From: an uncultured Candidatus Marinamargulisbacteria bacterium
GTDB lineage: Bacteria; Margulisbacteria; Marinamargulisbacteria; SXXA01; CAYGHZ01
Direction of reading: 5' to 3'
DNA length: 44,304 bases
Assembly (NCBI GenBank): GCA_964349635.1
Contig: CAYGHZ010000001.1
Location: forward strand, 1-44,304
The notes under the pieces are model-generated. The model had not been told where the DNA came from. It saw only the letters and a program-made list of their open reading frames with translations, and did no database searches. The translations under genes were made by a program, and so were the position numbers. This document shows positions 1-44,304 of the stretch, piece after piece; positions within the stretch are counted from its first letter, which is position 1; every line of letters begins with the position of its first letter.

Positions 1-27
1 CATATTATTTGCATAATAACAACATAT

Positions 28-1038
28 ATGTTACGATGCAATATCGTGGTTACTATTGATCCAACAATGCCTTGGCTAGAATTTGAAAAGTATTTCAAAA
101 AGACGTTAAGCCTAAGCGCGCCATTGCGTGGCTGGCCCAATGTCCAGCGATTACCAATATACCTTCGGCAACGATATGATTTTGCTAAAACGACAATTTT
201 ATCGAGAGACTGCTTGGTGATAGAAGATACCGATTCAACAGGACAAACTCCGGCGACAATTAAGAAGGATATCGAAAACCTTAAAAAATACTGGGATGGT
301 GAAGTAATTTACCTTAATTCCGGACTGTCGAGCTACAATCGAGATCGTTTGATCAACCTGAAAGTTCCCTTTGTAGTTCCCGGTCGCCAAATGTACCTGC
401 CGACATTTGCAATCGATCTTCGCGAACATTTTAGCAGCCAGAGCAAAGTTCGAGCCATTTTCAGCCCAGCTACCCACGCTTTAATTTTGCGCGTGATTTA
501 CAGCCGAAAACTTGATGGAATTACACCCAGTGAAACAGCACTCGACTTAGGTTTTTCTGCCATGACAATGACGCGCTGCTTCAATGAATTGGAGCAAGTT
601 AATATAGGGAATCAGGTTGTGGGAAGAAGGCAGCGGCTGTGGGTGGCAGGGGGCGACGGGAAATTGCTGTGGGAGCAAGCTCTCCCCTATCTTCGGTCGC
701 CAGTCAAAGTTCCGATGTATCTTTCCGACGTTAAAAATAAAAATGGTGTTCTTGCCGGCCTATCCGCACTCACACACTATTCCAGTCTTTCTGAGCCGCG
801 AAATCTTGCCTTGGCTATTGATAGAAGCCAAATTAGTACTATTTTCACAAACAAAAGCCAAATTCGACCGTCACTGGAACCCGACCTGACTGAGATTCAA
901 GTGTGGTTCTATTCGCCGACGCTGTTTTCAAAAAAATCTGTCGCCGATCGACTATCTGTCTTCTTGTCCCTGAAGGATGATCCAGATGAACGTGTTCAAT
1001 CCGCGTTAGCTGAAATGATGGAAGGAATGAAGTGGTAA
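28..1038 (+). CDS. hypothetical HTH-containing protein; possible antitoxin/regulator partner (AbiEi-like role) of the downstream nucleotidyltransferase
   Basis: 336-aa ORF in the track. It has a helix-turn-helix-like stretch ITPSETALDLGFSAMTMTRCFNELEQ. Its stop overlaps the GTG start of the next ORF (GTGGTAA at 1032-1038), suggesting a translationally coupled pair. The true start may be the Met at 67. Confidence 0.4.
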   Translation: MLRCNIVVTIDPTMPWLEFEKYFKKTLSLSAPLRGWPNVQRLPIYLRQRYDFAKTTILSRDCLVIEDTDSTGQTPATIKKDIENLKKYWDGEVIYLNSGLSSYNRDRLINLKVPFVVPGRQMYLPTFAIDLREHFSSQSKVRAIFSPATHALILRVIYSRKLDGITPSETALDLGFSAMTMTRCFNELEQVNIGNQVVGRRQRLWVAGGDGKLLWEQALPYLRSPVKVPMYLSDVKNKNGVLAGLSALTHYSSLSEPRNLALAIDRSQISTIFTNKSQIRPSLEPDLTEIQVWFYSPTLFSKKSVADRLSVFLSLKDDPDERVQSALAEMMEGMKW

Positions 1039-1793
1039 AGGGTTTAGACTTGTTTCGTTCACATTTTAAGGATTATTCCGACCAGTATGTTTTGATCGGC
1101 GGAACCGCTTGCGATCTCGTCATGGCAGAAGCGTCGCTGCCATTTCGAGCAACAAAAGATCTTGATATCGTTTTGATCATTGAAATGCTCCAGCCTTCGT
1201 TTGCAAAACGGTTCTGGAGGTTTGTATCGGATGGCCGGTATGCAAGTCAGGAGACGTCTGACGGAAAAAGGCAATTCTATCGATTTCGGAAGCCTGAAAA
1301 TAAAGACTATCCAGATACAATCGAGCTCTTTTCAAGACTTCCAGATGCGCTGGATGCTCCTGCGGGAAATCGACTTACGAAAATTTCAATGAGCGATGCA
1401 ACGTCAAGCATCTCGGCGATTTTATTGGAAGACAATTACTATCATTTTCTTCGCTCAGGTAAGCGCGAGGTGCAAGGCCTTCCGGTTGTTGGCTCCGAGC
1501 ACCTAATTCCTCTCAAAGCCAAAGCTTGGCTCGATCTTACGAACCGAAAGTTGGCTGGTGAGCCTGTCGATTCGGATTCAATCAAAAAGCATAAGAACGA
1601 TGTTTTTAGGTTGCTGCAGTTAGTGAGTCCGGCTTACTTGCCGGTGCCGGATGTTCTCCGGCGCGACATGGCGTTATTTGTAACGAGTGTTGGATCGGAA
1701 GGAATCGATTTGAAAAATTTGGGCACTAAGAACCTAAGTCAGGAGGAGGCTCTAAATTTTCTTCTCCAAATCTATGTTAATTCCGAGGGATAA
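1032..1793 (+). CDS. nucleotidyltransferase, AbiEii/DUF1814-like (type IV TA toxin-like)
   Basis: The N-terminal LIGGTACDLV...RATKDLDIVL matches the GGTA-x(n)-R-x-[ST]-x-DLD signature I associate with AbiEii-type nucleotidyltransferases. It overlaps the upstream HTH gene by 7 nt. Confidence 0.5.
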   Translation: MVKGLDLFRSHFKDYSDQYVLIGGTACDLVMAEASLPFRATKDLDIVLIIEMLQPSFAKRFWRFVSDGRYASQETSDGKRQFYRFRKPENKDYPDTIELFSRLPDALDAPAGNRLTKISMSDATSSISAILLEDNYYHFLRSGKREVQGLPVVGSEHLIPLKAKAWLDLTNRKLAGEPVDSDSIKKHKNDVFRLLQLVSPAYLPVPDVLRRDMALFVTSVGSEGIDLKNLGTKNLSQEEALNFLLQIYVNSEG

Positions 1794-1823
1794 ATTTATT
1801 TTCATCCAATAACGTTGGTTCGA

Positions 1824-1846
1824 TTCGAATCCCGGTCGGGGAGCCA
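1824..1846 (+). other. tRNA 3'-end fragment (T-loop, T-stem 3' half, acceptor 3' half, discriminator, CCA); likely att-site remnant
   Basis: TTCGAAT-CCCGG-TCGGGGA-G-CCA has exactly the layout of a tRNA 3' end. No complementary 5' acceptor (TCCCCGA) or 5' T-stem half (CCGGG) lies upstream, so it is a fragment and not a gene. Confidence 0.45.
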
Positions 1847-2094
1847 TACTGTACACCCAGCTTTCGAATTTAGCATATTTCCCAACTCTGTGAGGCTAAA
1901 TTCGACCTTTCCGTCCCGAAAAATCAGGTGCGGGAAAATCGTTTTCAAAATTCTTTAACTCTAGCCAGTAACTAGCCACACCGACCATAGGGGCGTACAG
2001 GTGTACGATGTGGGGTGTGGAATATTTACATAATGGCCTTTACGTATAGTATTAAGGGTATCGAACTATTTATTGCAAAGGAGGGAAATTTAAA

Positions 2095-2655
2095 TTGGAG
2101 TTAACCGACTGGATTACATCTCTTTCAACCGTTGTTCTTGCTTTCACAACCATCGTTTTGGCTTTTTACACATATCGCCTTTGGACAAAGCAAACCGAAC
2201 TATTTTTGTATGAAACCGAAAAATCGCATATCGCAGCGAGGCCACATTTTTCTTTTTCGGGAGCTTTTGAGGAAGATCGAAAAGATAAGCATTACCGCTG
2301 CGACTTAATAAAAGACGAAACAGGTACCCTTTATAAAGGGATACAAACGTGGCCGATTGAGTATTGTGACTCGGTTGAAACTGGGCTGGACTTCGATCCG
2401 ACAAAAGCTGGAAGGCAAGAAACTAAGATCTATTTTAAAGGAGTATCCGTGCAACCTGGTGTATTGGAAACAGGTTTTAAAGTGACAATCGGCTATACGA
2501 ATAAATTGGGAGCAAAAGAAGCGCAGGCATTTCATGTTTATTTAACCAGCGGAGGCTCGCTTAAGTACGATCAAATTAAGGACCTGAACAAGGAAAAGCA
2601 ATATAAGGACAACGTTCAGCAGGTAATTGATTCTGGGCACCATTTTGTCTTCTAG
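2095..2655 (+). CDS. hypothetical protein with N-terminal transmembrane anchor
   Basis: 186-aa ORF with a TTG start preceded by AAGGAGGG. The N-terminus is hydrophobic (WITSLSTVVLAFTTIVLAFYTY). No family recognised. Confidence 0.45.
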   Translation: MELTDWITSLSTVVLAFTTIVLAFYTYRLWTKQTELFLYETEKSHIAARPHFSFSGAFEEDRKDKHYRCDLIKDETGTLYKGIQTWPIEYCDSVETGLDFDPTKAGRQETKIYFKGVSVQPGVLETGFKVTIGYTNKLGAKEAQAFHVYLTSGGSLKYDQIKDLNKEKQYKDNVQQVIDSGHHFVF

Positions 2656-2727
2656 GAACCTGATCACATTTTCGCAGGTTAAAGGTTCGGCTGATTCTAG
2701 TTATTTGGATCTACCAATTAATAATCC

Positions 2728-2879
2728 GCCGGAGGAACTTCTTTGGCGCGCTAACTTCAATAGCAGTTTCACGATAGAAACCTATGACATTTTGAGCGAC
2801 TAAAGATCTTGATGTTGTGTTAATCACCGGGGCGCTCAAGCCATCTTCCTACGCCATCAATAAAATTAGGTTTAGATAA
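2728..2879 (+). pseudogene. decayed fragment of a second AbiEii-like nucleotidyltransferase gene
   Basis: 2787-2879 reads T-F-stop-ATKDLDVVLITGALKPSS, compared with PFRATKDLDIVLIIEMLQPS in the intact gene at 1032. A TGA sits where the intact copy has CGA (Arg). An AGGTSLAR piece (2728-2751) lies in another frame followed by stops, consistent with frameshift and nonsense decay. Confidence 0.45.
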
Positions 2880-2905
2880 GCCTCGTTTTAGGGTAGAATA
2901 AAGTT

Positions 2906-3097
2906 ATGTTAAGCTTCGTCAAAAAAATGGATAAAGAAGCTCGAACTGCGATGTTTTTAAACGCAGTTGCTTCGAATATTTCGTTAGAAGGCCATGTCGT
3001 TATTGCTGAGCGCCTTTACAAAGAAGCGGCTAAAATTAAACAGGCACGAAAAAATTTAGGCACTAAATCCACCCTCCGACCAATTCAATTAGCTTAG
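2906..3097 (+). CDS. small protein resembling VbhA/FicA-type Fic antitoxin
   Basis: 63-aa ORF. NAVASNISLEG resembles the VbhA-family inhibitory helix (N-A-x-A-S-x-x-L-E-G, motif [ST]xxxE[GN]), but the Ser lies at -5 rather than -4 from the Glu. It is convergent with fic and overlaps its 3' end by 35 nt. Confidence 0.35.
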   Translation: MLSFVKKMDKEARTAMFLNAVASNISLEGHVVIAERLYKEAAKIKQARKNLGTKSTLRPIQLA

Positions 3098-3677
3098 AGT
3101 ATTCCGCTTTTCGCCAAACTTCTCGAATCGCTGCAAAATATTTCTCTTGGTAAGCTGGGGCCTTAAATATTTGCTTTTCTATTGGGGGATGACCTCCCTG
3201 CATAAGTAGGACATCGCAGAGAAGCCGTGTGACCCTGCCGTTACCGTCCCGAAACGGATGAATAACGATTAGCTCACCGTGAATTTTTGCGAGTCTCTCA
3301 ACCAAATTGCCCCGTGATATATTCCTCGAGAAAGGCGTTAACTGCGACAACATTTTTCCAAACTTCTCCATTTCTCCCGGGATACGTTGAGCATGGCACC
3401 ACCGAATATCTGGAGAAGAAATATCTACCGCGCGGTAAGAACCAGCCCATTCATACAGGGGCCCTAAAAATACATGATGAAGGTGTTGAACATCTTTCTC
3501 TCCGAAAACATGAGTGTCCGAATATTCAGCTGACAAGGTTTGGTAGGCTTGCATCAAGCAGCTTGTTTCGGCTTCTTCCAATTCATCTACATCCAAGATG
3601 TTTTTCTTGTTTCGAAGCAAGCCCGTTTTTGGGTCTAGCAATTTGTCGTTGGACTCGTATTTTTGACCTGGAGTCAT
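3063..3677 (-). CDS. fic: Fic/DOC family protein (AMPylase-type toxin candidate)
   Basis: Contains the canonical Fic active-site motif HPFRDGNGRVTR (HxFx[DE]GNGRxxR). I found no internal [ST]xxxE[GN] inhibitory motif in the 204 aa, which would make it class-I-like. Confidence 0.85.
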   Translation of the reverse strand: MTPGQKYESNDKLLDPKTGLLRNKKNILDVDELEEAETSCLMQAYQTLSAEYSDTHVFGEKDVQHLHHVFLGPLYEWAGSYRAVDISSPDIRWCHAQRIPGEMEKFGKMLSQLTPFSRNISRGNLVERLAKIHGELIVIHPFRDGNGRVTRLLCDVLLMQGGHPPIEKQIFKAPAYQEKYFAAIREVWRKAEYSKLIELVGGWI

Positions 3678-3731
3678 TGCAAATAGTGTAGCTTCAATCG
3701 ACAGTAGAGGGAAATTGTGTTTAATAATTTC

Positions 3732-6644
3732 TTATGCCGTCAAAAAATTTTCCAACGCATCTTGGACGGCTTTTTCGTCCGGCAGATGGGTGGAGGCGTC
3801 TTGGACGTTGCGGGCAAACGTGTAGAGGTCGGGGGAGGGCGCAAACGCGCGTGTGATGGCGTCAGGCGCGCTGCCCGTCGCCAAATTGCGATAACTTGAT
3901 AGAATCGTCATGGCGTCTTGAGCAATTTTTTCATAGGCTTTTTCTTTTTCGTCGTCGTTTAATGGCGTCGTAAACATCGCGTTATACGCTTTTTCCAACA
4001 ATGTTCCCACACTGAACCCGGACGCTAAATTGAGCGCATTTACCGCTACGCTGGCCAGGCTTTTCTCTTTTGCGTCTTTTGAATGCATCATTTTGACAAA
4101 CATCTTCACCTGATTTTTCATCTCAACCGGATTTCCTTCACCTGTTGTCACGTAGTTTGCCACGCTGCGAGAACTCAATAGCGCCTCGTGCGTAGCCTTT
4201 AAATCACTGTGACTGTCATAAGCCGTTTTCAGGTGATACAAAATACTTACGCCTCCCTTGATATAGTTCAACATCGGCATATTTTCTGATACAAGATCGC
4301 CCAGAACCGCTAACGTCTGCCCCGCCGTTTGCGCCATTTGGCCCAAGCTAGCCATTGTGGATTCCATCGCCAATACGTCACCAATCGGCCCGCCATTGGC
4401 GAACGCCGTAAGCTTTGCCTGGAAGTCCTGAATGGTGCTTTTCGCTGCGGCCAATTGGCTTTCGGCTTGGCGGATACTGTCCAAATAGCCTTTGACCTCC
4501 TGATCCGAATATTTGACTCCCGCCGCCTGCAGATTTTCTTTGACTATCTGCGCATATTGTTGGGTTTGCTCGGCTTTTTCCGCGAAGGACAGATTCCAGA
4601 ACGCCCGGGTCTTGAGCTGCACTGTCCATTTCATCCGGTCAAGCTGGTTCCAGTTATCCTTAAATGTCTGGGTAACGCCTTTCATTTCGCCCAGTTGGCC
4701 GCCCGGCCCCACTGCTTTCTCGTGACGGTATGTTAACAATTGCGCCACAGAACTCTTAATCGCTTCATATTGCGTGGCATATTTTTTTCCGGGCGCAAAA
4801 TGCGCTTGAAATCTTGCCTGACTAGGCTCGCCCGATTTAGGTGAAAAATCTGGCCGGGAGGTGGCCGGCATTGCAACACCGTTTCGGTCGATCAACTTTT
4901 GTTCCACCATCCTTTGCTTGAGGTAGGCGGAGAGCTGATTTTTAAAGTCTCCCGAAAATTCCAAAGTAGCCGTTGTTTTGGACTGAATGACGGATTCGAT
5001 GTTATTGCGGATCGAATCCTCAGTCAGAATTTTTTGCTTTTGGTCTCCGACCAAATGCGCTTCCATCTTGGTGGCCATCGCCGCCGCTGCGGTATTAAGC
5101 TTCTTTATTTCCCGCGTTTTAGCCTGCAGGTCTTTGAAATCCATCTTCGTAATATCATACTGCTCGTACTTTTTTTGAGTGGTTTCCGTCGCGTTTAATG
5201 CAACGGTGTAAAAACGGGGAACGGCGGCATAAGCGTCTTTTGTAAACGAAAGAATCGTAAAATAATCGCCCTGCCGTTGACCGGCCTTGGCCAGCCCTTC
5301 GACAGCGGCGCCATACCGCTGCTGAAAAAAGGTCTTTAATTCCGCTTCTTTGGCCGGAGTTGTCACATTATGCTTGGCGGCAAAGACATGAACCGCCGCA
5401 TCGATTTCCCGATCGATCGCCGCGGCCTGGCGGGGGCCGGTGGGCGTATCGATATAAGCGCGACCGCGATAGTGCTTGTACATCAGCCCAAACTCTTTTT
5501 CCATATACAAATCTTTTAACGTTTTCACCGTCTGCTCTAACACCTTCGCATCCAGGGCACGACCCACCACCTTCTGGGCTGCCTGCGACACCATTTGCAA
5601 TTTGCTTTGCACTCCGGAAACGTTCGACAAAATTCCGCGTTGAGCCGCTACCGAAAGCGCGCTACTTGCGGCGCTGGCTACCGTTCCGGCCAATTGCGCC
5701 TTGGCCGACGTGTCGGACACAATCCCGTCGAGTGTCGCCGTGGGTGTGGTCATCACGTTGTTTTCGATATAGGTAAGTTTTTCGGTCATTGTTTTTTTGA
5801 AATCAAAAAACGTTTTTTGAAAATCAAGCTCTTCTTTTTGATAGGTATTAGACACCCGCGAAAAGGTCTGTTGAGACGCCTCCACCGTCTTTTTAGCTTC
5901 GGTCTTCGCTTGGACAAACTCTTTAACCAACGTCACCCACCTGCCAAACTCTTTTAAGGCAGTGATGTGTTCGGGAATCCCGCCGGGTTGCGTGATCACG
6001 GCTTCCCATTTTTGAGTCACCTGATCCGATTTAAGTTGATCGACGAGCAATTTTTGCTTGGCAAACTCGGCCTTGTAATCGGTCACAGACTGGCCAAATT
6101 GTTTTAACGCAGTAACTTGATCTGCCACCGGCCCCTTTTTCGCGAGCACCGCGTCCCAGGTCGTCACAATTGGCGCCGCTTGCGGAGTGGTTCGAGCCTG
6201 CGTTACGGTCTGGTTTTGTTTCATCAGCTCCGTTCGATGATCGGCTATCGATTTTTCTGTATTGGCGATCCAGTTTTTCATGTCCTGGATTGTCGTTTTC
6301 GTGATTTCGACCGGCATTTTAAATGATTCGATAGGCGCTCCGGTGAGATGAGTTACCTGTGCCGTGACCCGTTCGACATCGCGTTGCAATTCCGCTACCA
6401 CCGGCGGAACTCCCGTTTTTGCGTGCGTCGGAGGCGCTTCTGCCACCGGTTTAGGCGCCGAACCCCCGGTTAAGGAATTCCATAGTCGCGTAAAAAACCC
6501 GCGTGTCGCCCTCACTGACGATTGCTGTTGCGAAAGATCTACCAATTGCGCCACCTGAGAGGATTGCGCACGCTGCTGGGCTGCTCGCTGCAACACTGCT
6601 GCCTGGGCGGGAGGCGGGTTGTGTAAAATGGCGGTCACAGGCAT
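3732..6644 (-). CDS. 970-aa hypothetical protein, Q/A/K/T-rich and probably largely helical, with no signal peptide
   Basis: Long uninterrupted ORF. It has an internal tandem duplication (WDAVLAKKGPVADQVTALKQFGQSVTDYKAEF / WEAVITQPGGIPEHITALKEFGRWVTLVKEF). Its start lies 3 nt after the stop of the upstream 105-aa ORF. No family recognised. Confidence 0.6.
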   Translation of the reverse strand: MPVTAILHNPPPAQAAVLQRAAQQRAQSSQVAQLVDLSQQQSSVRATRGFFTRLWNSLTGGSAPKPVAEAPPTHAKTGVPPVVAELQRDVERVTAQVTHLTGAPIESFKMPVEITKTTIQDMKNWIANTEKSIADHRTELMKQNQTVTQARTTPQAAPIVTTWDAVLAKKGPVADQVTALKQFGQSVTDYKAEFAKQKLLVDQLKSDQVTQKWEAVITQPGGIPEHITALKEFGRWVTLVKEFVQAKTEAKKTVEASQQTFSRVSNTYQKEELDFQKTFFDFKKTMTEKLTYIENNVMTTPTATLDGIVSDTSAKAQLAGTVASAASSALSVAAQRGILSNVSGVQSKLQMVSQAAQKVVGRALDAKVLEQTVKTLKDLYMEKEFGLMYKHYRGRAYIDTPTGPRQAAAIDREIDAAVHVFAAKHNVTTPAKEAELKTFFQQRYGAAVEGLAKAGQRQGDYFTILSFTKDAYAAVPRFYTVALNATETTQKKYEQYDITKMDFKDLQAKTREIKKLNTAAAAMATKMEAHLVGDQKQKILTEDSIRNNIESVIQSKTTATLEFSGDFKNQLSAYLKQRMVEQKLIDRNGVAMPATSRPDFSPKSGEPSQARFQAHFAPGKKYATQYEAIKSSVAQLLTYRHEKAVGPGGQLGEMKGVTQTFKDNWNQLDRMKWTVQLKTRAFWNLSFAEKAEQTQQYAQIVKENLQAAGVKYSDQEVKGYLDSIRQAESQLAAAKSTIQDFQAKLTAFANGGPIGDVLAMESTMASLGQMAQTAGQTLAVLGDLVSENMPMLNYIKGGVSILYHLKTAYDSHSDLKATHEALLSSRSVANYVTTGEGNPVEMKNQVKMFVKMMHSKDAKEKSLASVAVNALNLASGFSVGTLLEKAYNAMFTTPLNDDEKEKAYEKIAQDAMTILSSYRNLATGSAPDAITRAFAPSPDLYTFARNVQDASTHLPDEKAVQDALENFLTA

Positions 6645-6647
6645 TGC

Positions 6648-6965
6648 CTAACCCTTCCTCACCTTACCCAGCAATTGAACATGATTGGAGTCCCATTCCG
6701 ATTCAATGCGCTTGATGCGATCCGCAAAAAGATTGACATTGCCGCTTGTCACGGGCTGGCCATCGATGGTGATGCGCTGGGAATGCAGATCGATTTCGGC
6801 TGAAAACGAATCCCCCTTGATCACAAGGCCATCCAAGTTTGAAGGAACGGCCAATTTTAATCCTTGAATGGTATCTTCGAGAGTAGCCGGCGCCGATGGC
6901 AGCGAGGTTCTGAGCATCAATTGACCGTTTTGATAGGCCAATTGAACCATATTGATTTCAACCAT
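6648..6965 (-). CDS. 105-aa hypothetical protein
   Basis: ORF lying between the pyrophosphatase homologue (15-nt gap) and the 970-aa gene (3-nt gap). No family recognised. Confidence 0.45.
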   Translation of the reverse strand: MVEINMVQLAYQNGQLMLRTSLPSAPATLEDTIQGLKLAVPSNLDGLVIKGDSFSAEIDLHSQRITIDGQPVTSGNVNLFADRIKRIESEWDSNHVQLLGKVRKG

Positions 6966-6980
6966 TTTCCCCCTCCCCTT

Positions 6981-8960
6981 CTAAAACAATCCCCTACCTG
7001 TAAAAAGAACAACGCCGCCAAATACAATCCCTAGTACTGCCGCCAGCTTTATAACGATCGCCAGCCCTGAAGCTAAAACAGGGTCGATATCCGCATAGTT
7101 CAGAGATAAGGCAAGCATTCCTCCGAACGACACCATCCCTAAAACGACGCCCGAAACGCCGGACAATCCAAAGATAAGGCCAAACAAAACCGGCGAAACC
7201 AAAATGACGCCACAACTAATTATCGTCGCCCGATGCGCTAATCGAATGCTCTCGTCGATACACGCCGCGTAATCGGGCAAAACCGTTCCCTGCCGTATTT
7301 CAGGTTGTGTTTCGTACTGCCGTTGTGCAGCGGAAGCCATTGTTTGAGCGATGCGCCGGGACGTATAAAAAACATAGGCGCAAAAACCCAAGCAAAGCGA
7401 CGCGCCCAACATCAAGCCCATCATAAAGTCCATATCTTGGATATGGACCCCCAGCAATGCGCGAATATCAGTTATATTCAAGTTAGAAATCAGGTGAGCT
7501 CCGGCTGACGGGGAATTACTGAACAATTGGTCTCCATATCGAAAAACACCGTTTCCGGCCAAAATTCTAAGCCAGTCCTTTAAGGACTCCATGTAAATAA
7601 AAAATAGGATTACGCCCAAAACGGACGTAGTCGCCGAAAGCAACGACCGACAAAACAAAAGTGTTTGATTCCCGTCTTTCATGTTTTGGACGTCCGCCTT
7701 TACCATCAACATTTCACCATTGGCTTTGGCATTATCAAAAACGGCAACCGAAGCCCCCTGGCTTAGATAAAACCCGCCTCCGCTTATCAGCCCCAAAGCC
7801 AGAAGCGCCATGCCATAAAGTCCGCTTGAAAATGGCGCGTCCGATTGTTTAAGCGCATACGAAAGAATCGTTAAGCAAATCACTCCGGCGACGGCAAGAC
7901 CGGCTCCGGCAAATCCAAGGCGAAATTGACGGATTTGATAAAGTAGAAACGCGGCGGAAACACCCAACATGAAAATAACCCAGCTGATCCAACTCATCAA
8001 ACCGCTTGCCGTTAACACCGCCGCCAAAACGGCCGCCCCCACCCATTGAATCCAGGCTTTGCCAAAAAATAGGGCCACGAAAGAAGACAGCAAACAAACC
8101 CCACCCAAAACAACAGGCAAAATTACGCGTGACATATCGTGGACATACCCCAACTCGTACGTGAGAGAGGCCGTCACCGTCATTAAAACCAAAATGGCGA
8201 TTACAAACGTTTCATAAAATTGAGCGCCTAGCCCAAAGGCGTGATGGACATGATGACCGACCTGGTCGGCTATCGTCCCGGGATTACGCAAATCGTTGCG
8301 GGCAATATCCCGGTTGCGTTCGGCAATGGCCTGCGACGCAATTCCGGAAGAAGTGGCAAACAGTCCACCGCCAACACACGAAAAAAGCGCCTGGGTTGAC
8401 GCCCCAAGGCAATAGGCCCAAAGAAATGTCGTAATCTCTATTAAATGAAACGCTTCTGATTTGAACCCCAGGAAATCCAACACCAAGTTCAGAATCGTAA
8501 ACCAAAGCCATAAGTCTAACGTCGCAAACGCGATGGTCGATAATCCCACCACACTCCCGGCTCTGGCTGCCGACGTAGCGTCGTCAAAAAAGGAGGCGCA
8601 TGCCCGCGTTGTGGCTTTTATACCAATAAATCCGGCGACGCCCGACCAGAAAAACCCTGTAAAAATAAATAAAATCATCCAAGACGAATGAAAGCCAAAG
8701 GCAAAAAATATCAGCGACATCACCACCAAAAATAAAATGAGCAAGGAGGCCAATTTAAGCTGTCGTTTTATAAAAACGGTGACGCCGTCCTTAATAAATT
8801 GGGTTAGCGCCGCGACGCTTTCGCTTCCGGTCGCAGCAGACTCCAAGCCCCGGTTAATGAAGGCCACATAAACGAGCACCCCGAGGACAACAATAGGAAC
8901 AAGCCAAAACAATAACGGAAACATTTGAAGAAAGTTCTTCCCGCAATTGACTATTCTCAA
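6981..8960 (-). CDS. membrane-integral pyrophosphatase (M-PPase/HppA) homologue with degenerate catalytic motifs
   Basis: Polytopic 659-aa protein that is collinear with M-PPase motifs. GASTQALFSCVGGGLFATSSGIASQAIAERN corresponds to GAS..ALF..VGGGI[YF]TKAADVGADLVGKVE. RNPGTIADQVGHHVHH corresponds to RNPA.IADNVGDNVGD. FDNAKANGEM corresponds to SDNAGGIAEM. AAQRQYETQPEI..G...PDYAACI corresponds to EVRRQF.EIPG..EG..PDY..C[VI]. The start may be the Met at 8924. Confidence 0.7.
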   Translation of the reverse strand: MRIVNCGKNFLQMFPLLFWLVPIVVLGVLVYVAFINRGLESAATGSESVAALTQFIKDGVTVFIKRQLKLASLLILFLVVMSLIFFAFGFHSSWMILFIFTGFFWSGVAGFIGIKATTRACASFFDDATSAARAGSVVGLSTIAFATLDLWLWFTILNLVLDFLGFKSEAFHLIEITTFLWAYCLGASTQALFSCVGGGLFATSSGIASQAIAERNRDIARNDLRNPGTIADQVGHHVHHAFGLGAQFYETFVIAILVLMTVTASLTYELGYVHDMSRVILPVVLGGVCLLSSFVALFFGKAWIQWVGAAVLAAVLTASGLMSWISWVIFMLGVSAAFLLYQIRQFRLGFAGAGLAVAGVICLTILSYALKQSDAPFSSGLYGMALLALGLISGGGFYLSQGASVAVFDNAKANGEMLMVKADVQNMKDGNQTLLFCRSLLSATTSVLGVILFFIYMESLKDWLRILAGNGVFRYGDQLFSNSPSAGAHLISNLNITDIRALLGVHIQDMDFMMGLMLGASLCLGFCAYVFYTSRRIAQTMASAAQRQYETQPEIRQGTVLPDYAACIDESIRLAHRATIISCGVILVSPVLFGLIFGLSGVSGVVLGMVSFGGMLALSLNYADIDPVLASGLAIVIKLAAVLGIVFGGVVLFTGRGLF

Positions 8961-8989
8961 ACAAATTACATGTTATTATTTTTAAGCAA

Positions 8990-9463
8990 ATGACCTCAAA
9001 AAAAACCAAAGAAAAACCAATCTTAAAATTTCGAAAAGCTACCGAGCGCGATATGCCGGCGTTGGTTGAAATGGGCAAGAAACTTTGGCCATATGAAAAA
9101 GGAAGCGACCTGCGGCGGGTGCTTAAAAAGACGTTGCTTAAGAAAAACGACGACGTGTTGATTGTTTTGGACGCTAAGAAGGCCATCGCGTTTGCGACGT
9201 TATCGTTGCGCAAGGATTACGTGGAGGGGTCTAATTCGTCACCGGTGGCTTATGTTGAGGGGATTTTTGTTGAACCAAAATATAGGAAGCACGGTGTGGG
9301 TAAACAGATCGTTATATTGGCTGAAGAATGGGGCAAATCGCGCGGGTGTTCTGAATTAGGATCGGATACGGAAAGTTGGAATCGGGGCAGTCAAAAATTT
9401 CATGAATCAATCGGTTTCAAAAAAGCGGAAACCATCGTGCATTTTATTCGAAAAATAGCTTAG
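8990..9463 (+). CDS. GNAT acetyltransferase, AAC(6')-I-like
   Basis: LRKDYVEGSNSSPVAYVEGIFVEPKYRKHGVGKQIV..AEEWGKSRGCSELGSDTE...SQKFHESIGFKK closely parallels the AAC(6')-Iy-type core as I recall it (IRHDYVNGCDSSPVVFLEGIFV.P..R..GVAKQL...W....GC.E.ASDT). Confidence 0.65.
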   Translation: MTSKKTKEKPILKFRKATERDMPALVEMGKKLWPYEKGSDLRRVLKKTLLKKNDDVLIVLDAKKAIAFATLSLRKDYVEGSNSSPVAYVEGIFVEPKYRKHGVGKQIVILAEEWGKSRGCSELGSDTESWNRGSQKFHESIGFKKAETIVHFIRKIA

Positions 9464-9855
9464 TGATGCCCGGCGATACTTGCAATGCCCACGTCGACCG
9501 TTTTGATGTGGTCGACGAGCTGATCGATAAAAATTCGGATGCCAAAAATCAGATGCGCTTTTGAGATGCCTTGATCATAGGTCTCCCGCAACTGGGCGAC
9601 TCGGGCTTTAAAGACCTCGTGGTCTTGCTTGTGGTCTTTGTACCCTTTGTAATGATGCGCCTTCATCAGGTCTTCTTCTTCCTGGAAATGGGTGACGACG
9701 TAATCTTCCAGAAATAATATGATGGCCTCGATCTGGTACAGATTACTGGATCGAATAGCCTGATCCAGCATCGAGTCCAATTGGAACAGCTCCCGATGTT
9801 GGTTGTCGATTTTCGGTTGGCCAATTTCGAGGCTGGGATTCCAGGGTCGGTGCAT
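9460..9855 (-). CDS. bacteriohemerythrin-like protein
   Basis: Contains hemerythrin His/Asp/Glu motifs: IDNQHRELF, VTHFQEEEDLM, YKDHKQDHEVF, LVDHIKTVD. I chose the start at MHRPWNPSLEIG (9855). The longer track ORF reaching 10005 has an implausible N-terminal extension. Confidence 0.7.
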   Translation of the reverse strand: MHRPWNPSLEIGQPKIDNQHRELFQLDSMLDQAIRSSNLYQIEAIILFLEDYVVTHFQEEEDLMKAHHYKGYKDHKQDHEVFKARVAQLRETYDQGISKAHLIFGIRIFIDQLVDHIKTVDVGIASIAGHH

Positions 9856-11317
9856 TGCGGCTAATGTAAACTGTTTCCGCCATTTTTTCCACCAAATCCA
9901 CAAACAGTTCTGCGGCCACACGGCTGTGCCCATCGCCGGATAGCCCGCCCAAGCTGACCGGATGGATGGAGTCTGGCCAACAGCCGGTAGGACTCGCGTG
10001 GGCAACCAACCAATCGACTATTATGGAAACTCTTGGGTCGCGTCTCATTAAATAGATATGGGCTAAAATAAGGTTCCAGGGCACATGAAAACCGACAACG
10101 CCCGCGCCTTGAAAATAGATACCTTGAATCATGTGTCGTTTTTCAATTTTAGCCAGGCTGTCCGTAATGCCTGGATCGTCGGCAGATAGGCTGCCCAACG
10201 GATAGACGGACAAAAGACCCTGTAACGGGGAATCATCGATGGATTTTGAACTTTTCGGTAGGTTTTGGAGATGCATTTTGTTTTTCAGATATAAGGATTC
10301 GAGTTTTTTGTCGGGAATCGAAAGGGTCGATTTTGGTTGAGGGGTTTGAGGGAGCAAATGTTCGTAGCTAAGCTGCTGAATTTCCGCTATTTTCCGCGTT
10401 AGCTCCTGCCGTTGGGGCTCGGTCAGTTGCTTCTGCCACAGAGACATTAGCTGCATGTTTATTTCGGTTGGAATTTTGCATGAAAACGATGCATCTTCTC
10501 CCGCTTTGAGAGCAATCTTGTACTCGACGAACCCGGATGCCTGATGATCGGGGCATTGGGCCTGCAGAATCATTTGCCAGTCGTTGAAATGCTCGGACAC
10601 GTCGCCGTCTTGGAATTTTACGCAGACTACGTTGTCGGGCTTGCGATCAAAAACGGGGCCCGGCGCGTTGTTAACGATGAAGGCATTGGAGGTGAGATAC
10701 ACGATCTCATCGACGGGAGCCAATCCTTCCGCATTGTAAGGTCGCACCGCAAAATAAAACGACAAATTGATCTGTTTTTCGGATTTATTTTTGATTTTGA
10801 CTTGGGTGCAGACCAGTCCCTCGAAAGGGGGCAGCGGGGCAAAAAATGTGTCTGAATGGACCGAAAGCGCATCGGTCTCATAGGCCGTTCGCACAATAGA
10901 ATTGTCAAAATGCTGAGTAACCGATTTTAGCTGGGCGGCAGACACGATGTGGGCGGAATTGGCGATCCAAAAATCCAACGACCAGCCCTTTGGAACCGTG
11001 ATCAGACCTCGGGGATCGACCGTGACCTTATCGGCCAGCGTCGTCCAATTGCGATTGGTGCAATTAAGGGCTACCGGAATACCCGGAGAAACAAAATACG
11101 GACTGCGGGGACTGAATTGGTGATAGACCCAATACGGCCAAATACGGTGTAGATTTTCCGGAATCAGCCGGTTGTTGGCCGACCCTTGGAGAATGGCCCC
11201 TTGGATCGACGAATCTGTTGGAAGTGAGAATAGCTTGGCAGTTACGTTATAAAAAAGGGACGATCCGGTCGCGGTTTGCAGAAAACGCAAAAATAATCGT
11301 CGGACTAATTTAGTCAT
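9743..11317 (-). CDS. 524-aa hypothetical protein; the C-terminal part is faintly reminiscent of (alpha/alpha)6 glycoside-hydrolase-like folds
   Basis: Long ORF within the co-directional array. The product call rests only on a vague resemblance (GDGHSRVAAELF...). Its last ~37 codons overlap the hemerythrin start. Confidence 0.4.
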   Translation of the reverse strand: MTKLVRRLFLRFLQTATGSSLFYNVTAKLFSLPTDSSIQGAILQGSANNRLIPENLHRIWPYWVYHQFSPRSPYFVSPGIPVALNCTNRNWTTLADKVTVDPRGLITVPKGWSLDFWIANSAHIVSAAQLKSVTQHFDNSIVRTAYETDALSVHSDTFFAPLPPFEGLVCTQVKIKNKSEKQINLSFYFAVRPYNAEGLAPVDEIVYLTSNAFIVNNAPGPVFDRKPDNVVCVKFQDGDVSEHFNDWQMILQAQCPDHQASGFVEYKIALKAGEDASFSCKIPTEINMQLMSLWQKQLTEPQRQELTRKIAEIQQLSYEHLLPQTPQPKSTLSIPDKKLESLYLKNKMHLQNLPKSSKSIDDSPLQGLLSVYPLGSLSADDPGITDSLAKIEKRHMIQGIYFQGAGVVGFHVPWNLILAHIYLMRRDPRVSIIVDWLVAHASPTGCWPDSIHPVSLGGLSGDGHSRVAAELFVDLVEKMAETVYISRNAPTLESQPRNWPTENRQPTSGAVPIGLDAGSGYSIQ

Positions 11318-12599
11318 CCTTTTCCAGCAACACCTCGGACGTTGTCCTTACGATTTCTAATTGAATGATACGCCTTTTGCTGACTTCTTTTATTAAAATT
11401 TCCAGGCCTTTGTATTTGATACGCTCGCCTTTTTTGGGAAATTTTCCTAAATGACTTAACACAAACCCGCCTATCGTGTCGTAGTCTTCATCGGTCGGGA
11501 ATTTGACCTCTAATTTTTCGGCGAGATCGTCGATGTTCATTCCCCCGTCGACCAGGAAGCGATCGGCGCTCAGTTCGGAAAATTCGGCTTGGGATTCCAG
11601 ATCGTATTCATCCCAGATTTCGCCAAAAATTTCCTCGATGATATCTTCCATCGTCGCAATCCCGGAAAATCCGCCGTATTCGTCCACAATGATCGCCAAA
11701 TGGAATTTGGCCTTTTTCATTTGATGCAGCAGGTCTTCGATGTTTTTGGTCTCCGGAACATAGACGGCCTCACGCATAAATTTTCTGAGATTGCCTTTAT
11801 GGTCTTCTTTTTTTACCGTCAACAAGTCTTTGGCATAAATAATTCCGATGATATTGTCGATTTTTTCTTCGAACACCGGAATCCGGGAATGCCCCTCGCG
11901 CAATACCAATTCAACGACTTCGGCGATGCTTCGGTTTACATCAATACAAACGGCATCCGTTCGGGGCGTCATGATTTCCCGGACAATTTTTTCCGAAAAA
12001 TCAAAGACGCTGTGAAGCATTTCGCGTTCCCGTTTTTCTAAGACCCCTTCGCTGGCTCCCACTTTCAACATCGCTTTCAATTCTTCGGCGGTCAATAATT
12101 TTTCGGCGTCGGAGGAGGAGACCATTAAAAGTTTTGAAATGATGCGATCGATGATTGAGAAAAACTTGATCAACGGGCTAAACACAATCAGAGTAAAATA
12201 GACCGGCTTGGTCATCAGCAATGCGAACCGTTCGGGATTTTTAATAGCGATGGTTTTGGGAGAGATTTCGCCAAAAACCAACAAAATAAAGGTCAATATG
12301 CCGGTAATTATCGACATGGTTAACGCATAATTTTCGATTCCGGCGGCATACAGCGCCTCCAGCATCGCGGCGGTAGCAATTGCAGAGGCGGCAATATTGG
12401 TTAAGCTGTTTCCAATTAATAACGCGGTAATTAATCGTTTTGGATTTTGAAGAATATGTTGCAGGCGGAACGACCCGGCCACATTACGGTGAACCATCCC
12501 CTTTAGCCGAAGTCGGTTAATCGCGGTAAACGCCGTTTCCGCGGCAGAAAAAAAAGCTGATAACGATACCAGCACAAAAAAAACGATTAGCTTGACCAC
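11310..12599 (-). CDS. CNNM/CorC/TlyC-family protein (DUF21 membrane domain + CBS pair + CorC_HlyC domain)
   Basis: Shows the typical architecture: an N-terminal 4-TM region, a CBS-pair region (REIMTPRTD...IPVFEE..DNIIGIIYAKDLL) and a C-terminal transporter-associated domain. Confidence 0.85.
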   Translation of the reverse strand: MVKLIVFFVLVSLSAFFSAAETAFTAINRLRLKGMVHRNVAGSFRLQHILQNPKRLITALLIGNSLTNIAASAIATAAMLEALYAAGIENYALTMSIITGILTFILLVFGEISPKTIAIKNPERFALLMTKPVYFTLIVFSPLIKFFSIIDRIISKLLMVSSSDAEKLLTAEELKAMLKVGASEGVLEKREREMLHSVFDFSEKIVREIMTPRTDAVCIDVNRSIAEVVELVLREGHSRIPVFEEKIDNIIGIIYAKDLLTVKKEDHKGNLRKFMREAVYVPETKNIEDLLHQMKKAKFHLAIIVDEYGGFSGIATMEDIIEEIFGEIWDEYDLESQAEFSELSADRFLVDGGMNIDDLAEKLEVKFPTDEDYDTIGGFVLSHLGKFPKKGERIKYKGLEILIKEVSKRRIIQLEIVRTTSEVLLEKDD

Positions 12600-12970
12600 A
12601 ACGTCACAATCCTCTCAAAAAAGATAAAATATCCGGCAATAACCGCATGGACAGCGGCCATTAAGACGGCGCCTGCCGCGATGTCCTTGCTAAACATCGC
12701 ACGAACCCGCCGCTGGCGGGTGACCAAATCCACCAATACCTCGATCGAGGTATTGAAGGTTTCCGCAATAAGTACCAAGAATATGCTGAAAATCAGATAC
12801 ATCCATTCTATTGTAGTTATCTTTAAAAACCAACCCAAGCATAGGGCGACGAACGCAACCGACACATGAATCCACATATTTCGTTGAGAAAACAAAACAA
12901 ACCTTATGCCCCTTAGCGCATGGCGAAAACTGATCAACAGATGCGTTTTTTGGCGGACGAATCGCGCCAT
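12587..12970 (-). CDS. dgkA: diacylglycerol/undecaprenol kinase
   Basis: 127-aa three-TM protein with DgkA-like motifs (SFRHALRGI, LIAETFNTSIEVLVD, SKDIAAGAVL). It sits in the conserved ybeY-dgkA position. Confidence 0.8.
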   Translation of the reverse strand: MARFVRQKTHLLISFRHALRGIRFVLFSQRNMWIHVSVAFVALCLGWFLKITTIEWMYLIFSIFLVLIAETFNTSIEVLVDLVTRQRRVRAMFSKDIAAGAVLMAAVHAVIAGYFIFFERIVTLWSS

Positions 12971-13380
12971 TAGCCTGCCCTTTCAAGCAAGACCAACTGC
13001 TCTTTGTCCATAATCGCCTTATCGATATCCGTCTGATCGTCGTAGCCGAGCAAATGCAGAATCCCGTGCACCATCAACAGCTTAATTTCTTCATCAAGAG
13101 AATGCCCCTGCTCGCGGGCCTGATCGACGCAAATGTAAATGTCGGCAATGATGTCCTGTCCCTCGTCGGCCAAGTTAAACGTAATAATGTCCGTCACATA
13201 ATTATGATTTAAGTATTCCTTGTTGATCGAAAGCATTCGCTTGGCGCCAATGAAATTAAAATCGAACAGTCCTGCCTGAATTCCCTTTAAATCCATAATT
13301 TTTTTGGCATATTTTTTAAGGTCGTATTCAACTGGCACGTCGACCAGCTTATTGATGTTAACTTTGCGTTTTTTCGCCAT
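12970..13380 (-). CDS. ybeY: endoribonuclease YbeY
   Basis: Contains the metal-binding motif HGILHLLGYDD (HGxLHLxGYDH family signature), is 136 aa long, and sits in the conserved neighbourhood. Confidence 0.9.
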   Translation of the reverse strand: MAKKRKVNINKLVDVPVEYDLKKYAKKIMDLKGIQAGLFDFNFIGAKRMLSINKEYLNHNYVTDIITFNLADEGQDIIADIYICVDQAREQGHSLDEEIKLLMVHGILHLLGYDDQTDIDKAIMDKEQLVLLERAG

Positions 13381-15013
13381 TTTTTTTGGTTTGAGACAAA
13401 ATATTGTCCAGCTCTTCTTTGTAATCCAGGCGGCTGTGTTGCACGCTCTTAAAAACGCGGAGAAACGTTTTTTTAATAACGTTCAATTCTCTTAAACTCA
13501 GCGGACATTCGTCCAATTGGCCGTCGCCGATTTTTTCTCCAAATACTCGCTCAATGGTGGCTTCCAGCTTTGCGGGCGAGGGTTTGTCCAATGCTCGGAC
13601 CGCGCCCTCCACCGAGTCCGCTAACATCAAAATTCCCGACTCTTTAAAATGAGGTTTGGGTCCGGGATAGCGAAATTCTTCTTTGATCGTTTCTTCGCCG
13701 CCGGTTTGGAGGGCTTGATTATAGAAAAATGAAACCAGCGTGGTTCCGTGATGCTCCAAAATAAAATCGTGGAGCACCTTCGGCAATTTGTGCTTCTGAG
13801 CCATTTCAATACCGTCTTTTAAATGCGACGAGATGACCAGCTTGCTCATACGCGGCGTTAGGGATCGGTGGGGATTTTCGACGGAAAATTGGTTTTCGCC
13901 AAAAAAGATGGGCCGTTTGGTTTTGCCGATATCGTGAAAATACGCCCCTACCCTCGCCAAGATAACATCTGCGTTAATGGCTTCTGCGGCGGCTTCGGCC
14001 AGGTTGGCAACCATCAAGCTGTGCTGATAGGTGCCCGGCGCATTGATCATGAGTTTCTTTAATAACGGATGACTTAAATTGGAGAGTTCAAGCAGCGATT
14101 GATGGGTGGTGATGCCAAACCACGCTTCCAGATACGGCATAATCGCCAAACTGATCATCGACGACACCACGCCGTTGGCAAATGCTGCGATGGCGTTGGC
14201 GCCATACCACATCGGATCGCCTATTTCCTTAAACAATCCCATCGTAAAAACAAAGACAATATTGGACGCACCAATCACGTAACCTGCGAAAATCATGTCT
14301 GTGCGTTTGTAGCGTTTAAAAATGGCAAACGTTGTTACGGCATTGGTTAACAATAAGAAAAGAAAGACTTGGTAATCGGACTTGTACATAATACCCACCA
14401 ACATAGCGATCATCGATCCGCACAATAACGAAATATTCGGGGTAACCAGCAGCGATAGAACCATCGCGGCAATGGGAACCGGGATCAGGAAATAAACGTT
14501 CACGGCCGGCGGGAAAAGATCAACATCCTGCAGCAGGCGGGCCAGAACCACTACAAATAAAATAACCAAATACGTTAATGCAAAATATTTAATATTTTTG
14601 TAAATCTTTGCGTAATTGAAATGATATACAAATCGTTCCAGCAGTAAAAAAAGTAGAAAATTAATCAAAAATATTCCGAAAAATTTAAGGGCGCTGGCTT
14701 TCACGTGATAGATATTTAGGGCCCGCATCACGTCGACATGATCACGGGTAATGGCTTCTCCTTTGTAAAAAATGGGTTGGCCCTGGCGAAAAACCGTTGT
14801 TACGGACGGCTCGCTATTGAGCGTCAATTCGATCCGGCGGGGGGACACCACGGTCTCGGGAGCGATATCGCCTTCATTAAGTTTCACGCTATAGGGAATG
14901 TAAGGGGAGAAAACGACCAACGTTGTGATCAGCAAGCCGCACAACCCGACGGCGCCGTAGATGACTTTTTGAGAAAACAGCGTTTTAGTAATTATGCCAT
15001 TCAACGGAGTCAA
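13358..15013 (-). CDS. 7TM-HD membrane phosphohydrolase (PgpH/YqfF-like)
   Basis: A multi-TM central region is followed by an HD domain (HSLMVANLAE...GAYFHDIGK). It sits upstream of ybeY, as in the conserved phoH-yqfF-ybeY-dgkA cluster. Confidence 0.8.
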   Translation of the reverse strand: MTPLNGIITKTLFSQKVIYGAVGLCGLLITTLVVFSPYIPYSVKLNEGDIAPETVVSPRRIELTLNSEPSVTTVFRQGQPIFYKGEAITRDHVDVMRALNIYHVKASALKFFGIFLINFLLFLLLERFVYHFNYAKIYKNIKYFALTYLVILFVVVLARLLQDVDLFPPAVNVYFLIPVPIAAMVLSLLVTPNISLLCGSMIAMLVGIMYKSDYQVFLFLLLTNAVTTFAIFKRYKRTDMIFAGYVIGASNIVFVFTMGLFKEIGDPMWYGANAIAAFANGVVSSMISLAIMPYLEAWFGITTHQSLLELSNLSHPLLKKLMINAPGTYQHSLMVANLAEAAAEAINADVILARVGAYFHDIGKTKRPIFFGENQFSVENPHRSLTPRMSKLVISSHLKDGIEMAQKHKLPKVLHDFILEHHGTTLVSFFYNQALQTGGEETIKEEFRYPGPKPHFKESGILMLADSVEGAVRALDKPSPAKLEATIERVFGEKIGDGQLDECPLSLRELNVIKKTFLRVFKSVQHSRLDYKEELDNILSQTKKNGEKTQS

Positions 15014-15809
15014 AGCTTCTGTACCAAGTCATTTGCCGCTTGGCAAACTGTCGTGTTCGGATTTTGATCCATTCTATCATTCCCGCCTTTGTCAAACTAC
15101 CGTCCAGGTATTGAACGATTTCTTTGTATCCCAATGCTTCCAGAGCTTGGGCCGTTTTAGAAATACCCATTTTTAACAAACTTTTAACTTCTTCAATTAG
15201 GCCTTGAGCAATCATGGAATCGACGCGCAGATTAATTCTATCTATTAATTTTTGGCGATCCATCGCCATGCCAATAATGTGGACGTCGCTGCGCATTGCC
15301 TCCTCTCGTTTGCGAACTTGAGAGGGAATTTGCCCGGTCTGTTGATAAATTTGCCAGGCGCGATTGATCCGGCGCTGGTTGGACGGATGGACTAGCGCAG
15401 CCGCTGCGGGGTCGATGCTGTTTAATTGATCCCAGGAAGCATCCTTCGGGCGATCCGGAGACCCGGGCGCCAGCGAATACCCATATAAAAAGGCTTTCAT
15501 ATACATAGCCGTGCCGCCGCAAATAATAATAGACCTTCCGCGCCCCCGGATATCGTCGATGGCCGACGACGCCAATTGCAGAAATTCGGCCACGGAATAA
15601 TTTTCCGATGGGTCTTTGATATCGATCAGGTGATGCGGAATTTCCGCCCGGATTTCTTTTGAGACTTTGGCGGTGCCGATGTCCATGTAGCGATAGACTT
15701 GGAAGGCATCGGCTGAAATAATTTCGGCGCCGGTTTTTTGGGCCTCGGCGACGGCAAAGTCGGTTTTACCCACCGCCGTCGGTCCGATGACGACTAAAAT
15801 GTCTTTCAA
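14985..15809 (-). CDS. miaA: tRNA dimethylallyltransferase
   Basis: Contains the P-loop GPTAVGKT plus IISADAFQVYRYMDIGTAK and HHLID motifs. At 274 aa it seems short for the family. Confidence 0.9.
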   Translation of the reverse strand: MKDILVVIGPTAVGKTDFAVAEAQKTGAEIISADAFQVYRYMDIGTAKVSKEIRAEIPHHLIDIKDPSENYSVAEFLQLASSAIDDIRGRGRSIIICGGTAMYMKAFLYGYSLAPGSPDRPKDASWDQLNSIDPAAAALVHPSNQRRINRAWQIYQQTGQIPSQVRKREEAMRSDVHIIGMAMDRQKLIDRINLRVDSMIAQGLIEEVKSLLKMGISKTAQALEALGYKEIVQYLDGSLTKAGMIEWIKIRTRQFAKRQMTWYRSFDSVEWHNY

Positions 15810-16717
15810 ATCGCGTCGGGTAATTGAATAAATTCTTTAAACCGATGATACGAATCCGCCAGGGTTTTGGGCTGAACTTTTTTAAGCTCGTCCAAGCTAA
15901 ACCCCTGTACGGTGTACGATGAAATTAATGTTCCGGCCACAACGGCTTGTCGAAACGTCGCTTCATCCTGCTTTCCGGCTTTGGCCAAATAGCCGCAAAA
16001 CCCGCCGGCAAAGCTGTCGCCCGCGCCGGTCGGATCCACCAAATCTTCGAGGGGAAACGCCGGACAAATGAAGTGGTTTTTGCCGTTAAACATGATCGCG
16101 CCATGTTCGCCTTTTTTGATGATGACGCGCTTGGGGCCCATTTCAATTACCTTAGGCATCGCCTGAATGATATTGCTGATACCGGTTAACAGTCGAAGTT
16201 CCTGGTCATTAATTATTAACACATCGACTAGCTTTAATGTCTTTTTCAGATCCTCTAATTTGCTTTGAATCCAAAAATTCATCGTATCCATCACGATGAG
16301 CTTGGGGCTTTCGAACTGCGCAATGGCTTTTTCTTGTAAAATCGGATCGGTGTTGGCCAAAAAGACGATCGACGCTTTTTTTGCACTTGGCGGGATTTGG
16401 GGGTCGAATTCCAGCAACACATTGAGATCGGTGGAAATGGTGTGAGCCTGGCTCATGTCGCCTTCGTAGTAGCCGCTCCAATGAAAGGTCTTTCCGTCGG
16501 CGATTTTGACGCCGTCGATGTTAATGTCGCGGGATTTGAAATAATTGACGTGCTCGGCAGGGAAATCTTTGCCGACAATACTAATTAAAGAAACCGGGGC
16601 AAACAATCGCGCCGCGGTTCCTGCATAGGTGGCCGATCCCCCTAAAATTCGTTCGTGAATTCCTTTTGGGGTTTTGATGCTGTCTAACGCGACTGTTCCG
16701 ATGATGGCTACGCTCAT
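15806..16717 (-). CDS. PfkB-family carbohydrate/nucleoside kinase
   Basis: Contains the C-terminal PfkB signature DPTGAGDSFAGGF and is 303 aa long. Confidence 0.8.
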   Translation of the reverse strand: MSVAIIGTVALDSIKTPKGIHERILGGSATYAGTAARLFAPVSLISIVGKDFPAEHVNYFKSRDINIDGVKIADGKTFHWSGYYEGDMSQAHTISTDLNVLLEFDPQIPPSAKKASIVFLANTDPILQEKAIAQFESPKLIVMDTMNFWIQSKLEDLKKTLKLVDVLIINDQELRLLTGISNIIQAMPKVIEMGPKRVIIKKGEHGAIMFNGKNHFICPAFPLEDLVDPTGAGDSFAGGFCGYLAKAGKQDEATFRQAVVAGTLISSYTVQGFSLDELKKVQPKTLADSYHRFKEFIQLPDAI

Positions 16718-19296
16718 ACTTTTATTCCTTTCACGACCGCGTCACAGCGATCGCAGACGTTTTGGATTAACGGTAACCGTTTCCAGCACCGTTCACATTT
16801 TTCATGTTCCGATTTTTTGACCTCGGCGTCCAGATTGCCGGTTTTTAGATGGACCTTACTTACGATAAATAGCGACTCCCACTCCTCAAACGGAATGGCT
16901 TCCGGAAGCGTCAACGTTACGACCGCTTCCAATGAACTGCCAATAATTTTTTCGGCGCGCAACTTTTCTAATTTTTGATAGACCAGGTCTTTAATTTCCA
17001 GCAATTTTTCCCATTTTGTTTCCAGGCTGGGAATGGTCCATTCTTTTTTGATTTCCGGAAAATTTTCCAAGTGTACGCTTTCTTTTTTATTTTTCGATGG
17101 AAAATAGTGGTAAGCGTCTTCAGCCGTAAACACCAAAATCGGCGCCAAGAGTTTGATCAGCGTATCAGCAATATGATAGAGAGCGGTCTGGGTACTTTGA
17201 CGCGTTTTTCCTTTGTCGCAATACAGCCGGTCTTTCACCATATCCAGATAGAGTGAGCTTAGGGTTACCGCGCAAAAGTCGTGGACCGAATGGGTCACAA
17301 TATGAAAATCGAACTGATCGTAGCTGGTTTCGACACGCTCAACCAGCCGATTTAATTGCGTCAACGCCCACCGATCCAGTTCGCTGAGCTCGTCGAAGTG
17401 AACCGGACCTTCATAATCATACAAATTACTCAAACAAAACCGGATGGTGTTGCGCACTTTTCCAAAACTGTCGCGCGCTTGATCCAAAATGTTTTTGGCG
17501 ATATTAACATCGCTGTTTTTAAAATCCGACCCGGCCACCCACCAGCGCAGGACATCGGCGCCGTATTCTTTGATAATTGTTTGCGGCGAGGTCACATTAC
17601 CGGCCGATTTACTCATCTTTTTGCCATCGGTATCAACGATAAAACCGTGGGTTAAGATGCCTTTGAAGGGCGCATGTCCCTGAGCAGCCAACCCGATGAG
17701 CATCGACGACTGGAACCAACCACGATGTTGATCGGAACCTTCCAAATACAAATCGGCTGGTTGATCACCCAACACTGAACGAAAACTGGAACCGGATTCA
17801 AACCACACATCCAGAATATCTGTTTCCCGTTCAAACTCACCACCGCAATCGCACTGCGTGACAATCTTGCCGGTCATTTCTACTTTTCCGCATGATTTGC
17901 AGGTAAAGATGGGTAGCTGAATCCCCCACAGCCGCTGACGCGAAATGCACCAATCGGGGCGGTTTTCGATCATCCCCGTGATTCGTTTTTCGCCCCAGGC
18001 GGGATACCAGGCGGTTTTTTTGATGGTTTGCATAGCATGTTCGCGCAACGTTTTTCCGTCCGGCATCGGCTTATCCATGGCGATAAACCATTGTTCGGTG
18101 GCGCGAAAAATCACCGGGTTTTTGCAGCGCCAGCAGTGCGGGTAACTGTGTTTGATAAATTCGAGTTTTTTGAGCGTGCCCAATTCTTCCATCTTTTGGC
18201 CAATACCTTTGTTGGCGTCGAATACGAATTGGCCTTGCCATTCGCCTTCGGTAAATCGGCCTTTGTCATCGACGGGCATCAGCACCGGCAGGTTGTATTG
18301 TTTGCCAACCACGTGATCTTCTTGGCCATGGCCGGGCGCAATATGAACAAAGCCAGTGCCATCTTCTTTGGTGACGTAGTTAGCTAACACAATCGGAGAT
18401 TCTCGATCCAGGAAGGGATGCTTGGTGACTGTTCCCGCCAACTCTTTACCTTTTATTTCGCCAATCACTTCCGCATCCGATAAGCCCAGTTTTTCGATTA
18501 GGCTGTCTTTTAATTCTTTGACGACTACAAACACCTGCCCGGCTGATTTGATCTTCACATAGGTAAAGTCGGGGTGTGCGGCAACCGCCACGTTGGCCGG
18601 CAATGTCCACGGCGTCGTCGTCCAGACCAGGATGTTCATGTCAGCGGCTTTGAAGAGTACGTAAATCGAAGGCGAACGATGCTCGGCAAATTCAATTTCA
18701 GCCTCCGCCAACGCTGTCTCGCAGTGCGTACACCAATGAATCGGCTTGCTTCCTTTATATATAAGGCCATTTTTGGCGATATCGCCGAATAGAGAAATCA
18801 CGCCCGCTTCGTATTCGGGATTTAACGTCAAATAGGGATTATCCCATTCGGCATTAATGCCTAGGCGGATAAAATCGGCCTTTTGGGTTTCCACAAAGCG
18901 CAGCGCAAAATCATGACAGTGCTTGCGAAATTGAGCAATCTCGCCTTTTTCGCCTTTTAGTTCTTTTAATACCTGGGTTTCGATGGGGAGTCCGTGGCAA
19001 TCCCAGCCGGGAACGTATTTTGTTTTGAATCCGCGCATCGATTTAAAGCGATTGATGATGTCTTTTAAAACCTTATTTAACGCGTGGCCGATGTGAATAT
19101 TGCCGTTGGGGTATGGCGGGCCGTCATGTAATACGTAGGTTTTTTGGGCGTCTTTTCTTTCAAAATTAATTTTTTTCCAAGATTCGAGAATTTCGGGTTC
19201 TTTGACGGCTAGATTCGCCCGGATATTGAAATCGGTTTGGGGGAGGTTTAGGGTTTGTTTGAGGTTGATTTCAGTCATCTTTTTTTTTGACCCCAA
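16714..19296 (-). CDS. ileS: isoleucyl-tRNA synthetase
   Basis: Contains HIGH (PYPNGNIHIGHALN), KMSKS (GKKMSKSAGNV), the editing-domain motif TTTPWTLPAN and a C-terminal Cys cluster CERCW...CDRC. The start is probably the Met at 19278. Confidence 0.95.
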   Translation of the reverse strand: MGSKKKMTEINLKQTLNLPQTDFNIRANLAVKEPEILESWKKINFERKDAQKTYVLHDGPPYPNGNIHIGHALNKVLKDIINRFKSMRGFKTKYVPGWDCHGLPIETQVLKELKGEKGEIAQFRKHCHDFALRFVETQKADFIRLGINAEWDNPYLTLNPEYEAGVISLFGDIAKNGLIYKGSKPIHWCTHCETALAEAEIEFAEHRSPSIYVLFKAADMNILVWTTTPWTLPANVAVAAHPDFTYVKIKSAGQVFVVVKELKDSLIEKLGLSDAEVIGEIKGKELAGTVTKHPFLDRESPIVLANYVTKEDGTGFVHIAPGHGQEDHVVGKQYNLPVLMPVDDKGRFTEGEWQGQFVFDANKGIGQKMEELGTLKKLEFIKHSYPHCWRCKNPVIFRATEQWFIAMDKPMPDGKTLREHAMQTIKKTAWYPAWGEKRITGMIENRPDWCISRQRLWGIQLPIFTCKSCGKVEMTGKIVTQCDCGGEFERETDILDVWFESGSSFRSVLGDQPADLYLEGSDQHRGWFQSSMLIGLAAQGHAPFKGILTHGFIVDTDGKKMSKSAGNVTSPQTIIKEYGADVLRWWVAGSDFKNSDVNIAKNILDQARDSFGKVRNTIRFCLSNLYDYEGPVHFDELSELDRWALTQLNRLVERVETSYDQFDFHIVTHSVHDFCAVTLSSLYLDMVKDRLYCDKGKTRQSTQTALYHIADTLIKLLAPILVFTAEDAYHYFPSKNKKESVHLENFPEIKKEWTIPSLETKWEKLLEIKDLVYQKLEKLRAEKIIGSSLEAVVTLTLPEAIPFEEWESLFIVSKVHLKTGNLDAEVKKSEHEKCERCWKRLPLIQNVCDRCDAVVKGIKV

Positions 19297-19867
19297 GCTC
19301 GTAAAGTTTATCTACAGCTTCTCCTAAACTTAAATTCCTCGCCAGATGTATTTGACGCAGGGAATTTAGCAGAAATCCGTAATAGCAGACACTTAATCCA
19401 AAAACAAGCCACACGGGTAGGGGAACATTGCAAAATGATCCCGGCTTCAACCAATACAAGCCGATGGCAATTTCTGTTGTCATCAGCACCAAATGGGTAA
19501 GGGACCAGTTGAAATCCATCGAGTCCAGGAATGGCCTATATAGCCGATTCTTCATTAGTGCGGAAGAATAGCCATGCCAGTTCCCATCAAAAAGATTCCA
19601 AATTATTACATTAATTAGGTTAGTAACCGTCTTGTGAGTAGCATAAATAATAAGGCCCAATATGGCCCCAATAGCGGCAATTTGGAAAATAATGAGCTTG
19701 GTAAAATTTGCTTTAACCCAGAAATCGATAAGGCAGTCCAATTTGGGAATTTGACCTTCTCCAATCAGATGATAAAGGCCTAGAAAAATATACCCGGGTA
19801 ACAAAAGGCGCATGAATTTTCCCGTATCCTCAAATAATTTTGAAATTCCTTCGGCAAAACCCTTCAT
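19271..19867 (-). CDS. hypothetical multi-pass membrane protein
   Basis: 198-aa ORF with several hydrophobic segments, heading the minus-strand array. No family recognised. Confidence 0.45.
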   Translation of the reverse strand: MKGFAEGISKLFEDTGKFMRLLLPGYIFLGLYHLIGEGQIPKLDCLIDFWVKANFTKLIIFQIAAIGAILGLIIYATHKTVTNLINVIIWNLFDGNWHGYSSALMKNRLYRPFLDSMDFNWSLTHLVLMTTEIAIGLYWLKPGSFCNVPLPVWLVFGLSVCYYGFLLNSLRQIHLARNLSLGEAVDKLYELGVKKKDD

Positions 19868-20025
19868 TTATTTTCCTTTTGGCGGTCTTACATTATGGTG
19901 TCGCATTTTGCTTACCATCTAACATTTCTTTGCATAATTGTTGGATTGAAAACGGAGATTAAAATATCATAGCCGTTTTAACTTCGCTTGAAAACTCAAG
20001 CTTAAAATTTCTAAGGAGATACGAA

Positions 20026-20193
20026 ATGGGAGAAAGAAAAGAGCGGGAATTCCACGTACCTGACGGTGCAACACAAGAAACGATGGAAATTCGCAAAGAT
20101 AAAAAGCTGCACGAATATCTGACCGACAACAAGGACTGGAACGGCGAAAATGGCTTAAATCATATAGACACATGGAAAAAGTTTAAGGAATAG
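20026..20193 (+). CDS. 55-aa hydrophilic small protein (not in the ORF track, below its size cut-off)
   Basis: ATG at 20026 lies 7 nt after AAGGAG (20013-20018). It translates as MGERKEREFHVPDGATQETMEIRKDKKLHEYLTDNKDWNGENGLNHIDTWKKFKE, with the stop at 20191-20193. Confidence 0.35.
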   Translation: MGERKEREFHVPDGATQETMEIRKDKKLHEYLTDNKDWNGENGLNHIDTWKKFKE

Positions 20194-20222
20194 AAAAAAT
20201 TAGTTGTGATAGGATATTTTTA

Positions 20223-21788
20223 ATGCTTCAGCTTAAGAATTTTGTTTTTTTTGCTCTTTTACTTTCTACTTCCCTAATCCAGGCTGAGCCAATGGTTTTA
20301 TTGGATACTCTTGGAGGAGAGCCTACTTATCTGAATCCGGTATTGGCCACCGATCAACCTTCTCAATCGGTAGCAGGCAATATTTTTAGCGGTCTTTTTC
20401 GCGTAAACCCAAATTTGGAACTGGAGCCGGACGTAGCAGAATCTTATGAAATAAGCCCGGACGGTAGAACCTATACGTTCAAACTGAAACAAAATGTCAA
20501 ATTTCAAGATGGCCATTCTTTGACGGCTGAGGATGTTGTCTTTACCTTTCAAATTATTCAAAATCCAAAAACAAATACTGTCCGAAGAAGCAATTATATT
20601 ATCGAGGGAAAACCGATTGTATTCAAAGCTATCGATAAATATACCGTTCAAGCTATTTTGCCACAGCCTTTCGCACCGTTCTTGGTCAACGTAGCGATGG
20701 GAATACTGCCAAAGCATTTATTGGAAAAAGAAGATATTAATACGGCCAAATTTAACCGTAATCCTGTCGGTGCCGGCCCATTTAAGTTTAAGGAATGGAA
20801 AGCTGCTGAGTACATTAGATTGGAGCGCAACCCACACTATTTTGGCAAAGCTCCAAAGCTTGATGGCATCTTATATAAAATCATCCCCGAAGAAAGAACT
20901 GAGTTTATTGCTTTAAAAAAAGGTGAGATTGATACGGGTCGAGTGCCTAGAAAAGACTTTGAGTCTTTTAAGAAAAATACCAAGGTAAATGTGTTTCGAT
21001 TCCAAGACTTAATGTATGTATATATGGGATTCAATTTAAAAAATCCGCTATTTGCCGATCTAAGAGTTCGGAGGGCTATCGCTCATTCCATTAACAAACC
21101 TGCCCTTGTAAGGGGGGTCTTAAAGGGTTTAGGACTTCCTGCAGAAATTTCTTGCGCCCCTGTTCTTTGGTCTTACCCTGAAACAGGCGTCGTCAAATTT
21201 GAATACGATGTTAAAAAAGGAAAGAAATTATTGGAAGAAGCCGGTTTTATTCTTAATCCGAAAACAAAAATCTTGGAAAAGGATGGAAAACCTTTTGAAT
21301 TCACGCTACTAACCAACAAAGGGAACAAAGATAGGGAGCTTTCCGCTCAGGTTATCCAACGTTTTCTACAGGAAGTTGGCATTAAAATGAATATTCAAGT
21401 AATGGAATGGAGCACTTTAATCAAGAAATTGAATGAGAACATCGATCCCAAAAAATTTGACGCTGTTCTTCTGGGCTGGGGACTGAGCCTAGACCCGGAT
21501 GATTATGAAATTTGGCATTCCTCGCAGTATCCGAAAGGCTTTAATTTTATTGCCTATAAAAATGCCACCGTCGACGCGAATCTCTCAAAAGGCCGGCTGG
21601 AAACCGATCGTACAAAGCGCAAAGAAATTTATAAGACGATTTACAACGAAATCGCCCAGGATGTCCCGTATATTTTCCTCTATTATCCCGACGTTATTTC
21701 CGGCATCAACAAACGGGTTAAAGGACTTTCGAAACCAGGGCCTGCGGGGTTGATGAATCCGATTGAAAACGTGTATATCGCTGACTAA
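20223..21788 (+). CDS. ABC transporter substrate-binding protein, peptide/nickel family (family 5 SBP)
   Basis: Signal peptide plus a typical OppA/DppA-like sequence. It is the first gene of a permease/ATPase operon. Confidence 0.85.
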   Translation: MLQLKNFVFFALLLSTSLIQAEPMVLLDTLGGEPTYLNPVLATDQPSQSVAGNIFSGLFRVNPNLELEPDVAESYEISPDGRTYTFKLKQNVKFQDGHSLTAEDVVFTFQIIQNPKTNTVRRSNYIIEGKPIVFKAIDKYTVQAILPQPFAPFLVNVAMGILPKHLLEKEDINTAKFNRNPVGAGPFKFKEWKAAEYIRLERNPHYFGKAPKLDGILYKIIPEERTEFIALKKGEIDTGRVPRKDFESFKKNTKVNVFRFQDLMYVYMGFNLKNPLFADLRVRRAIAHSINKPALVRGVLKGLGLPAEISCAPVLWSYPETGVVKFEYDVKKGKKLLEEAGFILNPKTKILEKDGKPFEFTLLTNKGNKDRELSAQVIQRFLQEVGIKMNIQVMEWSTLIKKLNENIDPKKFDAVLLGWGLSLDPDDYEIWHSSQYPKGFNFIAYKNATVDANLSKGRLETDRTKRKEIYKTIYNEIAQDVPYIFLYYPDVISGINKRVKGLSKPGPAGLMNPIENVYIAD

Positions 21789-22739
21789 ATGCGCTATATC
21801 GTCAAACGCTTACTAATCTCCATCCCGCTACTCCTCGGCATCACGTTTATTTCATTCGGCATTATGAAATTGGCGCCCGGCGATCCGGCGACGATGTTTT
21901 TGGATCCGCATATGAGCTTGGCGGATATGGCGCAGGTGCGACACAACTTGGGGCTGGATCGGCCGGTGCATGTGCAATATTTCTTTTGGCTCAAATCCAT
22001 CTTGTCCGGGGATATGGGTTATTCGACGTTATCCGGGAAACCGGTTTTTCTGGCCATTGTGGAGCGGTTGCCGGCGACCCTTTTGCTGTCGGTTACGTCG
22101 TTGATATTAATTTTGGTAATTACGTTTCCGTTGGGCTTAATTTCCGGGGCAAAAAAAGGCGGGAGGTTTGACCATTGGGTCACCATTCTTTCGTTTATCG
22201 GGTTATCGTTACCCACGTTTTGGGTGGGCTTGGTTCTGATCCTGACGTTTTCGCTGAAGCTTGGCCTGTTTCCCACCGCCGGATTTGCCGATCCGGGATT
22301 AAGCGGGTGGCAGCAACTTTTAAGCATCTTGCATCATATGGCCTTGCCACTGATCACAATTATGGTTGGCGGCATCGCGGGACTTACCCGGTATCACCGG
22401 TTTGGGATCATTTCGATTTTGAGTCAAGATTATATTAAGGCGGCGCGCGCACGCGGCATTAGCAACCGGCTGATTTTATATAAACATGCGTTCAAAAACG
22501 CGGCGCTTCCGATTATTACGATTTTGGGGTTGGAACTACCGGGACTGATCAGCGGATCGTTTATTATTGAATATATTTTTTCATGGCCGGGAATGGGGCA
22601 ATTGGGGATCGCTTCCGTGTTTGCGCGAGACTACCCAATCCTGATGGGTACGATTTTGTTTTCGGCGATTTTGATTATTTTGGGCAGTTTGATTGCGGAT
22701 GTGGCGTATGCGGTTGTGGATCCGAGGATACGGCGTTGA
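21789..22739 (+). CDS. ABC transporter permease (OppB/DppB-like)
   Basis: Six-TM permease with a DYIKAARARGIS motif typical of DppB/OppB. Its start abuts the SBP gene stop. Confidence 0.85.
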   Translation: MRYIVKRLLISIPLLLGITFISFGIMKLAPGDPATMFLDPHMSLADMAQVRHNLGLDRPVHVQYFFWLKSILSGDMGYSTLSGKPVFLAIVERLPATLLLSVTSLILILVITFPLGLISGAKKGGRFDHWVTILSFIGLSLPTFWVGLVLILTFSLKLGLFPTAGFADPGLSGWQQLLSILHHMALPLITIMVGGIAGLTRYHRFGIISILSQDYIKAARARGISNRLILYKHAFKNAALPIITILGLELPGLISGSFIIEYIFSWPGMGQLGIASVFARDYPILMGTILFSAILIILGSLIADVAYAVVDPRIRR

Positions 22740-22743
22740 CACT

Positions 22744-22781
22744 GACCTATAAAATAGGTTATATAACCTAAAATATAGGTC
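22744..22781. promoter_or_regulatory. 38-bp nested inverted repeat; candidate operator/promoter of the inserted wHTH + nucleotidyltransferase cassette
   Basis: GACCTATA-AAA-TAGGTTAT|ATAACCTA-AAA-TATAGGTC has perfect 8-bp outer arms and perfect 8-bp inner arms. It is AT-rich with TATAAA-like hexamers and ends 5 nt before the ATG at 22787. Confidence 0.5.
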
Positions 22782-22786
22782 ATTTT

Positions 22787-23125
22787 ATGCTTGAATACCT
22801 CTTTGGAAATAAAAATACAGAAAAGATTTTGTTTTTTATCTTGGTGAACAAGCAGGCGCATCCGCGTCGGCTAGCTCGAATCTTTGGCGCCTCAATCAGC
22901 AGCATCCAAAATGCCCTAGAAAGACTGGAATTTGGCGGAATTATTGCCAGCAGAATGGAGGGAAATACTCGTCTATATCAGTGGAACCCTCGATGTTACT
23001 TTTTGAAAGAAGTGCAACAACTTATACAAAAGGCATATCATTCTTTGCCCGATTCGACAAAAAAAGAACTATATGAACGCCCCGAAGAACGCAGGCGTCC
23101 CAGACGAAGCGGGAAACCATTGTGA
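22787..23125 (+). CDS. winged-helix (MarR/ArsR-like) DNA-binding protein; antitoxin-like partner
   Basis: 112 aa. PRRLARIFGASISSIQNALERLEFGGIIASR is a typical wHTH recognition region. Its stop overlaps the GTG start of the next ORF (GTGA). Confidence 0.5.
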   Translation: MLEYLFGNKNTEKILFFILVNKQAHPRRLARIFGASISSIQNALERLEFGGIIASRMEGNTRLYQWNPRCYFLKEVQQLIQKAYHSLPDSTKKELYERPEERRRPRRSGKPL

Positions 23126-23652
23126 ATTGGAAAAAACTGGATTTAAAAGGTGTGCTCAATGAGATTGATAAGCAATTTAAGAAACATCATTTAAATGCAA
23201 TATTAGTAGGCGGCGGTTGTGTCACGGTGTATTCGGAGAACAAATACATATCTAAAGACCTAGACATGGTTTCTTTTGACAAAACCAAATCTATTCAGAC
23301 AGCTTTGAGCGAAATTGGATTTATTCAGAAAGGCCGGCATTTTATTCACCCGGATTGCCAATTTTATCTTGAATTCCCGCCTCCTCCAGTAGCTATTGGA
23401 GAAGAAACTATTGAAAAATTTCATAAGCTCGATCCTAAAAACGCAATTTCTATCTTGTCTCCGACCGATTGCGTTAAAGACCGACTAGCCGCTTTTTATC
23501 ATTGGGGAGACTATCAATCTCTGGACCAAGCCCTCCTGGTCGCATCCCAACAAAAGATAGACTTAAAAGAAATTGCCAGATGGTCAAAAAAGGAAAGACA
23601 AATGAATGGATTCGATATATTTAAATCGCGCCTGAAACAAATTAATCAATGA
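23122..23652 (+). CDS. small nucleotidyltransferase-like protein (AbiEii/MNT-like signature)
   Basis: ILVGGGCVTVYS...YISKDLDMV repeats the GG-x(n)-S-x-DLD signature seen in the ORF at 1032. Its stop overlaps the ATG of the downstream permease gene (ATGA). Confidence 0.45.
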   Translation: MNWKKLDLKGVLNEIDKQFKKHHLNAILVGGGCVTVYSENKYISKDLDMVSFDKTKSIQTALSEIGFIQKGRHFIHPDCQFYLEFPPPPVAIGEETIEKFHKLDPKNAISILSPTDCVKDRLAAFYHWGDYQSLDQALLVASQQKIDLKEIARWSKKERQMNGFDIFKSRLKQINQ

Positions 23653-24458
23653 ACAAAAAAGCCATCGTCTCGCTTTGTTTTTTAATTGTACTTGCGATCG
23701 TCGCCGTAGTGTTGCCCCTGTTCCCTAAAATCGACCCCAATTTTTTCGATCCCAATTTAGTATCCGACCCTACCCCACCCTCGATTACTCATCCCTTTGG
23801 CACCGATGATTTGGGGCGCGATATTTTGATTCGCTGTATTTATGGTGCGCGGATTTCCCTTGCAGTTGGATTTATTTCTGTGGGAATTTCGCTTGTGATT
23901 GGTTTGATCTATGGGATGTTGTCCGGCTATTTGGGCGGATGGATCGATGAAGTTCTAATGCGCTTTGTTGATTTGTTTATGGCCGTTCCCACCATCTTTT
24001 TGATATTGGCGATTCAGGTCATGCTCACCCCCAGCATTTATAACGTGATGATCGTGATTGGATTGACCAGTTGGATGGGGATTGCGCGATTGGTTCGAGC
24101 TGAAGTTTTGTCGATCAAAGAACGAGTGTTTGTGGTGGCGGCACAGGCCCGTGGAATCGGCTTTGGGCGAGTCTTGTTCAAACACATCATGCCGCACGCG
24201 ATGAACCCGATTATTGTGTCGGCCATGTTGGGGATGGGGTCGGCGATTTTGACGGAGTCTGCGCTCAGTTATTTGGGGATGGGCGTGCAGCCCCCGCATG
24301 CGTCATGGGGTAATATGTTAGAAAATAGCCTGGCGTTTATGGAAGATGCGCCGTGGATGGCCATTATTCCCGGGCTTTTGATTGCAATGACTGTGCTGGC
24401 CTTAAACTTTTTGGGAGACGCGCTCCGGGAGACCTTAAATCCATATGCTCGAAGTTAA
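23649..24458 (+). CDS. ABC transporter permease (OppC/DppC-like)
   Basis: HPFGTDDLGRDILIRCIYGARISL is the characteristic OppC/DppC N-terminal motif. It is a multi-TM protein. Confidence 0.85.
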   Translation: MNKKAIVSLCFLIVLAIVAVVLPLFPKIDPNFFDPNLVSDPTPPSITHPFGTDDLGRDILIRCIYGARISLAVGFISVGISLVIGLIYGMLSGYLGGWIDEVLMRFVDLFMAVPTIFLILAIQVMLTPSIYNVMIVIGLTSWMGIARLVRAEVLSIKERVFVVAAQARGIGFGRVLFKHIMPHAMNPIIVSAMLGMGSAILTESALSYLGMGVQPPHASWGNMLENSLAFMEDAPWMAIIPGLLIAMTVLALNFLGDALRETLNPYARS

Positions 24459-25401
24459 AAATTTACGAACTGCGTTTACGGTGGGCGATAAAACCGTTCA
24501 CGCCGTGGATGATATTTCGTTCGAAATCCCTGAAAAAACGACGGTGGGCTTAGTCGGGGAATCCGGTTCGGGGAAAAGCGTCACGTCGCTTTCGATATTA
24601 AATTTGTTGCCGCCCAACGGAAGAATTCAAAGCGGCGAGATTTTGTGGAACGGGCAGGATGTTCTTAAAAAATCGCCGAAAGAGTTGCAGAAAATGCGTG
24701 GCGGCGATATCGCATTAATTTTTCAAAATCCCCTCTCCGCGTTGAATCCTGTATTTACGGTTGGCAACCAGATGATTGAGACCATTCGGCTACATCGCAA
24801 AGTGAGCAAAGAGGAAGCCAAAGCCGCCGCCATTGAATTGCTGCGCAAAGTCCGCATTCCGGATCCCGAAACTCGAATCAATGACTACCCGCATCAATTT
24901 TCGATTGGCATGTGCCAACGCATCATGATTGCGCTGACGCTGTCGATGAATCCCAAATTGTTGATTGCGGACGAACCCACGGCGTCTTTGGATGTCACCA
25001 TTCAAGCGCAAGTTTTGGAACTGATCGAAAGCATTAAACGAGAATTTAATTTGTCGGTTTTTTTGATTTCGCATGACCTGGGCGTCATCGCGCAACACTG
25101 CGACTATATTCTCATTATGTACTTGGGGAAAATTGTTGAAAAAGGAACGCCGGAACAAATTTTTGGGTCTCCAAAACACCCATATACTCAGGCGCTTTTG
25201 GCCTCGATCCCAACCCCGGATCCTTCCAAAAAAAAGAAAGTCGAGATTGTTGCCGGCGACATGCCCAGTCCGATGAACGTTCCGCCGGGATGCCGGTTCC
25301 ATACTCGCTGTCCCCACGTCATGGAGCGCTGCAAAAAAGAGGTACCCCCGTTTTACAGCGTCGGCAGCCAGGCGGCCTGTTTCTTATACGTCGACCAATA
25401 A
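24445..25401 (+). CDS. ABC transporter ATP-binding protein (OppD/DppD-like)
   Basis: Contains Walker A GESGSGKS, Walker B LLIADEPTASLD, and a C-terminal oligopeptide-type extension (HPYTQALL...PPGCRFHTRCP). Confidence 0.9.
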   Translation: MLEVKNLRTAFTVGDKTVHAVDDISFEIPEKTTVGLVGESGSGKSVTSLSILNLLPPNGRIQSGEILWNGQDVLKKSPKELQKMRGGDIALIFQNPLSALNPVFTVGNQMIETIRLHRKVSKEEAKAAAIELLRKVRIPDPETRINDYPHQFSIGMCQRIMIALTLSMNPKLLIADEPTASLDVTIQAQVLELIESIKREFNLSVFLISHDLGVIAQHCDYILIMYLGKIVEKGTPEQIFGSPKHPYTQALLASIPTPDPSKKKKVEIVAGDMPSPMNVPPGCRFHTRCPHVMERCKKEVPPFYSVGSQAACFLYVDQ

Positions 25402-26514
25402 TTTAGGCCGATATACGACGGAAATTCCCGGCCAGCGATCATCCAACGTTTTGGTGCGCTCGGGGCCCAACCCGTCAGCTCCATCAGCGACCCGATCGAA
25501 TTCTTCCTGAAGATGCGCCCCCATGTCTTCTGCGCCAACAAACCCGGACACGCCAAACCCCTTGAATTTTGGCACCCCTTCTCCATCCTTCATCTCAACG
25601 TCGGCTACGACGGCCCATTCTCCCGCCCAAGCGCCCTTTGGCGCCAACTCTTCATAATTTGAATGATTCTCAAAATAGACGATATCCCCCACTTCCAGCT
25701 GAGATTCCAGACCTATGTCCCTCCCCACTTTCAGCTCGCGAACAAAGTGCCTGTAAAAAGCCCCTTGCACAAAATCCCCATTTATTATTGAAAAAGTGGT
25801 GGTAAGCGCTACCTGTAGTCGACTCCTGGTCCCGTCCAAATATTTTGCGTCGAAATCGAGCCTTCCCAAAGTCAACGCTTCTGCGGCAAATGAAATCACC
25901 TGGGTGGCAGTTGCGCAATCAAAACAATTTTCATTTTTGCGTTTTGCAAGATACCGTTTAAAAATCTCTGTCGCAACGTCGAATGACGACTTTTTTTCTG
26001 AAGGCACAAATGCAACCGTTTGTTTTTCTCTCCCTACCGGTCGATTGGCGGGCACATAAGATTCTCCCCGCACTTTAACCATTTCCCCTTCGTATTCCTT
26101 CGCCTCGCCACTGGTCAATTTTTCCCAGGCCTTTGGATCCTCTACCCAGCCGTCGGTAAGGCCGATGCTGTCAGACTCATCTTCGTTATAGTCTCCTACC
26201 AAATCGATCAAGCCGGCATAGGCCCTAGTCACACACGAATAGATGAGCCTCCTTGAAAAGGCGTCTTTTTGTTTGGAATCCAAAAGTTCAAACATTTCAT
26301 TAAGGCGTAATGAATCTGTATAAAGATCAACGCGATGAAGCAGCCGCGTCAACAGGCCTTCGGCCATTTTTTTCACTTCGTATTTTGGCAGAAGTCTGTC
26401 CCCGCTATATTTCTTTAGCTTCGCGCTGCTCTGATCGAGAATATCAGAAAAGCTTCGCGTGTCTTCCGAAATGTTTAGACTTTGCGCTGGCGTGGAAATT
26501 ACTTTCTTTACCAT
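25384..26514 (-). CDS. Tgl-type (Bacillus spore-coat-like) transglutaminase homologue, paralogue 1
   Basis: CFDCATATQVISFAAEALTLGRLDFDAKY resembles the Tgl YAFECATAIVIIYYLALIDTIGEDKFNASF as I recall it (catalytic Cys). VGDIVYFEN...WAGEWAVV resembles LGDCLYFKN...WRGENVIL. Confidence 0.45.
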   Translation of the reverse strand: MVKKVISTPAQSLNISEDTRSFSDILDQSSAKLKKYSGDRLLPKYEVKKMAEGLLTRLLHRVDLYTDSLRLNEMFELLDSKQKDAFSRRLIYSCVTRAYAGLIDLVGDYNEDESDSIGLTDGWVEDPKAWEKLTSGEAKEYEGEMVKVRGESYVPANRPVGREKQTVAFVPSEKKSSFDVATEIFKRYLAKRKNENCFDCATATQVISFAAEALTLGRLDFDAKYLDGTRSRLQVALTTTFSIINGDFVQGAFYRHFVRELKVGRDIGLESQLEVGDIVYFENHSNYEELAPKGAWAGEWAVVADVEMKDGEGVPKFKGFGVSGFVGAEDMGAHLQEEFDRVADGADGLGPERTKTLDDRWPGISVVYRPKLLVDV

Positions 26515-26656
26515 ATTGTCCCCCCGGGGCCAAAAAATGTGTTAATACAGTTAATTATCGGTTTAAATTAATAAAAATTCCGCTGTTTTTTTTCGGGTGC
26601 AGATTGTAAAGTTTTCTATCTAATTCTTTGACTACACCTCAGAAACGGAAAAATCC

Positions 26657-27451
26657 ATGTCGCTTTTCAAAGTTGTTCCCTTGCCACCATCTCGATTTCC
26701 TTTAGCTGTTTCGCGTCAATCGCTTGCCGCAGAAATGGGAAAGGCTCTTTTGGAAATAAAAGCGCATTCGAGGTTTAATGATGAGGGCGATGATTCGCTT
26801 AAATTACCTAGAAAATATTGGGAACCTATACCGTGTTACCATTACGAGGATGGTCGCCCAAGGAAATATACGGATGGCGCGTTCCGAGTCATAGGCGAAA
26901 AATCGCCGTCGAAGGCGCTGGCTAGTCTGGTGTCCTCCAAAGCAAACAATCGCTTGGAATGCGGGTCGACCGTTCTCGCTTCGATTTATTTGGGGCTCGT
27001 TCGTTTGTTAGGCCCTGAAGGCTTTGATCACATTTTTTCCAGACGCCTGGTCGCGATTGCGCCGCTAAACGTGAGCCTGACGAGAGTCGGATGCAAAGAA
27101 TTTACATGCGATCATCCCTTTTTCAGGCTGTTAACCCAAAGCACCGGAGAGACAAAAGTTGAACGCATCCAAGCGGGTGATATTGTTTATTTTAGAAACT
27201 ACGATAGGTACGAAGAACTCTGTCCCGACGGCGCCTTTGCCGGGGAATGGACGATATGTGTAAGGCACCAGCCCATACCGGTCTTCAATTGTTTCGGCAT
27301 CGAAGGAGATTTAGACGCGAATTCCGTAAAGGATGTTTTGAGGGAAAAGTACAAACACGATACCGGGCAACGCAAAACACCAGGGGGCCGACCCACTATT
27401 GATGAGGTCTTTCGGCCGGACTTGTCGAAACTTGGTATAGAATTAACTTAA
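26657..27451 (+). CDS. Tgl-type transglutaminase homologue, paralogue 2
   Basis: Shares LECGSTVLASIYLGLVRLLGPEGFDHIF and AGDIVYFRNYDRYEELCPDGAFAGEWTI with paralogue 1. It is transcribed divergently from a 142-bp intergenic region. Confidence 0.45.
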   Translation: MSLFKVVPLPPSRFPLAVSRQSLAAEMGKALLEIKAHSRFNDEGDDSLKLPRKYWEPIPCYHYEDGRPRKYTDGAFRVIGEKSPSKALASLVSSKANNRLECGSTVLASIYLGLVRLLGPEGFDHIFSRRLVAIAPLNVSLTRVGCKEFTCDHPFFRLLTQSTGETKVERIQAGDIVYFRNYDRYEELCPDGAFAGEWTICVRHQPIPVFNCFGIEGDLDANSVKDVLREKYKHDTGQRKTPGGRPTIDEVFRPDLSKLGIELT

Positions 27452-27508
27452 TGTTTTAAATTCCTTTTTTTTGGGAAGAGAGTCTGTTGGAAGAAAGGGG
27501 AAAGTTTC

Positions 27509-28777
27509 TTGCAGAACTCGTTTGATAGCATCGTCATCGGGGCCGGGCTATCCGGCTTGACCGCCGCTTTGCATTTGCAAAAAGCGGGGCATAAAGTTCT
27601 TATCGTCGAAAAACGAAACGTTCCCGGTGGACTTTGCGGAACGACACATTTCGACGGATATGAATTTGTCATCGCCGCCAATGATTTCGGACGGATTTTG
27701 GAACGCCAGATCAAGTCGCTGGATATCCCTTTAAAATTTAAAAAAGCTAAAACGAAATTTTTTATTAATGGGACTACACTCACGTCTCCGCCGGATCCTA
27801 AGACGCTCTTAAAATTAGCGACTTGCGCCGGAGATTTGATTCGATTTATTAAGGCGTTTAAAACTCACGAGACGCTGGAAGACGCGGTGAAAGCTACCGT
27901 CAAAGACAAAACACTTTCGGAATTTTTACTAGCCCTCGCCTACCCATTAGGAATGTTGCCTAAAGAGGTACAATTGACTTCCCTTAAAAAAACATTTTCA
28001 AAAGAATTCAATTACGGTTATGACCAGCCCACCCTGCCGGTGGGCGGGCCTCGGGCATTGGTTGACGCGATGGTTGACGCTTTTGTTCATCGCGGCGGAC
28101 AGCTGATCCTGGGAACGGACTGCACTGCTCTTGGCAAAGAGATCGTAACTGAAAAGGGGAAATTTAAAGGGGATTTTGTGGTCTCAAGCACCGGCCGCTG
28201 GGATCAGTATTCAAACGATTTTAAACCCGGGCTAGCCATTAGCATGTTTCACCTAGCCGTCAAAAAAGAACTCATTTTCCCAAAAGGGATTCACACCCTC
28301 GTTCATCTGCCTGAAGGCGTTGAGCAATGGATGAACGATATTGATTCCGGTCGGCAACCCGGCGCCTTTGGATTTCATTTGTTTCCAAGCGAACTGGGGG
28401 AAAAGGGACTCTACTACACCATCAACGTGTATTTTTATTTGCCTCGCGAAATAAACGATCTATCTCACTCAGCCGAAAATTATATATTTACAAATGCAGA
28501 AAAGATGTTGCCCGGACTTGGCGAAGCGATGATCTATAAGAAATTCATTTCCGCAGCCGATTTTCAAAAGATCCATGGACTGTCCAGCCAAGCCACACGC
28601 TTTGTGGTCTCCGGAAAATTCGATAAACCGTCTATATACGATGCCGACAAGGATATCTATTATGTTGGCAATTCCGTATATCCGGACGGTGAGCACGCAG
28701 GGGGAGCGATGCTTTCAGGGCAGCTGGCTGCTCAACACATTCTTTTAGGGGGTAAGAAGGGTGAAAAAAGAAGATGA
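27509..28777 (+). CDS. FAD/NAD(P)-binding oxidoreductase (CrtI/amine-oxidase-like superfamily)
   Basis: Has an N-terminal dinucleotide-binding motif IVIGAGLSGLTAALHLQKAGHKVLIVEKRNVPGG and a C-terminal YYVGNSVYPDGEHAGGAMLSG. TTG start. Confidence 0.7.
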   Translation: MQNSFDSIVIGAGLSGLTAALHLQKAGHKVLIVEKRNVPGGLCGTTHFDGYEFVIAANDFGRILERQIKSLDIPLKFKKAKTKFFINGTTLTSPPDPKTLLKLATCAGDLIRFIKAFKTHETLEDAVKATVKDKTLSEFLLALAYPLGMLPKEVQLTSLKKTFSKEFNYGYDQPTLPVGGPRALVDAMVDAFVHRGGQLILGTDCTALGKEIVTEKGKFKGDFVVSSTGRWDQYSNDFKPGLAISMFHLAVKKELIFPKGIHTLVHLPEGVEQWMNDIDSGRQPGAFGFHLFPSELGEKGLYYTINVYFYLPREINDLSHSAENYIFTNAEKMLPGLGEAMIYKKFISAADFQKIHGLSSQATRFVVSGKFDKPSIYDADKDIYYVGNSVYPDGEHAGGAMLSGQLAAQHILLGGKKGEKRR

Positions 28778-31238
28778 TCTGATCAATATCGTCGATACGA
28801 TCTTTACGGATGCCGCCAACCGGCAGCTGATGTATCTCAATACGGAAGACCATCCGCTTGACGGACGAACTATTGGATTTAATGGTAAAGAGTATATTAA
28901 TTTTGGCTCCTGCAGTTATTTGGGGCTTGAGATCGATCCTCGCCTTAAGCAGGGCGTTATTGACGCTGTCACACGATATGGCACTCAATTTTCTTCATCG
29001 CGCAGCTACATGTCTGCCCCACCATACGTGGAATTGGAAGATCAACTGTCTCAATTGTTCGGCGGATATGCGCTGGTGACTCCTAGCACGACATTGGGGC
29101 ATCTGTCGGCTCTTCGGGTATTAGTTAAGCCAAATCATGCCGTCATTATGGATCGCCAAGTTCATGCCAGCGTTCAGATGGCCGCCAACCAATGTCGCCT
29201 TCAGGGCGTCCCCGTCGAGATCGTTTTACACAGCCACTTGGACGCATTGGAACAAAAAATAAAATCCCTTCGGGATACCCACGACGTGATTTGGTACCTG
29301 GCGGACGGCGTTTATTCGATGTATGGCGACTTGGCGCCTCTGCCGGAGCTCATGCAATTGCTTGAAAAATACCCTCAGCTTCATTTGTATATCGATGACG
29401 CCCATGGCATGAGCTGGACTGGGAAAAGCGGACGCGGATATACCTTGGGCGCGGTCGATTTGCGCGAGCGCATGGTGGTGGCCACGTCGCTTAACAAAGC
29501 ATTTGCCTGCGCGGGCGGATGCCTTGTATTCCCCAACGAGGAAATGCGCAGGCGTGTTAAAACATGCGGACAAACTATTATTTTTAGCGGTCCGGTTCAG
29601 CCCCCGATGTTGGGCGCGGCGTTAGCTTCTGCCAGGCTCCATCTTTCTCCGGAATTTGCCGTCATTCAAAACGAACTTAAAGAACGTATTGTCTATTGCA
29701 ATACACTGCTGGAAGAAGCGCAATTACCGGTCGTGGCGATGACCGTTACCCCGATCGAATATATTTGCACCGGATTGTGGCGCGTGGCGCTCAATATGGT
29801 GAAGCGCATTCATTCGGAAGGCTATTATGTGAACCCGGCGCCCTTCCCGGCTGTACCCATGAAGTGTTGCGGCATTCGATTTACGCTGACCCGCCATCAG
29901 ACGTTTGAAGACATCAAGGGACTGGTAGACGCGATTAAGCACCACTTTCCTTTAGCCTTGGCTGAAGAAAATTATTCGCTGGAAGAAATCAAAACCGCGT
30001 TTCAAGAGGCGCTTCCAGCCACATTCGTTAAAGAATTTTATAAAAACTACAAGCAGGCCGCCCAACTATATTCGACCAAGACAGAGGAAAAATCCAAATT
30101 TACCGTTATTGAAACCAAAACTATTCATGGTCTCTCGCAGGAATTGTGGGACAACCTCTTTTACGGCAAGGGCAGTTTTAGCCATAACGGCATGCGATAC
30201 CTAGAAGATACCTTCGGCAATAACCCGGAAAAAGAAAACAACTGGAAATTCCATTATTTTGTGATTAAAGATCGCCAAGATCGGGTCGTTTTAGCTACAT
30301 TTTTTACCGAATGTATGGTCAAAGACGATTTGCTCTCTCCAGGATCGATATCGGCCCAAATTGAGACGATGCGAACGCGTGACCCCCACTATTTCACTTC
30401 GCACTGCCTGCAAATGGGCTCTCTATTTACAGAAGGACGTCATTTATATATTAACCCGCAGTTGGAATGGCGCGATGCCTTTTTGATGCTTTTGAAGCGG
30501 GTAAAAGAAATTCAGGAAACCTGCGGCGCCGACATGATCTTGCTTCGCGATTTTCCGAAAGACGACGATGCGTTAAAAATGATGATGTTGGAGCAAGGAT
30601 ACGTTCAAACCCCTATGCCGGACACTCATGTTGTCGACAATTCGATTTGGAAAAATGGATCCGAAAATCTATTGTTCTTGCCGCCCAAATTCCGCCGGTT
30701 CATTCGAAAAGAAGTTCTCCCATTCGAAAACCAGTACGCTATCAAGATTTTTAATAAAGAATCGTCCCTGCCTTCGGAGCAAGAACTGGATTATTTTTAT
30801 TCGCTCTATAAAAACGTTAAAGGCAAGTCGTTAGAAATTAATGTGTTTGATCTTCCCAAAACGATATTCAAAAATATGCTTCGCTATTCGGATTGGGAAA
30901 TCATGGCGCTTTATCTTAAGCAAAACGGGGATTTGCCGGTTTCGGTGGTTGGCTGTTTTAAAAATGGCGACGCCTACTGTCCGGGATTAATCGGCCTGGA
31001 TTACCGGTATTTGGAATCGTGCAGCCCTTACCGACAAACACTCTACCAAACCATCAAACGAGCTACCGAGCTGGGTTTTGCCCGCACCCATTTTGGAGAG
31101 ACGGCGACATTGGAAAAGCGGCGTTTAGGCGCTACGGCCTATCCCATAGTGGCCTATTTTCTCTCCAAAGATACGTTTAAGCTCGAGGTTCTTTCGCAGA
31201 TGCAGATTACTAAAAAATCCAAAGTGGTATACTCATAA
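28761..31238 (+). CDS. fusion protein: N-terminal alpha-oxoamine synthase (BioF/Spt/Kbl-like, PLP-dependent) + C-terminal GNAT-fold (BioF2-like/FemAB-like) acyltransferase domain
   Basis: Alpha-oxoamine synthase motifs are present: INFGSCSYLGL, DDAHGMSWTGKSGRG and ATSLNKAF (PLP Lys). About 400 further residues (LSQELWDNLFYGKGSFSHNGMRYLE...) resemble the acyltransferase domain often fused to BioF-like enzymes. Confidence 0.65.
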   Translation: MKKEDDLINIVDTIFTDAANRQLMYLNTEDHPLDGRTIGFNGKEYINFGSCSYLGLEIDPRLKQGVIDAVTRYGTQFSSSRSYMSAPPYVELEDQLSQLFGGYALVTPSTTLGHLSALRVLVKPNHAVIMDRQVHASVQMAANQCRLQGVPVEIVLHSHLDALEQKIKSLRDTHDVIWYLADGVYSMYGDLAPLPELMQLLEKYPQLHLYIDDAHGMSWTGKSGRGYTLGAVDLRERMVVATSLNKAFACAGGCLVFPNEEMRRRVKTCGQTIIFSGPVQPPMLGAALASARLHLSPEFAVIQNELKERIVYCNTLLEEAQLPVVAMTVTPIEYICTGLWRVALNMVKRIHSEGYYVNPAPFPAVPMKCCGIRFTLTRHQTFEDIKGLVDAIKHHFPLALAEENYSLEEIKTAFQEALPATFVKEFYKNYKQAAQLYSTKTEEKSKFTVIETKTIHGLSQELWDNLFYGKGSFSHNGMRYLEDTFGNNPEKENNWKFHYFVIKDRQDRVVLATFFTECMVKDDLLSPGSISAQIETMRTRDPHYFTSHCLQMGSLFTEGRHLYINPQLEWRDAFLMLLKRVKEIQETCGADMILLRDFPKDDDALKMMMLEQGYVQTPMPDTHVVDNSIWKNGSENLLFLPPKFRRFIRKEVLPFENQYAIKIFNKESSLPSEQELDYFYSLYKNVKGKSLEINVFDLPKTIFKNMLRYSDWEIMALYLKQNGDLPVSVVGCFKNGDAYCPGLIGLDYRYLESCSPYRQTLYQTIKRATELGFARTHFGETATLEKRRLGATAYPIVAYFLSKDTFKLEVLSQMQITKKSKVVYS

Positions 31239-31240
31239 AC

Positions 31241-31600
31241 ATGCCTGCCATTCTTGTGGTCGATGACGAAGAAATTATTCTTCAGAGTTTTATTCGCATC
31301 CTGGAAAAAGAAGACTTAACTCTATTTACCGCCCAGGATAAAAAAGGGGCCCTTGAAAAGCTGGAAAATCCCATTTCTTTGTTTATTTGCGATGTGCGGA
31401 TGCCCGATGTCGATGGCCTCGAACTGATCAAAAACGCCAAAGAAAAAAATCCTCTTTTAAAGACCATTCTTTTAACCGGATTCGAAGACGCGACAATTCG
31501 AGAAGCCGCCGAGAAATTACATGTCGACCTATTGTTGACCAAACCCATTCGCGATATCGGGGGGTTTGTTCAAGCTATTCACCGTTTACTTAACTCCTAG
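31241..31600 (+). CDS. stand-alone response-regulator receiver domain (CheY-like)
   Basis: Contains the VVDDEE acidic pocket, the phospho-acceptor context FICDVRMPDVDG and LLTKP Lys. It is 119 aa with no output domain. It starts 2 nt after the upstream stop. Confidence 0.85.
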   Translation: MPAILVVDDEEIILQSFIRILEKEDLTLFTAQDKKGALEKLENPISLFICDVRMPDVDGLELIKNAKEKNPLLKTILLTGFEDATIREAAEKLHVDLLLTKPIRDIGGFVQAIHRLLNS

Positions 31601-31604
31601 TCCC

Positions 31605-32471
31605 ATGCGCCTCGTTTGGTTACCGGCGCTTTTACTCTTTGCTGCTTTGCCTGCATTTGGCGTCACATCAAACGTCACGGCAAAATTAGGCGCCATTTCC
31701 GGCAATAGCCGCTATCAGATTGGCGAGAAGTCGCCCGTCAGCGAACTAGTTTTCCCTTTGAACACGCTTCTTTTCCAGGCTGAAGGCGGGATCTCCTGGG
31801 AAAACGTGGTGTTTTTTCGGGTTGGCTTGGGAAAAAATATCAGCTCCTACAGCGGAAAAATGACCGATTCAGACTGGGACTCTTCGGGAAACCTGGAGAC
31901 CTACTCCGAAAGCGACTCCGATCTAAATCTTTTTACAGCCGACGCCCATTTCTTGGTGAACTGTATCGAAACGCCGGTCAATGGCCTGCGCGTGGGATTG
32001 GGCTATTATTATCAAAATTTTGATTTTACTATCAGCAACACCCGACAAACCTACCCCTCCAGCAACAAACCGCCGGAATACATTCCTGACAAAACGCTTT
32101 TATACTCCATCGTTTATCATATTCCCGTTTTTGAGATAGTGGGATATTCACATTGGCAAGCCATTCGATCTTCGCTTGCCATTGGATATTCTCCGTTTGT
32201 GACCAGCCAAGACAGCGACAACCACATTTTACGCTCCCGAGTTGGCGACGGGAACCAGCGAGGCCAGGTCTGGATTATTGACTCCCAGCTTCATTACCAG
32301 GCCACCCCTCAATTATCCTTCTCGATTGACGCGCATTATCTCAAGACGGTTGGTTTTGGGCGCCAGGTTCAAACAGAATACGGGTCTTCGCCCCGCACCC
32401 TCGGAATAATCGACCAAACGGTTGCCAGTGACCAATATTCGGTTCTATTTGGTTTAAGGCACATGTTCTAA
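31605..32471 (+). CDS. omptin-like (peptidase A26-like) outer-membrane beta-barrel protease
   Basis: Signal peptide MRLVWLPALLLFAALPAFG. MTDSDWDSSGN resembles OmpT MVDQDWMDSSN (Asp83/Asp85). SQDSDNH resembles OmpT SSDNDEH (Asp210/His212). The C-terminal GLRHMF resembles OmpT GLKYTF. I chose the start at 31605 to avoid overlapping the receiver gene. Confidence 0.55.
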   Translation: MRLVWLPALLLFAALPAFGVTSNVTAKLGAISGNSRYQIGEKSPVSELVFPLNTLLFQAEGGISWENVVFFRVGLGKNISSYSGKMTDSDWDSSGNLETYSESDSDLNLFTADAHFLVNCIETPVNGLRVGLGYYYQNFDFTISNTRQTYPSSNKPPEYIPDKTLLYSIVYHIPVFEIVGYSHWQAIRSSLAIGYSPFVTSQDSDNHILRSRVGDGNQRGQVWIIDSQLHYQATPQLSFSIDAHYLKTVGFGRQVQTEYGSSPRTLGIIDQTVASDQYSVLFGLRHMF

Positions 32472-32517
32472 TTATTCATACAAGTTTCTTGTTTCAAGCC
32501 ACGATACATGGGGTGGA

Positions 32518-33129
32518 ATGAACAAGAATAAACACATCAGTTTAACTTTGATCCTGATAATGCTGGCGGTAGCCCCGTTTTTTTCTCCAATCCAGGCTGG
32601 CCTGCAGTTCACGTCTCTTTCGCTCAACACCATCCTTCACTTTGGGTCCGGCTTTATCAATAACTTTAAAGATTTTGGCGGCCGGGACACGCGAGGCACC
32701 TTTACCAATAACCAGAAAGGCCTATCTATCTTAGGAGTTAGCTTTCAAAGCGTCGGCCAGACGATGGATGATCTCTCGCAGGGGAACATGTCATTAGCTA
32801 TGGCTATTAACGATGACGATTCGGAAGCCAAAGTCGATAAAGAACCCCTTGTTTACCCTAATCCGTTTCGCCAGGAGCAGGGAGCCCAGTTGGGTTACTC
32901 TCTCAACAAAAACATGGACCTCGAGATTCACATCTATAACATGCTCGCACAGAGAATCACCCAAAAGATTTTCTATAAGGGAGTCAACGGCGGCCACCAG
33001 GGATACAACAAGGTCGACTTCAATTTGGGCACTTGGGACGGATACGTCTTATCGGCGGGGGTTTATTTTTACGTACTGATGAATAACGGCAAGGTTTTGG
33101 CGAAGGGGAAGATGGCGGTAATCCCATGA
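32518..33129 (+). CDS. small secreted protein with T9SS-CTD / FlgD-Ig-like C-terminal domain
   Basis: Has an N-terminal signal/anchor. The C-terminal ~90 aa begin with the hallmark VYPNPF, followed by L.I.IYN..., SAGVYFYVL and K.AVIP, as in type-A sorting / FlgD-Ig domains. Confidence 0.5.
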   Translation: MNKNKHISLTLILIMLAVAPFFSPIQAGLQFTSLSLNTILHFGSGFINNFKDFGGRDTRGTFTNNQKGLSILGVSFQSVGQTMDDLSQGNMSLAMAINDDDSEAKVDKEPLVYPNPFRQEQGAQLGYSLNKNMDLEIHIYNMLAQRITQKIFYKGVNGGHQGYNKVDFNLGTWDGYVLSAGVYFYVLMNNGKVLAKGKMAVIP

Positions 33130-34058
33130 AACGACACATTTTAGCGATTTTACTTTTGCTCGGTTTATTGAGCCAGCCTGCCCAGGCTGGCGGAGACTTT
33201 TTTATGGTGTCCGACGTTGGCTCTTCAGCGCGAATGATTCGCATGGGGAATATCGAAGGATTTTCCGAATTTGCCAATGGCGTTTTTGAAAACCCCGCTT
33301 CACTCTATCGAACCAAGCGATTTTCCGCCTCTGTTTTCACGACAACGTTTATGAACGAAGTCCAATACAAAAACCTTTCGGTAAGCACGAAACTGCCGTT
33401 TGGGACCCTTGGGCTTGGCTATATGACCGCCGGGGTGGGCGCCATCCCTCGCACCTATGAATCGGTCGCAACTACCCCTGGCGAAGAGTCAACATTTGAT
33501 GTCGGCGGATATTTTGATTATAACAATACTATGGCTAAGGTCTCGTATGAGCTGTCCCAAACCGAAAATCTCCATTTTGGCACTTCCTTGACCTACTATG
33601 CCTCCACCATCGATACGCATTCCGGTCGAGGCTTTAACTTTGATGCCGGGATTGTGGCTGTCGCCCGACCTCTGACCCTTTCCGTGGTCGCCAAGAACGT
33701 CGTGCCCTCGCTCAAGGTTAATTATTCGAACGGACAGTCTGAAACCTTGCCGCTGCAAACCAGCTATAGCGCCCTGTATCATATCGGTAATTTTGATTTG
33801 CTGGGTCAGCTTCGGGCTATTGGCAATAACCAAAAATTCATGAAATCGTTTGCCGTTAACTATTCCCCTCATTTTGTTCCGTTCTTCCATATTTCCGGTG
33901 GCTATAAGGAATTTCCGGTGATACGGGATATTAAGAGCAACTATGTTTTGGGACTAGGATTAGATGTTTTCGATGTTAGCTTCGATTACGCCTACGAACG
34001 TAGCGAGCATATCGAATACAACAATAAGCACTACTTTTCCGTTGCGTTTTCGTACTAA
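33126..34058 (+). CDS. outer-membrane beta-barrel, PorV/PorQ/FadL-like
   Basis: Signal peptide ending AQAGG. SSARMIRMGN....A.GVFENPASL matches the (A/S)R..(G)MG...A......NPA.L N-terminal signature of PorV/PorQ/FadL-type barrels. It shows an alternating beta pattern and an aromatic C-terminus (VAFSY). The ATGA overlaps the upstream gene. Confidence 0.5.
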   Translation: MKRHILAILLLLGLLSQPAQAGGDFFMVSDVGSSARMIRMGNIEGFSEFANGVFENPASLYRTKRFSASVFTTTFMNEVQYKNLSVSTKLPFGTLGLGYMTAGVGAIPRTYESVATTPGEESTFDVGGYFDYNNTMAKVSYELSQTENLHFGTSLTYYASTIDTHSGRGFNFDAGIVAVARPLTLSVVAKNVVPSLKVNYSNGQSETLPLQTSYSALYHIGNFDLLGQLRAIGNNQKFMKSFAVNYSPHFVPFFHISGGYKEFPVIRDIKSNYVLGLGLDVFDVSFDYAYERSEHIEYNNKHYFSVAFSY

Positions 34059-34074
34059 CATAGGGAAAACCTGA

Positions 34075-34140
34075 ATGAAATGGGGACTAACTTTAGTTTT
34101 ATTGGCATCGCTTAGTTTCGCTTCCGCGACCCTGGCGGCC
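34075..34140 (+). other. signal peptide of the giant protein
   Basis: MKWGLTLVLLASLSFASATLAA followed by EKP: a positive N-terminus, hydrophobic core and A-x-A-like cleavage context. Confidence 0.7.
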
Positions 34141-37100
34141 GAAAAACCCGTTACCATCACCTTTCAAGCCACTCTTTACTCCCCGATCATCGGACTTTTA
34201 GAAGGCAGCCATATGGTGACCGCCGGCATTTATTCGGGCAAAAAGCCCCCGGCGATTTGGAGGGAGGGCCGGCGATCCGTTTCGTTTAAGAAGGGGGCAT
34301 TTAGCCTCATTCTTGGCGCGCAGGATCCTACGAACAACGCACTTTTACCCGCACATTTTGATATCGCCTCGCCCACGCTGGGCCTTATTATTTACGATCA
34401 GCTTTTTTTCTTTCCGATAACGTCTATTCCTTATGCCATTAAGAGTATCGTCGCTGAAGAGGCCTTGCAGGCGCCTGCGGAGGGAATTTCAGGCGATTTT
34501 ACCTCGCGCGTCGCCATTAATGCGCCTTTGTTCGTCGACCAAAAGACATTTTACGTCGACCCGCTGAAAAACCGGGTTGGCATCGGAACAACCCAGCCCA
34601 TGGCCGAATTGGATGTCATCGGCAAAATTGATTCTAAGGGCTTACTGGTTAATGGCAAAAGTTTCATCGACACCGTCGCCTGGCAGCCTAATAAGTCCGT
34701 CGTGAAAACGATTCACACAAAGACTAGCGTTGGCATCGGCACGACTCGACCGATCTTTGGATTGCATGCCACCGGCACGATTAATGCAATGGCCTATACG
34801 ATCAACGGGCAACGAATAGACGGAATTCTCGACTGGCAACATCCGGCCGTCGTCTCCGATCTTTATTTTCGCAAAGGGGGAAATATCGGCATTGGCAGTG
34901 CGGACCCCCGCTCCAAGTTGGACGTTCGAGGCTCATTGCGGGTCGGGGAAAGCGCCGATACCGTTAGCGGCAATATTCGATGGAACCCCATCACATCGAA
35001 AATTGAAGGGTTCAATAATACTCAATGGCTTCCTCTGACCGGTATCGTCGGACAGGGCGTGGCCAATAGTCCGGTGTTTTGGACAAGTTCTCAAGAATTC
35101 GGTAATAGCGCCTCATTTTTCTGGGACAGCGCTAAAAGCTATTTGGGCCTCGGGACCAAAACGCCTCGCGCTTGGTTGACTATTCAATCGGACGGGGCAG
35201 CGCCGTCGTTTATCGCTTCCGCCAACCAGAATTTGGTTTTTGTGGGCGCCAATAACAACATCGGGATCGGCACCAGCACTCCCAACCAGAAATTAAGGGT
35301 TCGCGGACTTTTAGATAGTGACGAGTTAACCATTGGCGGCCTTAATCTGAGGCTTGCTTTATCCACCGGAACATTTTGGCTTCGAAACCCCAAAGATAAT
35401 AGCTTGTTTTATACGCTAGGGAACGTCGGCATTGGCCGGCCTGATCCAGGCAGCTTATTGGAATTATCCGGTCGCAACGTCGCCGCCGGAGGTAAATCAC
35501 AAAACCCCGCCATGACCTTCTCGTCCTCATCCGCCAGTTTCACGATGGGAGCGGATTTGGCCGATAGCGGCGTCTTTAGAATCGAAGCCGGAAAAGTGCT
35601 TGGCGTCAGTACGCCTTTATTTATCGCTCTCGAGGATCGATTGGCTATCGGAATCCGCCATCCGCAGGCGAACTTGCATGTCAGCGGAAACGCCGGAGTC
35701 GTTTTAGCCGGAAAATTTTTTGGCTCGCCCGAATCGTTTGGAATTCAGCAGGCGCTGGATAAAAGAGAACCGGGTGTGGTCATTATTACGAAGAATATTC
35801 CCGCGGAAGGTCCCGGCACACGAATGCTTTGGTTTGCCAAGCGCGCCGCCTTTCGAGCCGGCCACTTGGACACCCTGGGCCTGTCGGGCGGCAAAGAATG
35901 GAACGAAGACAATTTAGGAAAGTTTTCGGTTGGTTTTGGCCATAATACGCGTCCGGGAGGAGCTGTCTCCGCTGTTTCGGGGGGCCAATCCAATACGGCG
36001 GATGGCGCGTATGCCACCGTTTTGGGCGGGTCTGGCAATAGCGCTGCGGGCGATTTTAGCGTCGCCGGCGGCCAACGCGCCAAGGCGCTTCATGCCGGTA
36101 GCTTTGTCTGGGCGGATTCTCAAAGCCGAGACCTTGTCTCCCATCACGAAAATCAGTTTCTTATTCGCGCCCAAGGCGGGGTTGCGATAGGAACCACCCA
36201 GACTCTTTTTAACGATCAGCGCGTCGCGTTGACTGTGGCTGGCAAGGCGGTGCTTGGGAATGCATTTGTTTCCTCACCCCAACAGATTAACGAAGCCCTT
36301 TCCGCCGAACTTCGAAACGACCTTCGCAGACACAATTATATTAACGATGACGGCAGTTTTACCTCGCAATTCTCTTCGCTGAATCCCCTTCAGGTAGACC
36401 CGACTCACAATGCCTACGCTTTCTTTATGAGGACCGTTTTGACCACAATTTATGACTCATCGATCATCAAAGCCGGGATTGTGGTTAAGAACACCGGGAA
36501 GGTCGCGATAGGCGCCGCCGATCCCGGGAAAAGCCGGCTCTTAGTCTCCGGCGGAGCGGTTCATATTGGATTGCCGACCGCGACCTCAAACGGAAATGTT
36601 GTGGTGCGTTCCTCTGCCGATCTTCCCAATATCTTTATGGCGCACGGCGTTAAGGACAATGCCAAAAATCCCGCGATGGCGGTGGTGGATCTGGGGCACA
36701 CCGGATTTGGCCTGTTTCCGACTATTTTTACCGCCATTCAAAAGCCCGGGCTTCAAGTCGGCAGCGGAAATATCGCCGCAACGGCCTATAAACTGCCGGA
36801 CAACACCTCGCTGGGCGTGGTTCCGATTGAGCCGTGGGAAATTGTATTGGCCACCCCTAATGTCTATTTCCCGACGGGCAACATCGAACATATGCGAACT
36901 CATCCCGGAAACGTGGGTATTGGCACCACATTGCCCAAATCCGCTTTCGAGATTTCCAACATCGGCAGCGTCCAGTTTGACACCCCCAAAAACGCGGCCA
37001 TGTCGATTCAGTCATTTACAATGGGCATCAATCATTTGTTACCTGATGTTTTCCGAGTCGAAAAGAATTTGACTCTGGATAGCGCAAGTCCTCTATTGAC

Positions 37101-40100
37101 ATTAAAAAATGCAACTATTGGGATGGGAATCCTTAACCCGCAAGCGCAATTGCATGTAGGCGCCACCGCCCTTTTTAATGGCACGGTGCGCTTCACCCCA
37201 ACGCCAATTCCCAATGCGCCGGTGGTTCCCCCGTTTGGATTCAGCCCCGCCCCGGCCGACACCTCCTATATCGCTACGGCGCCCACGGTCAATGTCACGA
37301 CACTTTTTGTAAACCATGAATTGTTTGAAGCGTCCGGAAGTAAATGGAATGTATTAAGCAATAACGACATCTTCAAACCGGCCATTGGAAGCTTCGTGGG
37401 GATCGGCACCACTCAACCTCAAACCATGCTGGCCGTTATCGGAACGATCAACGCTACCAAACTCGTGGTCGCCAAAAATCTGAAAGTAACCAATGTCCTC
37501 CGCTTAGGGCAGCTTAATTTTCGGGACGGTGGCGATCTAGCCAGTCTCGTTGTTAAGAACGGGAAATTGGTTCAGCAGGACACGATTTTTGTTTCCGATA
37601 CGTTGTCTGCCGGATCCGGCTCCGGAGGCAAGATTGCCTTTTGGGTTGAAGATCCGACCGTGGCGTCTCTTTCTCTGTTGGCTGAGACCCATTTTGTTTG
37701 GACCAGTCCGACCCCCTCCAAAGCCGGAACGCTTAGTCTGACTGGCAATTTTGCCGTATCCAACACGCGCACGGCGGCTTCTAGCTTTAGCGTCAAAAAT
37801 GACTCGATCCTCGGGACGGCCAACGCCAATTCGGCCTATACCATTACCTCAGGGATTGGGCACAACGGTTTTTATAACCTCCATTCCCGCGACTTCTCAA
37901 ACTCCAAAATTACGATCGGCATTGATTCGTGGCTCGGTTCTCCGGCGACTTCCGAGATTACGGGCGCTAAGGTAGTCGTGGCTAACCGACCGGGCGTGCT
38001 CCTGACGCAAAACGGCTCGGCCCGAGGTCTCACGATTGACGTTTCTAAAGTCAATGTTCAGGCCGCCGGTGATCGCGGATTCAAATATGCCGCATTATTT
38101 AACGGAAACGTCGGTATTAATACCTTTCCGGTTCCGGATCCCCTTTCGCAATATATCTTGGACGTGAAGGGAACCGTCGTTGCAACGCAATTCAACATCA
38201 CAAAGCGTCTTTCGGTTAGTACGATCAATGTTCAAACCAATGTGTTGCGAGTGACCGATGCGGGCAAGGTCGGCATCGCTACACAAACTCCCAAAACCGC
38301 CATTGAAATTATCGGAACTGTTCTGGCCAAGCAATTCAAGGTCAAAGGAGCCGACATTACGAATCTCGATATACGTCAAGGCAGCTTGGTCGTCAACACG
38401 CAGCAACCTAATAGCGTCGGCATGGGCACATCGGCGCCCGGCGCTCAGCTGGAGATTCGAAGAGATTTCTCGAGCACTCCGGCCTCTGACTATTCGGCGC
38501 AAGTTATTAGTGCGAATGCCCAAAGTATCACGCACAACATCACCGCCGTGGATCTCGATATTCAATCTGCGGATTTTAGAAATATATTAGGCAAGCCGGG
38601 CGAACCCCATATCGCGACCGGGATCAATATCAACCTGTCGGGAACGGCAGCCACCGAAAATGCGGTCATTACCGGCTTCAAGGCGATCATGAACCCCGCC
38701 GACGTTACACGCAATGCCGCCGCGATCTTGTTGGGCGGCAATGTCGGCGTCAACATTTCGGAACCGACAGTTTTATTAGATATTTTGGGCACAATCCGCG
38801 CCAATAACGTGGTTCAAACCAACTTATTAACCAAGCAGAAACGCGCTTCCTTTGGCCGCCTGGATTTGACCACACCTAACGTTAGCATCACCGGCGACAC
38901 GTTGATCGCGAAAGATATTCGGGTTTCTACCTTTAATGCGCTTGCGTCAGATGGCGCTACTCAAAGCAAGCTGATTGTTAATCAAAAACTCAATTTGCCA
39001 GGGATTCTTCTCAACGTTGCCGGAACGTGGCTGGGAAAAACCATTTCGGTCAACCAAACTGTAACGGCAAAGCAGGCTCAATATCATGACAATGCAATCG
39101 CCGTTCGGGGCCATTTTGACGGCGTCGGCCTTGGTCAAAGCGCACCTACGAAAGGCCTTGTCGTGTCCAACACGTTAACTGCCAAGCGTATGGTTGTTAG
39201 AAACAGCCTCAACTCGCGGTCGATTCAGTTCCATACCACCGGAGTGATTTCCGATTTGAACGGAAACATCGGCATTAATACGTCGGTAGCCAGCAACCGT
39301 CTTCATATCAATCCTGTTCTTTCAAGCAACCCTGCATTCAATAGCGCCGACAATACCACGTGGCAAGCCCTTAGGGTTCATTCCACAACCTCCACGATTA
39401 ACGGCATAGTTTTTGTGCCCGAATCGGGCACAGCGACAGACACCGGCGCCGGCATTGCCGCGCTACGAACGGTTAGGGGCTCTCATTTGGCAATTATTAC
39501 GGACCCAGATAACGGATTGCCCGTCGAACAGGTTCGGATTACGAATGCCGGTAACGTCGGCATCGGAACCACGGCGCCGGACCGGTTGTTGAAGGTCGCC
39601 GGTACAGCGCGATTTGAAAACGATTTGACTCTCTCGTCGCCCGCACAACTCAATGCCTCGGTTATTCAGGGCCGTAGCGGATCGGGCATTACCATACCTA
39701 ATCTGCTCGCGATCACCGCCACCGCAAACGTCTCCGCCAATGTCATTACGGATAAATTTATTTCGATTCGCACCCTGACAAAACCGGGTAGTGTGGTAGA
39801 CGCGGGCGCCTTATTTGACAACGGCGGCCTGTTTTACCAATTTACGACATCGGGAAATTTGACTCAGTTTTTGTCCAATAAGACAGGGACCATCCCTTTC
39901 TTTAACGACAAGCAAAAACTGACCGACACGTCGGCGCTATCCTGGACCGCAAGTTCCGGAATCTTTCGGGTGGGTACCGCCAATATGAAATTAAGAAACA
40001 AACCCTTGGTTGACGTGGTTAATACCATCCCGTCCAAGAATCTTATTGCGACGCCGTTTACCGCCCATTCCATTCGACTGTCCTTTTTGGATCGCCCAAT

Positions 40101-43100
40101 CGACGCCAGCTCGCAATTCGGCAAAACACTATTTGCAGGTCTAAATATCAATTTACCCAAACAGTATATCCCTCTCACCGAAACGGCCCGGGGATTGGCT
40201 ATTAGTGTTGTAAGCCTAAATGCGGTGAGCAGCACGCCGTTACCTTCCGAAGAAGATTTCTCAATCGAAGGGCGAAAATTTGCCGCTTCGTTTGTGGGTG
40301 GCGCCGTTGCCATTATCGCCTCGCCTAACGTTGCGTTGCGGCCCAGCGCCGATCTCATGGTGGTTGGTTATGGCTCGCATATGGACGCCCTTAGAATCGG
40401 CGACGGGCTTGCTGTTGATCCGTCGGGCAGAGTGGGAATTGGAACCACGCTACCTACCGCAAAAACAACGATTAAAGGCAACGGAATTGTACTGCAAGCC
40501 CAAGATAGCCTAGGCATCGAATTGATGAAGATTCGGGATAACGGCTATGTCGGCTTCGGCGTCTCCCGGAATGTGGCCCAAATGACCGAAATAGCGGGAA
40601 CGGTCAGCGCCAACGTCATGAAAGCAGGTCGCCTCATAGGTTCGATTTTGAGCGCCGGAGGCTCGAAGTTAGTCGTTCTGGCCAATAAGAACGTGGGGAT
40701 CGGAACAAGCACCCCGGCGGCTCAATTTGAAAATCAGCAAATTATTTCAAGCCCGACTGACCCCCGAACCATGCTTGAAAAAATTGAGCAACGCCTTGGC
40801 ACAACTATCATCGCCAATCTCACCGGCCTTTCGATTGTGGTAACCAGCAATTCGCTTAGCAATACGTTTGGGCTGGTTGGAACCCCTAAGACTGCCCTTG
40901 GACTGAATATCGCCGCTACTCAGCTTCAATTGCATCCTAGCGCCAATGCCGTTGGCCTGCGCGTCACCGTTCCAAATATCGCCGTTAGCCGAAACGCCGC
41001 TATTTTACTGGGTGGAAACGTCGGGATCGGGACTACCACCCCCACGGCTAGTTTGGCGATTGTAGGCACGCTGCGCGTGTCAGGGCCGACATTTTTCACG
41101 TCTAGTTCGGCATTCAGTACCACGCAGATTGCGTCGTTTAACCGGATGGTAGTCACAGCTGGTGCGCCAAATATAAATACCGCTACTTTCAAAGGCCTGG
41201 TCACCGTCACCAAAAACATGACCTTCGCCAATAGTGTTTCTTTATTTAAGAAACTTACCGGACGAGTTTCCGCCGGCGGCATCGTTGCCGGTCGCGGTCA
41301 AATCGCCAACGTCGCCGTTGCCACGGTCAACCGCACGGCTACCCGATTCAACATGGTTGGCAAGGCTAAATTTACCGGCTTGCTGGTAAAAAATACACTC
41401 TTCTCCAACACCATTACGGCCAACGCCGGCATTACAGTCACTTCGCCCATGATCATCGACGGAGCGGCCACGGTCACCCACAATGCTTTCACGAATTTCC
41501 TTTCGTTAAACTCGATCGCCAATCCCGCCCAGAATGTGTCGGAATATTTGTTTACCTATTCAAATCAACTTCGCTACCGTTCCGGCGGAGTAACTGCCAA
41601 TCTTAGCGCAAGCGCCTCGGGCGTGCCCGGCCAGTTGCCCTTTTATGACCAATCAAAATCCGTTAGCGGCAACACTTTCTTAAACTGGGCCATTAATAAT
41701 CAGTCCCTGGTATCCACGCTAAATGTCCGATTGATGGCTCTTAAATCTACGATTGGCTCAGCCGTTTCCGGCGTCCATGACGCGCAACGCCTAGTCCTTA
41801 AGTTCCTGGATCGACCGCAAAATACCGGCGTTGTTAATCAAGGGGATTACCTGTTCGCGGGCCTTCATGTTATGTCGACCGGCAACACCACCGTCACCCT
41901 CAACGAAACGATGACCGGACTGCGGGTGAGCGTGGCGTCTCTTAATGCGCAAAGCTCGACCATATTGCCCCCTGATGAGGGCGGCTCGATCATTTCCGGC
42001 CAAAAATATGCCGCGACGTTTTTAGGCGGCGGCCTGAGCATTGCTACCAAACCAACCAAAGGCGTGGTTACGGGCAATGCCTCGCTCTATGTCAATCACG
42101 GATTCACCTCGAACCCTGCGTTTCGGATTGATTCACCGACGTCTAACCTGTTTGCCGTCTACCCCGGATTCGTGGGTATCGGCTCTACAACCTATGGCGG
42201 CCGATTAACGGTGACCTCGAATCTAGAAGTGCTATCCGGCGGATTAAGTCGATTTAAAGTCACCCCCGCAGGTCAAATCGGAATCGGAACGTCGGAGCCT
42301 GGCGCGAATCTCCATCTCGTCGGCTCGTTTAAAGTTACGTCTAACGCTGTGACCCGAATGATGATCAATTCCGTGGGACAGATCGCGTTTAATCGCGCAA
42401 CGTCGGACGCTTCCCTTCGAGTAAGTGGCGACGCACAACTAGGCAATGGATTGTGGTTATCATCCGGCAAGGCCAGTATTGGTCGTATCGCAAGCACTTA
42501 TTATCCGTTAGCGGTTTCCGGCAACATCGTTTCCGGGCAACAAATTTTCCCAACAAATCGAATTCTGGCCTGGTCGACCTCGGCCAATATCGTTGAACGG
42601 GCCGGCAATGAAGTGATGCGCATCACAGACCAAAAATCTCTTGCAATAGGCACTAAATTACCCAGCGCAAGCCTTCACGTCTTTGCCGCGGCGCCAAAAA
42701 ATATTTTCCATCTCAGCAAATCCGCCTCACCCAATATTATGGTTATCACCAACACGGGGCTTATCGGACTTGGTACTCACCTTCCCTCCGCCAACCTTCA
42801 TATTCTTGGCAAGTTAAAGGCTAATCGGATCATTGACCGGCCGACACTACTGATCGCGCCTAATATTATTGTGACCAACAACAAGACTGGCGCGAATAAC
42901 TTTAAGATCGCCAATCAAGTCACCTCCGGCGAAGCGGCGACTGGCTTTGCGTCCTCGATTGCCTTATCCAGTGACAGCGATAAATCGTTGATGGGTCTTT
43001 CCATAAAACTAAAATCCACCGTGACACAGAACAACCCGCGAGTTGTCGGCCTTCGGGTTAACAACGCTCTCTTCTCCGAAGACGCCAATCTCGCCACCGA

Positions 43101-44304
43101 TGACGGCGTGAAATATTCCGGCATCTTTATGGGTGGCAATGTCGGGATTGGCACAGATACCCCGGCGTACCCTCTCGATGTTAAATCCACGAACTTGAAT
43201 GGCATCGCATTAAATATGGGTGCCATTGCCGCGCTGATTAGCTCCAACAACGTTTCACCCGGCGGCGCGATCCAACGAGGATCAATGTTAATTGTCTCGG
43301 GCAATGGAACAGCTCTCAAGGTCGAAACCATTCCGACCGAAGCCTTCAAAACAATCGCCTACGAAAGCTCGGGTGCCCCGCAAGGGTATTATCAGGTCGA
43401 TGACACTAAAGCCTCGACACTAATGACCCAATTGAAATCCGGCGGCATTATTAACTCGTCTTACCAATTGATTCCCGCCAGCCTTACCGCTCTTAAAACA
43501 GCCTTGGGAGCCTATGGAAACTACGTCGACGGCAACTTTGTTTCGACGCAAAACGTTTTCCGGGCGTTGGCGCCTTACCTTCAAAAAAGCTTTATTTCCC
43601 TCACGCCGACGGGTAACGGTGCAGTTCTTGGTCAATTAGGCACGATAACTCGCAATACAATCGTGATCAGCACTGGCACCGGACCGCTTTTGCCCGAAAT
43701 CAACGCCGGCGCGGCGGTGGGAAGCAAGGTCAAAAATGCCTTTGCCTTTACCGGACGGGTCGGCATCAATATGAGAAAAGCCGATACCATTCAAAATGTT
43801 TTAGACAAGACCTTGGTGGTCAACGGCGATATGAAAGTCGGCATTACGCAGGAAGGCTTCGTTCAGGATCAAACCCGGTTATATTTCTCGGGTGGCCCGA
43901 CAATCGCCCCCGTGGTCAACTCGGACAACACCAACCCGATGTTTATTGCGCGCCACAACGACAACGTAAATGTCACCAGCTTGCAAATCAGCGTCGGAAC
44001 CGATGCCCAAAGCCCCACCAAGCCGGACGCCAAATTCCGGGTGGGTTATACGCAAAACAATGCGTTTAACAGCGTCTTTGACGTTCGCGTCAGCACGATC
44101 AGCCAGTTCCCCGACCACATCAACACCGGCCTGCTTGACCCTGCCAGCCTTTCCAACGACCCCGCCGGATTTGTCGGCGTGGGCACCAGCAATGCCAAAG
44201 CGACGCTGCATGTCGTAGCCGACAAAAGCTATTTGGACCCTACTGGTACCGGGGCCAACCTTATCAATACCTTTGTAACCAATAATGTCTCCATCATCCA
44301 AAAT
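34075..44304 (+). CDS. giant secreted repetitive fibre/adhesin-like protein, 5' part only (3,410 codons visible; continues beyond the window)
   Basis: I hand-translated every codon from the ATG at 34075 to 44304 and found no in-frame stop. The window ends on a codon boundary (..NNVSIIQN). All track ORFs in this span are short, and the plus-strand ones all lie in a different frame. It has a signal peptide, recurrent protein motifs and a coherent amino-acid composition. Confidence 0.9.
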   Translation, partial: MKWGLTLVLLASLSFASATLAAEKPVTITFQATLYSPIIGLLEGSHMVTAGIYSGKKPPAIWREGRRSVSFKKGAFSLILGAQDPTNNALLPAHFDIASPTLGLIIYDQLFFFPITSIPYAIKSIVAEEALQAPAEGISGDFTSRVAINAPLFVDQKTFYVDPLKNRVGIGTTQPMAELDVIGKIDSKGLLVNGKSFIDTVAWQPNKSVVKTIHTKTSVGIGTTRPIFGLHATGTINAMAYTINGQRIDGILDWQHPAVVSDLYFRKGGNIGIGSADPRSKLDVRGSLRVGESADTVSGNIRWNPITSKIEGFNNTQWLPLTGIVGQGVANSPVFWTSSQEFGNSASFFWDSAKSYLGLGTKTPRAWLTIQSDGAAPSFIASANQNLVFVGANNNIGIGTSTPNQKLRVRGLLDSDELTIGGLNLRLALSTGTFWLRNPKDNSLFYTLGNVGIGRPDPGSLLELSGRNVAAGGKSQNPAMTFSSSSASFTMGADLADSGVFRIEAGKVLGVSTPLFIALEDRLAIGIRHPQANLHVSGNAGVVLAGKFFGSPESFGIQQALDKREPGVVIITKNIPAEGPGTRMLWFAKRAAFRAGHLDTLGLSGGKEWNEDNLGKFSVGFGHNTRPGGAVSAVSGGQSNTADGAYATVLGGSGNSAAGDFSVAGGQRAKALHAGSFVWADSQSRDLVSHHENQFLIRAQGGVAIGTTQTLFNDQRVALTVAGKAVLGNAFVSSPQQINEALSAELRNDLRRHNYINDDGSFTSQFSSLNPLQVDPTHNAYAFFMRTVLTTIYDSSIIKAGIVVKNTGKVAIGAADPGKSRLLVSGGAVHIGLPTATSNGNVVVRSSADLPNIFMAHGVKDNAKNPAMAVVDLGHTGFGLFPTIFTAIQKPGLQVGSGNIAATAYKLPDNTSLGVVPIEPWEIVLATPNVYFPTGNIEHMRTHPGNVGIGTTLPKSAFEISNIGSVQFDTPKNAAMSIQSFTMGINHLLPDVFRVEKNLTLDSASPLLTLKNATIGMGILNPQAQLHVGATALFNGTVRFTPTPIPNAPVVPPFGFSPAPADTSYIATAPTVNVTTLFVNHELFEASGSKWNVLSNNDIFKPAIGSFVGIGTTQPQTMLAVIGTINATKLVVAKNLKVTNVLRLGQLNFRDGGDLASLVVKNGKLVQQDTIFVSDTLSAGSGSGGKIAFWVEDPTVASLSLLAETHFVWTSPTPSKAGTLSLTGNFAVSNTRTAASSFSVKNDSILGTANANSAYTITSGIGHNGFYNLHSRDFSNSKITIGIDSWLGSPATSEITGAKVVVANRPGVLLTQNGSARGLTIDVSKVNVQAAGDRGFKYAALFNGNVGINTFPVPDPLSQYILDVKGTVVATQFNITKRLSVSTINVQTNVLRVTDAGKVGIATQTPKTAIEIIGTVLAKQFKVKGADITNLDIRQGSLVVNTQQPNSVGMGTSAPGAQLEIRRDFSSTPASDYSAQVISANAQSITHNITAVDLDIQSADFRNILGKPGEPHIATGININLSGTAATENAVITGFKAIMNPADVTRNAAAILLGGNVGVNISEPTVLLDILGTIRANNVVQTNLLTKQKRASFGRLDLTTPNVSITGDTLIAKDIRVSTFNALASDGATQSKLIVNQKLNLPGILLNVAGTWLGKTISVNQTVTAKQAQYHDNAIAVRGHFDGVGLGQSAPTKGLVVSNTLTAKRMVVRNSLNSRSIQFHTTGVISDLNGNIGINTSVASNRLHINPVLSSNPAFNSADNTTWQALRVHSTTSTINGIVFVPESGTATDTGAGIAALRTVRGSHLAIITDPDNGLPVEQVRITNAGNVGIGTTAPDRLLKVAGTARFENDLTLSSPAQLNASVIQGRSGSGITIPNLLAITATANVSANVITDKFISIRTLTKPGSVVDAGALFDNGGLFYQFTTSGNLTQFLSNKTGTIPFFNDKQKLTDTSALSWTASSGIFRVGTANMKLRNKPLVDVVNTIPSKNLIATPFTAHSIRLSFLDRPIDASSQFGKTLFAGLNINLPKQYIPLTETARGLAISVVSLNAVSSTPLPSEEDFSIEGRKFAASFVGGAVAIIASPNVALRPSADLMVVGYGSHMDALRIGDGLAVDPSGRVGIGTTLPTAKTTIKGNGIVLQAQDSLGIELMKIRDNGYVGFGVSRNVAQMTEIAGTVSANVMKAGRLIGSILSAGGSKLVVLANKNVGIGTSTPAAQFENQQIISSPTDPRTMLEKIEQRLGTTIIANLTGLSIVVTSNSLSNTFGLVGTPKTALGLNIAATQLQLHPSANAVGLRVTVPNIAVSRNAAILLGGNVGIGTTTPTASLAIVGTLRVSGPTFFTSSSAFSTTQIASFNRMVVTAGAPNINTATFKGLVTVTKNMTFANSVSLFKKLTGRVSAGGIVAGRGQIANVAVATVNRTATRFNMVGKAKFTGLLVKNTLFSNTITANAGITVTSPMIIDGAATVTHNAFTNFLSLNSIANPAQNVSEYLFTYSNQLRYRSGGVTANLSASASGVPGQLPFYDQSKSVSGNTFLNWAINNQSLVSTLNVRLMALKSTIGSAVSGVHDAQRLVLKFLDRPQNTGVVNQGDYLFAGLHVMSTGNTTVTLNETMTGLRVSVASLNAQSSTILPPDEGGSIISGQKYAATFLGGGLSIATKPTKGVVTGNASLYVNHGFTSNPAFRIDSPTSNLFAVYPGFVGIGSTTYGGRLTVTSNLEVLSGGLSRFKVTPAGQIGIGTSEPGANLHLVGSFKVTSNAVTRMMINSVGQIAFNRATSDASLRVSGDAQLGNGLWLSSGKASIGRIASTYYPLAVSGNIVSGQQIFPTNRILAWSTSANIVERAGNEVMRITDQKSLAIGTKLPSASLHVFAAAPKNIFHLSKSASPNIMVITNTGLIGLGTHLPSANLHILGKLKANRIIDRPTLLIAPNIIVTNNKTGANNFKIANQVTSGEAATGFASSIALSSDSDKSLMGLSIKLKSTVTQNNPRVVGLRVNNALFSEDANLATDDGVKYSGIFMGGNVGIGTDTPAYPLDVKSTNLNGIALNMGAIAALISSNNVSPGGAIQRGSMLIVSGNGTALKVETIPTEAFKTIAYESSGAPQGYYQVDDTKASTLMTQLKSGGIINSSYQLIPASLTALKTALGAYGNYVDGNFVSTQNVFRALAPYLQKSFISLTPTGNGAVLGQLGTITRNTIVISTGTGPLLPEINAGAAVGSKVKNAFAFTGRVGINMRKADTIQNVLDKTLVVNGDMKVGITQEGFVQDQTRLYFSGGPTIAPVVNSDNTNPMFIARHNDNVNVTSLQISVGTDAQSPTKPDAKFRVGYTQNNAFNSVFDVRVSTISQFPDHINTGLLDPASLSNDPAGFVGVGTSNAKATLHVVADKSYLDPTGTGANLINTFVTNNVSIIQN
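34570..44220 (+). repeat. about 30 dispersed protein-level copies of the motif G-N-V-G-I-G-T-x-x-P-x-x-x-L-x-V-x-G
   Basis: Strict GN[VI]G[IV][GN] copies start at 34879, 35419, 36907, 38104, 38737, 39262, 39550, 41014 and 43135. Looser copies include NRVGIGTTQPMAELDVIG at 34570, QIGIGTSEPGANLHLVG at 42274 and FVGVGTSNAKATLHVVA at 44170. Codons differ between copies, so there is no long DNA-level repeat. Confidence 0.8.
35815..36195 (+). other. YadA-head / Hep_Hag-like repeat segment within the giant protein
   Basis: GTRMLWFAKRAAFRAG...WNEDNLGKFSVGFGHNT..GGAVSAVSGGQSNTADGAYATVLGGSGNSAAGDFSVAGGQRAKALHAGSFVWADS...NQFLIRAQGGVAIGT. The short G-x-x-N-x-A-x-G repeats and the FVW.DS...NQF.IRA.GGV ending are typical of trimeric-adhesin-head / tail-fibre-like proteins. 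Confidence 0.5.

What the first reader, a model, noticed from the sequence alone, without database searches (positions are those of the whole stretch)
31241..44304. Candidate dedicated outer-membrane module (receiver, omptin-like protease, CTD-bearing small protein, PorV/PorQ-like barrel) co-oriented directly upstream of the giant gene
Five genes on one strand are separated by -4 to +46 nt: a receiver-only response regulator (31241), an omptin-like barrel (31605), a 203-aa secreted protein with a VYPNPF-type T9SS-CTD/FlgD-Ig-like domain (32518), a PorV/PorQ/FadL-like barrel (33126, ATGA overlap), and then the giant ORF 17 nt later. In Bacteroidota, PorV-type barrels shuttle CTD cargo, and giant adhesins such as SprB have cognate PorP/SprF-type partners encoded next to them. 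The arrangement here suggests a self-contained unit for export, anchoring or proteolytic maturation of the giant fibre, possibly under phosphorelay control. No T9SS core genes are visible in the window. This combination with an omptin-like protease is not one I recognise as described.
Basis: inference. Interest (0 to 1): 0.75.

Follow-up and report, generated by a model that had tools for sequence, protein, structure and literature searches.

The report
Barrel, adaptor and giant fibre cassette
In Margulisbacteria, a little-known bacterial phylum next to Cyanobacteria, a giant fibre protein resembling a phage tail fibre is always encoded right after a PorV-like outer-membrane barrel and a small protein carrying a type IX-style sorting domain, which suggests an undescribed way of mounting huge fibres on the cell surface.

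Summary

Three things change. (1) The organism is Margulisiibacteriota, not Bacteroidota: all 28 related species-level loci belong to that phylum. (2) Only three genes form a conserved unit. CTD protein, barrel (4-nt overlap in 19 of 21 loci) and giant/large fibre recur in 16 loci including the window, plus paralogous cassettes. The regulator and omptin have no homologue within 10 kb of any other cassette, even in the closest relatives. (3) The giant protein has no CTD. Full-length homologues (about 2,900-5,650 aa) have a Sec signal peptide, phage tail-fibre and trimeric-adhesin-head modules, and a C-terminal self-cleaving intramolecular chaperone (Peptidase_G2) plus coiled coil. The window lacks about the last 245 aa.

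Best reading: the barrel holds the adaptor's CTD, as PorV/PorQ hold PorU/PorZ, and the adaptor roots the trimeric fibre. This part is inferred. Whether T9SS core genes exist in this phylum could not be tested. New variant of a known kind; interest 0.65.

The parts
31241..31600 (+). Receiver-only response regulator (119 aa). It has a canonical acidic pocket (D8, D9), phospho-acceptor D51, T79 and K101. It is a neighbour specific to this lineage, not part of the conserved cassette.
   Evidence: PF00072 E 3e-20. No homologue within 10 kb of any related cassette. Key residues read from the translation.
31605..32471 (+). Omptin-family outer-membrane protease (288 aa) with a signal peptide and an intact catalytic quartet. 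It is a lineage-specific neighbour.
   Evidence: PF01278 43.1 bits against a gathering score of 22.6. BLASTP to E. coli OmpT gives E 1e-8, with D88/D90 aligned to OmpT D83/D85 and D205/H207 aligned to D210/H212. No homologue near other cassettes, and none in a metagenome scan.
32518..33129 (+). Small secreted adaptor (203 aa). It has a signal peptide, a region of about 80 aa with low predicted confidence that carries motifs conserved among type-I cassettes, and a C-terminal T9SS type-A-like CTD beta-sandwich (aa 112-203). It is a conserved cassette member.
   Evidence: TIGR04183 30.4 bits against a cut-off of 23. YPNPF, GVYFY and KGK..P motifs are conserved in 21 homologues. AF2 pLDDT exceeds 90 for aa 100-203, and Foldseek hits include PorU and a T9SS substrate CTD. 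NCBI names homologues 'T9SS type A sorting domain-containing protein [Ca. Margulisbacteria]'.
33126..34058 (+). PorV-fold outer-membrane beta-barrel (310 aa). Its start overlaps the adaptor's stop by 4 nt (ATGA). It is a conserved cassette member.
   Evidence: NF033709 E 1e-13 and PorQ E 3e-10, both below cut-off. AF2 pLDDT 87, pTM 0.81. Top Foldseek PDB hits are PorV chains 8gl6_F (TM 0.74) and 6h3i_F (TM 0.71), ahead of FadL/TodX at about 0.57. 92 homologues were found, and the great majority of the named ones are Margulisbacteria.
34075..44304 (+). The 5' 3,410 codons of a giant secreted fibre protein, with about 245 C-terminal residues lying beyond the window. It has a signal peptide, a conserved N-terminal region of about 730 aa, 18 'GNVGIGTxxP' modules, a YadA/UspA1-like head-repeat segment (aa 605-717) and no cysteine.
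   Evidence: Open frame. Motif count and composition. PHROG tail-fibre families at 2e-15 and 7e-11. UspA1 match E 4e-4. 171 representative homologues below 1e-30, with full-length members of about 2,900-5,650 aa. Colinear with P0116 over the whole length, ending about 245 aa short. Homologue C-termini match PF11962 Peptidase_G2 at 32/25.9/26.2 bits against a gathering score of 25, followed by a coiled coil.

Best explanation
The real unit is a three-gene cassette characteristic of Margulisiibacteriota.

(1) A small Sec-exported adaptor. Its C-terminal half is a T9SS type-A-like CTD beta-sandwich. Its N-terminal ~80 residues are poorly predicted on their own.

(2) A PorV-fold outer-membrane barrel, translationally coupled to the adaptor through an ATGA overlap.

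(3) A Sec-exported fibre of about 3,650 aa. It is built from phage-tail-fibre-like modules and a trimeric-autotransporter-head-like segment. In full-length homologues it ends in a self-cleaving intramolecular chaperone (Peptidase_G2 type) followed by a coiled coil.

Proposed mechanism (inferred, not shown). The C-terminal chaperone nucleates trimerisation and is then cut off, as in phage phi29 gp12 and endosialidase-type tail spikes. The C-terminus is therefore unavailable for a sorting domain, so the CTD is supplied in trans by the adaptor. The barrel binds that CTD non-covalently, as PorV and PorQ hold the uncleaved CTDs of PorU and PorZ, and as PorP/SprF barrels hold their cognate adhesins. 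The adaptor's N-terminal segment binds the fibre's conserved N-terminal domain. The fibre is thus rooted at the outer membrane with its variable distal part pointing outward, for adhesion to surfaces, hosts or prey.

The receiver and the catalytically intact omptin are neighbours found only in this lineage. They may add local regulation or processing, but they do not belong to the conserved system.
For: Family and fold assignments.

Conservation: the CTD-barrel-giant order was found in 16 loci including the window, and all 28 species-level loci are Margulisiibacteriota. There is a 4-nt overlap between adaptor and barrel in 19 of 21 loci, and a 3-57 nt gap before the fibre gene.

Paralogous cassettes occur in the same genomes (L005/L027, L006/L019, L012/L031, L029/L033). 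There the adaptor and barrel are followed by other large proteins, one set ending in Peptidase_G2.

In an NJ tree the barrels cluster by partner type rather than by genome, as expected for cognate sets.

A further barrel paralogue sits next to an S8 protease that carries its own TIGR04183 CTD, showing that barrel-CTD pairing is a general theme in the phylum.

The giant family has a signal peptide and its best-conserved stretch is the N-terminal ~730 aa. It contains tail-fibre modules and TAA-head-like repeats. Its C-terminus is an IMC domain plus coiled coil, with no CTD hit even at E <= 1.

Published precedents for barrel-CTD anchoring: PMC9143113 and PMC12618676.
Against: No binding, localisation or expression data exist. 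The barrel scores below NCBIfam's PorV-family cut-off (51.6 against 90). The adaptor's beta-sandwich also matches many generic Ig-like folds. The adaptor-fibre contact is pure inference, and the adaptor's N-terminal region has low pLDDT. How a trimeric fibre of about 3,650 aa per chain would cross the outer membrane is unexplained. Whether a SprA/Sov-type translocon exists in this phylum was not testable. The window itself lacks the fibre's C-terminus, so the IMC domain is inferred from colinear homologues. Pairwise-identity correlations between the three proteins cannot be separated from shared phylogeny.
Confidence: 0.5

Rival explanations
1. Canonical T9SS with hitch-hiking cargo. Margulisbacteria encode a full T9SS (SprA/Sov, PorK/L/M/N, PorU) elsewhere. 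The small protein is an ordinary T9SS substrate. The periplasmically assembled fibre binds it and is carried through the SprA translocon using the adaptor's CTD as a secretion signal in trans. The cassette barrel then acts as the cognate shuttle, as SprF does for SprB.
For: The CTD passes the TIGR04183 cut-off. The barrel's best structural matches are PorV chains taken from SprA complexes. Other CTD-bearing enzymes exist in the phylum. A separate 'barrel-alone' PorV/PorQ-like clade could be a general shuttle. T9SS is known to export giant, folded adhesins (PMC9143113, PMC12618676).
Against: T9SS has been reported as restricted to Bacteroidetes (PMC4793230). No paper links Margulisbacteria with T9SS. 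No core T9SS gene appears in the window or in the ~20-kb loci whose genes were listed. Secretion of a CTD-less protein by piggy-backing on a CTD protein is not an established T9SS mode (my knowledge).
Confidence: 0.25
2. The five-gene module as proposed by the first reader. The receiver, omptin, CTD protein, barrel and giant gene form one functional unit, in which phosphorelay controls expression or assembly and the omptin matures the fibre.
For: Spacing is tight in this window (+4, +46, -4, +16 nt) with no detectable terminator or promoter in the gaps. The omptin has an intact catalytic quartet and a signal peptide, so it would share the outer membrane with the barrel.
Against: No receiver or omptin homologue lies within 10 kb of any of about 30 related loci. 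The closest relatives have DUF218 or other genes upstream, with 99-704 nt of intergenic space before the adaptor gene. The co-directional run in the window continues upstream into metabolic genes. The fibre family already carries its own maturation protease, the IMC domain.
Confidence: 0.1
3. A T9SS-independent two-partner-like export system. The PorV-fold barrel, with the CTD protein as plug or usher, is itself the outer-membrane conduit for the unfolded fibre chains.
For: The cassette is self-contained and recurs without other secretion genes nearby. FadL/PorV-type barrels have lateral openings (my knowledge).
Against: A small barrel of about 14 strands with an N-terminal hatch has no precedent as a polypeptide translocon. 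An IMC-driven fibre folds from its C-terminus, which fits poorly with export that starts at the N-terminus.
Confidence: 0.1
4. The genes are unrelated neighbours or a phage remnant. Either the barrel is a FadL-like nutrient channel and the small protein a generic Ig-domain protein, or the giant gene is a prophage tail fibre.
For: FadL/TodX are the second-best structural matches. The beta-sandwich matches many Ig-like folds. The giant protein hits PHROG tail-fibre families.
Against: Synteny is conserved, with start/stop overlap, across many species and paralogous cassettes. All three proteins have signal peptides. The flanks are housekeeping genes and no other phage gene is present. The CTD carries T9SS-specific sequence motifs.
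Confidence: 0.05

Closest known systems
PorU-PorV and PorZ-PorQ pairs of the Porphyromonas gingivalis T9SS attachment complex
   Same: A PorV/PorQ-fold barrel is paired with a protein whose type-A-like CTD would be retained and used as a non-covalent outer-membrane anchor. The barrel's best PDB matches are PorV, and the adaptor's fold matches PorU's CTD region.
   Different: Here the CTD protein is only 203 aa, with no enzymatic or large passenger domain. The pair is encoded as an overlapping gene couple directly upstream of a giant fibre gene. The phylum is Margulisiibacteriota, and association with a SprA translocon is unknown.
SprB-SprF and other type-B CTD adhesin / PorP-like shuttle pairs (Flavobacterium johnsoniae; PMC9143113, PMC12618676)
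   Same: A giant surface adhesin is encoded next to its own cognate FadL/PorP-like barrel. Several paralogous barrel-partner sets occur per genome.
   Different: The giant protein here has no type-B or type-A CTD; the CTD sits on a separate small protein. The barrel gene precedes the fibre gene rather than following it. The fibre is of phage-tail-fibre type with an IMC domain rather than a SprB-type repeat protein.
Phage tail fibres and tail spikes with C-terminal intramolecular chaperone domains (phi29 gp12 Peptidase_G2; endosialidase/T5 L-shaped fibre Peptidase_S74), and cellular 'tail fiber domain-containing proteins'
   Same: PHROG tail-fibre hits, a Peptidase_G2 C-terminus in full-length homologues, and distant relatives carrying PF13884. 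These imply trimerisation followed by self-cleavage.
   Different: The protein carries a Sec signal peptide, is chromosomal with housekeeping flanks, is about 10 times longer than typical phage fibres, and is coupled to an outer-membrane barrel/CTD pair instead of a virion baseplate.
Trimeric autotransporter adhesins (YadA/UspA1)
   Same: A segment (aa 605-717) resembles the UspA1 head repeats, and the product is presumably a long trimeric surface fibre.
   Different: Pfam scans of four homologue C-termini listed no YadA-type membrane-anchor family. The anchor would have to be supplied in trans.
Omptins (OmpT, Pla, PgtE)
   Same: The Pfam Omptin model is passed, and the Asp-Asp and Asp-His catalytic pairs align.
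   Different: It is only 24% identical to OmpT, far below the NCBIfam equivalog cut-offs, and comes from a phylum remote from Enterobacteriaceae. Its substrate is unknown, and it is not conserved with the cassette.

Membership tests
T9SS type-A C-terminal sorting domain (TIGR04183 / PF18962) | Profile HMM score above the curated cut-off | tested here: met
   TIGR04183 scores 30.4 bits against a cut-off of 23. The Pfam version of the model is below its cut-off (19.3 against 27). A minority of homologues carry a precomputed PF18962 hit, and two are named as this family by NCBI.
T9SS type-A C-terminal sorting domain (TIGR04183 / PF18962) | Located at the extreme C-terminus, with an Ig-like beta-sandwich fold and conserved motifs | tested here: met
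   The domain spans aa 112-203 of 203. YPNPF, GVYFY and KGK..P are conserved in 21 homologues. AF2 pLDDT exceeds 90, and Foldseek hits include PorU 6za2 and the substrate CTD 8glk_D, alongside many generic Ig folds.
T9SS type-A C-terminal sorting domain (TIGR04183 / PF18962) | Recognised and exported by a T9SS translocon, then cleaved by PorU or retained on PorV/PorQ | not testable with these tools
   This needs whole-genome HMM scans for SprA/Sov, GldK-N and PorU, plus experiments. None of these genes was seen in the window or in the loci whose genes were listed, which is too little sequence to conclude absence.
PorV/PorQ/PorP (FadL-like T9SS outer-membrane shuttle barrels) | Profile HMM above the curated cut-off | tested here: not met
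   NF033709 scores 51.6 bits (E 1e-13) against a cut-off of 90. PorQ NF033711 scores 39.9 against 220. A few homologues hit PF11751 PorP_SprF.
PorV/PorQ/PorP (FadL-like T9SS outer-membrane shuttle barrels) | PorV-like barrel fold | tested here: met
   The AF2 model has pLDDT 87 and pTM 0.81. The best PDB matches are PorV chains 8gl6_F (E 9e-11, TM 0.74) and 6h3i_F (TM 0.71), and FadL/TodX are clearly lower at about 0.57.
PorV/PorQ/PorP (FadL-like T9SS outer-membrane shuttle barrels) | Binds a CTD-bearing partner | not testable with these tools
   Only genetic evidence is available: a 4-nt overlap with the CTD gene in 19 of 21 loci, and a second barrel-CTD protease pair in L003.
SprB/SprF-type adhesin-shuttle pair | The giant adhesin carries a type-B (or type-A) CTD at its C-terminus | tested here: not met
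   The C-terminal 450 aa of four full-length homologues gave no PF13585 or PF18962 hit at E <= 1. Instead they matched PF11962 Peptidase_G2 and ended in a coiled coil. Forty-five homologue C-termini share the same ending. The window's own C-terminus lies outside the window.
Tail-fibre-type proteins with a C-terminal intramolecular chaperone (Peptidase_G2 / Peptidase_S74) | IMC autoproteolytic domain at the C-terminus | tested here: inconclusive
   For homologues: PF11962 scores 32.0, 25.9 and 26.2 bits (gathering score 25) and 22.3 bits in a fourth, and 34.2 bits in the L003 cassette protein. The matches cover only part of the model, and no PDB sequence match was found. The window ORF ends about 245 aa before this domain.
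Tail-fibre-type proteins with a C-terminal intramolecular chaperone (Peptidase_G2 / Peptidase_S74) | Homology of the shaft to phage tail-fibre families | tested here: met
   phrog_9942 at 2e-15 and phrog_18345 at 7e-11, both annotated tail fiber protein. Distant cellular relatives are named 'tail fiber domain-containing protein' and carry PF13884.
Trimeric autotransporter adhesin | C-terminal YadA-like membrane anchor | tested here: not met
   The Pfam tables for four homologue C-termini list no anchor family at E <= 1. Only the head-like repeats match UspA1.
Omptin (PF01278) | Pfam gathering score and the catalytic Asp83/Asp85/Asp210/His212 (OmpT numbering) | tested here: met
   43.1 bits against 22.6. 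D88/D90 and D205/H207 align with the OmpT residues in a BLASTP alignment of E 1e-8. The identity of the catalytic residues comes from my knowledge of the OmpT structure literature.
Response regulator receiver | Receiver-domain HMM and phospho-acceptor residues, with no output domain | tested here: met
   PF00072 E 3e-20, covering aa 4-104 of 119. D8/D9, D51, T79 and K101 were read from the sequence.

The most novel reading that the evidence does not exclude
The CTD-barrel interaction works here without any T9SS translocon. Margulisbacteria, a phylum beside Cyanobacteria and far from Bacteroidota, would use stand-alone pairs of a PorV-fold barrel and a CTD protein as modular outer-membrane sockets. 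Into these they plug either enzymes (CTD in cis, such as the S8 protease in L003) or giant phage-fibre-like trimeric adhesins (CTD in trans on a 200-aa adaptor). That would make the CTD/shuttle module an independent and possibly older invention that the Bacteroidota T9SS later incorporated. It would also define a new route for displaying giant fibres.
Probability: 0.25. Interest if true: 0.85.

Novelty: new variant of a known kind. Interest (0 to 1): 0.65.

Why it matters
T9SS-style sorting domains and PorV-type shuttles are treated as a Bacteroidota (FCB) speciality.

Here both occur as a tightly coupled gene pair in Margulisbacteria. They are dedicated to a family of 3,000-5,600-aa fibres that fold like phage tail fibres.

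If the barrel-adaptor pair really anchors or exports the fibre, three things follow. It is a new solution to attaching a protein whose C-terminus is consumed by a self-cleaving chaperone. It gives a handle on the origin of the CTD/shuttle part of T9SS. It also offers a concrete candidate for the surface filaments, and for the attachment or symbiotic lifestyles, reported for uncultured Margulisbacteria. This includes the thin tubular structures seen on Ca. Ruthmannia eludens (10.1101/568287), which that paper attributed to a chaperone-usher system.

The result also explains part of the high incidence of very large genes noted for this phylum (10.1101/2023.11.21.568195).

Tried and rejected
- A homologue search with the full 3,410-aa giant protein timed out. 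The 800-aa N-terminal query was swamped by low-complexity word matches and returned almost no true orthologues. The exhaustive representatives search solved this.
- The diverse barrel alignment A1 had no stretch conserved enough for a locus scan. The closer set A2 worked.
- PDB sequence searches with the omptin-like protein, the barrel profile and a homologue's IMC region gave nothing useful. Fold comparison was needed.
- A metagenome scan for relatives of the omptin-like protein found none, so its wider distribution is unknown.
- Exact-cluster look-ups of window proteins returned singleton, unnamed clusters. The phylum assignment therefore rests on the homologues' source genomes.
- Mirror-tree correlations between adaptor, barrel and fibre (Pearson 0.75-0.90, Spearman 0.18-0.64) were judged uninformative, because shared phylogeny explains them equally well.
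- The aminotransferase gene upstream of the cassette in both the window and L033 looked like a possible link. The two belong to different alpha-oxoamine synthase subfamilies, so it was dropped as coincidence.
- Literature searches linking Margulisbacteria with T9SS or type IX secretion returned nothing.
- The prophage and nutrient-channel readings were considered and rejected (see rival explanations).

Full report
**Observation**

- receiver, 31241-31600
- omptin-like protein, 31605-32471
- a 203-aa protein, 32518-33129
- a 310-aa barrel, 33126-34058
- an ORF starting at ATG 34075 that stays open for 3,410 codons to the window end

The gaps are +4, +46, -4 (ATGA) and +16 nt.

Profile searches confirm each family call:
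- PF00072 receiver: E 3e-20.
- PF01278 Omptin: 43.1 bits against a gathering score of 22.6.
- TIGR04183 T9SS type-A sorting domain: 30.4 bits against a cut-off of 23. The Pfam equivalent is sub-threshold.
- NF033709 PorV/PorQ family: E 1e-13, but below its cut-off (51.6 against 90).
- The giant ORF has no Pfam or NCBIfam hit.

The co-directional run does not begin at the receiver gene. An aminotransferase-GNAT fusion gene ends 2 nt before it, and a FAD oxidoreductase gene overlaps that one. The rest of the window holds housekeeping genes. A simple promoter/terminator scan shows nothing above background.

**Whose genome**

The barrel has 92 homologues. The great majority of the named ones are Candidatus Margulisiibacteriota or Marinamargulisbacteria; one row carries an archaeal label, probably a mis-binned genome. 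A scan of one genome per GTDB species with a barrel alignment returned 28 loci. All are from that phylum or from unnamed 'bacterium' MAGs such as UBP8_UBA817. The window's own proteins form unnamed singleton clusters. The assignment is therefore by homology and shared synteny, but it is consistent. The organism is not a member of Bacteroidota.

**What is conserved**

I called six-frame ORFs in all fetched loci and searched them with the window's proteins.

- The order small CTD protein, barrel, giant-protein homologue is present in 16 loci including the window.
- The CTD gene's stop overlaps the barrel's start by 4 nt in 19 of 21 loci that have both genes.
- The gap before the fibre gene is 3-57 nt.
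- Other loci carry the adaptor-barrel pair followed by different large proteins (888 to more than 2,400 aa). One such set ends in a protein with Peptidase_G2 at 34 bits.
- A third group has the barrel alone.
- Several genomes hold two cassettes. In a neighbour-joining tree their barrels fall into different clades according to partner type. This is the pattern expected for cognate sets.
- In L003 a further barrel paralogue (weak PorQ/PorV2 hits) is followed by an S8 protease whose own C-terminus passes TIGR04183. Barrel-CTD pairing is therefore a recurrent theme in the phylum.

By contrast, neither the receiver nor the omptin has any homologue within 10 kb of any related locus. The closest relatives found (barrels 50-57% identical) have DUF218 or unrelated genes upstream, with 99-704 nt of intergenic space before the adaptor gene. 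A metagenome scan for omptin relatives found none.

**The parts**

*Barrel.* An AlphaFold2 model built from 23 homologues (pLDDT 87, pTM 0.81) matches PorV best. The top hits are PorV chains from the Flavobacterium SprA complexes: 8gl6_F (E 9e-11, TM 0.74) and 6h3i_F (TM 0.71). FadL and TodX follow at TM about 0.57.

*Adaptor.* It has a signal peptide. Residues 26-100 are of low confidence, yet carry motifs conserved among giant-type cassettes. Residues 100-203 form a confident beta-sandwich. Foldseek returns generic Ig-like folds, among them PorU and a T9SS substrate CTD. The T9SS-specific signal lies in the sequence: YPNPF, GVYFY and the terminal KGK..P. NCBI already labels two homologues 'T9SS type A sorting domain-containing protein'.

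*Omptin.* BLASTP against E. coli OmpT gives E 1e-8. It aligns D88/D90 and D205/H207 with OmpT's D83/D85 and D210/H212. The enzyme is therefore probably active.

*Receiver.* It has the canonical acidic pocket, phospho-acceptor Asp, Thr and Lys.

**The giant protein**

- An exhaustive HMMER search of 1.84 billion representatives with the first 1,200 aa found 171 proteins below 1e-30. Full-length members are about 2,900-5,650 aa, typically 3,450-3,800. Their best-conserved stretch is the N-terminal ~730 aa.
- All inspected homologues start with a signal peptide. They end in a shared '...VGRAWESS...VGF.FS...' segment followed by a coiled coil.
- The C-terminal 450 aa of four homologues match PF11962 (Peptidase_G2, IMC autoproteolytic cleavage domain). 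Three are at or just above the gathering score. None has a CTD hit, even at E <= 1.
- The window ORF is colinear with the 3,774-aa homologue P0116 over its whole length and stops about 245 aa short of homologue C-termini. The complete protein should therefore be about 3,650 aa, and the missing part is the IMC domain and coiled coil.
- Within the window, the protein has 18 'GNVGIGTxxP..L.V.G' modules and no cysteine. It hits PHROG tail-fibre families at 2e-15 and 7e-11. A segment at aa 605-717 resembles the UspA1 trimeric-adhesin head (E 4e-4).
- Distant relatives are 'tail fiber domain-containing proteins' with Peptidase_S74.
- Everything points to a trimeric, phage-fibre-like surface filament. 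It is neither a SprB-type T9SS adhesin nor a classical trimeric autotransporter, because the Pfam tables for the homologue C-termini list no YadA-type anchor.

**Mechanism**

*Shown.* The gene order, the coupling, the family and fold assignments, the phylum restriction, and the absence of a CTD on the fibre family.

*Established knowledge.*
- IMC domains drive trimerisation and then cut themselves off (phage phi29 gp12, endosialidases).
- PorV and PorQ hold the uncleaved CTDs of PorU and PorZ.
- PorP/SprF-like barrels hold cognate type-B adhesins such as SprB (PMC9143113, PMC12618676).

*Inferred.*
- The fibre's C-terminus is spent on the chaperone, so the sorting or anchoring domain is provided in trans by the small adaptor.
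- The barrel binds the adaptor's CTD.
- The adaptor's N-terminal segment binds the fibre's conserved N-terminal domain.
- The fibre is thereby rooted at the outer membrane.

How the fibre crosses the outer membrane is open. It might hitch-hike through a SprA-type translocon, if the phylum has one. I could not test for T9SS core genes. The only systematic survey I could read found T9SS solely in Bacteroidetes (PMC4793230), and no paper links Margulisbacteria with T9SS.

The receiver and omptin may regulate or process the system in this one lineage. The comparative evidence does not place them in the module.

**Comparison and novelty**

The closest known arrangements are the PorU-PorV and PorZ-PorQ pairs and the SprB-SprF type of cognate adhesin-shuttle pair. 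This cassette differs from both in five ways:
- the CTD sits on a separate 200-aa protein
- the fibre is of phage tail-fibre type with an IMC domain
- the barrel-adaptor pair is translationally coupled and lies upstream of the fibre gene
- the phylum is outside the FCB group
- the barrel fails the curated PorV-family cut-off

I therefore describe it as working like a PorV/PorQ-type CTD anchor, without filing it as a T9SS component. I found no description of it. West-Roberts et al. only note that Margulisbacteria have many very large genes. A study of the marinamargulisbacterial symbiont of Trichoplax saw thin tubular surface structures and attributed them to a chaperone-usher system.

**Verdict**

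It is a new variant of a known kind. Interest is 0.65.

Noticed in passing
L003:6756-9237 (minus strand; GCA_050250935.1): This is a second kind of barrel-CTD pair. A weak PorQ/PorV2-like barrel paralogue (312 aa) is immediately followed by an S8 subtilase (530 aa). The subtilase's own C-terminus passes TIGR04183 and also matches the C-terminal region of PorU. The pair lies divergent from an adaptor-barrel-fibre cassette.
   Followed up: partly
L002:10001-10948 and loci L018, L020-L026: A distinct clade of 'barrel-alone' PorV/PorQ/PorP-like proteins (PF11751, NF033709 at 57 bits) has no adjacent CTD gene or fibre gene. In L002 it sits among housekeeping genes. It could be a general shuttle if the phylum has a T9SS-like pathway.
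   Followed up: partly
window 28761-31238 (+) and 27509-28777 (+): An 825-aa fusion joins an alpha-oxoamine synthase (BioF/Kbl/serine-palmitoyltransferase family; PRK07505-like, 267 bits) to a C-terminal GNAT/Acetyltransf_6 domain. Its start overlaps the end of a CrtI-like FAD amine oxidoreductase gene. This may be an amino-lipid or similar pathway directly upstream of the receiver gene. L033 also has a BioF-like gene upstream of its cassette, but from a different subfamily, so that is probably coincidence.
   Followed up: partly
window 34075-44304 (protein aa 605-717): A YadA/UspA1-like head-repeat segment (GG.sN.A.G..s...GG) is embedded in the otherwise tail-fibre-like giant protein. Many unrelated large proteins in the representative library match just this segment at 44-50% identity, so it looks like a widely shuffled module.
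   Followed up: partly
window 34075-44304: The 3,410 translated residues contain no cysteine at all. They are rich in G, A, T, S and N (about 45% together).
   Followed up: no
window 25384-26514 (-) and 26657-27451 (+): Two divergent ORFs (376 and 264 aa) both give weak, sub-threshold hits to the protein-glutamine gamma-glutamyltransferase (TGL) family. No other annotation was found.
   Followed up: no
window 22787-23652 (+): Two small ORFs without family hits (112 and 176 aa) sit between the two permease genes of an otherwise standard Opp/Dpp-type ABC peptide transporter operon (20223-25401).
   Followed up: no
window 3732-6644 (-) and 9743-11317 (-): Two large ORFs of 970 aa and 524 aa have no Pfam or NCBIfam match. 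The region from about 3000 to 9000 shows unusual AT skew, swinging from -0.17 to +0.28.
   Followed up: no
10.1101/568287 (Ca. Ruthmannia eludens, Marinamargulisbacteria): Electron microscopy in that paper shows thin tubular structures connecting the symbiont to the host vacuole membrane. The authors attribute them to a chaperone-usher system. The giant fibre cassette described here is an untested alternative candidate.
   Followed up: no

What the first reader, a model, noticed from the sequence alone, without database searches (positions are those of the whole stretch)
34075..44304. Giant ORF of at least 3,410 codons that runs off the window and is missing from the supplied ORF track
The track shows only short ORFs (60-168 aa) over the last 10.2 kb, which makes the region look non-coding or recoded. 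Reading the plus strand from the ATG at 34075, 17 nt after the preceding gene's stop, gives one uninterrupted frame to the last base of the window. The track most likely dropped it because it never reaches a stop. The product has a signal peptide and is rich in G/N/T/S/A/V/I. I saw no Cys codon in my manual translation. The N-terminal domain (ITFQATL...IW.E....SF.KGAFSLILG....SIPYAIKS) resembles the N-termini of much shorter tail-fibre-like proteins. Genes this large are rare in bacteria and have recently been highlighted in some uncultivated lineages. The true length, C-terminus (sorting signal) and function are unknown.
Basis: seen in the sequence. Interest (0 to 1): 0.9.

Follow-up and report, generated by a model that had tools for sequence, protein, structure and literature searches.

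The report
Giant MAT-like surface fibre gene
The open frame is a real, about 93% complete gene for a roughly 3,650-residue secreted fibre protein from an uncultivated Margulisbacteria-related bacterium; it looks like a several-fold enlarged relative of the tail-fibre-like adhesion fibres of the predator Bdellovibrio, and is always encoded next to two outer-membrane partner genes.

Summary
Observation confirmed. Window 34075-44304 (+) is one frame of 3,410 sense codons with no stop and no Cys. It was missing from the ORF track only because it runs off the contig.

It is not an orphan. An exhaustive HMMER search finds an unnamed family of collinear proteins, median 3,535 aa. The one member with a taxon label comes from a Margulisbacteria MAG. 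Three full-length relatives place the window's last residue about 245 aa before the C-terminus, so the full length is about 3,650 aa.

Predicted architecture:
- Sec signal peptide.
- An N-domain of about 115 aa, distantly related to the Bdellovibrio MAT anchor domain.
- About 3,300 aa of stalk. A profile of the window's own repeats hits solved MAT fibres (Bd2133, E = 8.5e-20).
- In relatives only, a phi29 gp12-type (Peptidase_G2) self-cleaving chaperone plus a coiled coil.

In the window and all five related metagenome loci, the gene follows a small protein with a T9SS type A sorting domain and a PorV/PorQ-like outer-membrane barrel.

Best reading: a trimeric, cell-surface adhesion fibre of about 100 nm, a new giant variant of a known kind. 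It is not a phage gene, a trimeric autotransporter or an assembly artefact. The function, and any role for the two partner genes, is inferred rather than shown.

The parts
32518..33129 (+). Gene 1 of the conserved cassette. A 203-aa secreted protein whose C-terminal half (aa 112-199) is a T9SS type A sorting (CTD) beta-sandwich.
   Evidence: TIGR04183 Por_Secre_tail scores 30.4 bits against a cutoff of 23. Homologues at 34-41% identity lie in the same position in L082-L086. All 6 copies match TIGR04183.
33126..34058 (+). Gene 2 of the cassette. A 310-aa PorV/PorQ-like outer-membrane beta-barrel with a signal peptide, ending ...FSVAFSY. Its start overlaps the stop of gene 1.
   Evidence: NF033709 PorV_fam gives E = 1e-13 over profile positions 10-325 of 326, at 51.6 bits, below the cutoff of 90. 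T9SS_PorQ gives E = 2.6e-10. Homologues at 37-43% identity lie directly upstream of the giant gene in L082-L086. All 6 copies hit PorV_fam and PorQ.
34059..34074 (+). 16-nt spacer carrying an AGGGA Shine-Dalgarno-like motif, with an in-frame TGA directly before the start codon.
   Evidence: Sequence read. No promoter-like site lies on the + strand between 31000 and 34400, which is consistent with co-transcription with the upstream genes.
34075..44304 (+). Giant fibre gene, 5' about 93% (3,410 codons). It is cut by the contig end; about 245 codons are predicted to be missing.
34075..34137 (+). Sec-type signal peptide (aa 1 to about 21, ...ASATLA/AE).
   Evidence: By inspection. An N-terminal hydrophobic leader is present in all eight aligned relatives. 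No predictor was run.
34147..34494 (+). N-terminal beta-rich domain (aa about 25-140), the proposed cell-proximal anchor. It is distantly related to the Bdellovibrio MAT N-domain.
   Evidence: NF053851 Bdello_MAT_N gives E = 6.5e-4 at 19.5 bits against a cutoff of 60. It is hit by 13 of 31 family N-domains (best E = 1e-7) and is the only family hit. The domain is present in 79 of the top 150 representatives.
34495..36264 (+). Best-conserved proximal stalk (aa about 141-730), holding repeats of the type NVGIGTxxPxxxLxV.
   Evidence: 41% identity to P0027 over aa 15-729. 85-97% of relatives align over aa 156-620, and 75% over aa 621-775. PHROG tail-fibre families hit this region.
35887..36234 (+). 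YadA/UspA1-head-like beta-roll module (aa about 605-720) embedded in the stalk.
   Evidence: UspA1 3pr7/3ntn gives E = 0.003-0.009. Many 800-2,000-aa proteins match only this module.
36265..42921 (+). Long stalk of diverged repeats (aa about 731-2949). It includes an ancient super-module duplication, aa about 1411-2165 versus 2172-2741, at 30-39% identity.
   Evidence: Self-comparison and motif map. A profile of 20 of the window's own repeats hits solved MAT stalks: Bd2133 8ond at E = 8.5e-20, then 8ojn, 8oml, 8ol4 and 8on4.
42922..43839 (+). Least conserved, distal segment (aa about 2950-3255), with a non-repeat insert. It is a candidate specificity or tip region.
   Evidence: Only 31-57% of 47 relatives align here, at 11-18% identity. 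The assignment as a binding region is an inference.
43840..44304 (+). Start of the conserved pre-chaperone block (aa about 3256-3410). The window ends at ...VSIIQN, just before the C-terminal module found in relatives.
   Evidence: Alignment A1 and BLAST to P0028, P0029, P0031, P0032 and P0054.

Best explanation
The frame is the nearly complete gene for a secreted, homotrimeric cell-surface fibre of an uncultivated Margulisbacteria-related diderm bacterium. It is a giant member of the same structural kind as the Bdellovibrio mosaic adhesive trimer (MAT) fibres.

Proposed mechanism, with the status of each step:
1. Export to the periplasm by Sec. The signal peptide is seen in the sequence; export is inferred.
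2. Trimerisation nucleated from the C-terminus by a phi29 gp12-type (Peptidase_G2) intramolecular chaperone and a terminal coiled coil. The chaperone then cuts itself off just before the invariant DYAEY motif. This module is shown in relatives only and is inferred for this copy, whose last ~245 aa lie off the contig.
3. About 3,300 residues of NVGIGT-type repeats fold into an intertwined trimeric beta-prism/beta-helix stalk of roughly 100 nm. Homology to solved MAT stalks is shown; the length is extrapolated.
4. The conserved N-domain holds the fibre on the cell. The poorly conserved distal segment (aa ~2950-3255) provides binding specificity for other cells or particles. Both points are inferred.
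5. The two genes always found directly upstream, a PorV/PorQ-like outer-membrane barrel and a small protein with a T9SS-type CTD, act as its dedicated outer-membrane partner for display or anchoring. The linkage is shown; the role is inferred.
For: - Real gene and correct frame.
- Family: 52 of the top 150 representatives have both the N-domain and the C-module, with a median length of 3,535 aa. The one member with a taxon label comes from a Margulisbacteria MAG. The window's ValRS is 55-59% identical to Margulisiibacteriota MAGs, against 45% or less elsewhere.
- Stalk: a profile built only from window repeats finds solved MAT fibres as the only significant PDB hits, led by 8ond at E = 8.5e-20. 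PHROG tail-fibre families also hit.
- N-domain: Bdello_MAT_N is the only NCBIfam family hit, by 13 of 31 members.
- C-module: Pfam Peptidase_G2 scores above cutoff in P0027 and P0032. The AF2 model core has pLDDT above 90. Its top Foldseek hits are the phi29 gp12 autochaperone, 3gqh and 3suc, both with probability 1.0. DYAEY aligns to residue 1 of the cleaved gp12 fragment.
- Cassette: conserved in order and strand in 6 of 6 loci, while the flanking genes differ.
- Mosaic pattern: conservation is lowest in the distal segment.
- Chromosomal context of housekeeping genes.
Against: - The N-domain match is far below the curated cutoff (19.5 bits against 60).
- No usable structure model exists for any part of the window's own protein; the single-sequence AF2 run gave pLDDT 31.
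- Trimerisation, surface exposure, self-cleavage and adhesion are all untested.
- The C-terminal module is not in the window.
- No route across the outer membrane is known. Full-length relatives carry no T9SS CTD or autotransporter anchor. A T9SS translocon has not been shown in this lineage, and no paper links the two.
- A short fibre with the same N-domain (P0187) has no barrel gene beside it, so the N-domain-to-barrel link is not general.
Confidence: 0.7

Rival explanations
1. It is a T9SS-dependent filament analogous to Flavobacterium SprB. On this reading the giant protein is a cargo or associate of a type IX-like secretion and attachment system. The adjacent PorV/PorQ-like barrel plays the cargo-specific role that SprF plays for SprB, and the fibre might serve gliding or surface motility rather than static adhesion.
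For: The conserved neighbours are a PorV/PorQ-family barrel and a protein with a type A CTD, in 6 of 6 loci. One barrel also touches PorP/SprF at E = 7.7e-4. The pairing of a giant adhesin gene with a barrel gene resembles sprB-sprF; that comparison rests on my own knowledge.
Against: Complete relatives have no CTD of any type and no SprB repeats; Pfam finds only Peptidase_G2. The stalk and C-module are of the tail-fibre/MAT type. No T9SS core gene lies in the window. No literature links T9SS with this phylum. This reading overlaps with step 5 of the best explanation rather than excluding it.
Confidence: 0.15
2. It is a structural surface-layer or sheath-like protein that coats the cell, rather than a discrete adhesive fibre.
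For: It has a signal peptide, no Cys and a composition rich in G, A, T, S and N. It is large and repetitive.
Against: The repeats match trimeric fibre stalks specifically. Relatives end in a tailspike autochaperone, which is typical of spikes and fibres. No SLH or other S-layer domain is detected.
Confidence: 0.07
3. It is a phage, prophage or tailocin tail fibre captured in a bacterial contig.
For: PHROG tail-fibre families hit the repeats. The same C-module ends a 384-aa fibre inside a contractile-tail baseplate cluster, P0182 in L090.
Against: The protein has a Sec signal peptide. The flanking genes are ValRS, MiaA, H+-PPase, an Opp transporter and an aminotransferase, with no phage genes. 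The cassette with outer-membrane proteins is conserved in 6 of 6 loci. GenBank phages give no match. IMG/VR gives only two weak repeat-level matches.
Confidence: 0.04
4. It is a trimeric autotransporter adhesin (type Vc).
For: Residues ~605-720 resemble the UspA1/YadA head (E = 0.003). The hit P0017 carries PF05658.
Against: Complete relatives have no YadA_anchor; their C-terminus is a Peptidase_G2 module plus a coiled coil.
Confidence: 0.02
5. The long frame is an assembly chimera or a collapsed repeat.
For: The protein is repetitive, the contig ends inside the gene, and the data are short-read metagenomic.
Against: Internal repeats are only 25-40% identical at protein level. The DNA has no direct repeat of 30 nt or more. 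The frame is collinear end to end with independently assembled relatives from other samples.
Confidence: 0.02

Closest known systems
Bdellovibrio bacteriovorus mosaic adhesive trimer (MAT) fibres (Caulton et al. 2024, PMC10769870; structures 8ond, 8ojn, 8oml, 8ol4, 8on4)
   Same: Both have a signal peptide followed directly by a conserved beta-rich N-domain of about 115-130 aa, here a remote match. Both have a stalk built of the same NVGIGTxxPxxKLxV-type repeat. Both show a mosaic pattern with a conserved proximal end and a variable distal end. A subset of each ends in a self-cleaving intramolecular chaperone.
   Different: This protein is about 3.5-6 times longer: about 3,650 aa against 626-1,151 aa for the MATs named in the paper. 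The chaperone is of the Peptidase_G2 (phi29 gp12) type with a coiled-coil tail, not Peptidase_S74. The host is a Margulisbacteria-related lineage, not a known predator. The gene is always paired with a PorV/PorQ-like barrel gene and a CTD-protein gene. The N-domain scores far below the curated MAT_N cutoff.
Bacteriophage phi29 gp12 pre-neck appendage (tailspike) and its C-terminal autochaperone (MEROPS/Pfam Peptidase_G2; PDB 3gqh, 3suc), plus the Dpo31 tailspike chaperone domain D4
   Same: The C-terminal module of full-length relatives has the same fold and the same D(Y/F)AEY motif at the position of the gp12 cleavage site.
   Different: This is a cellular, Sec-exported protein with a stalk of about 3,300 aa rather than an 854-aa phage spike. 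It has an extra terminal coiled coil. The module is not present in the window itself.
Flavobacterium johnsoniae SprB with SprF (a giant T9SS adhesin and its cargo-specific PorP-like barrel). This comparison rests on my own knowledge.
   Same: Both pair a very large filamentous surface protein gene with an adjacent small outer-membrane barrel gene of the T9SS accessory families.
   Different: There is no sequence similarity, no SprB repeats and no type B CTD on the giant protein. The barrel is PorV/PorQ-like rather than PorP/SprF-like. The phylum is outside Bacteroidota.
Very large and giant genes of Omnitrophota and other uncultivated lineages (West-Roberts et al. 2023, bioRxiv 10.1101/2023.11.21.568195)
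   Same: Both are unusually long, poorly annotated genes from uncultivated bacteria. That paper lists Margulisbacteria among the non-PVC phyla rich in genes above 10,000 aa.
   Different: This gene is about 3,650 aa, well below that paper's 10,000-aa and 30,000-aa classes. It has one leader and no multiple TM regions, no SecA-like helicase and no enzymatic domains.

Membership tests
Bdellovibrio MAT (mosaic adhesive trimer) superfamily | N-terminal signal peptide | tested here: met
   The leader MKWGLTLVLLASLSFASATLA/AE was judged by inspection. An N-terminal hydrophobic leader is seen in all eight aligned relatives. No SignalP-type tool was available.
Bdellovibrio MAT (mosaic adhesive trimer) superfamily | Conserved beta-rich N-domain of about 130 aa immediately after the signal peptide (NCBIfam NF053851, cutoff 60 bits) | tested here: inconclusive
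   The window scores 19.5 bits, E = 6.5e-4. 13 of 31 family members hit at E below 0.01 (best 1e-7), and no other family is hit. This indicates remote homology; the curated threshold is not met. The structure model failed.
Bdellovibrio MAT (mosaic adhesive trimer) superfamily | Stalk of intertwined trimeric beta-prism/beta-helix repeats | tested here: met
   Met at sequence level. The window-only repeat profile A7 hits Bd2133 8ond at E = 8.5e-20, 8ojn at 6.8e-11, 8oml at 3.9e-6, 8ol4 at 6.7e-6 and 8on4 at 2.7e-3. Trimer formation itself cannot be tested here.
Bdellovibrio MAT (mosaic adhesive trimer) superfamily | C-terminus is either a Peptidase_S74 chaperone or an adhesive tip domain | tested here: not met
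   Relatives end in a Peptidase_G2-type chaperone plus a coiled coil, not S74. The window copy lacks its C-terminus. The function is analogous but the family is different.
Bdellovibrio MAT (mosaic adhesive trimer) superfamily | Surface display and binding to other cells' surface glycans | not testable with these tools
   Requires microscopy and binding assays.
Peptidase_G2 / phi29 gp12-type autochaperone tailspikes | C-terminal IMC domain with the D-x-x-E motif at the self-cleavage site | tested here: inconclusive
   Met in relatives: PF11962 scores 33.3 and 27.3 bits on the C-terminal 330 aa of P0027 and P0032, and 25.7 bits on full-length P0027, against a cutoff of 25. Foldseek finds 3gqh at E = 2.5e-4 with probability 1.0. 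DYAEY aligns to residue 1 of the gp12 fragment. The window stops about 245 aa short, so this copy could not be tested.
Trimeric autotransporter adhesins (type Vc) | C-terminal YadA-type membrane anchor | tested here: not met
   There is no YadA_anchor in the complete relatives P0027 and P0029. Only a weak head-like module is found at aa 605-720.
T9SS cargo proteins (Bacteroidota type) | C-terminal type A or type B sorting domain on the cargo itself | tested here: not met
   Neither complete relative scanned end to end (P0027, P0029) shows a Por_Secre_tail or type B CTD. The CTD lies on the separate 203-aa neighbour.
PorV/PorQ family (for the 310-aa neighbour) | Full-length match to NF033709 above 90 bits | tested here: inconclusive
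   E = 1e-13 with end-to-end coverage, but 51.6 bits is below the cutoff. All 6 orthologues hit, best E = 2.5e-15. This is a homologue outside the curated family.
Giant genes in the sense of West-Roberts et al. 2023 | 10,000 aa or more (large) or 30,000 aa or more (giant) | tested here: not met
   The predicted total is about 3,650 aa. The family range is 1,173-5,651 aa.

The most novel reading that the evidence does not exclude
The three-gene cassette (small CTD protein, PorV/PorQ-like barrel, giant fibre) is a previously undescribed surface-fibre display system.

On this reading, T9SS-type accessory parts work outside Bacteroidota to mount a MAT-type fibre on the outer membrane. The barrel would hold the CTD adaptor, much as PorQ holds PorZ, and the adaptor would dock the fibre's N-domain. 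That would also offer a first concrete candidate for the kind of surface element that anchors MAT-type N-domains, which the MAT authors left open. It would further suggest that these Margulisbacteria-related cells attach to other cells through fibres of about 100 nm, in an epibiotic or predatory lifestyle.
Probability: 0.2. Interest if true: 0.75.

Novelty: new variant of a known kind. Interest (0 to 1): 0.55.

Why it matters
The result turns an apparently blank 10 kb into a defined, testable object.

- It is an unnamed family: at least about 50 clusters at 50% identity, and every member whose name was looked up is annotated only as "hypothetical protein".
- Its members are fibres of about 3,500 residues built from the same parts as Bdellovibrio prey-recognition fibres and phage tail spikes, but in a candidate phylum with no cultured free-living representative.
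- It extends the MAT-type architecture far beyond its known size range and host range.
- It shows that a gp12-type rather than an S74-type chaperone can cap such fibres.
- It gives a strictly conserved gene neighbourhood that points to candidate outer-membrane partners.

If these cells use such fibres to hold on to other organisms, that bears on the ecology of Margulisbacteria. On a practical level, it shows that ORF tracks which drop end-truncated frames can hide the largest gene on a contig.

Tried and rejected
- Whole-protein word-indexed search: timed out.
- Word-indexed searches with aa 1-500, with the N-domain alone and with the C-module profile: these returned only short proteins or nothing. 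That index apparently does not surface the giant relatives. Only the exhaustive HMMER search found them.
- Extending the gene beyond the window:
  - A genome-collection scan with the last 600 aa found nothing.
  - The upstream gene occurs only on the window's contig and on a 6.8 kb Logan contig from run ERR3094296, which breaks off 525 nt into the giant gene.
  - None of the C-module fragments is the missing tail.
- Pfam on the whole protein: no hit at E of 1 or below.
- Single-sequence AF2 of window aa 21-292: pLDDT 31, discarded. The family alignment could not be used for prediction because representatives-library sequences are not accepted.
It was repeated with 4 sequences.
- L088, a relative's C-terminus: a low-coverage, frameshifted contig with uninformative downstream context.
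- Rejected readings: phage gene, trimeric autotransporter, assembly chimera and Omnitrophota-style giant gene. Reasons are given under the rival explanations and the membership test.

Full report
**1. The observation**

Translating window 34075-44304 on the + strand gives 3,410 codons without a stop. The other five frames of the same stretch contain 91-262 stops, so the open frame cannot be chance.

The ATG at 34075 is immediately preceded by an in-frame TGA. It lies 16 nt after the TAA of the upstream gene, behind an AGGGA motif.

The product has no cysteine and is rich in G, A, T, S, L, V, N and I. The ORF lister states that it omits ORFs running off the source, and it lists nothing in this frame. 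That explains the empty track.

The upstream gene is found only on a 20-50 kb contig and on a 6.8 kb Logan contig of run ERR3094296. The first is presumably the window's own contig, so the gene is cut by a contig end.

**2. The organism and context**

The window is ordinary bacterial chromosome:
- ValRS, MiaA, a PfkB kinase, a 7TM-HD protein and a CorC/CNNM transporter
- an H+-pyrophosphatase
- an Opp/Dpp ABC transporter
- an FAD oxidoreductase and an aminotransferase-GNAT fusion

It contains no tRNA genes and no phage genes.

ValRS is 55-59% identical to MAGs labelled Candidatus Margulisiibacteriota, UBP8_UBA817 or Marinamargulisbacteria, and 45% or less to everything else. The source is therefore a divergent member or relative of that candidate phylum.

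**3. It belongs to a family of similarly large proteins**

Pfam finds nothing in the protein. Word-indexed homology searches return only short proteins that share a repeat.

An exhaustive HMMER search with residues 1-1,200 against 1.84 billion cluster representatives gives 14,062 hits, 171 of them at E of 1e-30 or better. The top ~60 are proteins of about 2,900-4,850 aa that align collinearly from residue ~5 to ~730 at 32-39% identity. The best is P0027, 3,774 aa, E = 2.4e-218.

Pairwise BLAST shows collinearity over the whole length. For P0027, window aa 15-729 matches 6-742 and aa 804-3380 matches 758-3498.

Of the top 150 representatives, 79 carry the N-domain, 56 carry a conserved C-terminal module and 52 carry both. 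Those 52 have a median length of 3,535 aa, ranging from 1,173 to 5,651.

Every member that has a name is a "hypothetical protein". The one with a taxon label is MSR88196.1, from a Candidatus Margulisbacteria MAG.

**4. True length and the missing end**

The window's last residues align to P0028 position 3205 of 3451, to P0029 position 3203 of 3457 and to P0027 position ~3498 of 3774. About 245 aa are therefore missing, and the full protein is about 3,650 aa.

All eight full-length relatives examined end in a conserved module of about 200 aa followed by a helical tail of about 50-60 aa. The module reads ...NFITF...G.IEGN..GGV.F.SPEADYAEYL...GD.VG...G.VSK.T.GA...MVISS.P...GN....VAF.GQVPVKV.G.V..GDYI..SG.NDG...A...AWE.

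Several lines of evidence identify this module:
- Pfam calls it Peptidase_G2, the "IMC autoproteolytic cleavage domain". Scores are 33.3, 27.3 and 23.5 bits against a cutoff of 25, and 25.7 bits in full-length P0027.
- An AF2 model of the module (12-sequence alignment, core pLDDT above 90) has only two PDB matches below E = 1e-3: the phi29 gp12 C-terminal autochaperone 3gqh (probability 1.0, TM 0.56 normalised to the target) and pre-mature gp12 3suc.
- In a profile search, the invariant DYAEY aligns to residue 1 of the gp12 C-terminal fragment (DFAEYFE). It also aligns to the "chaperone domain D4" of tailspike Dpo31.

From my own knowledge, gp12 cleaves itself exactly there after its trimer has folded.

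The predicted missing end is therefore a self-removing trimerisation chaperone plus a coiled coil, not a sorting signal. This is inferred for the window copy.

**5. The stalk and the N-domain**

A motif of the type xNVGIGTxxPxxxLxV recurs about 24 times at irregular spacing. Internal repeats are old, at 25-40% identity. They include a super-module, aa ~1411-2165, that recurs at aa ~2172-2741. At DNA level there are no direct repeats of 30 nt or more.

A profile built only from 20 of the window's own repeats finds the crystal structures of Bdellovibrio MAT fibres as its only significant PDB hits:

| PDB entry | E-value |
|---|---|
| 8ond (Bd2133) | 8.5e-20 |
| 8ojn | 6.8e-11 |
| 8oml | 3.9e-6 |
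| 8ol4 | 6.7e-6 |
| 8on4 | 2.7e-3 |

Those stalks are intertwined trimeric beta-prisms (PMC10769870). Residues ~605-720 also resemble the UspA1/YadA head beta-roll, weakly, at E = 0.003.

The N-domain (aa ~25-140) weakly matches NCBIfam Bdello_MAT_N, at 19.5 bits against a cutoff of 60. When 31 family N-domains are scanned, 13 hit this model (best E = 1e-7) and none hits anything else. I read this as distant homology, not membership of the curated subfamily.

The same N-domain and C-module also frame short proteins, for example P0187 at 506 aa.

**6. A conserved three-gene cassette**

Two genes lie directly upstream in the window:
- A 203-aa secreted protein whose C-terminal half passes the curated threshold for a T9SS type A sorting domain (TIGR04183, 30.4 bits against 23).
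- A 310-aa protein that aligns end to end with the PorV/PorQ family (E = 1e-13, 51.6 bits, below the cutoff of 90) and ends in a typical beta-barrel terminus.

A degenerate-pattern scan of JGI metagenome contigs found five loci encoding family members, L082-L086. All five have the same order and strand, with the genes abutting or overlapping:
- CTD protein, 34-41% identity
- barrel, 37-43% identity
- giant gene

Genes further upstream differ between loci and even change strand. All six barrels hit PorV_fam and PorQ, and all six small proteins hit TIGR04183.

The pairing is not general. The short N-domain fibre P0187 has no barrel gene beside it. P0182, which has the C-module only, is a genuine tail fibre in a contractile-tail baseplate cluster.

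**7. What it most likely is and does**

The evidence supports a Sec-exported homotrimeric surface fibre. Its parts would work as follows:
- The conserved N-terminal part is cell-proximal.
- The stalk of about 3,300 residues is of the MAT/tail-fibre type.
- The C-terminal gp12-type chaperone drives trimer folding and is then cut off.

Conservation along the protein fits a "mosaic" fibre. Of 47 relatives, 75-97% align over most of the first ~2,300 residues (72% in one bin, aa 776-930). Only 31-57% align over aa ~2,950-3,255, at 11-18% identity, just before the conserved pre-chaperone block. This makes the distal segment the candidate specificity region.

Scaling from the MAT crystal fragments gives roughly 95-125 nm. 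The fragments measure 142 Å for 370 aa and 95 Å for 334 aa. This is an extrapolation.

The barrel and the CTD protein are the obvious candidates for a dedicated outer-membrane partner. In Bacteroidota, PorQ holds PorZ through a CTD-like domain, and SprF is a cargo-specific partner of the giant adhesin SprB (both from my own knowledge). That role, and the way the fibre crosses the outer membrane, are not shown. Complete relatives have neither a CTD nor an autotransporter anchor, and no paper in the library links T9SS to this phylum.

**8. Rivals**

- Phage or tailocin origin is unlikely. The protein has a signal peptide and sits in a housekeeping context. The outer-membrane cassette is conserved. 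GenBank phages give no match, and IMG/VR gives only two weak repeat-level matches.
- A trimeric autotransporter is excluded by the absence of a YadA anchor in complete relatives.
- An assembly chimera is excluded by collinearity with independent assemblies and by the lack of repeated DNA.
- An S-layer role cannot be excluded, but it fits the fibre-specific modules poorly.

**9. Novelty and score**

The kind of protein is known: MAT fibres, and tail spikes with intramolecular chaperones. Four things are new here:
- the size class, about 3.5-6 times a MAT
- the G2-type chaperone with a coiled coil
- the phylum
- the strictly conserved pairing with T9SS-type accessory proteins

The gene is large but not in the 10,000-aa-and-above class discussed for uncultivated lineages. 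That paper does list Margulisbacteria among the non-PVC phyla rich in very large genes.

I rate it a new variant of a known kind, with interest 0.55. The most novel reading not excluded is that the cassette is a new fibre-display system, which would also point to how MAT-type N-domains are anchored. I give that a probability of about 0.2.

Noticed in passing
window 22787-23652 (+): A 112-aa HTH protein and a 176-aa protein with a weak nucleotidyltransferase (DUF2204) match lie between the two Opp/Dpp permease genes (21789-22739 and 23649-24458). The 176-aa gene overlaps both its neighbours by 4 nt. This may be a toxin-antitoxin-like pair inserted inside an ABC transporter operon.
   Followed up: no
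window 25384-26514 (-) and 26657-27451 (+): Two divergently oriented genes both give sub-threshold matches to protein-glutamine gamma-glutamyltransferase (TGL, PF20085), at 21.5 and 22.6 bits against a cutoff of 23.7.
   Followed up: no
window 3732-6644 (-) and 9743-11317 (-): ORFs of 970 aa and 524 aa have no Pfam or NCBIfam match at all. Whether they relate to envelope or secretion functions is unknown.
   Followed up: no
window 28761-31238 (+): An 825-aa fusion of a class I/II aminotransferase with a GNAT-like Acetyltransf_6 domain. The same gene is present on the independent Logan contig L001.
   Followed up: no
window 31241-32471 (+): A stand-alone response-regulator receiver (119 aa) and an omptin-like outer-membrane barrel lie just upstream of the cassette. 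Neither was detected by tblastn (E 1e-4 or better) in the five related loci, so they are probably not part of it.
   Followed up: partly
P0027 and P0033 (Logan contig of 27,001 bp): Two different family members, 3,774 and 3,456 aa, are each reported on a contig of exactly 27,001 bp. This suggests tandem giant paralogues in one genome.
   Followed up: no
L083 14035-14071: The giant frame of this relative is broken into two overlapping ORFs of 1,830 and 1,968 aa. The cause could be a frameshift, a sequencing error or a genuine split gene.
   Followed up: no
L090 1-7155: The same C-terminal chaperone module ends a 384-aa fibre (P0182) encoded just downstream of Phage_base_V, Sheath_initiator and Baseplate_J genes. 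The module is therefore shared between cellular giant fibres and contractile-tail fibres.
   Followed up: partly
window ~43300-43560 (aa ~3075-3160) and ~36280-36350 (aa ~735-760): Short non-repeat, helix-like inserts interrupt the stalk, for example ...YYQVDDTKASTLMTQLKSGGIINSSYQLIPASLTALKTALGAYGNYVDGNF... and ...SAELRNDLRRHNYINDDG.... Similar inserts occur in P0038, P0043 and P0054. Their role is unknown.
   Followed up: no
window 34075-44304 versus the rest of the window: The giant ORF has a higher G+C content (about 0.51-0.535) than most of the window (0.39-0.50), with GC3 of 0.58. This is partly explained by its Gly/Ala-rich composition.
   Followed up: no

Follow-up and report, generated by a model that had tools for sequence, protein, structure and literature searches.

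A capping-loop motif recurs along a giant, probable surface-fibre protein of Margulisiibacteriota

The window, that is, the whole stretch of DNA that was analysed, is an entire contig of 44,304 bp that breaks off inside a giant open reading frame. Along the product of this frame the motif GNVGIGT..P...L.V.G recurs at irregular intervals, which raises the question of what the motif marks and what kind of protein carries it. The window's IleRS is 56-60% identical to those of Margulisiibacteriota MAGs, a sister lineage of Cyanobacteria of which, to our knowledge, no member has been cultured. The product of the reading frame is likely to be, in this lineage, the precursor of a giant fibre on the cell surface that belongs to the phage-tail-fibre-like or MAT-like (mosaic adhesive trimer) class. 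The best reading is that the fibre would be secreted, N-terminally anchored, trimeric and adhesive, where we infer both trimerisation and function.

The giant reading frame and its motif copies

The open frame, read from its translation, yields a visible product of at least 3410 aa. About 250 further residues are predicted to lie beyond the window (orthologues continue for 246-300 aa past its final residue), and the full protein, extrapolated from these orthologues, is predicted to have ~3,600-3,660 aa. An exact 60-mer from the window end had no match in the genome and metagenome contigs searched, the last 411 aa retrieved no identical fragments in a homologue search, and Logan contigs of the source runs either end together with the window or run ~118 nt beyond it. 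Neither Pfam nor NCBIfam matched the whole 3410-aa protein.

Motif copies were counted with a strict regular expression, [VIA]G[IVLMF]G[TS], against a background of 500 shuffles, and with a 29-position profile built with copies from other proteins included. The strict expression found 16 copies, as against 0.44 in the shuffles, and a fuller pattern 18-24, as against fewer than one. The profile detected 21 copies at a score of at least 3 (shuffle mean 0.01) and 24 at a score of at least 0 (0.09 in shuffles), with 27 domains reported in the fibre protein. The features of the gene are as follows; scores are those of the 29-position profile, and fractions give the orthologues that keep the copy.

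34075..44304, + strand: giant fibre gene, ATG at 34075, frame 1, open through the last base; 5' end complete, 3' end cut by the contig end
34075..34137, + strand: Sec-type signal peptide MKWGLTLVLLASLSFASATLA, aa 1-21, by inspection of the translation
34138..34512, + strand: N-terminal all-beta domain, aa 22-146, proposed cell-proximal anchor (profile search, AF2)
34567..34635, + strand: motif copy 1, KNRVGIGTTQPMAELDVIGKIDS; score 33.4; 8/8
34729..34782, + strand: motif copy 2, VGIGTTRPIFGLHATGTI; score 4.2, in-protein profile 30.1; 8/8
34861..34947, + strand: motif copy 3, GGNIGIGSADPRSKLDVRG; score 34.9; 7/8
35146..35202, + strand: motif copy 4, degenerate, GLGTKTPRAWLTIQS; score 4.1; 6/8
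35236..35319, + strand: motif copy 5, NNNIGIGTSTPNQKLRVRG; score 35.1; 8/8
35416..35472, + strand: motif copy 6, LGNVGIGRPDPGSLLELSG; score 7.1; 8/8
35950..36228, + strand: YadA/UspA1-head-like GGxxNxAxG beta-roll repeats, then NQFLIRAQGGVAIGT, aa 626-718 (phmmer against PDB)
36892..36972, + strand: motif copy 7, PGNVGIGTTLPKSAFEISN; score 32.9; 8/8
37375..37458, + strand: motif copy 8, GSFVGIGTTQPQTMLAVIG; score 32.8; 7/8
38248..38328, + strand: motif copy 9, AGKVGIATQTPKTAIEIIG; score 11.5; 6/8
38392..38478, + strand: motif copy 10, PNSVGMGTSAPGAQLEIRR; score 30.6; 8/8
38725..38805, + strand: motif copy 11, GGNVGVNISEPTVLLDILG; score 5.4; 8/8
39532..39615, + strand: motif copy 12, AGNVGIGTTAPDRLLKVAG; score 36.3; within a stretch matching PHROG tail-fibre families 9942 and 18345
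40411..40491, + strand: motif copy 13, SGRVGIGTTLPTAKTTIKG; score 31.2; 6/8
40672..40755, + strand: motif copy 14, NKNVGIGTSTPAAQFENQQ; score 33.1; 7/8
41002..41079, + strand: motif copy 15, GGNVGIGTTTPTASLAIVG; score 36.9; 8/8
42163..42192, + strand: motif copy 16, lacking the Pro, PGFVGIGSTT; score 4.3, in-protein profile 29.7; 5/8
42253..42339, + strand: motif copy 17, AGQIGIGTSEPGANLHLVG; score 34.5; 7/8
42646..42681, + strand: motif copy 18, degenerate, IGTKLPSASLHV; score 3.5; 6/8
42739..42825, + strand: motif copy 19, TGLIGLGTHLPSANLHILG; score 31.2; 7/8
43123..43197, + strand: motif copy 20, GGNVGIGTDTPAYPLDVKS; score 33.2; 8/8
44158..44217, + strand: motif copy 21, lacking the Pro, AGFVGVGTSNAKATLHVV; score 6.2; final loop ahead of the absent C-terminal chaperone domain
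35662-35694, 37117-37170, 38101-38118, 39124-39183 and 39253-39309, + strand: five weak or partial copies, in-protein profile -2.4 to 3.1
38305..41157, + strand: ancient multi-module duplication 1, 38305-38871 matching 40588-41157
40078..42297, + strand: ancient duplication 2, 40078-40569 matching 41797-42297, similarity gone at the DNA level
42952..44304, + strand: distal region, aa 2960-3410, colinear with the penultimate region of orthologues

An earlier note on this DNA had put the number of copies at about 30; that they are repeated, far above shuffles, is confirmed, while a count of 21-27 makes 30 slightly generous, albeit still fair if degenerate copies are included. None of the five weak copies within 35662..39309 is individually significant by the in-protein profile, and that at 38101-38118 corresponds to an example cited before, ggaaacgtcggtatt. 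The span of 34570-44220 given for the motif agrees with the first and last copies (34567-34635 and 44158-44217), and the spacing is as irregular as had been described, but ranges from 30 to 492 aa between profile-detected copies instead of 35-390. In the other frames and genes of the window the motif has zero copies.

A compositional or low-complexity artefact, or else recent duplication or gene conversion, might also produce such a pattern, since G, T, V, I and N abound in the protein and longer stretches of it are duplicated internally. Composition alone had been set against the motif as a refuting outcome; the shuffles contained about 0 copies, as against 21-27 observed. Codon sharing between copies lies at the random expectation: where two copies have the same amino acid in a column, they share its codon 34% of the time, and 34% is also expected if codons are drawn independently from the gene's own usage. 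Nucleotide identity between copies averages 49% and reaches 65% at most. The 10.2-kb frame has no exact direct repeats of 14 nt or longer and no relevant tandem repeats, and each of the three DNA strings quoted earlier as synonymous versions of the motif occurs exactly once (at 38104, 39550 and 43135). The internal duplications are themselves only 33-38% identical, as judged by blastp of 200-aa chunks against the protein itself (aa 1411-1599 with aa 2172-2361, 33% identity, E 5e-16; aa 2002-2165 with aa 2575-2741, 38%, E 1.4e-18). Moreover, copy positions are conserved in distant orthologues: 86% are kept in eight full-length orthologues (25-41% identical to the window protein), across which the motif columns are 48% identical, versus 30% elsewhere, and the G, P, G and L of the motif show a conservation of 0.70-0.89. 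Artefact and recent duplication, refuted by the shuffle, codon, DNA-repeat and orthologue tests, were both rejected and have practically no chance of being correct. The copies are old and kept at the peptide level, as had been proposed, with codons randomised while positions and residues are conserved across distant orthologues. The reduced recombination instability also proposed is plausible as a by-product of the missing DNA repeats, and is not known as a selected trait.

Identity of the motif

A profile of 22 motif copies searched against PDB matched 8OND (Bd2133) with three copies at an E of 1.8e-21, followed by 8OJN/8ONB/8ONC (E 1.4e-9), 8OML, 8OL4/8ONF and 8ON4. The matches to MAT crystal structures range from E 1.8e-21 to 3.5e-3, and apart from a weak match to MyRF, MAT fibre structures are the only ones in PDB that the profile recognizes. 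A previous study of these Bdellovibrio fibres described "capping loops" at beta-helix edges, with the consensus V-G-G/N-pi-x-x-P-x-x-x-L, which in Bd3182 and Bd2133 lie on both edges, proximal and distal, of every trimeric beta-helix domain (Caulton 2024, PMC10769870). Supplementary Fig. 18 of that paper shows NVGIGATAPTAKLE, NVGIGTTTTTEKLN and similar loops, with which the motif sequences of the window agree; in Bd2133, loops 684-697 and 798-811 flank the first beta-helix domain, G683-E813. Judged by its sequence, GNVGIGT..P...L.V.G of the window is the published capping loop of trimeric beta-helix modules. The earlier suggestion that it bounds structural units fits, as the same motif caps module edges in the solved Bd3182 and Bd2133. 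The loop itself has been known since 2024, when it was described in the MAT fibres of Bdellovibrio, and it occurs widely among tail-fibre-like proteins.

That the motif is common to tail-fibre-like proteins and trimeric adhesins was likewise upheld, by PHROG tail fibres, the MAT structures and the UspA1-head-like stretch. PHROG tail-fibre families 9942 (E 2e-15) and 18345 (E 7e-11) match the fibre protein, cyanophage tail-fibre proteins give weak tblastn matches, and aa 626-718 match the UspA1 head (3PR7, E 1.2e-5; 3NTN, E 0.006; phmmer against PDB). The whole protein searched with phmmer against PDB gave noise and one weak UspA1 match only, similarity to solved MAT modules being undetectable outside the motif. 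Pfam returned a chance-level match to T4 gp36 for the motif peptides, and contains no model of the motif. The MyRF ICA/S74 region (7DC3, 5YHU) resembles the window protein in having one copy of the loop, RVGINTDRPDEALV, before its S74 domain, but MyRF is a eukaryotic membrane transcription factor with this single copy and no fibre.

A family of giants and its genomic setting

The window protein belongs to a conserved, unannotated family of giants in Margulisiibacteriota, typically of ~3,450-3,550 aa. A full-length orthologue, P0170 (3774 aa), is colinear with it over ~3,300 aa, and another, P0183, is labelled Candidatus Margulisbacteria. The distal region matches P0170, P0183, P0178 and P0162 by blastp (E 1e-44 to 3e-25), and these subjects continue for 246-276 aa beyond the match; in PDB it has no sequence match. 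The window's last residues, NNVSIIQN, align with a conserved NHLxVIEN that opens the absent C-terminal domain, and motif copy 21 aligns with a ...G.VGI...LHVKG element ahead of the G2-like domain of orthologues.

In the colinear full-length orthologues, the last ~250 aa consist of a Peptidase_G2-like domain and a coiled coil. PF11962 was found there at E 5e-8 to 7e-5 (22.8-33 bits, straddling the cut-off of 25), and is also precomputed on P0170. A profile of these C-termini weakly matched the phi29 gp12 autochaperone 3GQH (E 2e-4), a chain that opens with DFAEYFE, the first residues of the released chaperone, aligned here to the orthologues' DYAEYL; it also matched the chaperone domain D4 of a phage depolymerase. 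Since the window lacks the last ~250 aa, the autochaperone of its own protein is predicted from the orthologues. The S74 domain and the described NS74 tips are absent from their last ~250 aa.

The junction MKWGLTLVLLASLSFASATLA|AEKP was recognized by inspection as that of a signal peptide, and orthologues begin alike. A profile of the N-terminal domain that follows matched 424 cluster representatives (E<=1e-3), in every one near aa 25-160; among the best 148, 50 are at least 2000 aa long and 20 are of 3300-3600 aa. The same domain also heads proteins that end in an S74 chaperone, and distant homologues, searched with aa 1-1000 as the query, bear PF13884 and PF05658. AF2 modelled it (41 sequences) as all-beta with six strands (pLDDT 87.7, pTM 0.71). 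The model has no PDB fold match at E<=1e-3, Foldseek returning generic Ig-like or macroglobulin-like sandwiches with TM <=0.42; the MAT N-terminal domain is likewise without a PDB fold homologue (Caulton 2024, PMC10769870). A fuzzy search for Bd loop peptides in the best 148 representatives gave no near-identical match, so that no Bdellovibrio protein was recognisable there, and a genome-contig scan with the domain alignment (one peptide pattern) yielded no confirmed relatives. This ~125-aa beta-sandwich is proposed to be the anchored end of the fibre, since its invariance over the 424 clusters, with varying stalks and C-termini, is the pattern expected of such an end.

Two genes directly upstream are conserved with the fibre gene:

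32518..33129, + strand: partner 1, 203-aa secreted protein with a C-terminal T9SS type-A sorting domain (TIGR04183, 30.4 bits, cut-off 23)
33126..34058, + strand: partner 2, 310-aa PorV/PorQ-like outer-membrane beta-barrel (NF033709, E 9.9e-14)

Partner 2, which scores 51.6 bits against the NF033709 PorV/PorQ family, below its cut-off of 90, ends 16 nt before the fibre gene. In three other loci its orthologues (42-53% identical) immediately precede the fibre gene, and those of partner 1 (37-47%) keep their place in L002, L004/L005 and L006, so that both partners stand ahead of the fibre gene in four loci. The related loci retain two paralogous giants each, with a tyrosine-recombinase gene between them; the second giant has no such cassette. 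The window's flanking genes are cellular (IleRS, MiaA, H+-PPase, Opp transporter and similar genes), and the order SepF, YggS, MazG ... fibre ... NUDIX, Xer-like, M50 is kept in four loci. Of the ORFs scanned against Pfam in the 34 kb upstream, those with a match are housekeeping or transport genes, several others matching no family.

These data bear on whether the gene is a tail-fibre gene of a phage, prophage or tailocin, in which case the motif would be that of a viral receptor-binding protein. The PHROG matches, the motif shared with cyanophage tail fibres, the S74 and G2 chaperones, which are classic phage devices, and the tyrosine recombinase between the two giants could all be so read. 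Virion fibres, though, have no Sec signal peptide, and with ~3,500 aa the protein is far above phage-fibre size. The Pfam-scanned ORFs of the upstream 34 kb include zero capsid, tail, terminase or other phage families, the housekeeping-flanked order persists in MAGs even though their fibre orthologues share no more than 25-41% identity with the window protein, and the recombinase, part of the conserved block, resembles chromosomal XerC/D. A prophage fibre was rejected on the signal peptide, the cellular flanks and the chromosomal synteny in four loci, and a phage origin of the gene is highly improbable.

A conventional adhesin anchored at its unseen C-terminus, either of type Vc (YadA anchor) or an SprB-like T9SS cargo, would place the N-terminus distally, and in the T9SS version the neighbouring PorV/Q-like protein would handle the sorting domain. 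The UspA1/YadA-head-like stretch at aa 626-718, the T9SS-type genes directly upstream and the missing C-terminus of the window protein are compatible with it. The colinear orthologues nonetheless end in the G2-like chaperone and coiled coil, where neither a YadA anchor nor Por_Secre_tail was detected; no T9SS sorting domain (TIGR04183 / PF18962) was found on the fibre or the orthologue C-termini, but one sits on the separate 203-aa protein, and it is the N-terminal domain that is invariant in the 424 clusters, whereas stalks and C-termini vary. With neither anchor nor sorting domain at the orthologue C-termini, both versions were rejected, and we consider such an adhesin improbable.

A trimeric fibre of this kind might also have a structural and not an adhesive role, whether as a spacer or coat in a fibrous surface layer, as a sheath or as a track for gliding motility. 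The nearly fixed length of ~3,450-3,550 aa over many lineages, combined with end-to-end colinear architecture, suggests a ruler-like constraint and not the tip-swapping diversity of MATs, and the two giants kept per locus also point this way. Set against this, every characterised relative that combines the motif with a C-terminal chaperone, be it a MAT, a tail fibre or a tailspike, is a binding protein. A purely structural role appears unlikely, though it deserves some weight.

Relation to known fibres and proposed assembly

The adhesive, N-terminally anchored fibre favoured here is closest in plan to the MAT set of Bdellovibrio bacteriovorus (Bd3182, Bd2133, Bd1334, Bd2439 and Bd0884; 8OND, 8OJN, 8OML, 8OL4 and 8ON4; PMC10769870). 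Each has a signal peptide and, behind it, a beta-rich domain of ~125-130 aa, the two domains being alike in position, size and beta content. A long shaft with the same capping loop (profile E 1.8e-21 to Bd2133) is common to both, as are a C-terminus that serves folding or binding and a chromosomal gene in a diderm bacterium. The MAT shaft is an intertwined ("meandering") homotrimeric beta-helix/prism, and its C-terminus is an S74 chaperone/protease (SDxxxK) or an independent adhesive tip domain (Caulton 2024, PMC10769870). In contrast, the window protein is at least 3410 aa long with 21-27 loops, while MAT construct numbering extends to ~920-1,150 residues; its orthologues end in a putative G2-type chaperone and coiled coil, not in S74 or NS74 lectin/TNF-like tips; its family is colinear and length-conserved where MATs are tip-swapped; it has conserved PorV/Q-like and sorting-domain partner genes; and its host belongs to another phylum, Margulisiibacteriota, with no known predatory lifestyle.

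With chaperoned phage fibres and tailspikes, of the S74 (K1F endosialidase 3GW6, T5 pb1 4UW8) or Peptidase_G2 type (phi29 gp12 pre-neck appendage 3GQ7/3GQH/3SUC, Klebsiella phage Dpo31), the protein would share the logic of a trimeric beta-helix shaft and C-terminal autocleaving chaperone; it has in common with them the motif in PHROG families 9942 and 18345 and, as far as orthologues tell, a gp12-like autochaperone including the DxAEY cleavage-site context. It differs in having a signal peptide, in an N-terminal domain that is putatively for anchoring on the cell where phage fibres have one for attachment to the virion, in a cellular gene context and in a product 4-10 times longer. TAAs (YadA, UspA1) are trimeric surface fibres, and the GGxxNxAxG beta-roll resembles their heads; however, the YadA-type C-terminal anchor is absent from the orthologues, the capping loop and the N-terminal domain are not TAA features, and the polarity would be opposite, the window fibre being presumably anchored at its N-terminus.

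The protein may be assembled as follows. It would be exported by Sec through its N-terminal signal peptide. Folding of three chains would then start at the C-terminus, guided by an intramolecular chaperone of gp12 type (Peptidase_G2) that, to judge from full-length orthologues, may self-cleave before the conserved D of GADYAEYL. By homology to the solved Bd3182, Bd2133, Bd1334 and Bd2439 structures, the shaft would be made up of trimeric beta-helix/prism modules that are intertwined and differ in length, and a YadA-head-like beta-roll would be embedded among them. Each GNVGIGTxxPxxxLxVxG would form a capping loop and the following strand, and close a module edge. Such a reading would explain the irregular spacing of the motif, the constraint on the G, G, P, L and V positions only, and the positional conservation of each copy among orthologues. 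The N-terminal beta-sandwich may hold the fibre on the cell, possibly docked on a complex of the PorV/PorQ-like barrel and the small sorting-domain protein, as their conserved synteny would allow, and the distal end, bared on chaperone release, might bind a ligand on another cell or surface.

What is new is the motif's carrier: a conserved giant family labelled "hypothetical protein" in every source compared, with a fixed colinear architecture of ~3,500 aa, a putative gp12-type chaperone instead of S74, and a conserved pair of partner genes that is a concrete candidate for the fibre anchoring left open by Caulton 2024 (PMC10769870). Speculatively, and with a rather small chance of being right as a whole, Margulisiibacteriota may possess a widely conserved surface apparatus of two paralogous ~3,500-aa trimeric fibres, in which beta-helix modules with capping loops and an autochaperone of gp12 type are parts of phage kind. 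The PorV/PorQ-like barrel and a small sorting-domain adaptor that plugs it, a T9SS-derived pair, would hold one of the two fibres on the outer membrane. If so, T9SS attachment parts would be re-used outside a T9SS, a surface partner for the MAT-type N-terminal domain would be identified, and fibres of ~0.1 um could mediate cell-cell attachment (episymbiosis or predation) of an uncultivated lineage.

Solved MAT fragments rise by 0.28-0.44 A per residue (60 A/135 aa, 142-150 A/370 aa, 95 A/334 aa; PMC10769870), so that the 3,389 mature residues visible here would span ~95-150 nm. By this analogy a length of roughly 100-150 nm is expected for the mature fibre, and the hundreds of nanometres implied earlier are probably about 2-fold too long. 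An AF2 monomer model of aa 2095-2400, a segment of a presumed trimer, reached a pLDDT of 53 and a pTM of 0.20, only the motif hairpins attaining 70-78. As this case illustrates, a short structural motif can be a reliable guide for cutting very long fibres into modules for structure prediction.

A recurring motif and its known counterparts

All copies of the motif GNVGIGT..P...L.V.G lie in one gene, the motif being absent from every other gene and frame of the window:

34075-44304 (+): giant fibre ORF, a single open frame of 3410 codons from ATG 34075 to the last window base, with no stop

Since the window spans its 44,304-bp contig from end to end, the 3' end of this gene was lost to assembly and not to biology. 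The first residues of the product, MKWGLTLVLLASLSFASATLA, form a typical Sec signal peptide. A strict core pattern of the motif was found 16 times in the ORF vs 0.44 times in shuffled sequence, and fuller patterns 18-24 times vs less than once. A profile of 29 positions, built from 22 copies (13 from the fibre protein and nine from distant homologues), reported 27 domains in the fibre protein, 24 with a score of at least 0 and 21 with a score of at least 3; the means over 100 shuffles were 0.09 and 0.01 copies, respectively. The recurrence claimed in an earlier note, made from the sequence alone, thus exceeds what composition would give, although its count of "about 30" was a little generous. 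The limits proposed there (34570-44220) agree with the start of the first copy at 34567 and the end of the last at 44217, the three DNA strings quoted are exact (at 38104, 39550 and 43135), and the spacing is irregular as described, with 30-492 aa between copies.

Neither Pfam nor NCBIfam gave a family match to the fibre protein, and Pfam holds no model for the motif. Among PDB sequences, every significant match of the motif profile (E <= 0.0035) was to the mosaic adhesive trimer (MAT) fibres of Bdellovibrio bacteriovorus, the strongest being 8OND (Bd2133; E 1.8e-21, three copies), accompanied by 8OJN/8ONB/8ONC, 8OML, 8OL4/8ONF and 8ON4. MyRF came next, weakly; it was reported to carry the same loop as the MAT fibres (Caulton 2024, PMC10769870). 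That study gave the capping-loop consensus as V-G-G/N-pi-x-x-P-x-x-x-L, and its Supplementary Fig. 18 includes, among others, the loops NVGIGATAPTAKLE, NVGIGTTTTTEKLN and LVGIGTATPAAPLH. These loops and the repeated element of the window are one and the same motif. In Bd2133, loops 684-697 and 798-811 flank the first beta-helix domain (G683-E813), and in Bd3182 a 60-A helix is bounded by two loops (PMC10769870); the motif thus lies at the edges of trimeric beta-helix modules. The suggestion that it might mark "starts of repeated beta-structural units" came close to the published role. The kinship with tail-fibre-like proteins, also proposed earlier, is seen in two PHROGs "tail fiber protein" families that match motif-bearing stretches (E 2e-15 and 7e-11).

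Age of the motif copies and growth of the shaft

Where two motif copies share an amino acid, the codon is identical in 34% of cases, which equals the 34% expected from independent draws from the fibre gene's own codon usage. No exact repeats of at least 14 nt occur within the 10.2-kb fibre ORF, and no relevant tandem repeats were found in it. The protein is colinear with full-length relatives over about 3,300 residues; a 3774-aa database protein (P0170), for example, shares 41% identity with its first 730 aa and 32% with the next 2,577 aa. When eight full-length orthologues are aligned with the protein, 86% of motif positions also bear the motif in the orthologue, a figure somewhat inflated by the tendency of the aligner to anchor on the motif, of which the BLAST colinearity is independent. 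Identity to the window across the orthologues is 48% in motif columns vs 30% elsewhere, and conservation within the motif peaks at G (0.89), P (0.85), G (0.79), L (0.70) and V (0.68), while the x positions are free (0.12-0.17). Random codon sharing, the lack of DNA repeats and conservation among orthologues together argue that the copies are old and individually kept at the peptide level, as the earlier note had supposed.

Two internal duplications were found at the protein level: aa 1411-1599 match aa 2172-2361 (33% identity), and aa 2002-2165 match aa 2575-2741 (38% identity). The shaft has thus been lengthened by copying of blocks some 160-190 aa or larger in size, in events predating the divergence of the orthologues. 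The duplicated blocks (window 38305-42297) are large, ancient and multi-modular, and their DNA similarity is gone. Elsewhere in the shaft, aa 626-718 resemble the UspA1/YadA head beta-roll (E 1.2e-5). A monomer AF2 model of aa 2095-2400 (pLDDT 53) gave an unusable fold, in which the motif hairpins were the most confident parts.

The two ends of the fibre and its class

Residues 22-146 form a domain common to the two closest word-search homologues (E 1e-11). An exhaustive profile search found this domain in 424 cluster representatives, each time directly after the signal peptide; among the best 148 of these, 50 proteins have at least 2,000 aa and 20 have 3,300-3,600 aa, the largest reaching 5,651 aa. 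Its AF2 model, from 41 sequences, is confident and all-beta (pLDDT 87.7, pTM 0.71), with no significant PDB neighbour; the same was reported for the MAT N-terminal domain (PMC10769870). The giants of this family carry 12-36 motif copies each and are labeled "hypothetical protein" in all sources consulted, one of them being labeled Candidatus Margulisbacteria. A preprint on giant genes noted that very large genes are frequent in Margulisbacteria, without characterising them. Shorter members have collagen or other stalks followed by C-terminal S74 chaperones, so that the N-terminal domain looks like a general, interchangeable base for many kinds of chaperone-folded trimeric fibres. Examples of such short, S74-ended proteins are P0187, P0200, P0278, P0177 and P0226, with stalks of collagen triple-helix repeats, antifreeze-like beta-roll or chlorovirus-glycoprotein repeat.

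At the other end, aa 2960-3410 are colinear with orthologues, of which 246-300 residues remain beyond the window end, so that about 250 aa are missing from the window's protein. The visible part ends in NNVSIIQN, equivalent to a conserved NHLxVIEN in the orthologues, and its distal 371 aa have no sequence relative in PDB. The orthologues continue with a strongly conserved domain and then a coiled coil. The domain reads ...ADSLAI.H...NFITF...LGAIEGN...GADYAEYL.K...GDIVG...GKISK... and, further on, ...GNWPG...FFGQV.VKV.G...GDYI.PSG..DGTGIAVSP...GRAWESS. It matches Pfam Peptidase_G2 (IMC autoproteolytic cleavage domain) around the cut-off (E 5e-8 to 7e-5), and its profile matches the phi29 gp12 autochaperone 3GQH (E 2e-4) as well as a phage depolymerase "chaperon domain D4". 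The first residues of the chain in 3GQH, DFAEYFE, align with DYAEYL of the orthologues. By the example of its orthologues, this points to an intramolecular chaperone of gp12 type rather than S74 type in the window fibre.

The window fibre would work like a MAT fibre or a phage tail fibre, presumably as a trimer. It has the signal peptide and capping-loop motif of MAT fibres, and its N-terminal domain is plausibly of MAT type; its orthologues end in neither S74 nor any of the described MAT tips. Virion fibre and type Vc autotransporter were both rejected as its class. T9SS cargo was also rejected for the fibre itself; a T9SS sorting domain is found on a separate 203-aa upstream protein. The motif is ordinary and already explained; what is undescribed is the giant, conserved Margulisiibacteriota fibre family with its partner genes.

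The protein would be exported by Sec, a step evident from its sequence, whereupon a C-terminal chaperone like that of the orthologues may drive trimerisation and then cleave itself. Homology to the solved MAT structures suggests a shaft of unequal beta-helix modules closed by capping loops. Synteny hints at N-terminal anchoring, possibly on a PorV/Q-like barrel with a sorting-domain adaptor, and by analogy the distal end would bind a ligand. Solved MAT fragments rise 0.28-0.44 A per residue (PMC10769870), so the visible part of the mature fibre would measure about 95-150 nm, still long but short of the "hundreds of nanometres" predicted earlier.

Gene neighbourhood

The window IleRS is 56-60% identical to proteins of Candidatus Margulisiibacteriota MAGs, and the other family-matched upstream genes are all ordinary cellular ones (MiaA, H+-PPase, CorC, Opp transporter, amine oxidase and aminotransferase). 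Directly 5' of the fibre gene lie two genes, the first for a secreted 203-aa protein whose T9SS type-A sorting domain scores above the TIGR04183 cut-off. The second encodes a 310-aa barrel resembling the PorV/PorQ family, although under that family's cut-off (E 1e-13), and stops 16 nt before the fibre gene start. The same pair, at 37-53% identity, precedes a fibre orthologue in loci L002, L004/L005 (a Margulisbacteria MAG) and L006, and may represent an anchoring module of T9SS origin beyond the Bacteroidota. The 16-nt stop-to-start gap recurs in L002 and L004. In L004-L006 the 3' neighbours of the fibre gene are NUDIX, a tyrosine recombinase of Xer-like type and an M50-like membrane protein. 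Beyond these lies another giant, a paralogue of the fibre, and P0001, the best match of the first homologue search, is an orthologue of this second giant (45% identity). The same downstream order probably continues beyond the window end.

Upstream pair (sorting-domain and PorV/PorQ-like genes) and downstream block with the second giant (>3,200 aa)
Window: pair 32518-34058
L002: pair 5750-7425
L003: block 1-6059
L004: pair 6429-7984; block 18371-26374
L005: block 11975-19978
L006: pair 270-1720; block 13178-23099

On the minus strand of L002, a partial ORF rich in the motif (12571-19314, 2,247 aa) converges on P0002 (1743 aa) and shares about 100 nt with its called end. This ORF may represent a third fibre gene; alternatively, P0002 may be cut short by an artefact of assembly or a frameshift. 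Other features of the window are as follows:

3732-6644 (-): 970-aa Q/A/K-rich protein, apparently helical, no Pfam match; local GC 0.50 and AT skew -0.175, unlike its neighbours
25384-26514 (-) and 26657-27451 (+): divergent ORFs with weak matches to TGL protein-glutamine gamma-glutamyltransferase just below cut-off (E 1.6e-4 and 7e-5)
31566-32471: omptin-family-like outer-membrane beta-barrel just 5' of the fibre cassette; Pfam E 4e-11, yet far under NCBIfam equivalog cut-offs

L001, the Logan copy of the region, has a called response-regulator gene separating the aminotransferase-GNAT gene from the omptin-like ORF. Two database proteins, P0158 (a giant fibre orthologue) and P0051 (an IleRS 56% identical to that of the window), are labeled 'Thermoproteota archaeon'. 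For each of them the longest contig listed is 107,412 bp, so the two may be encoded on a single contig; this contig looks Margulisiibacteriota in origin and wrongly binned with an archaeal MAG.
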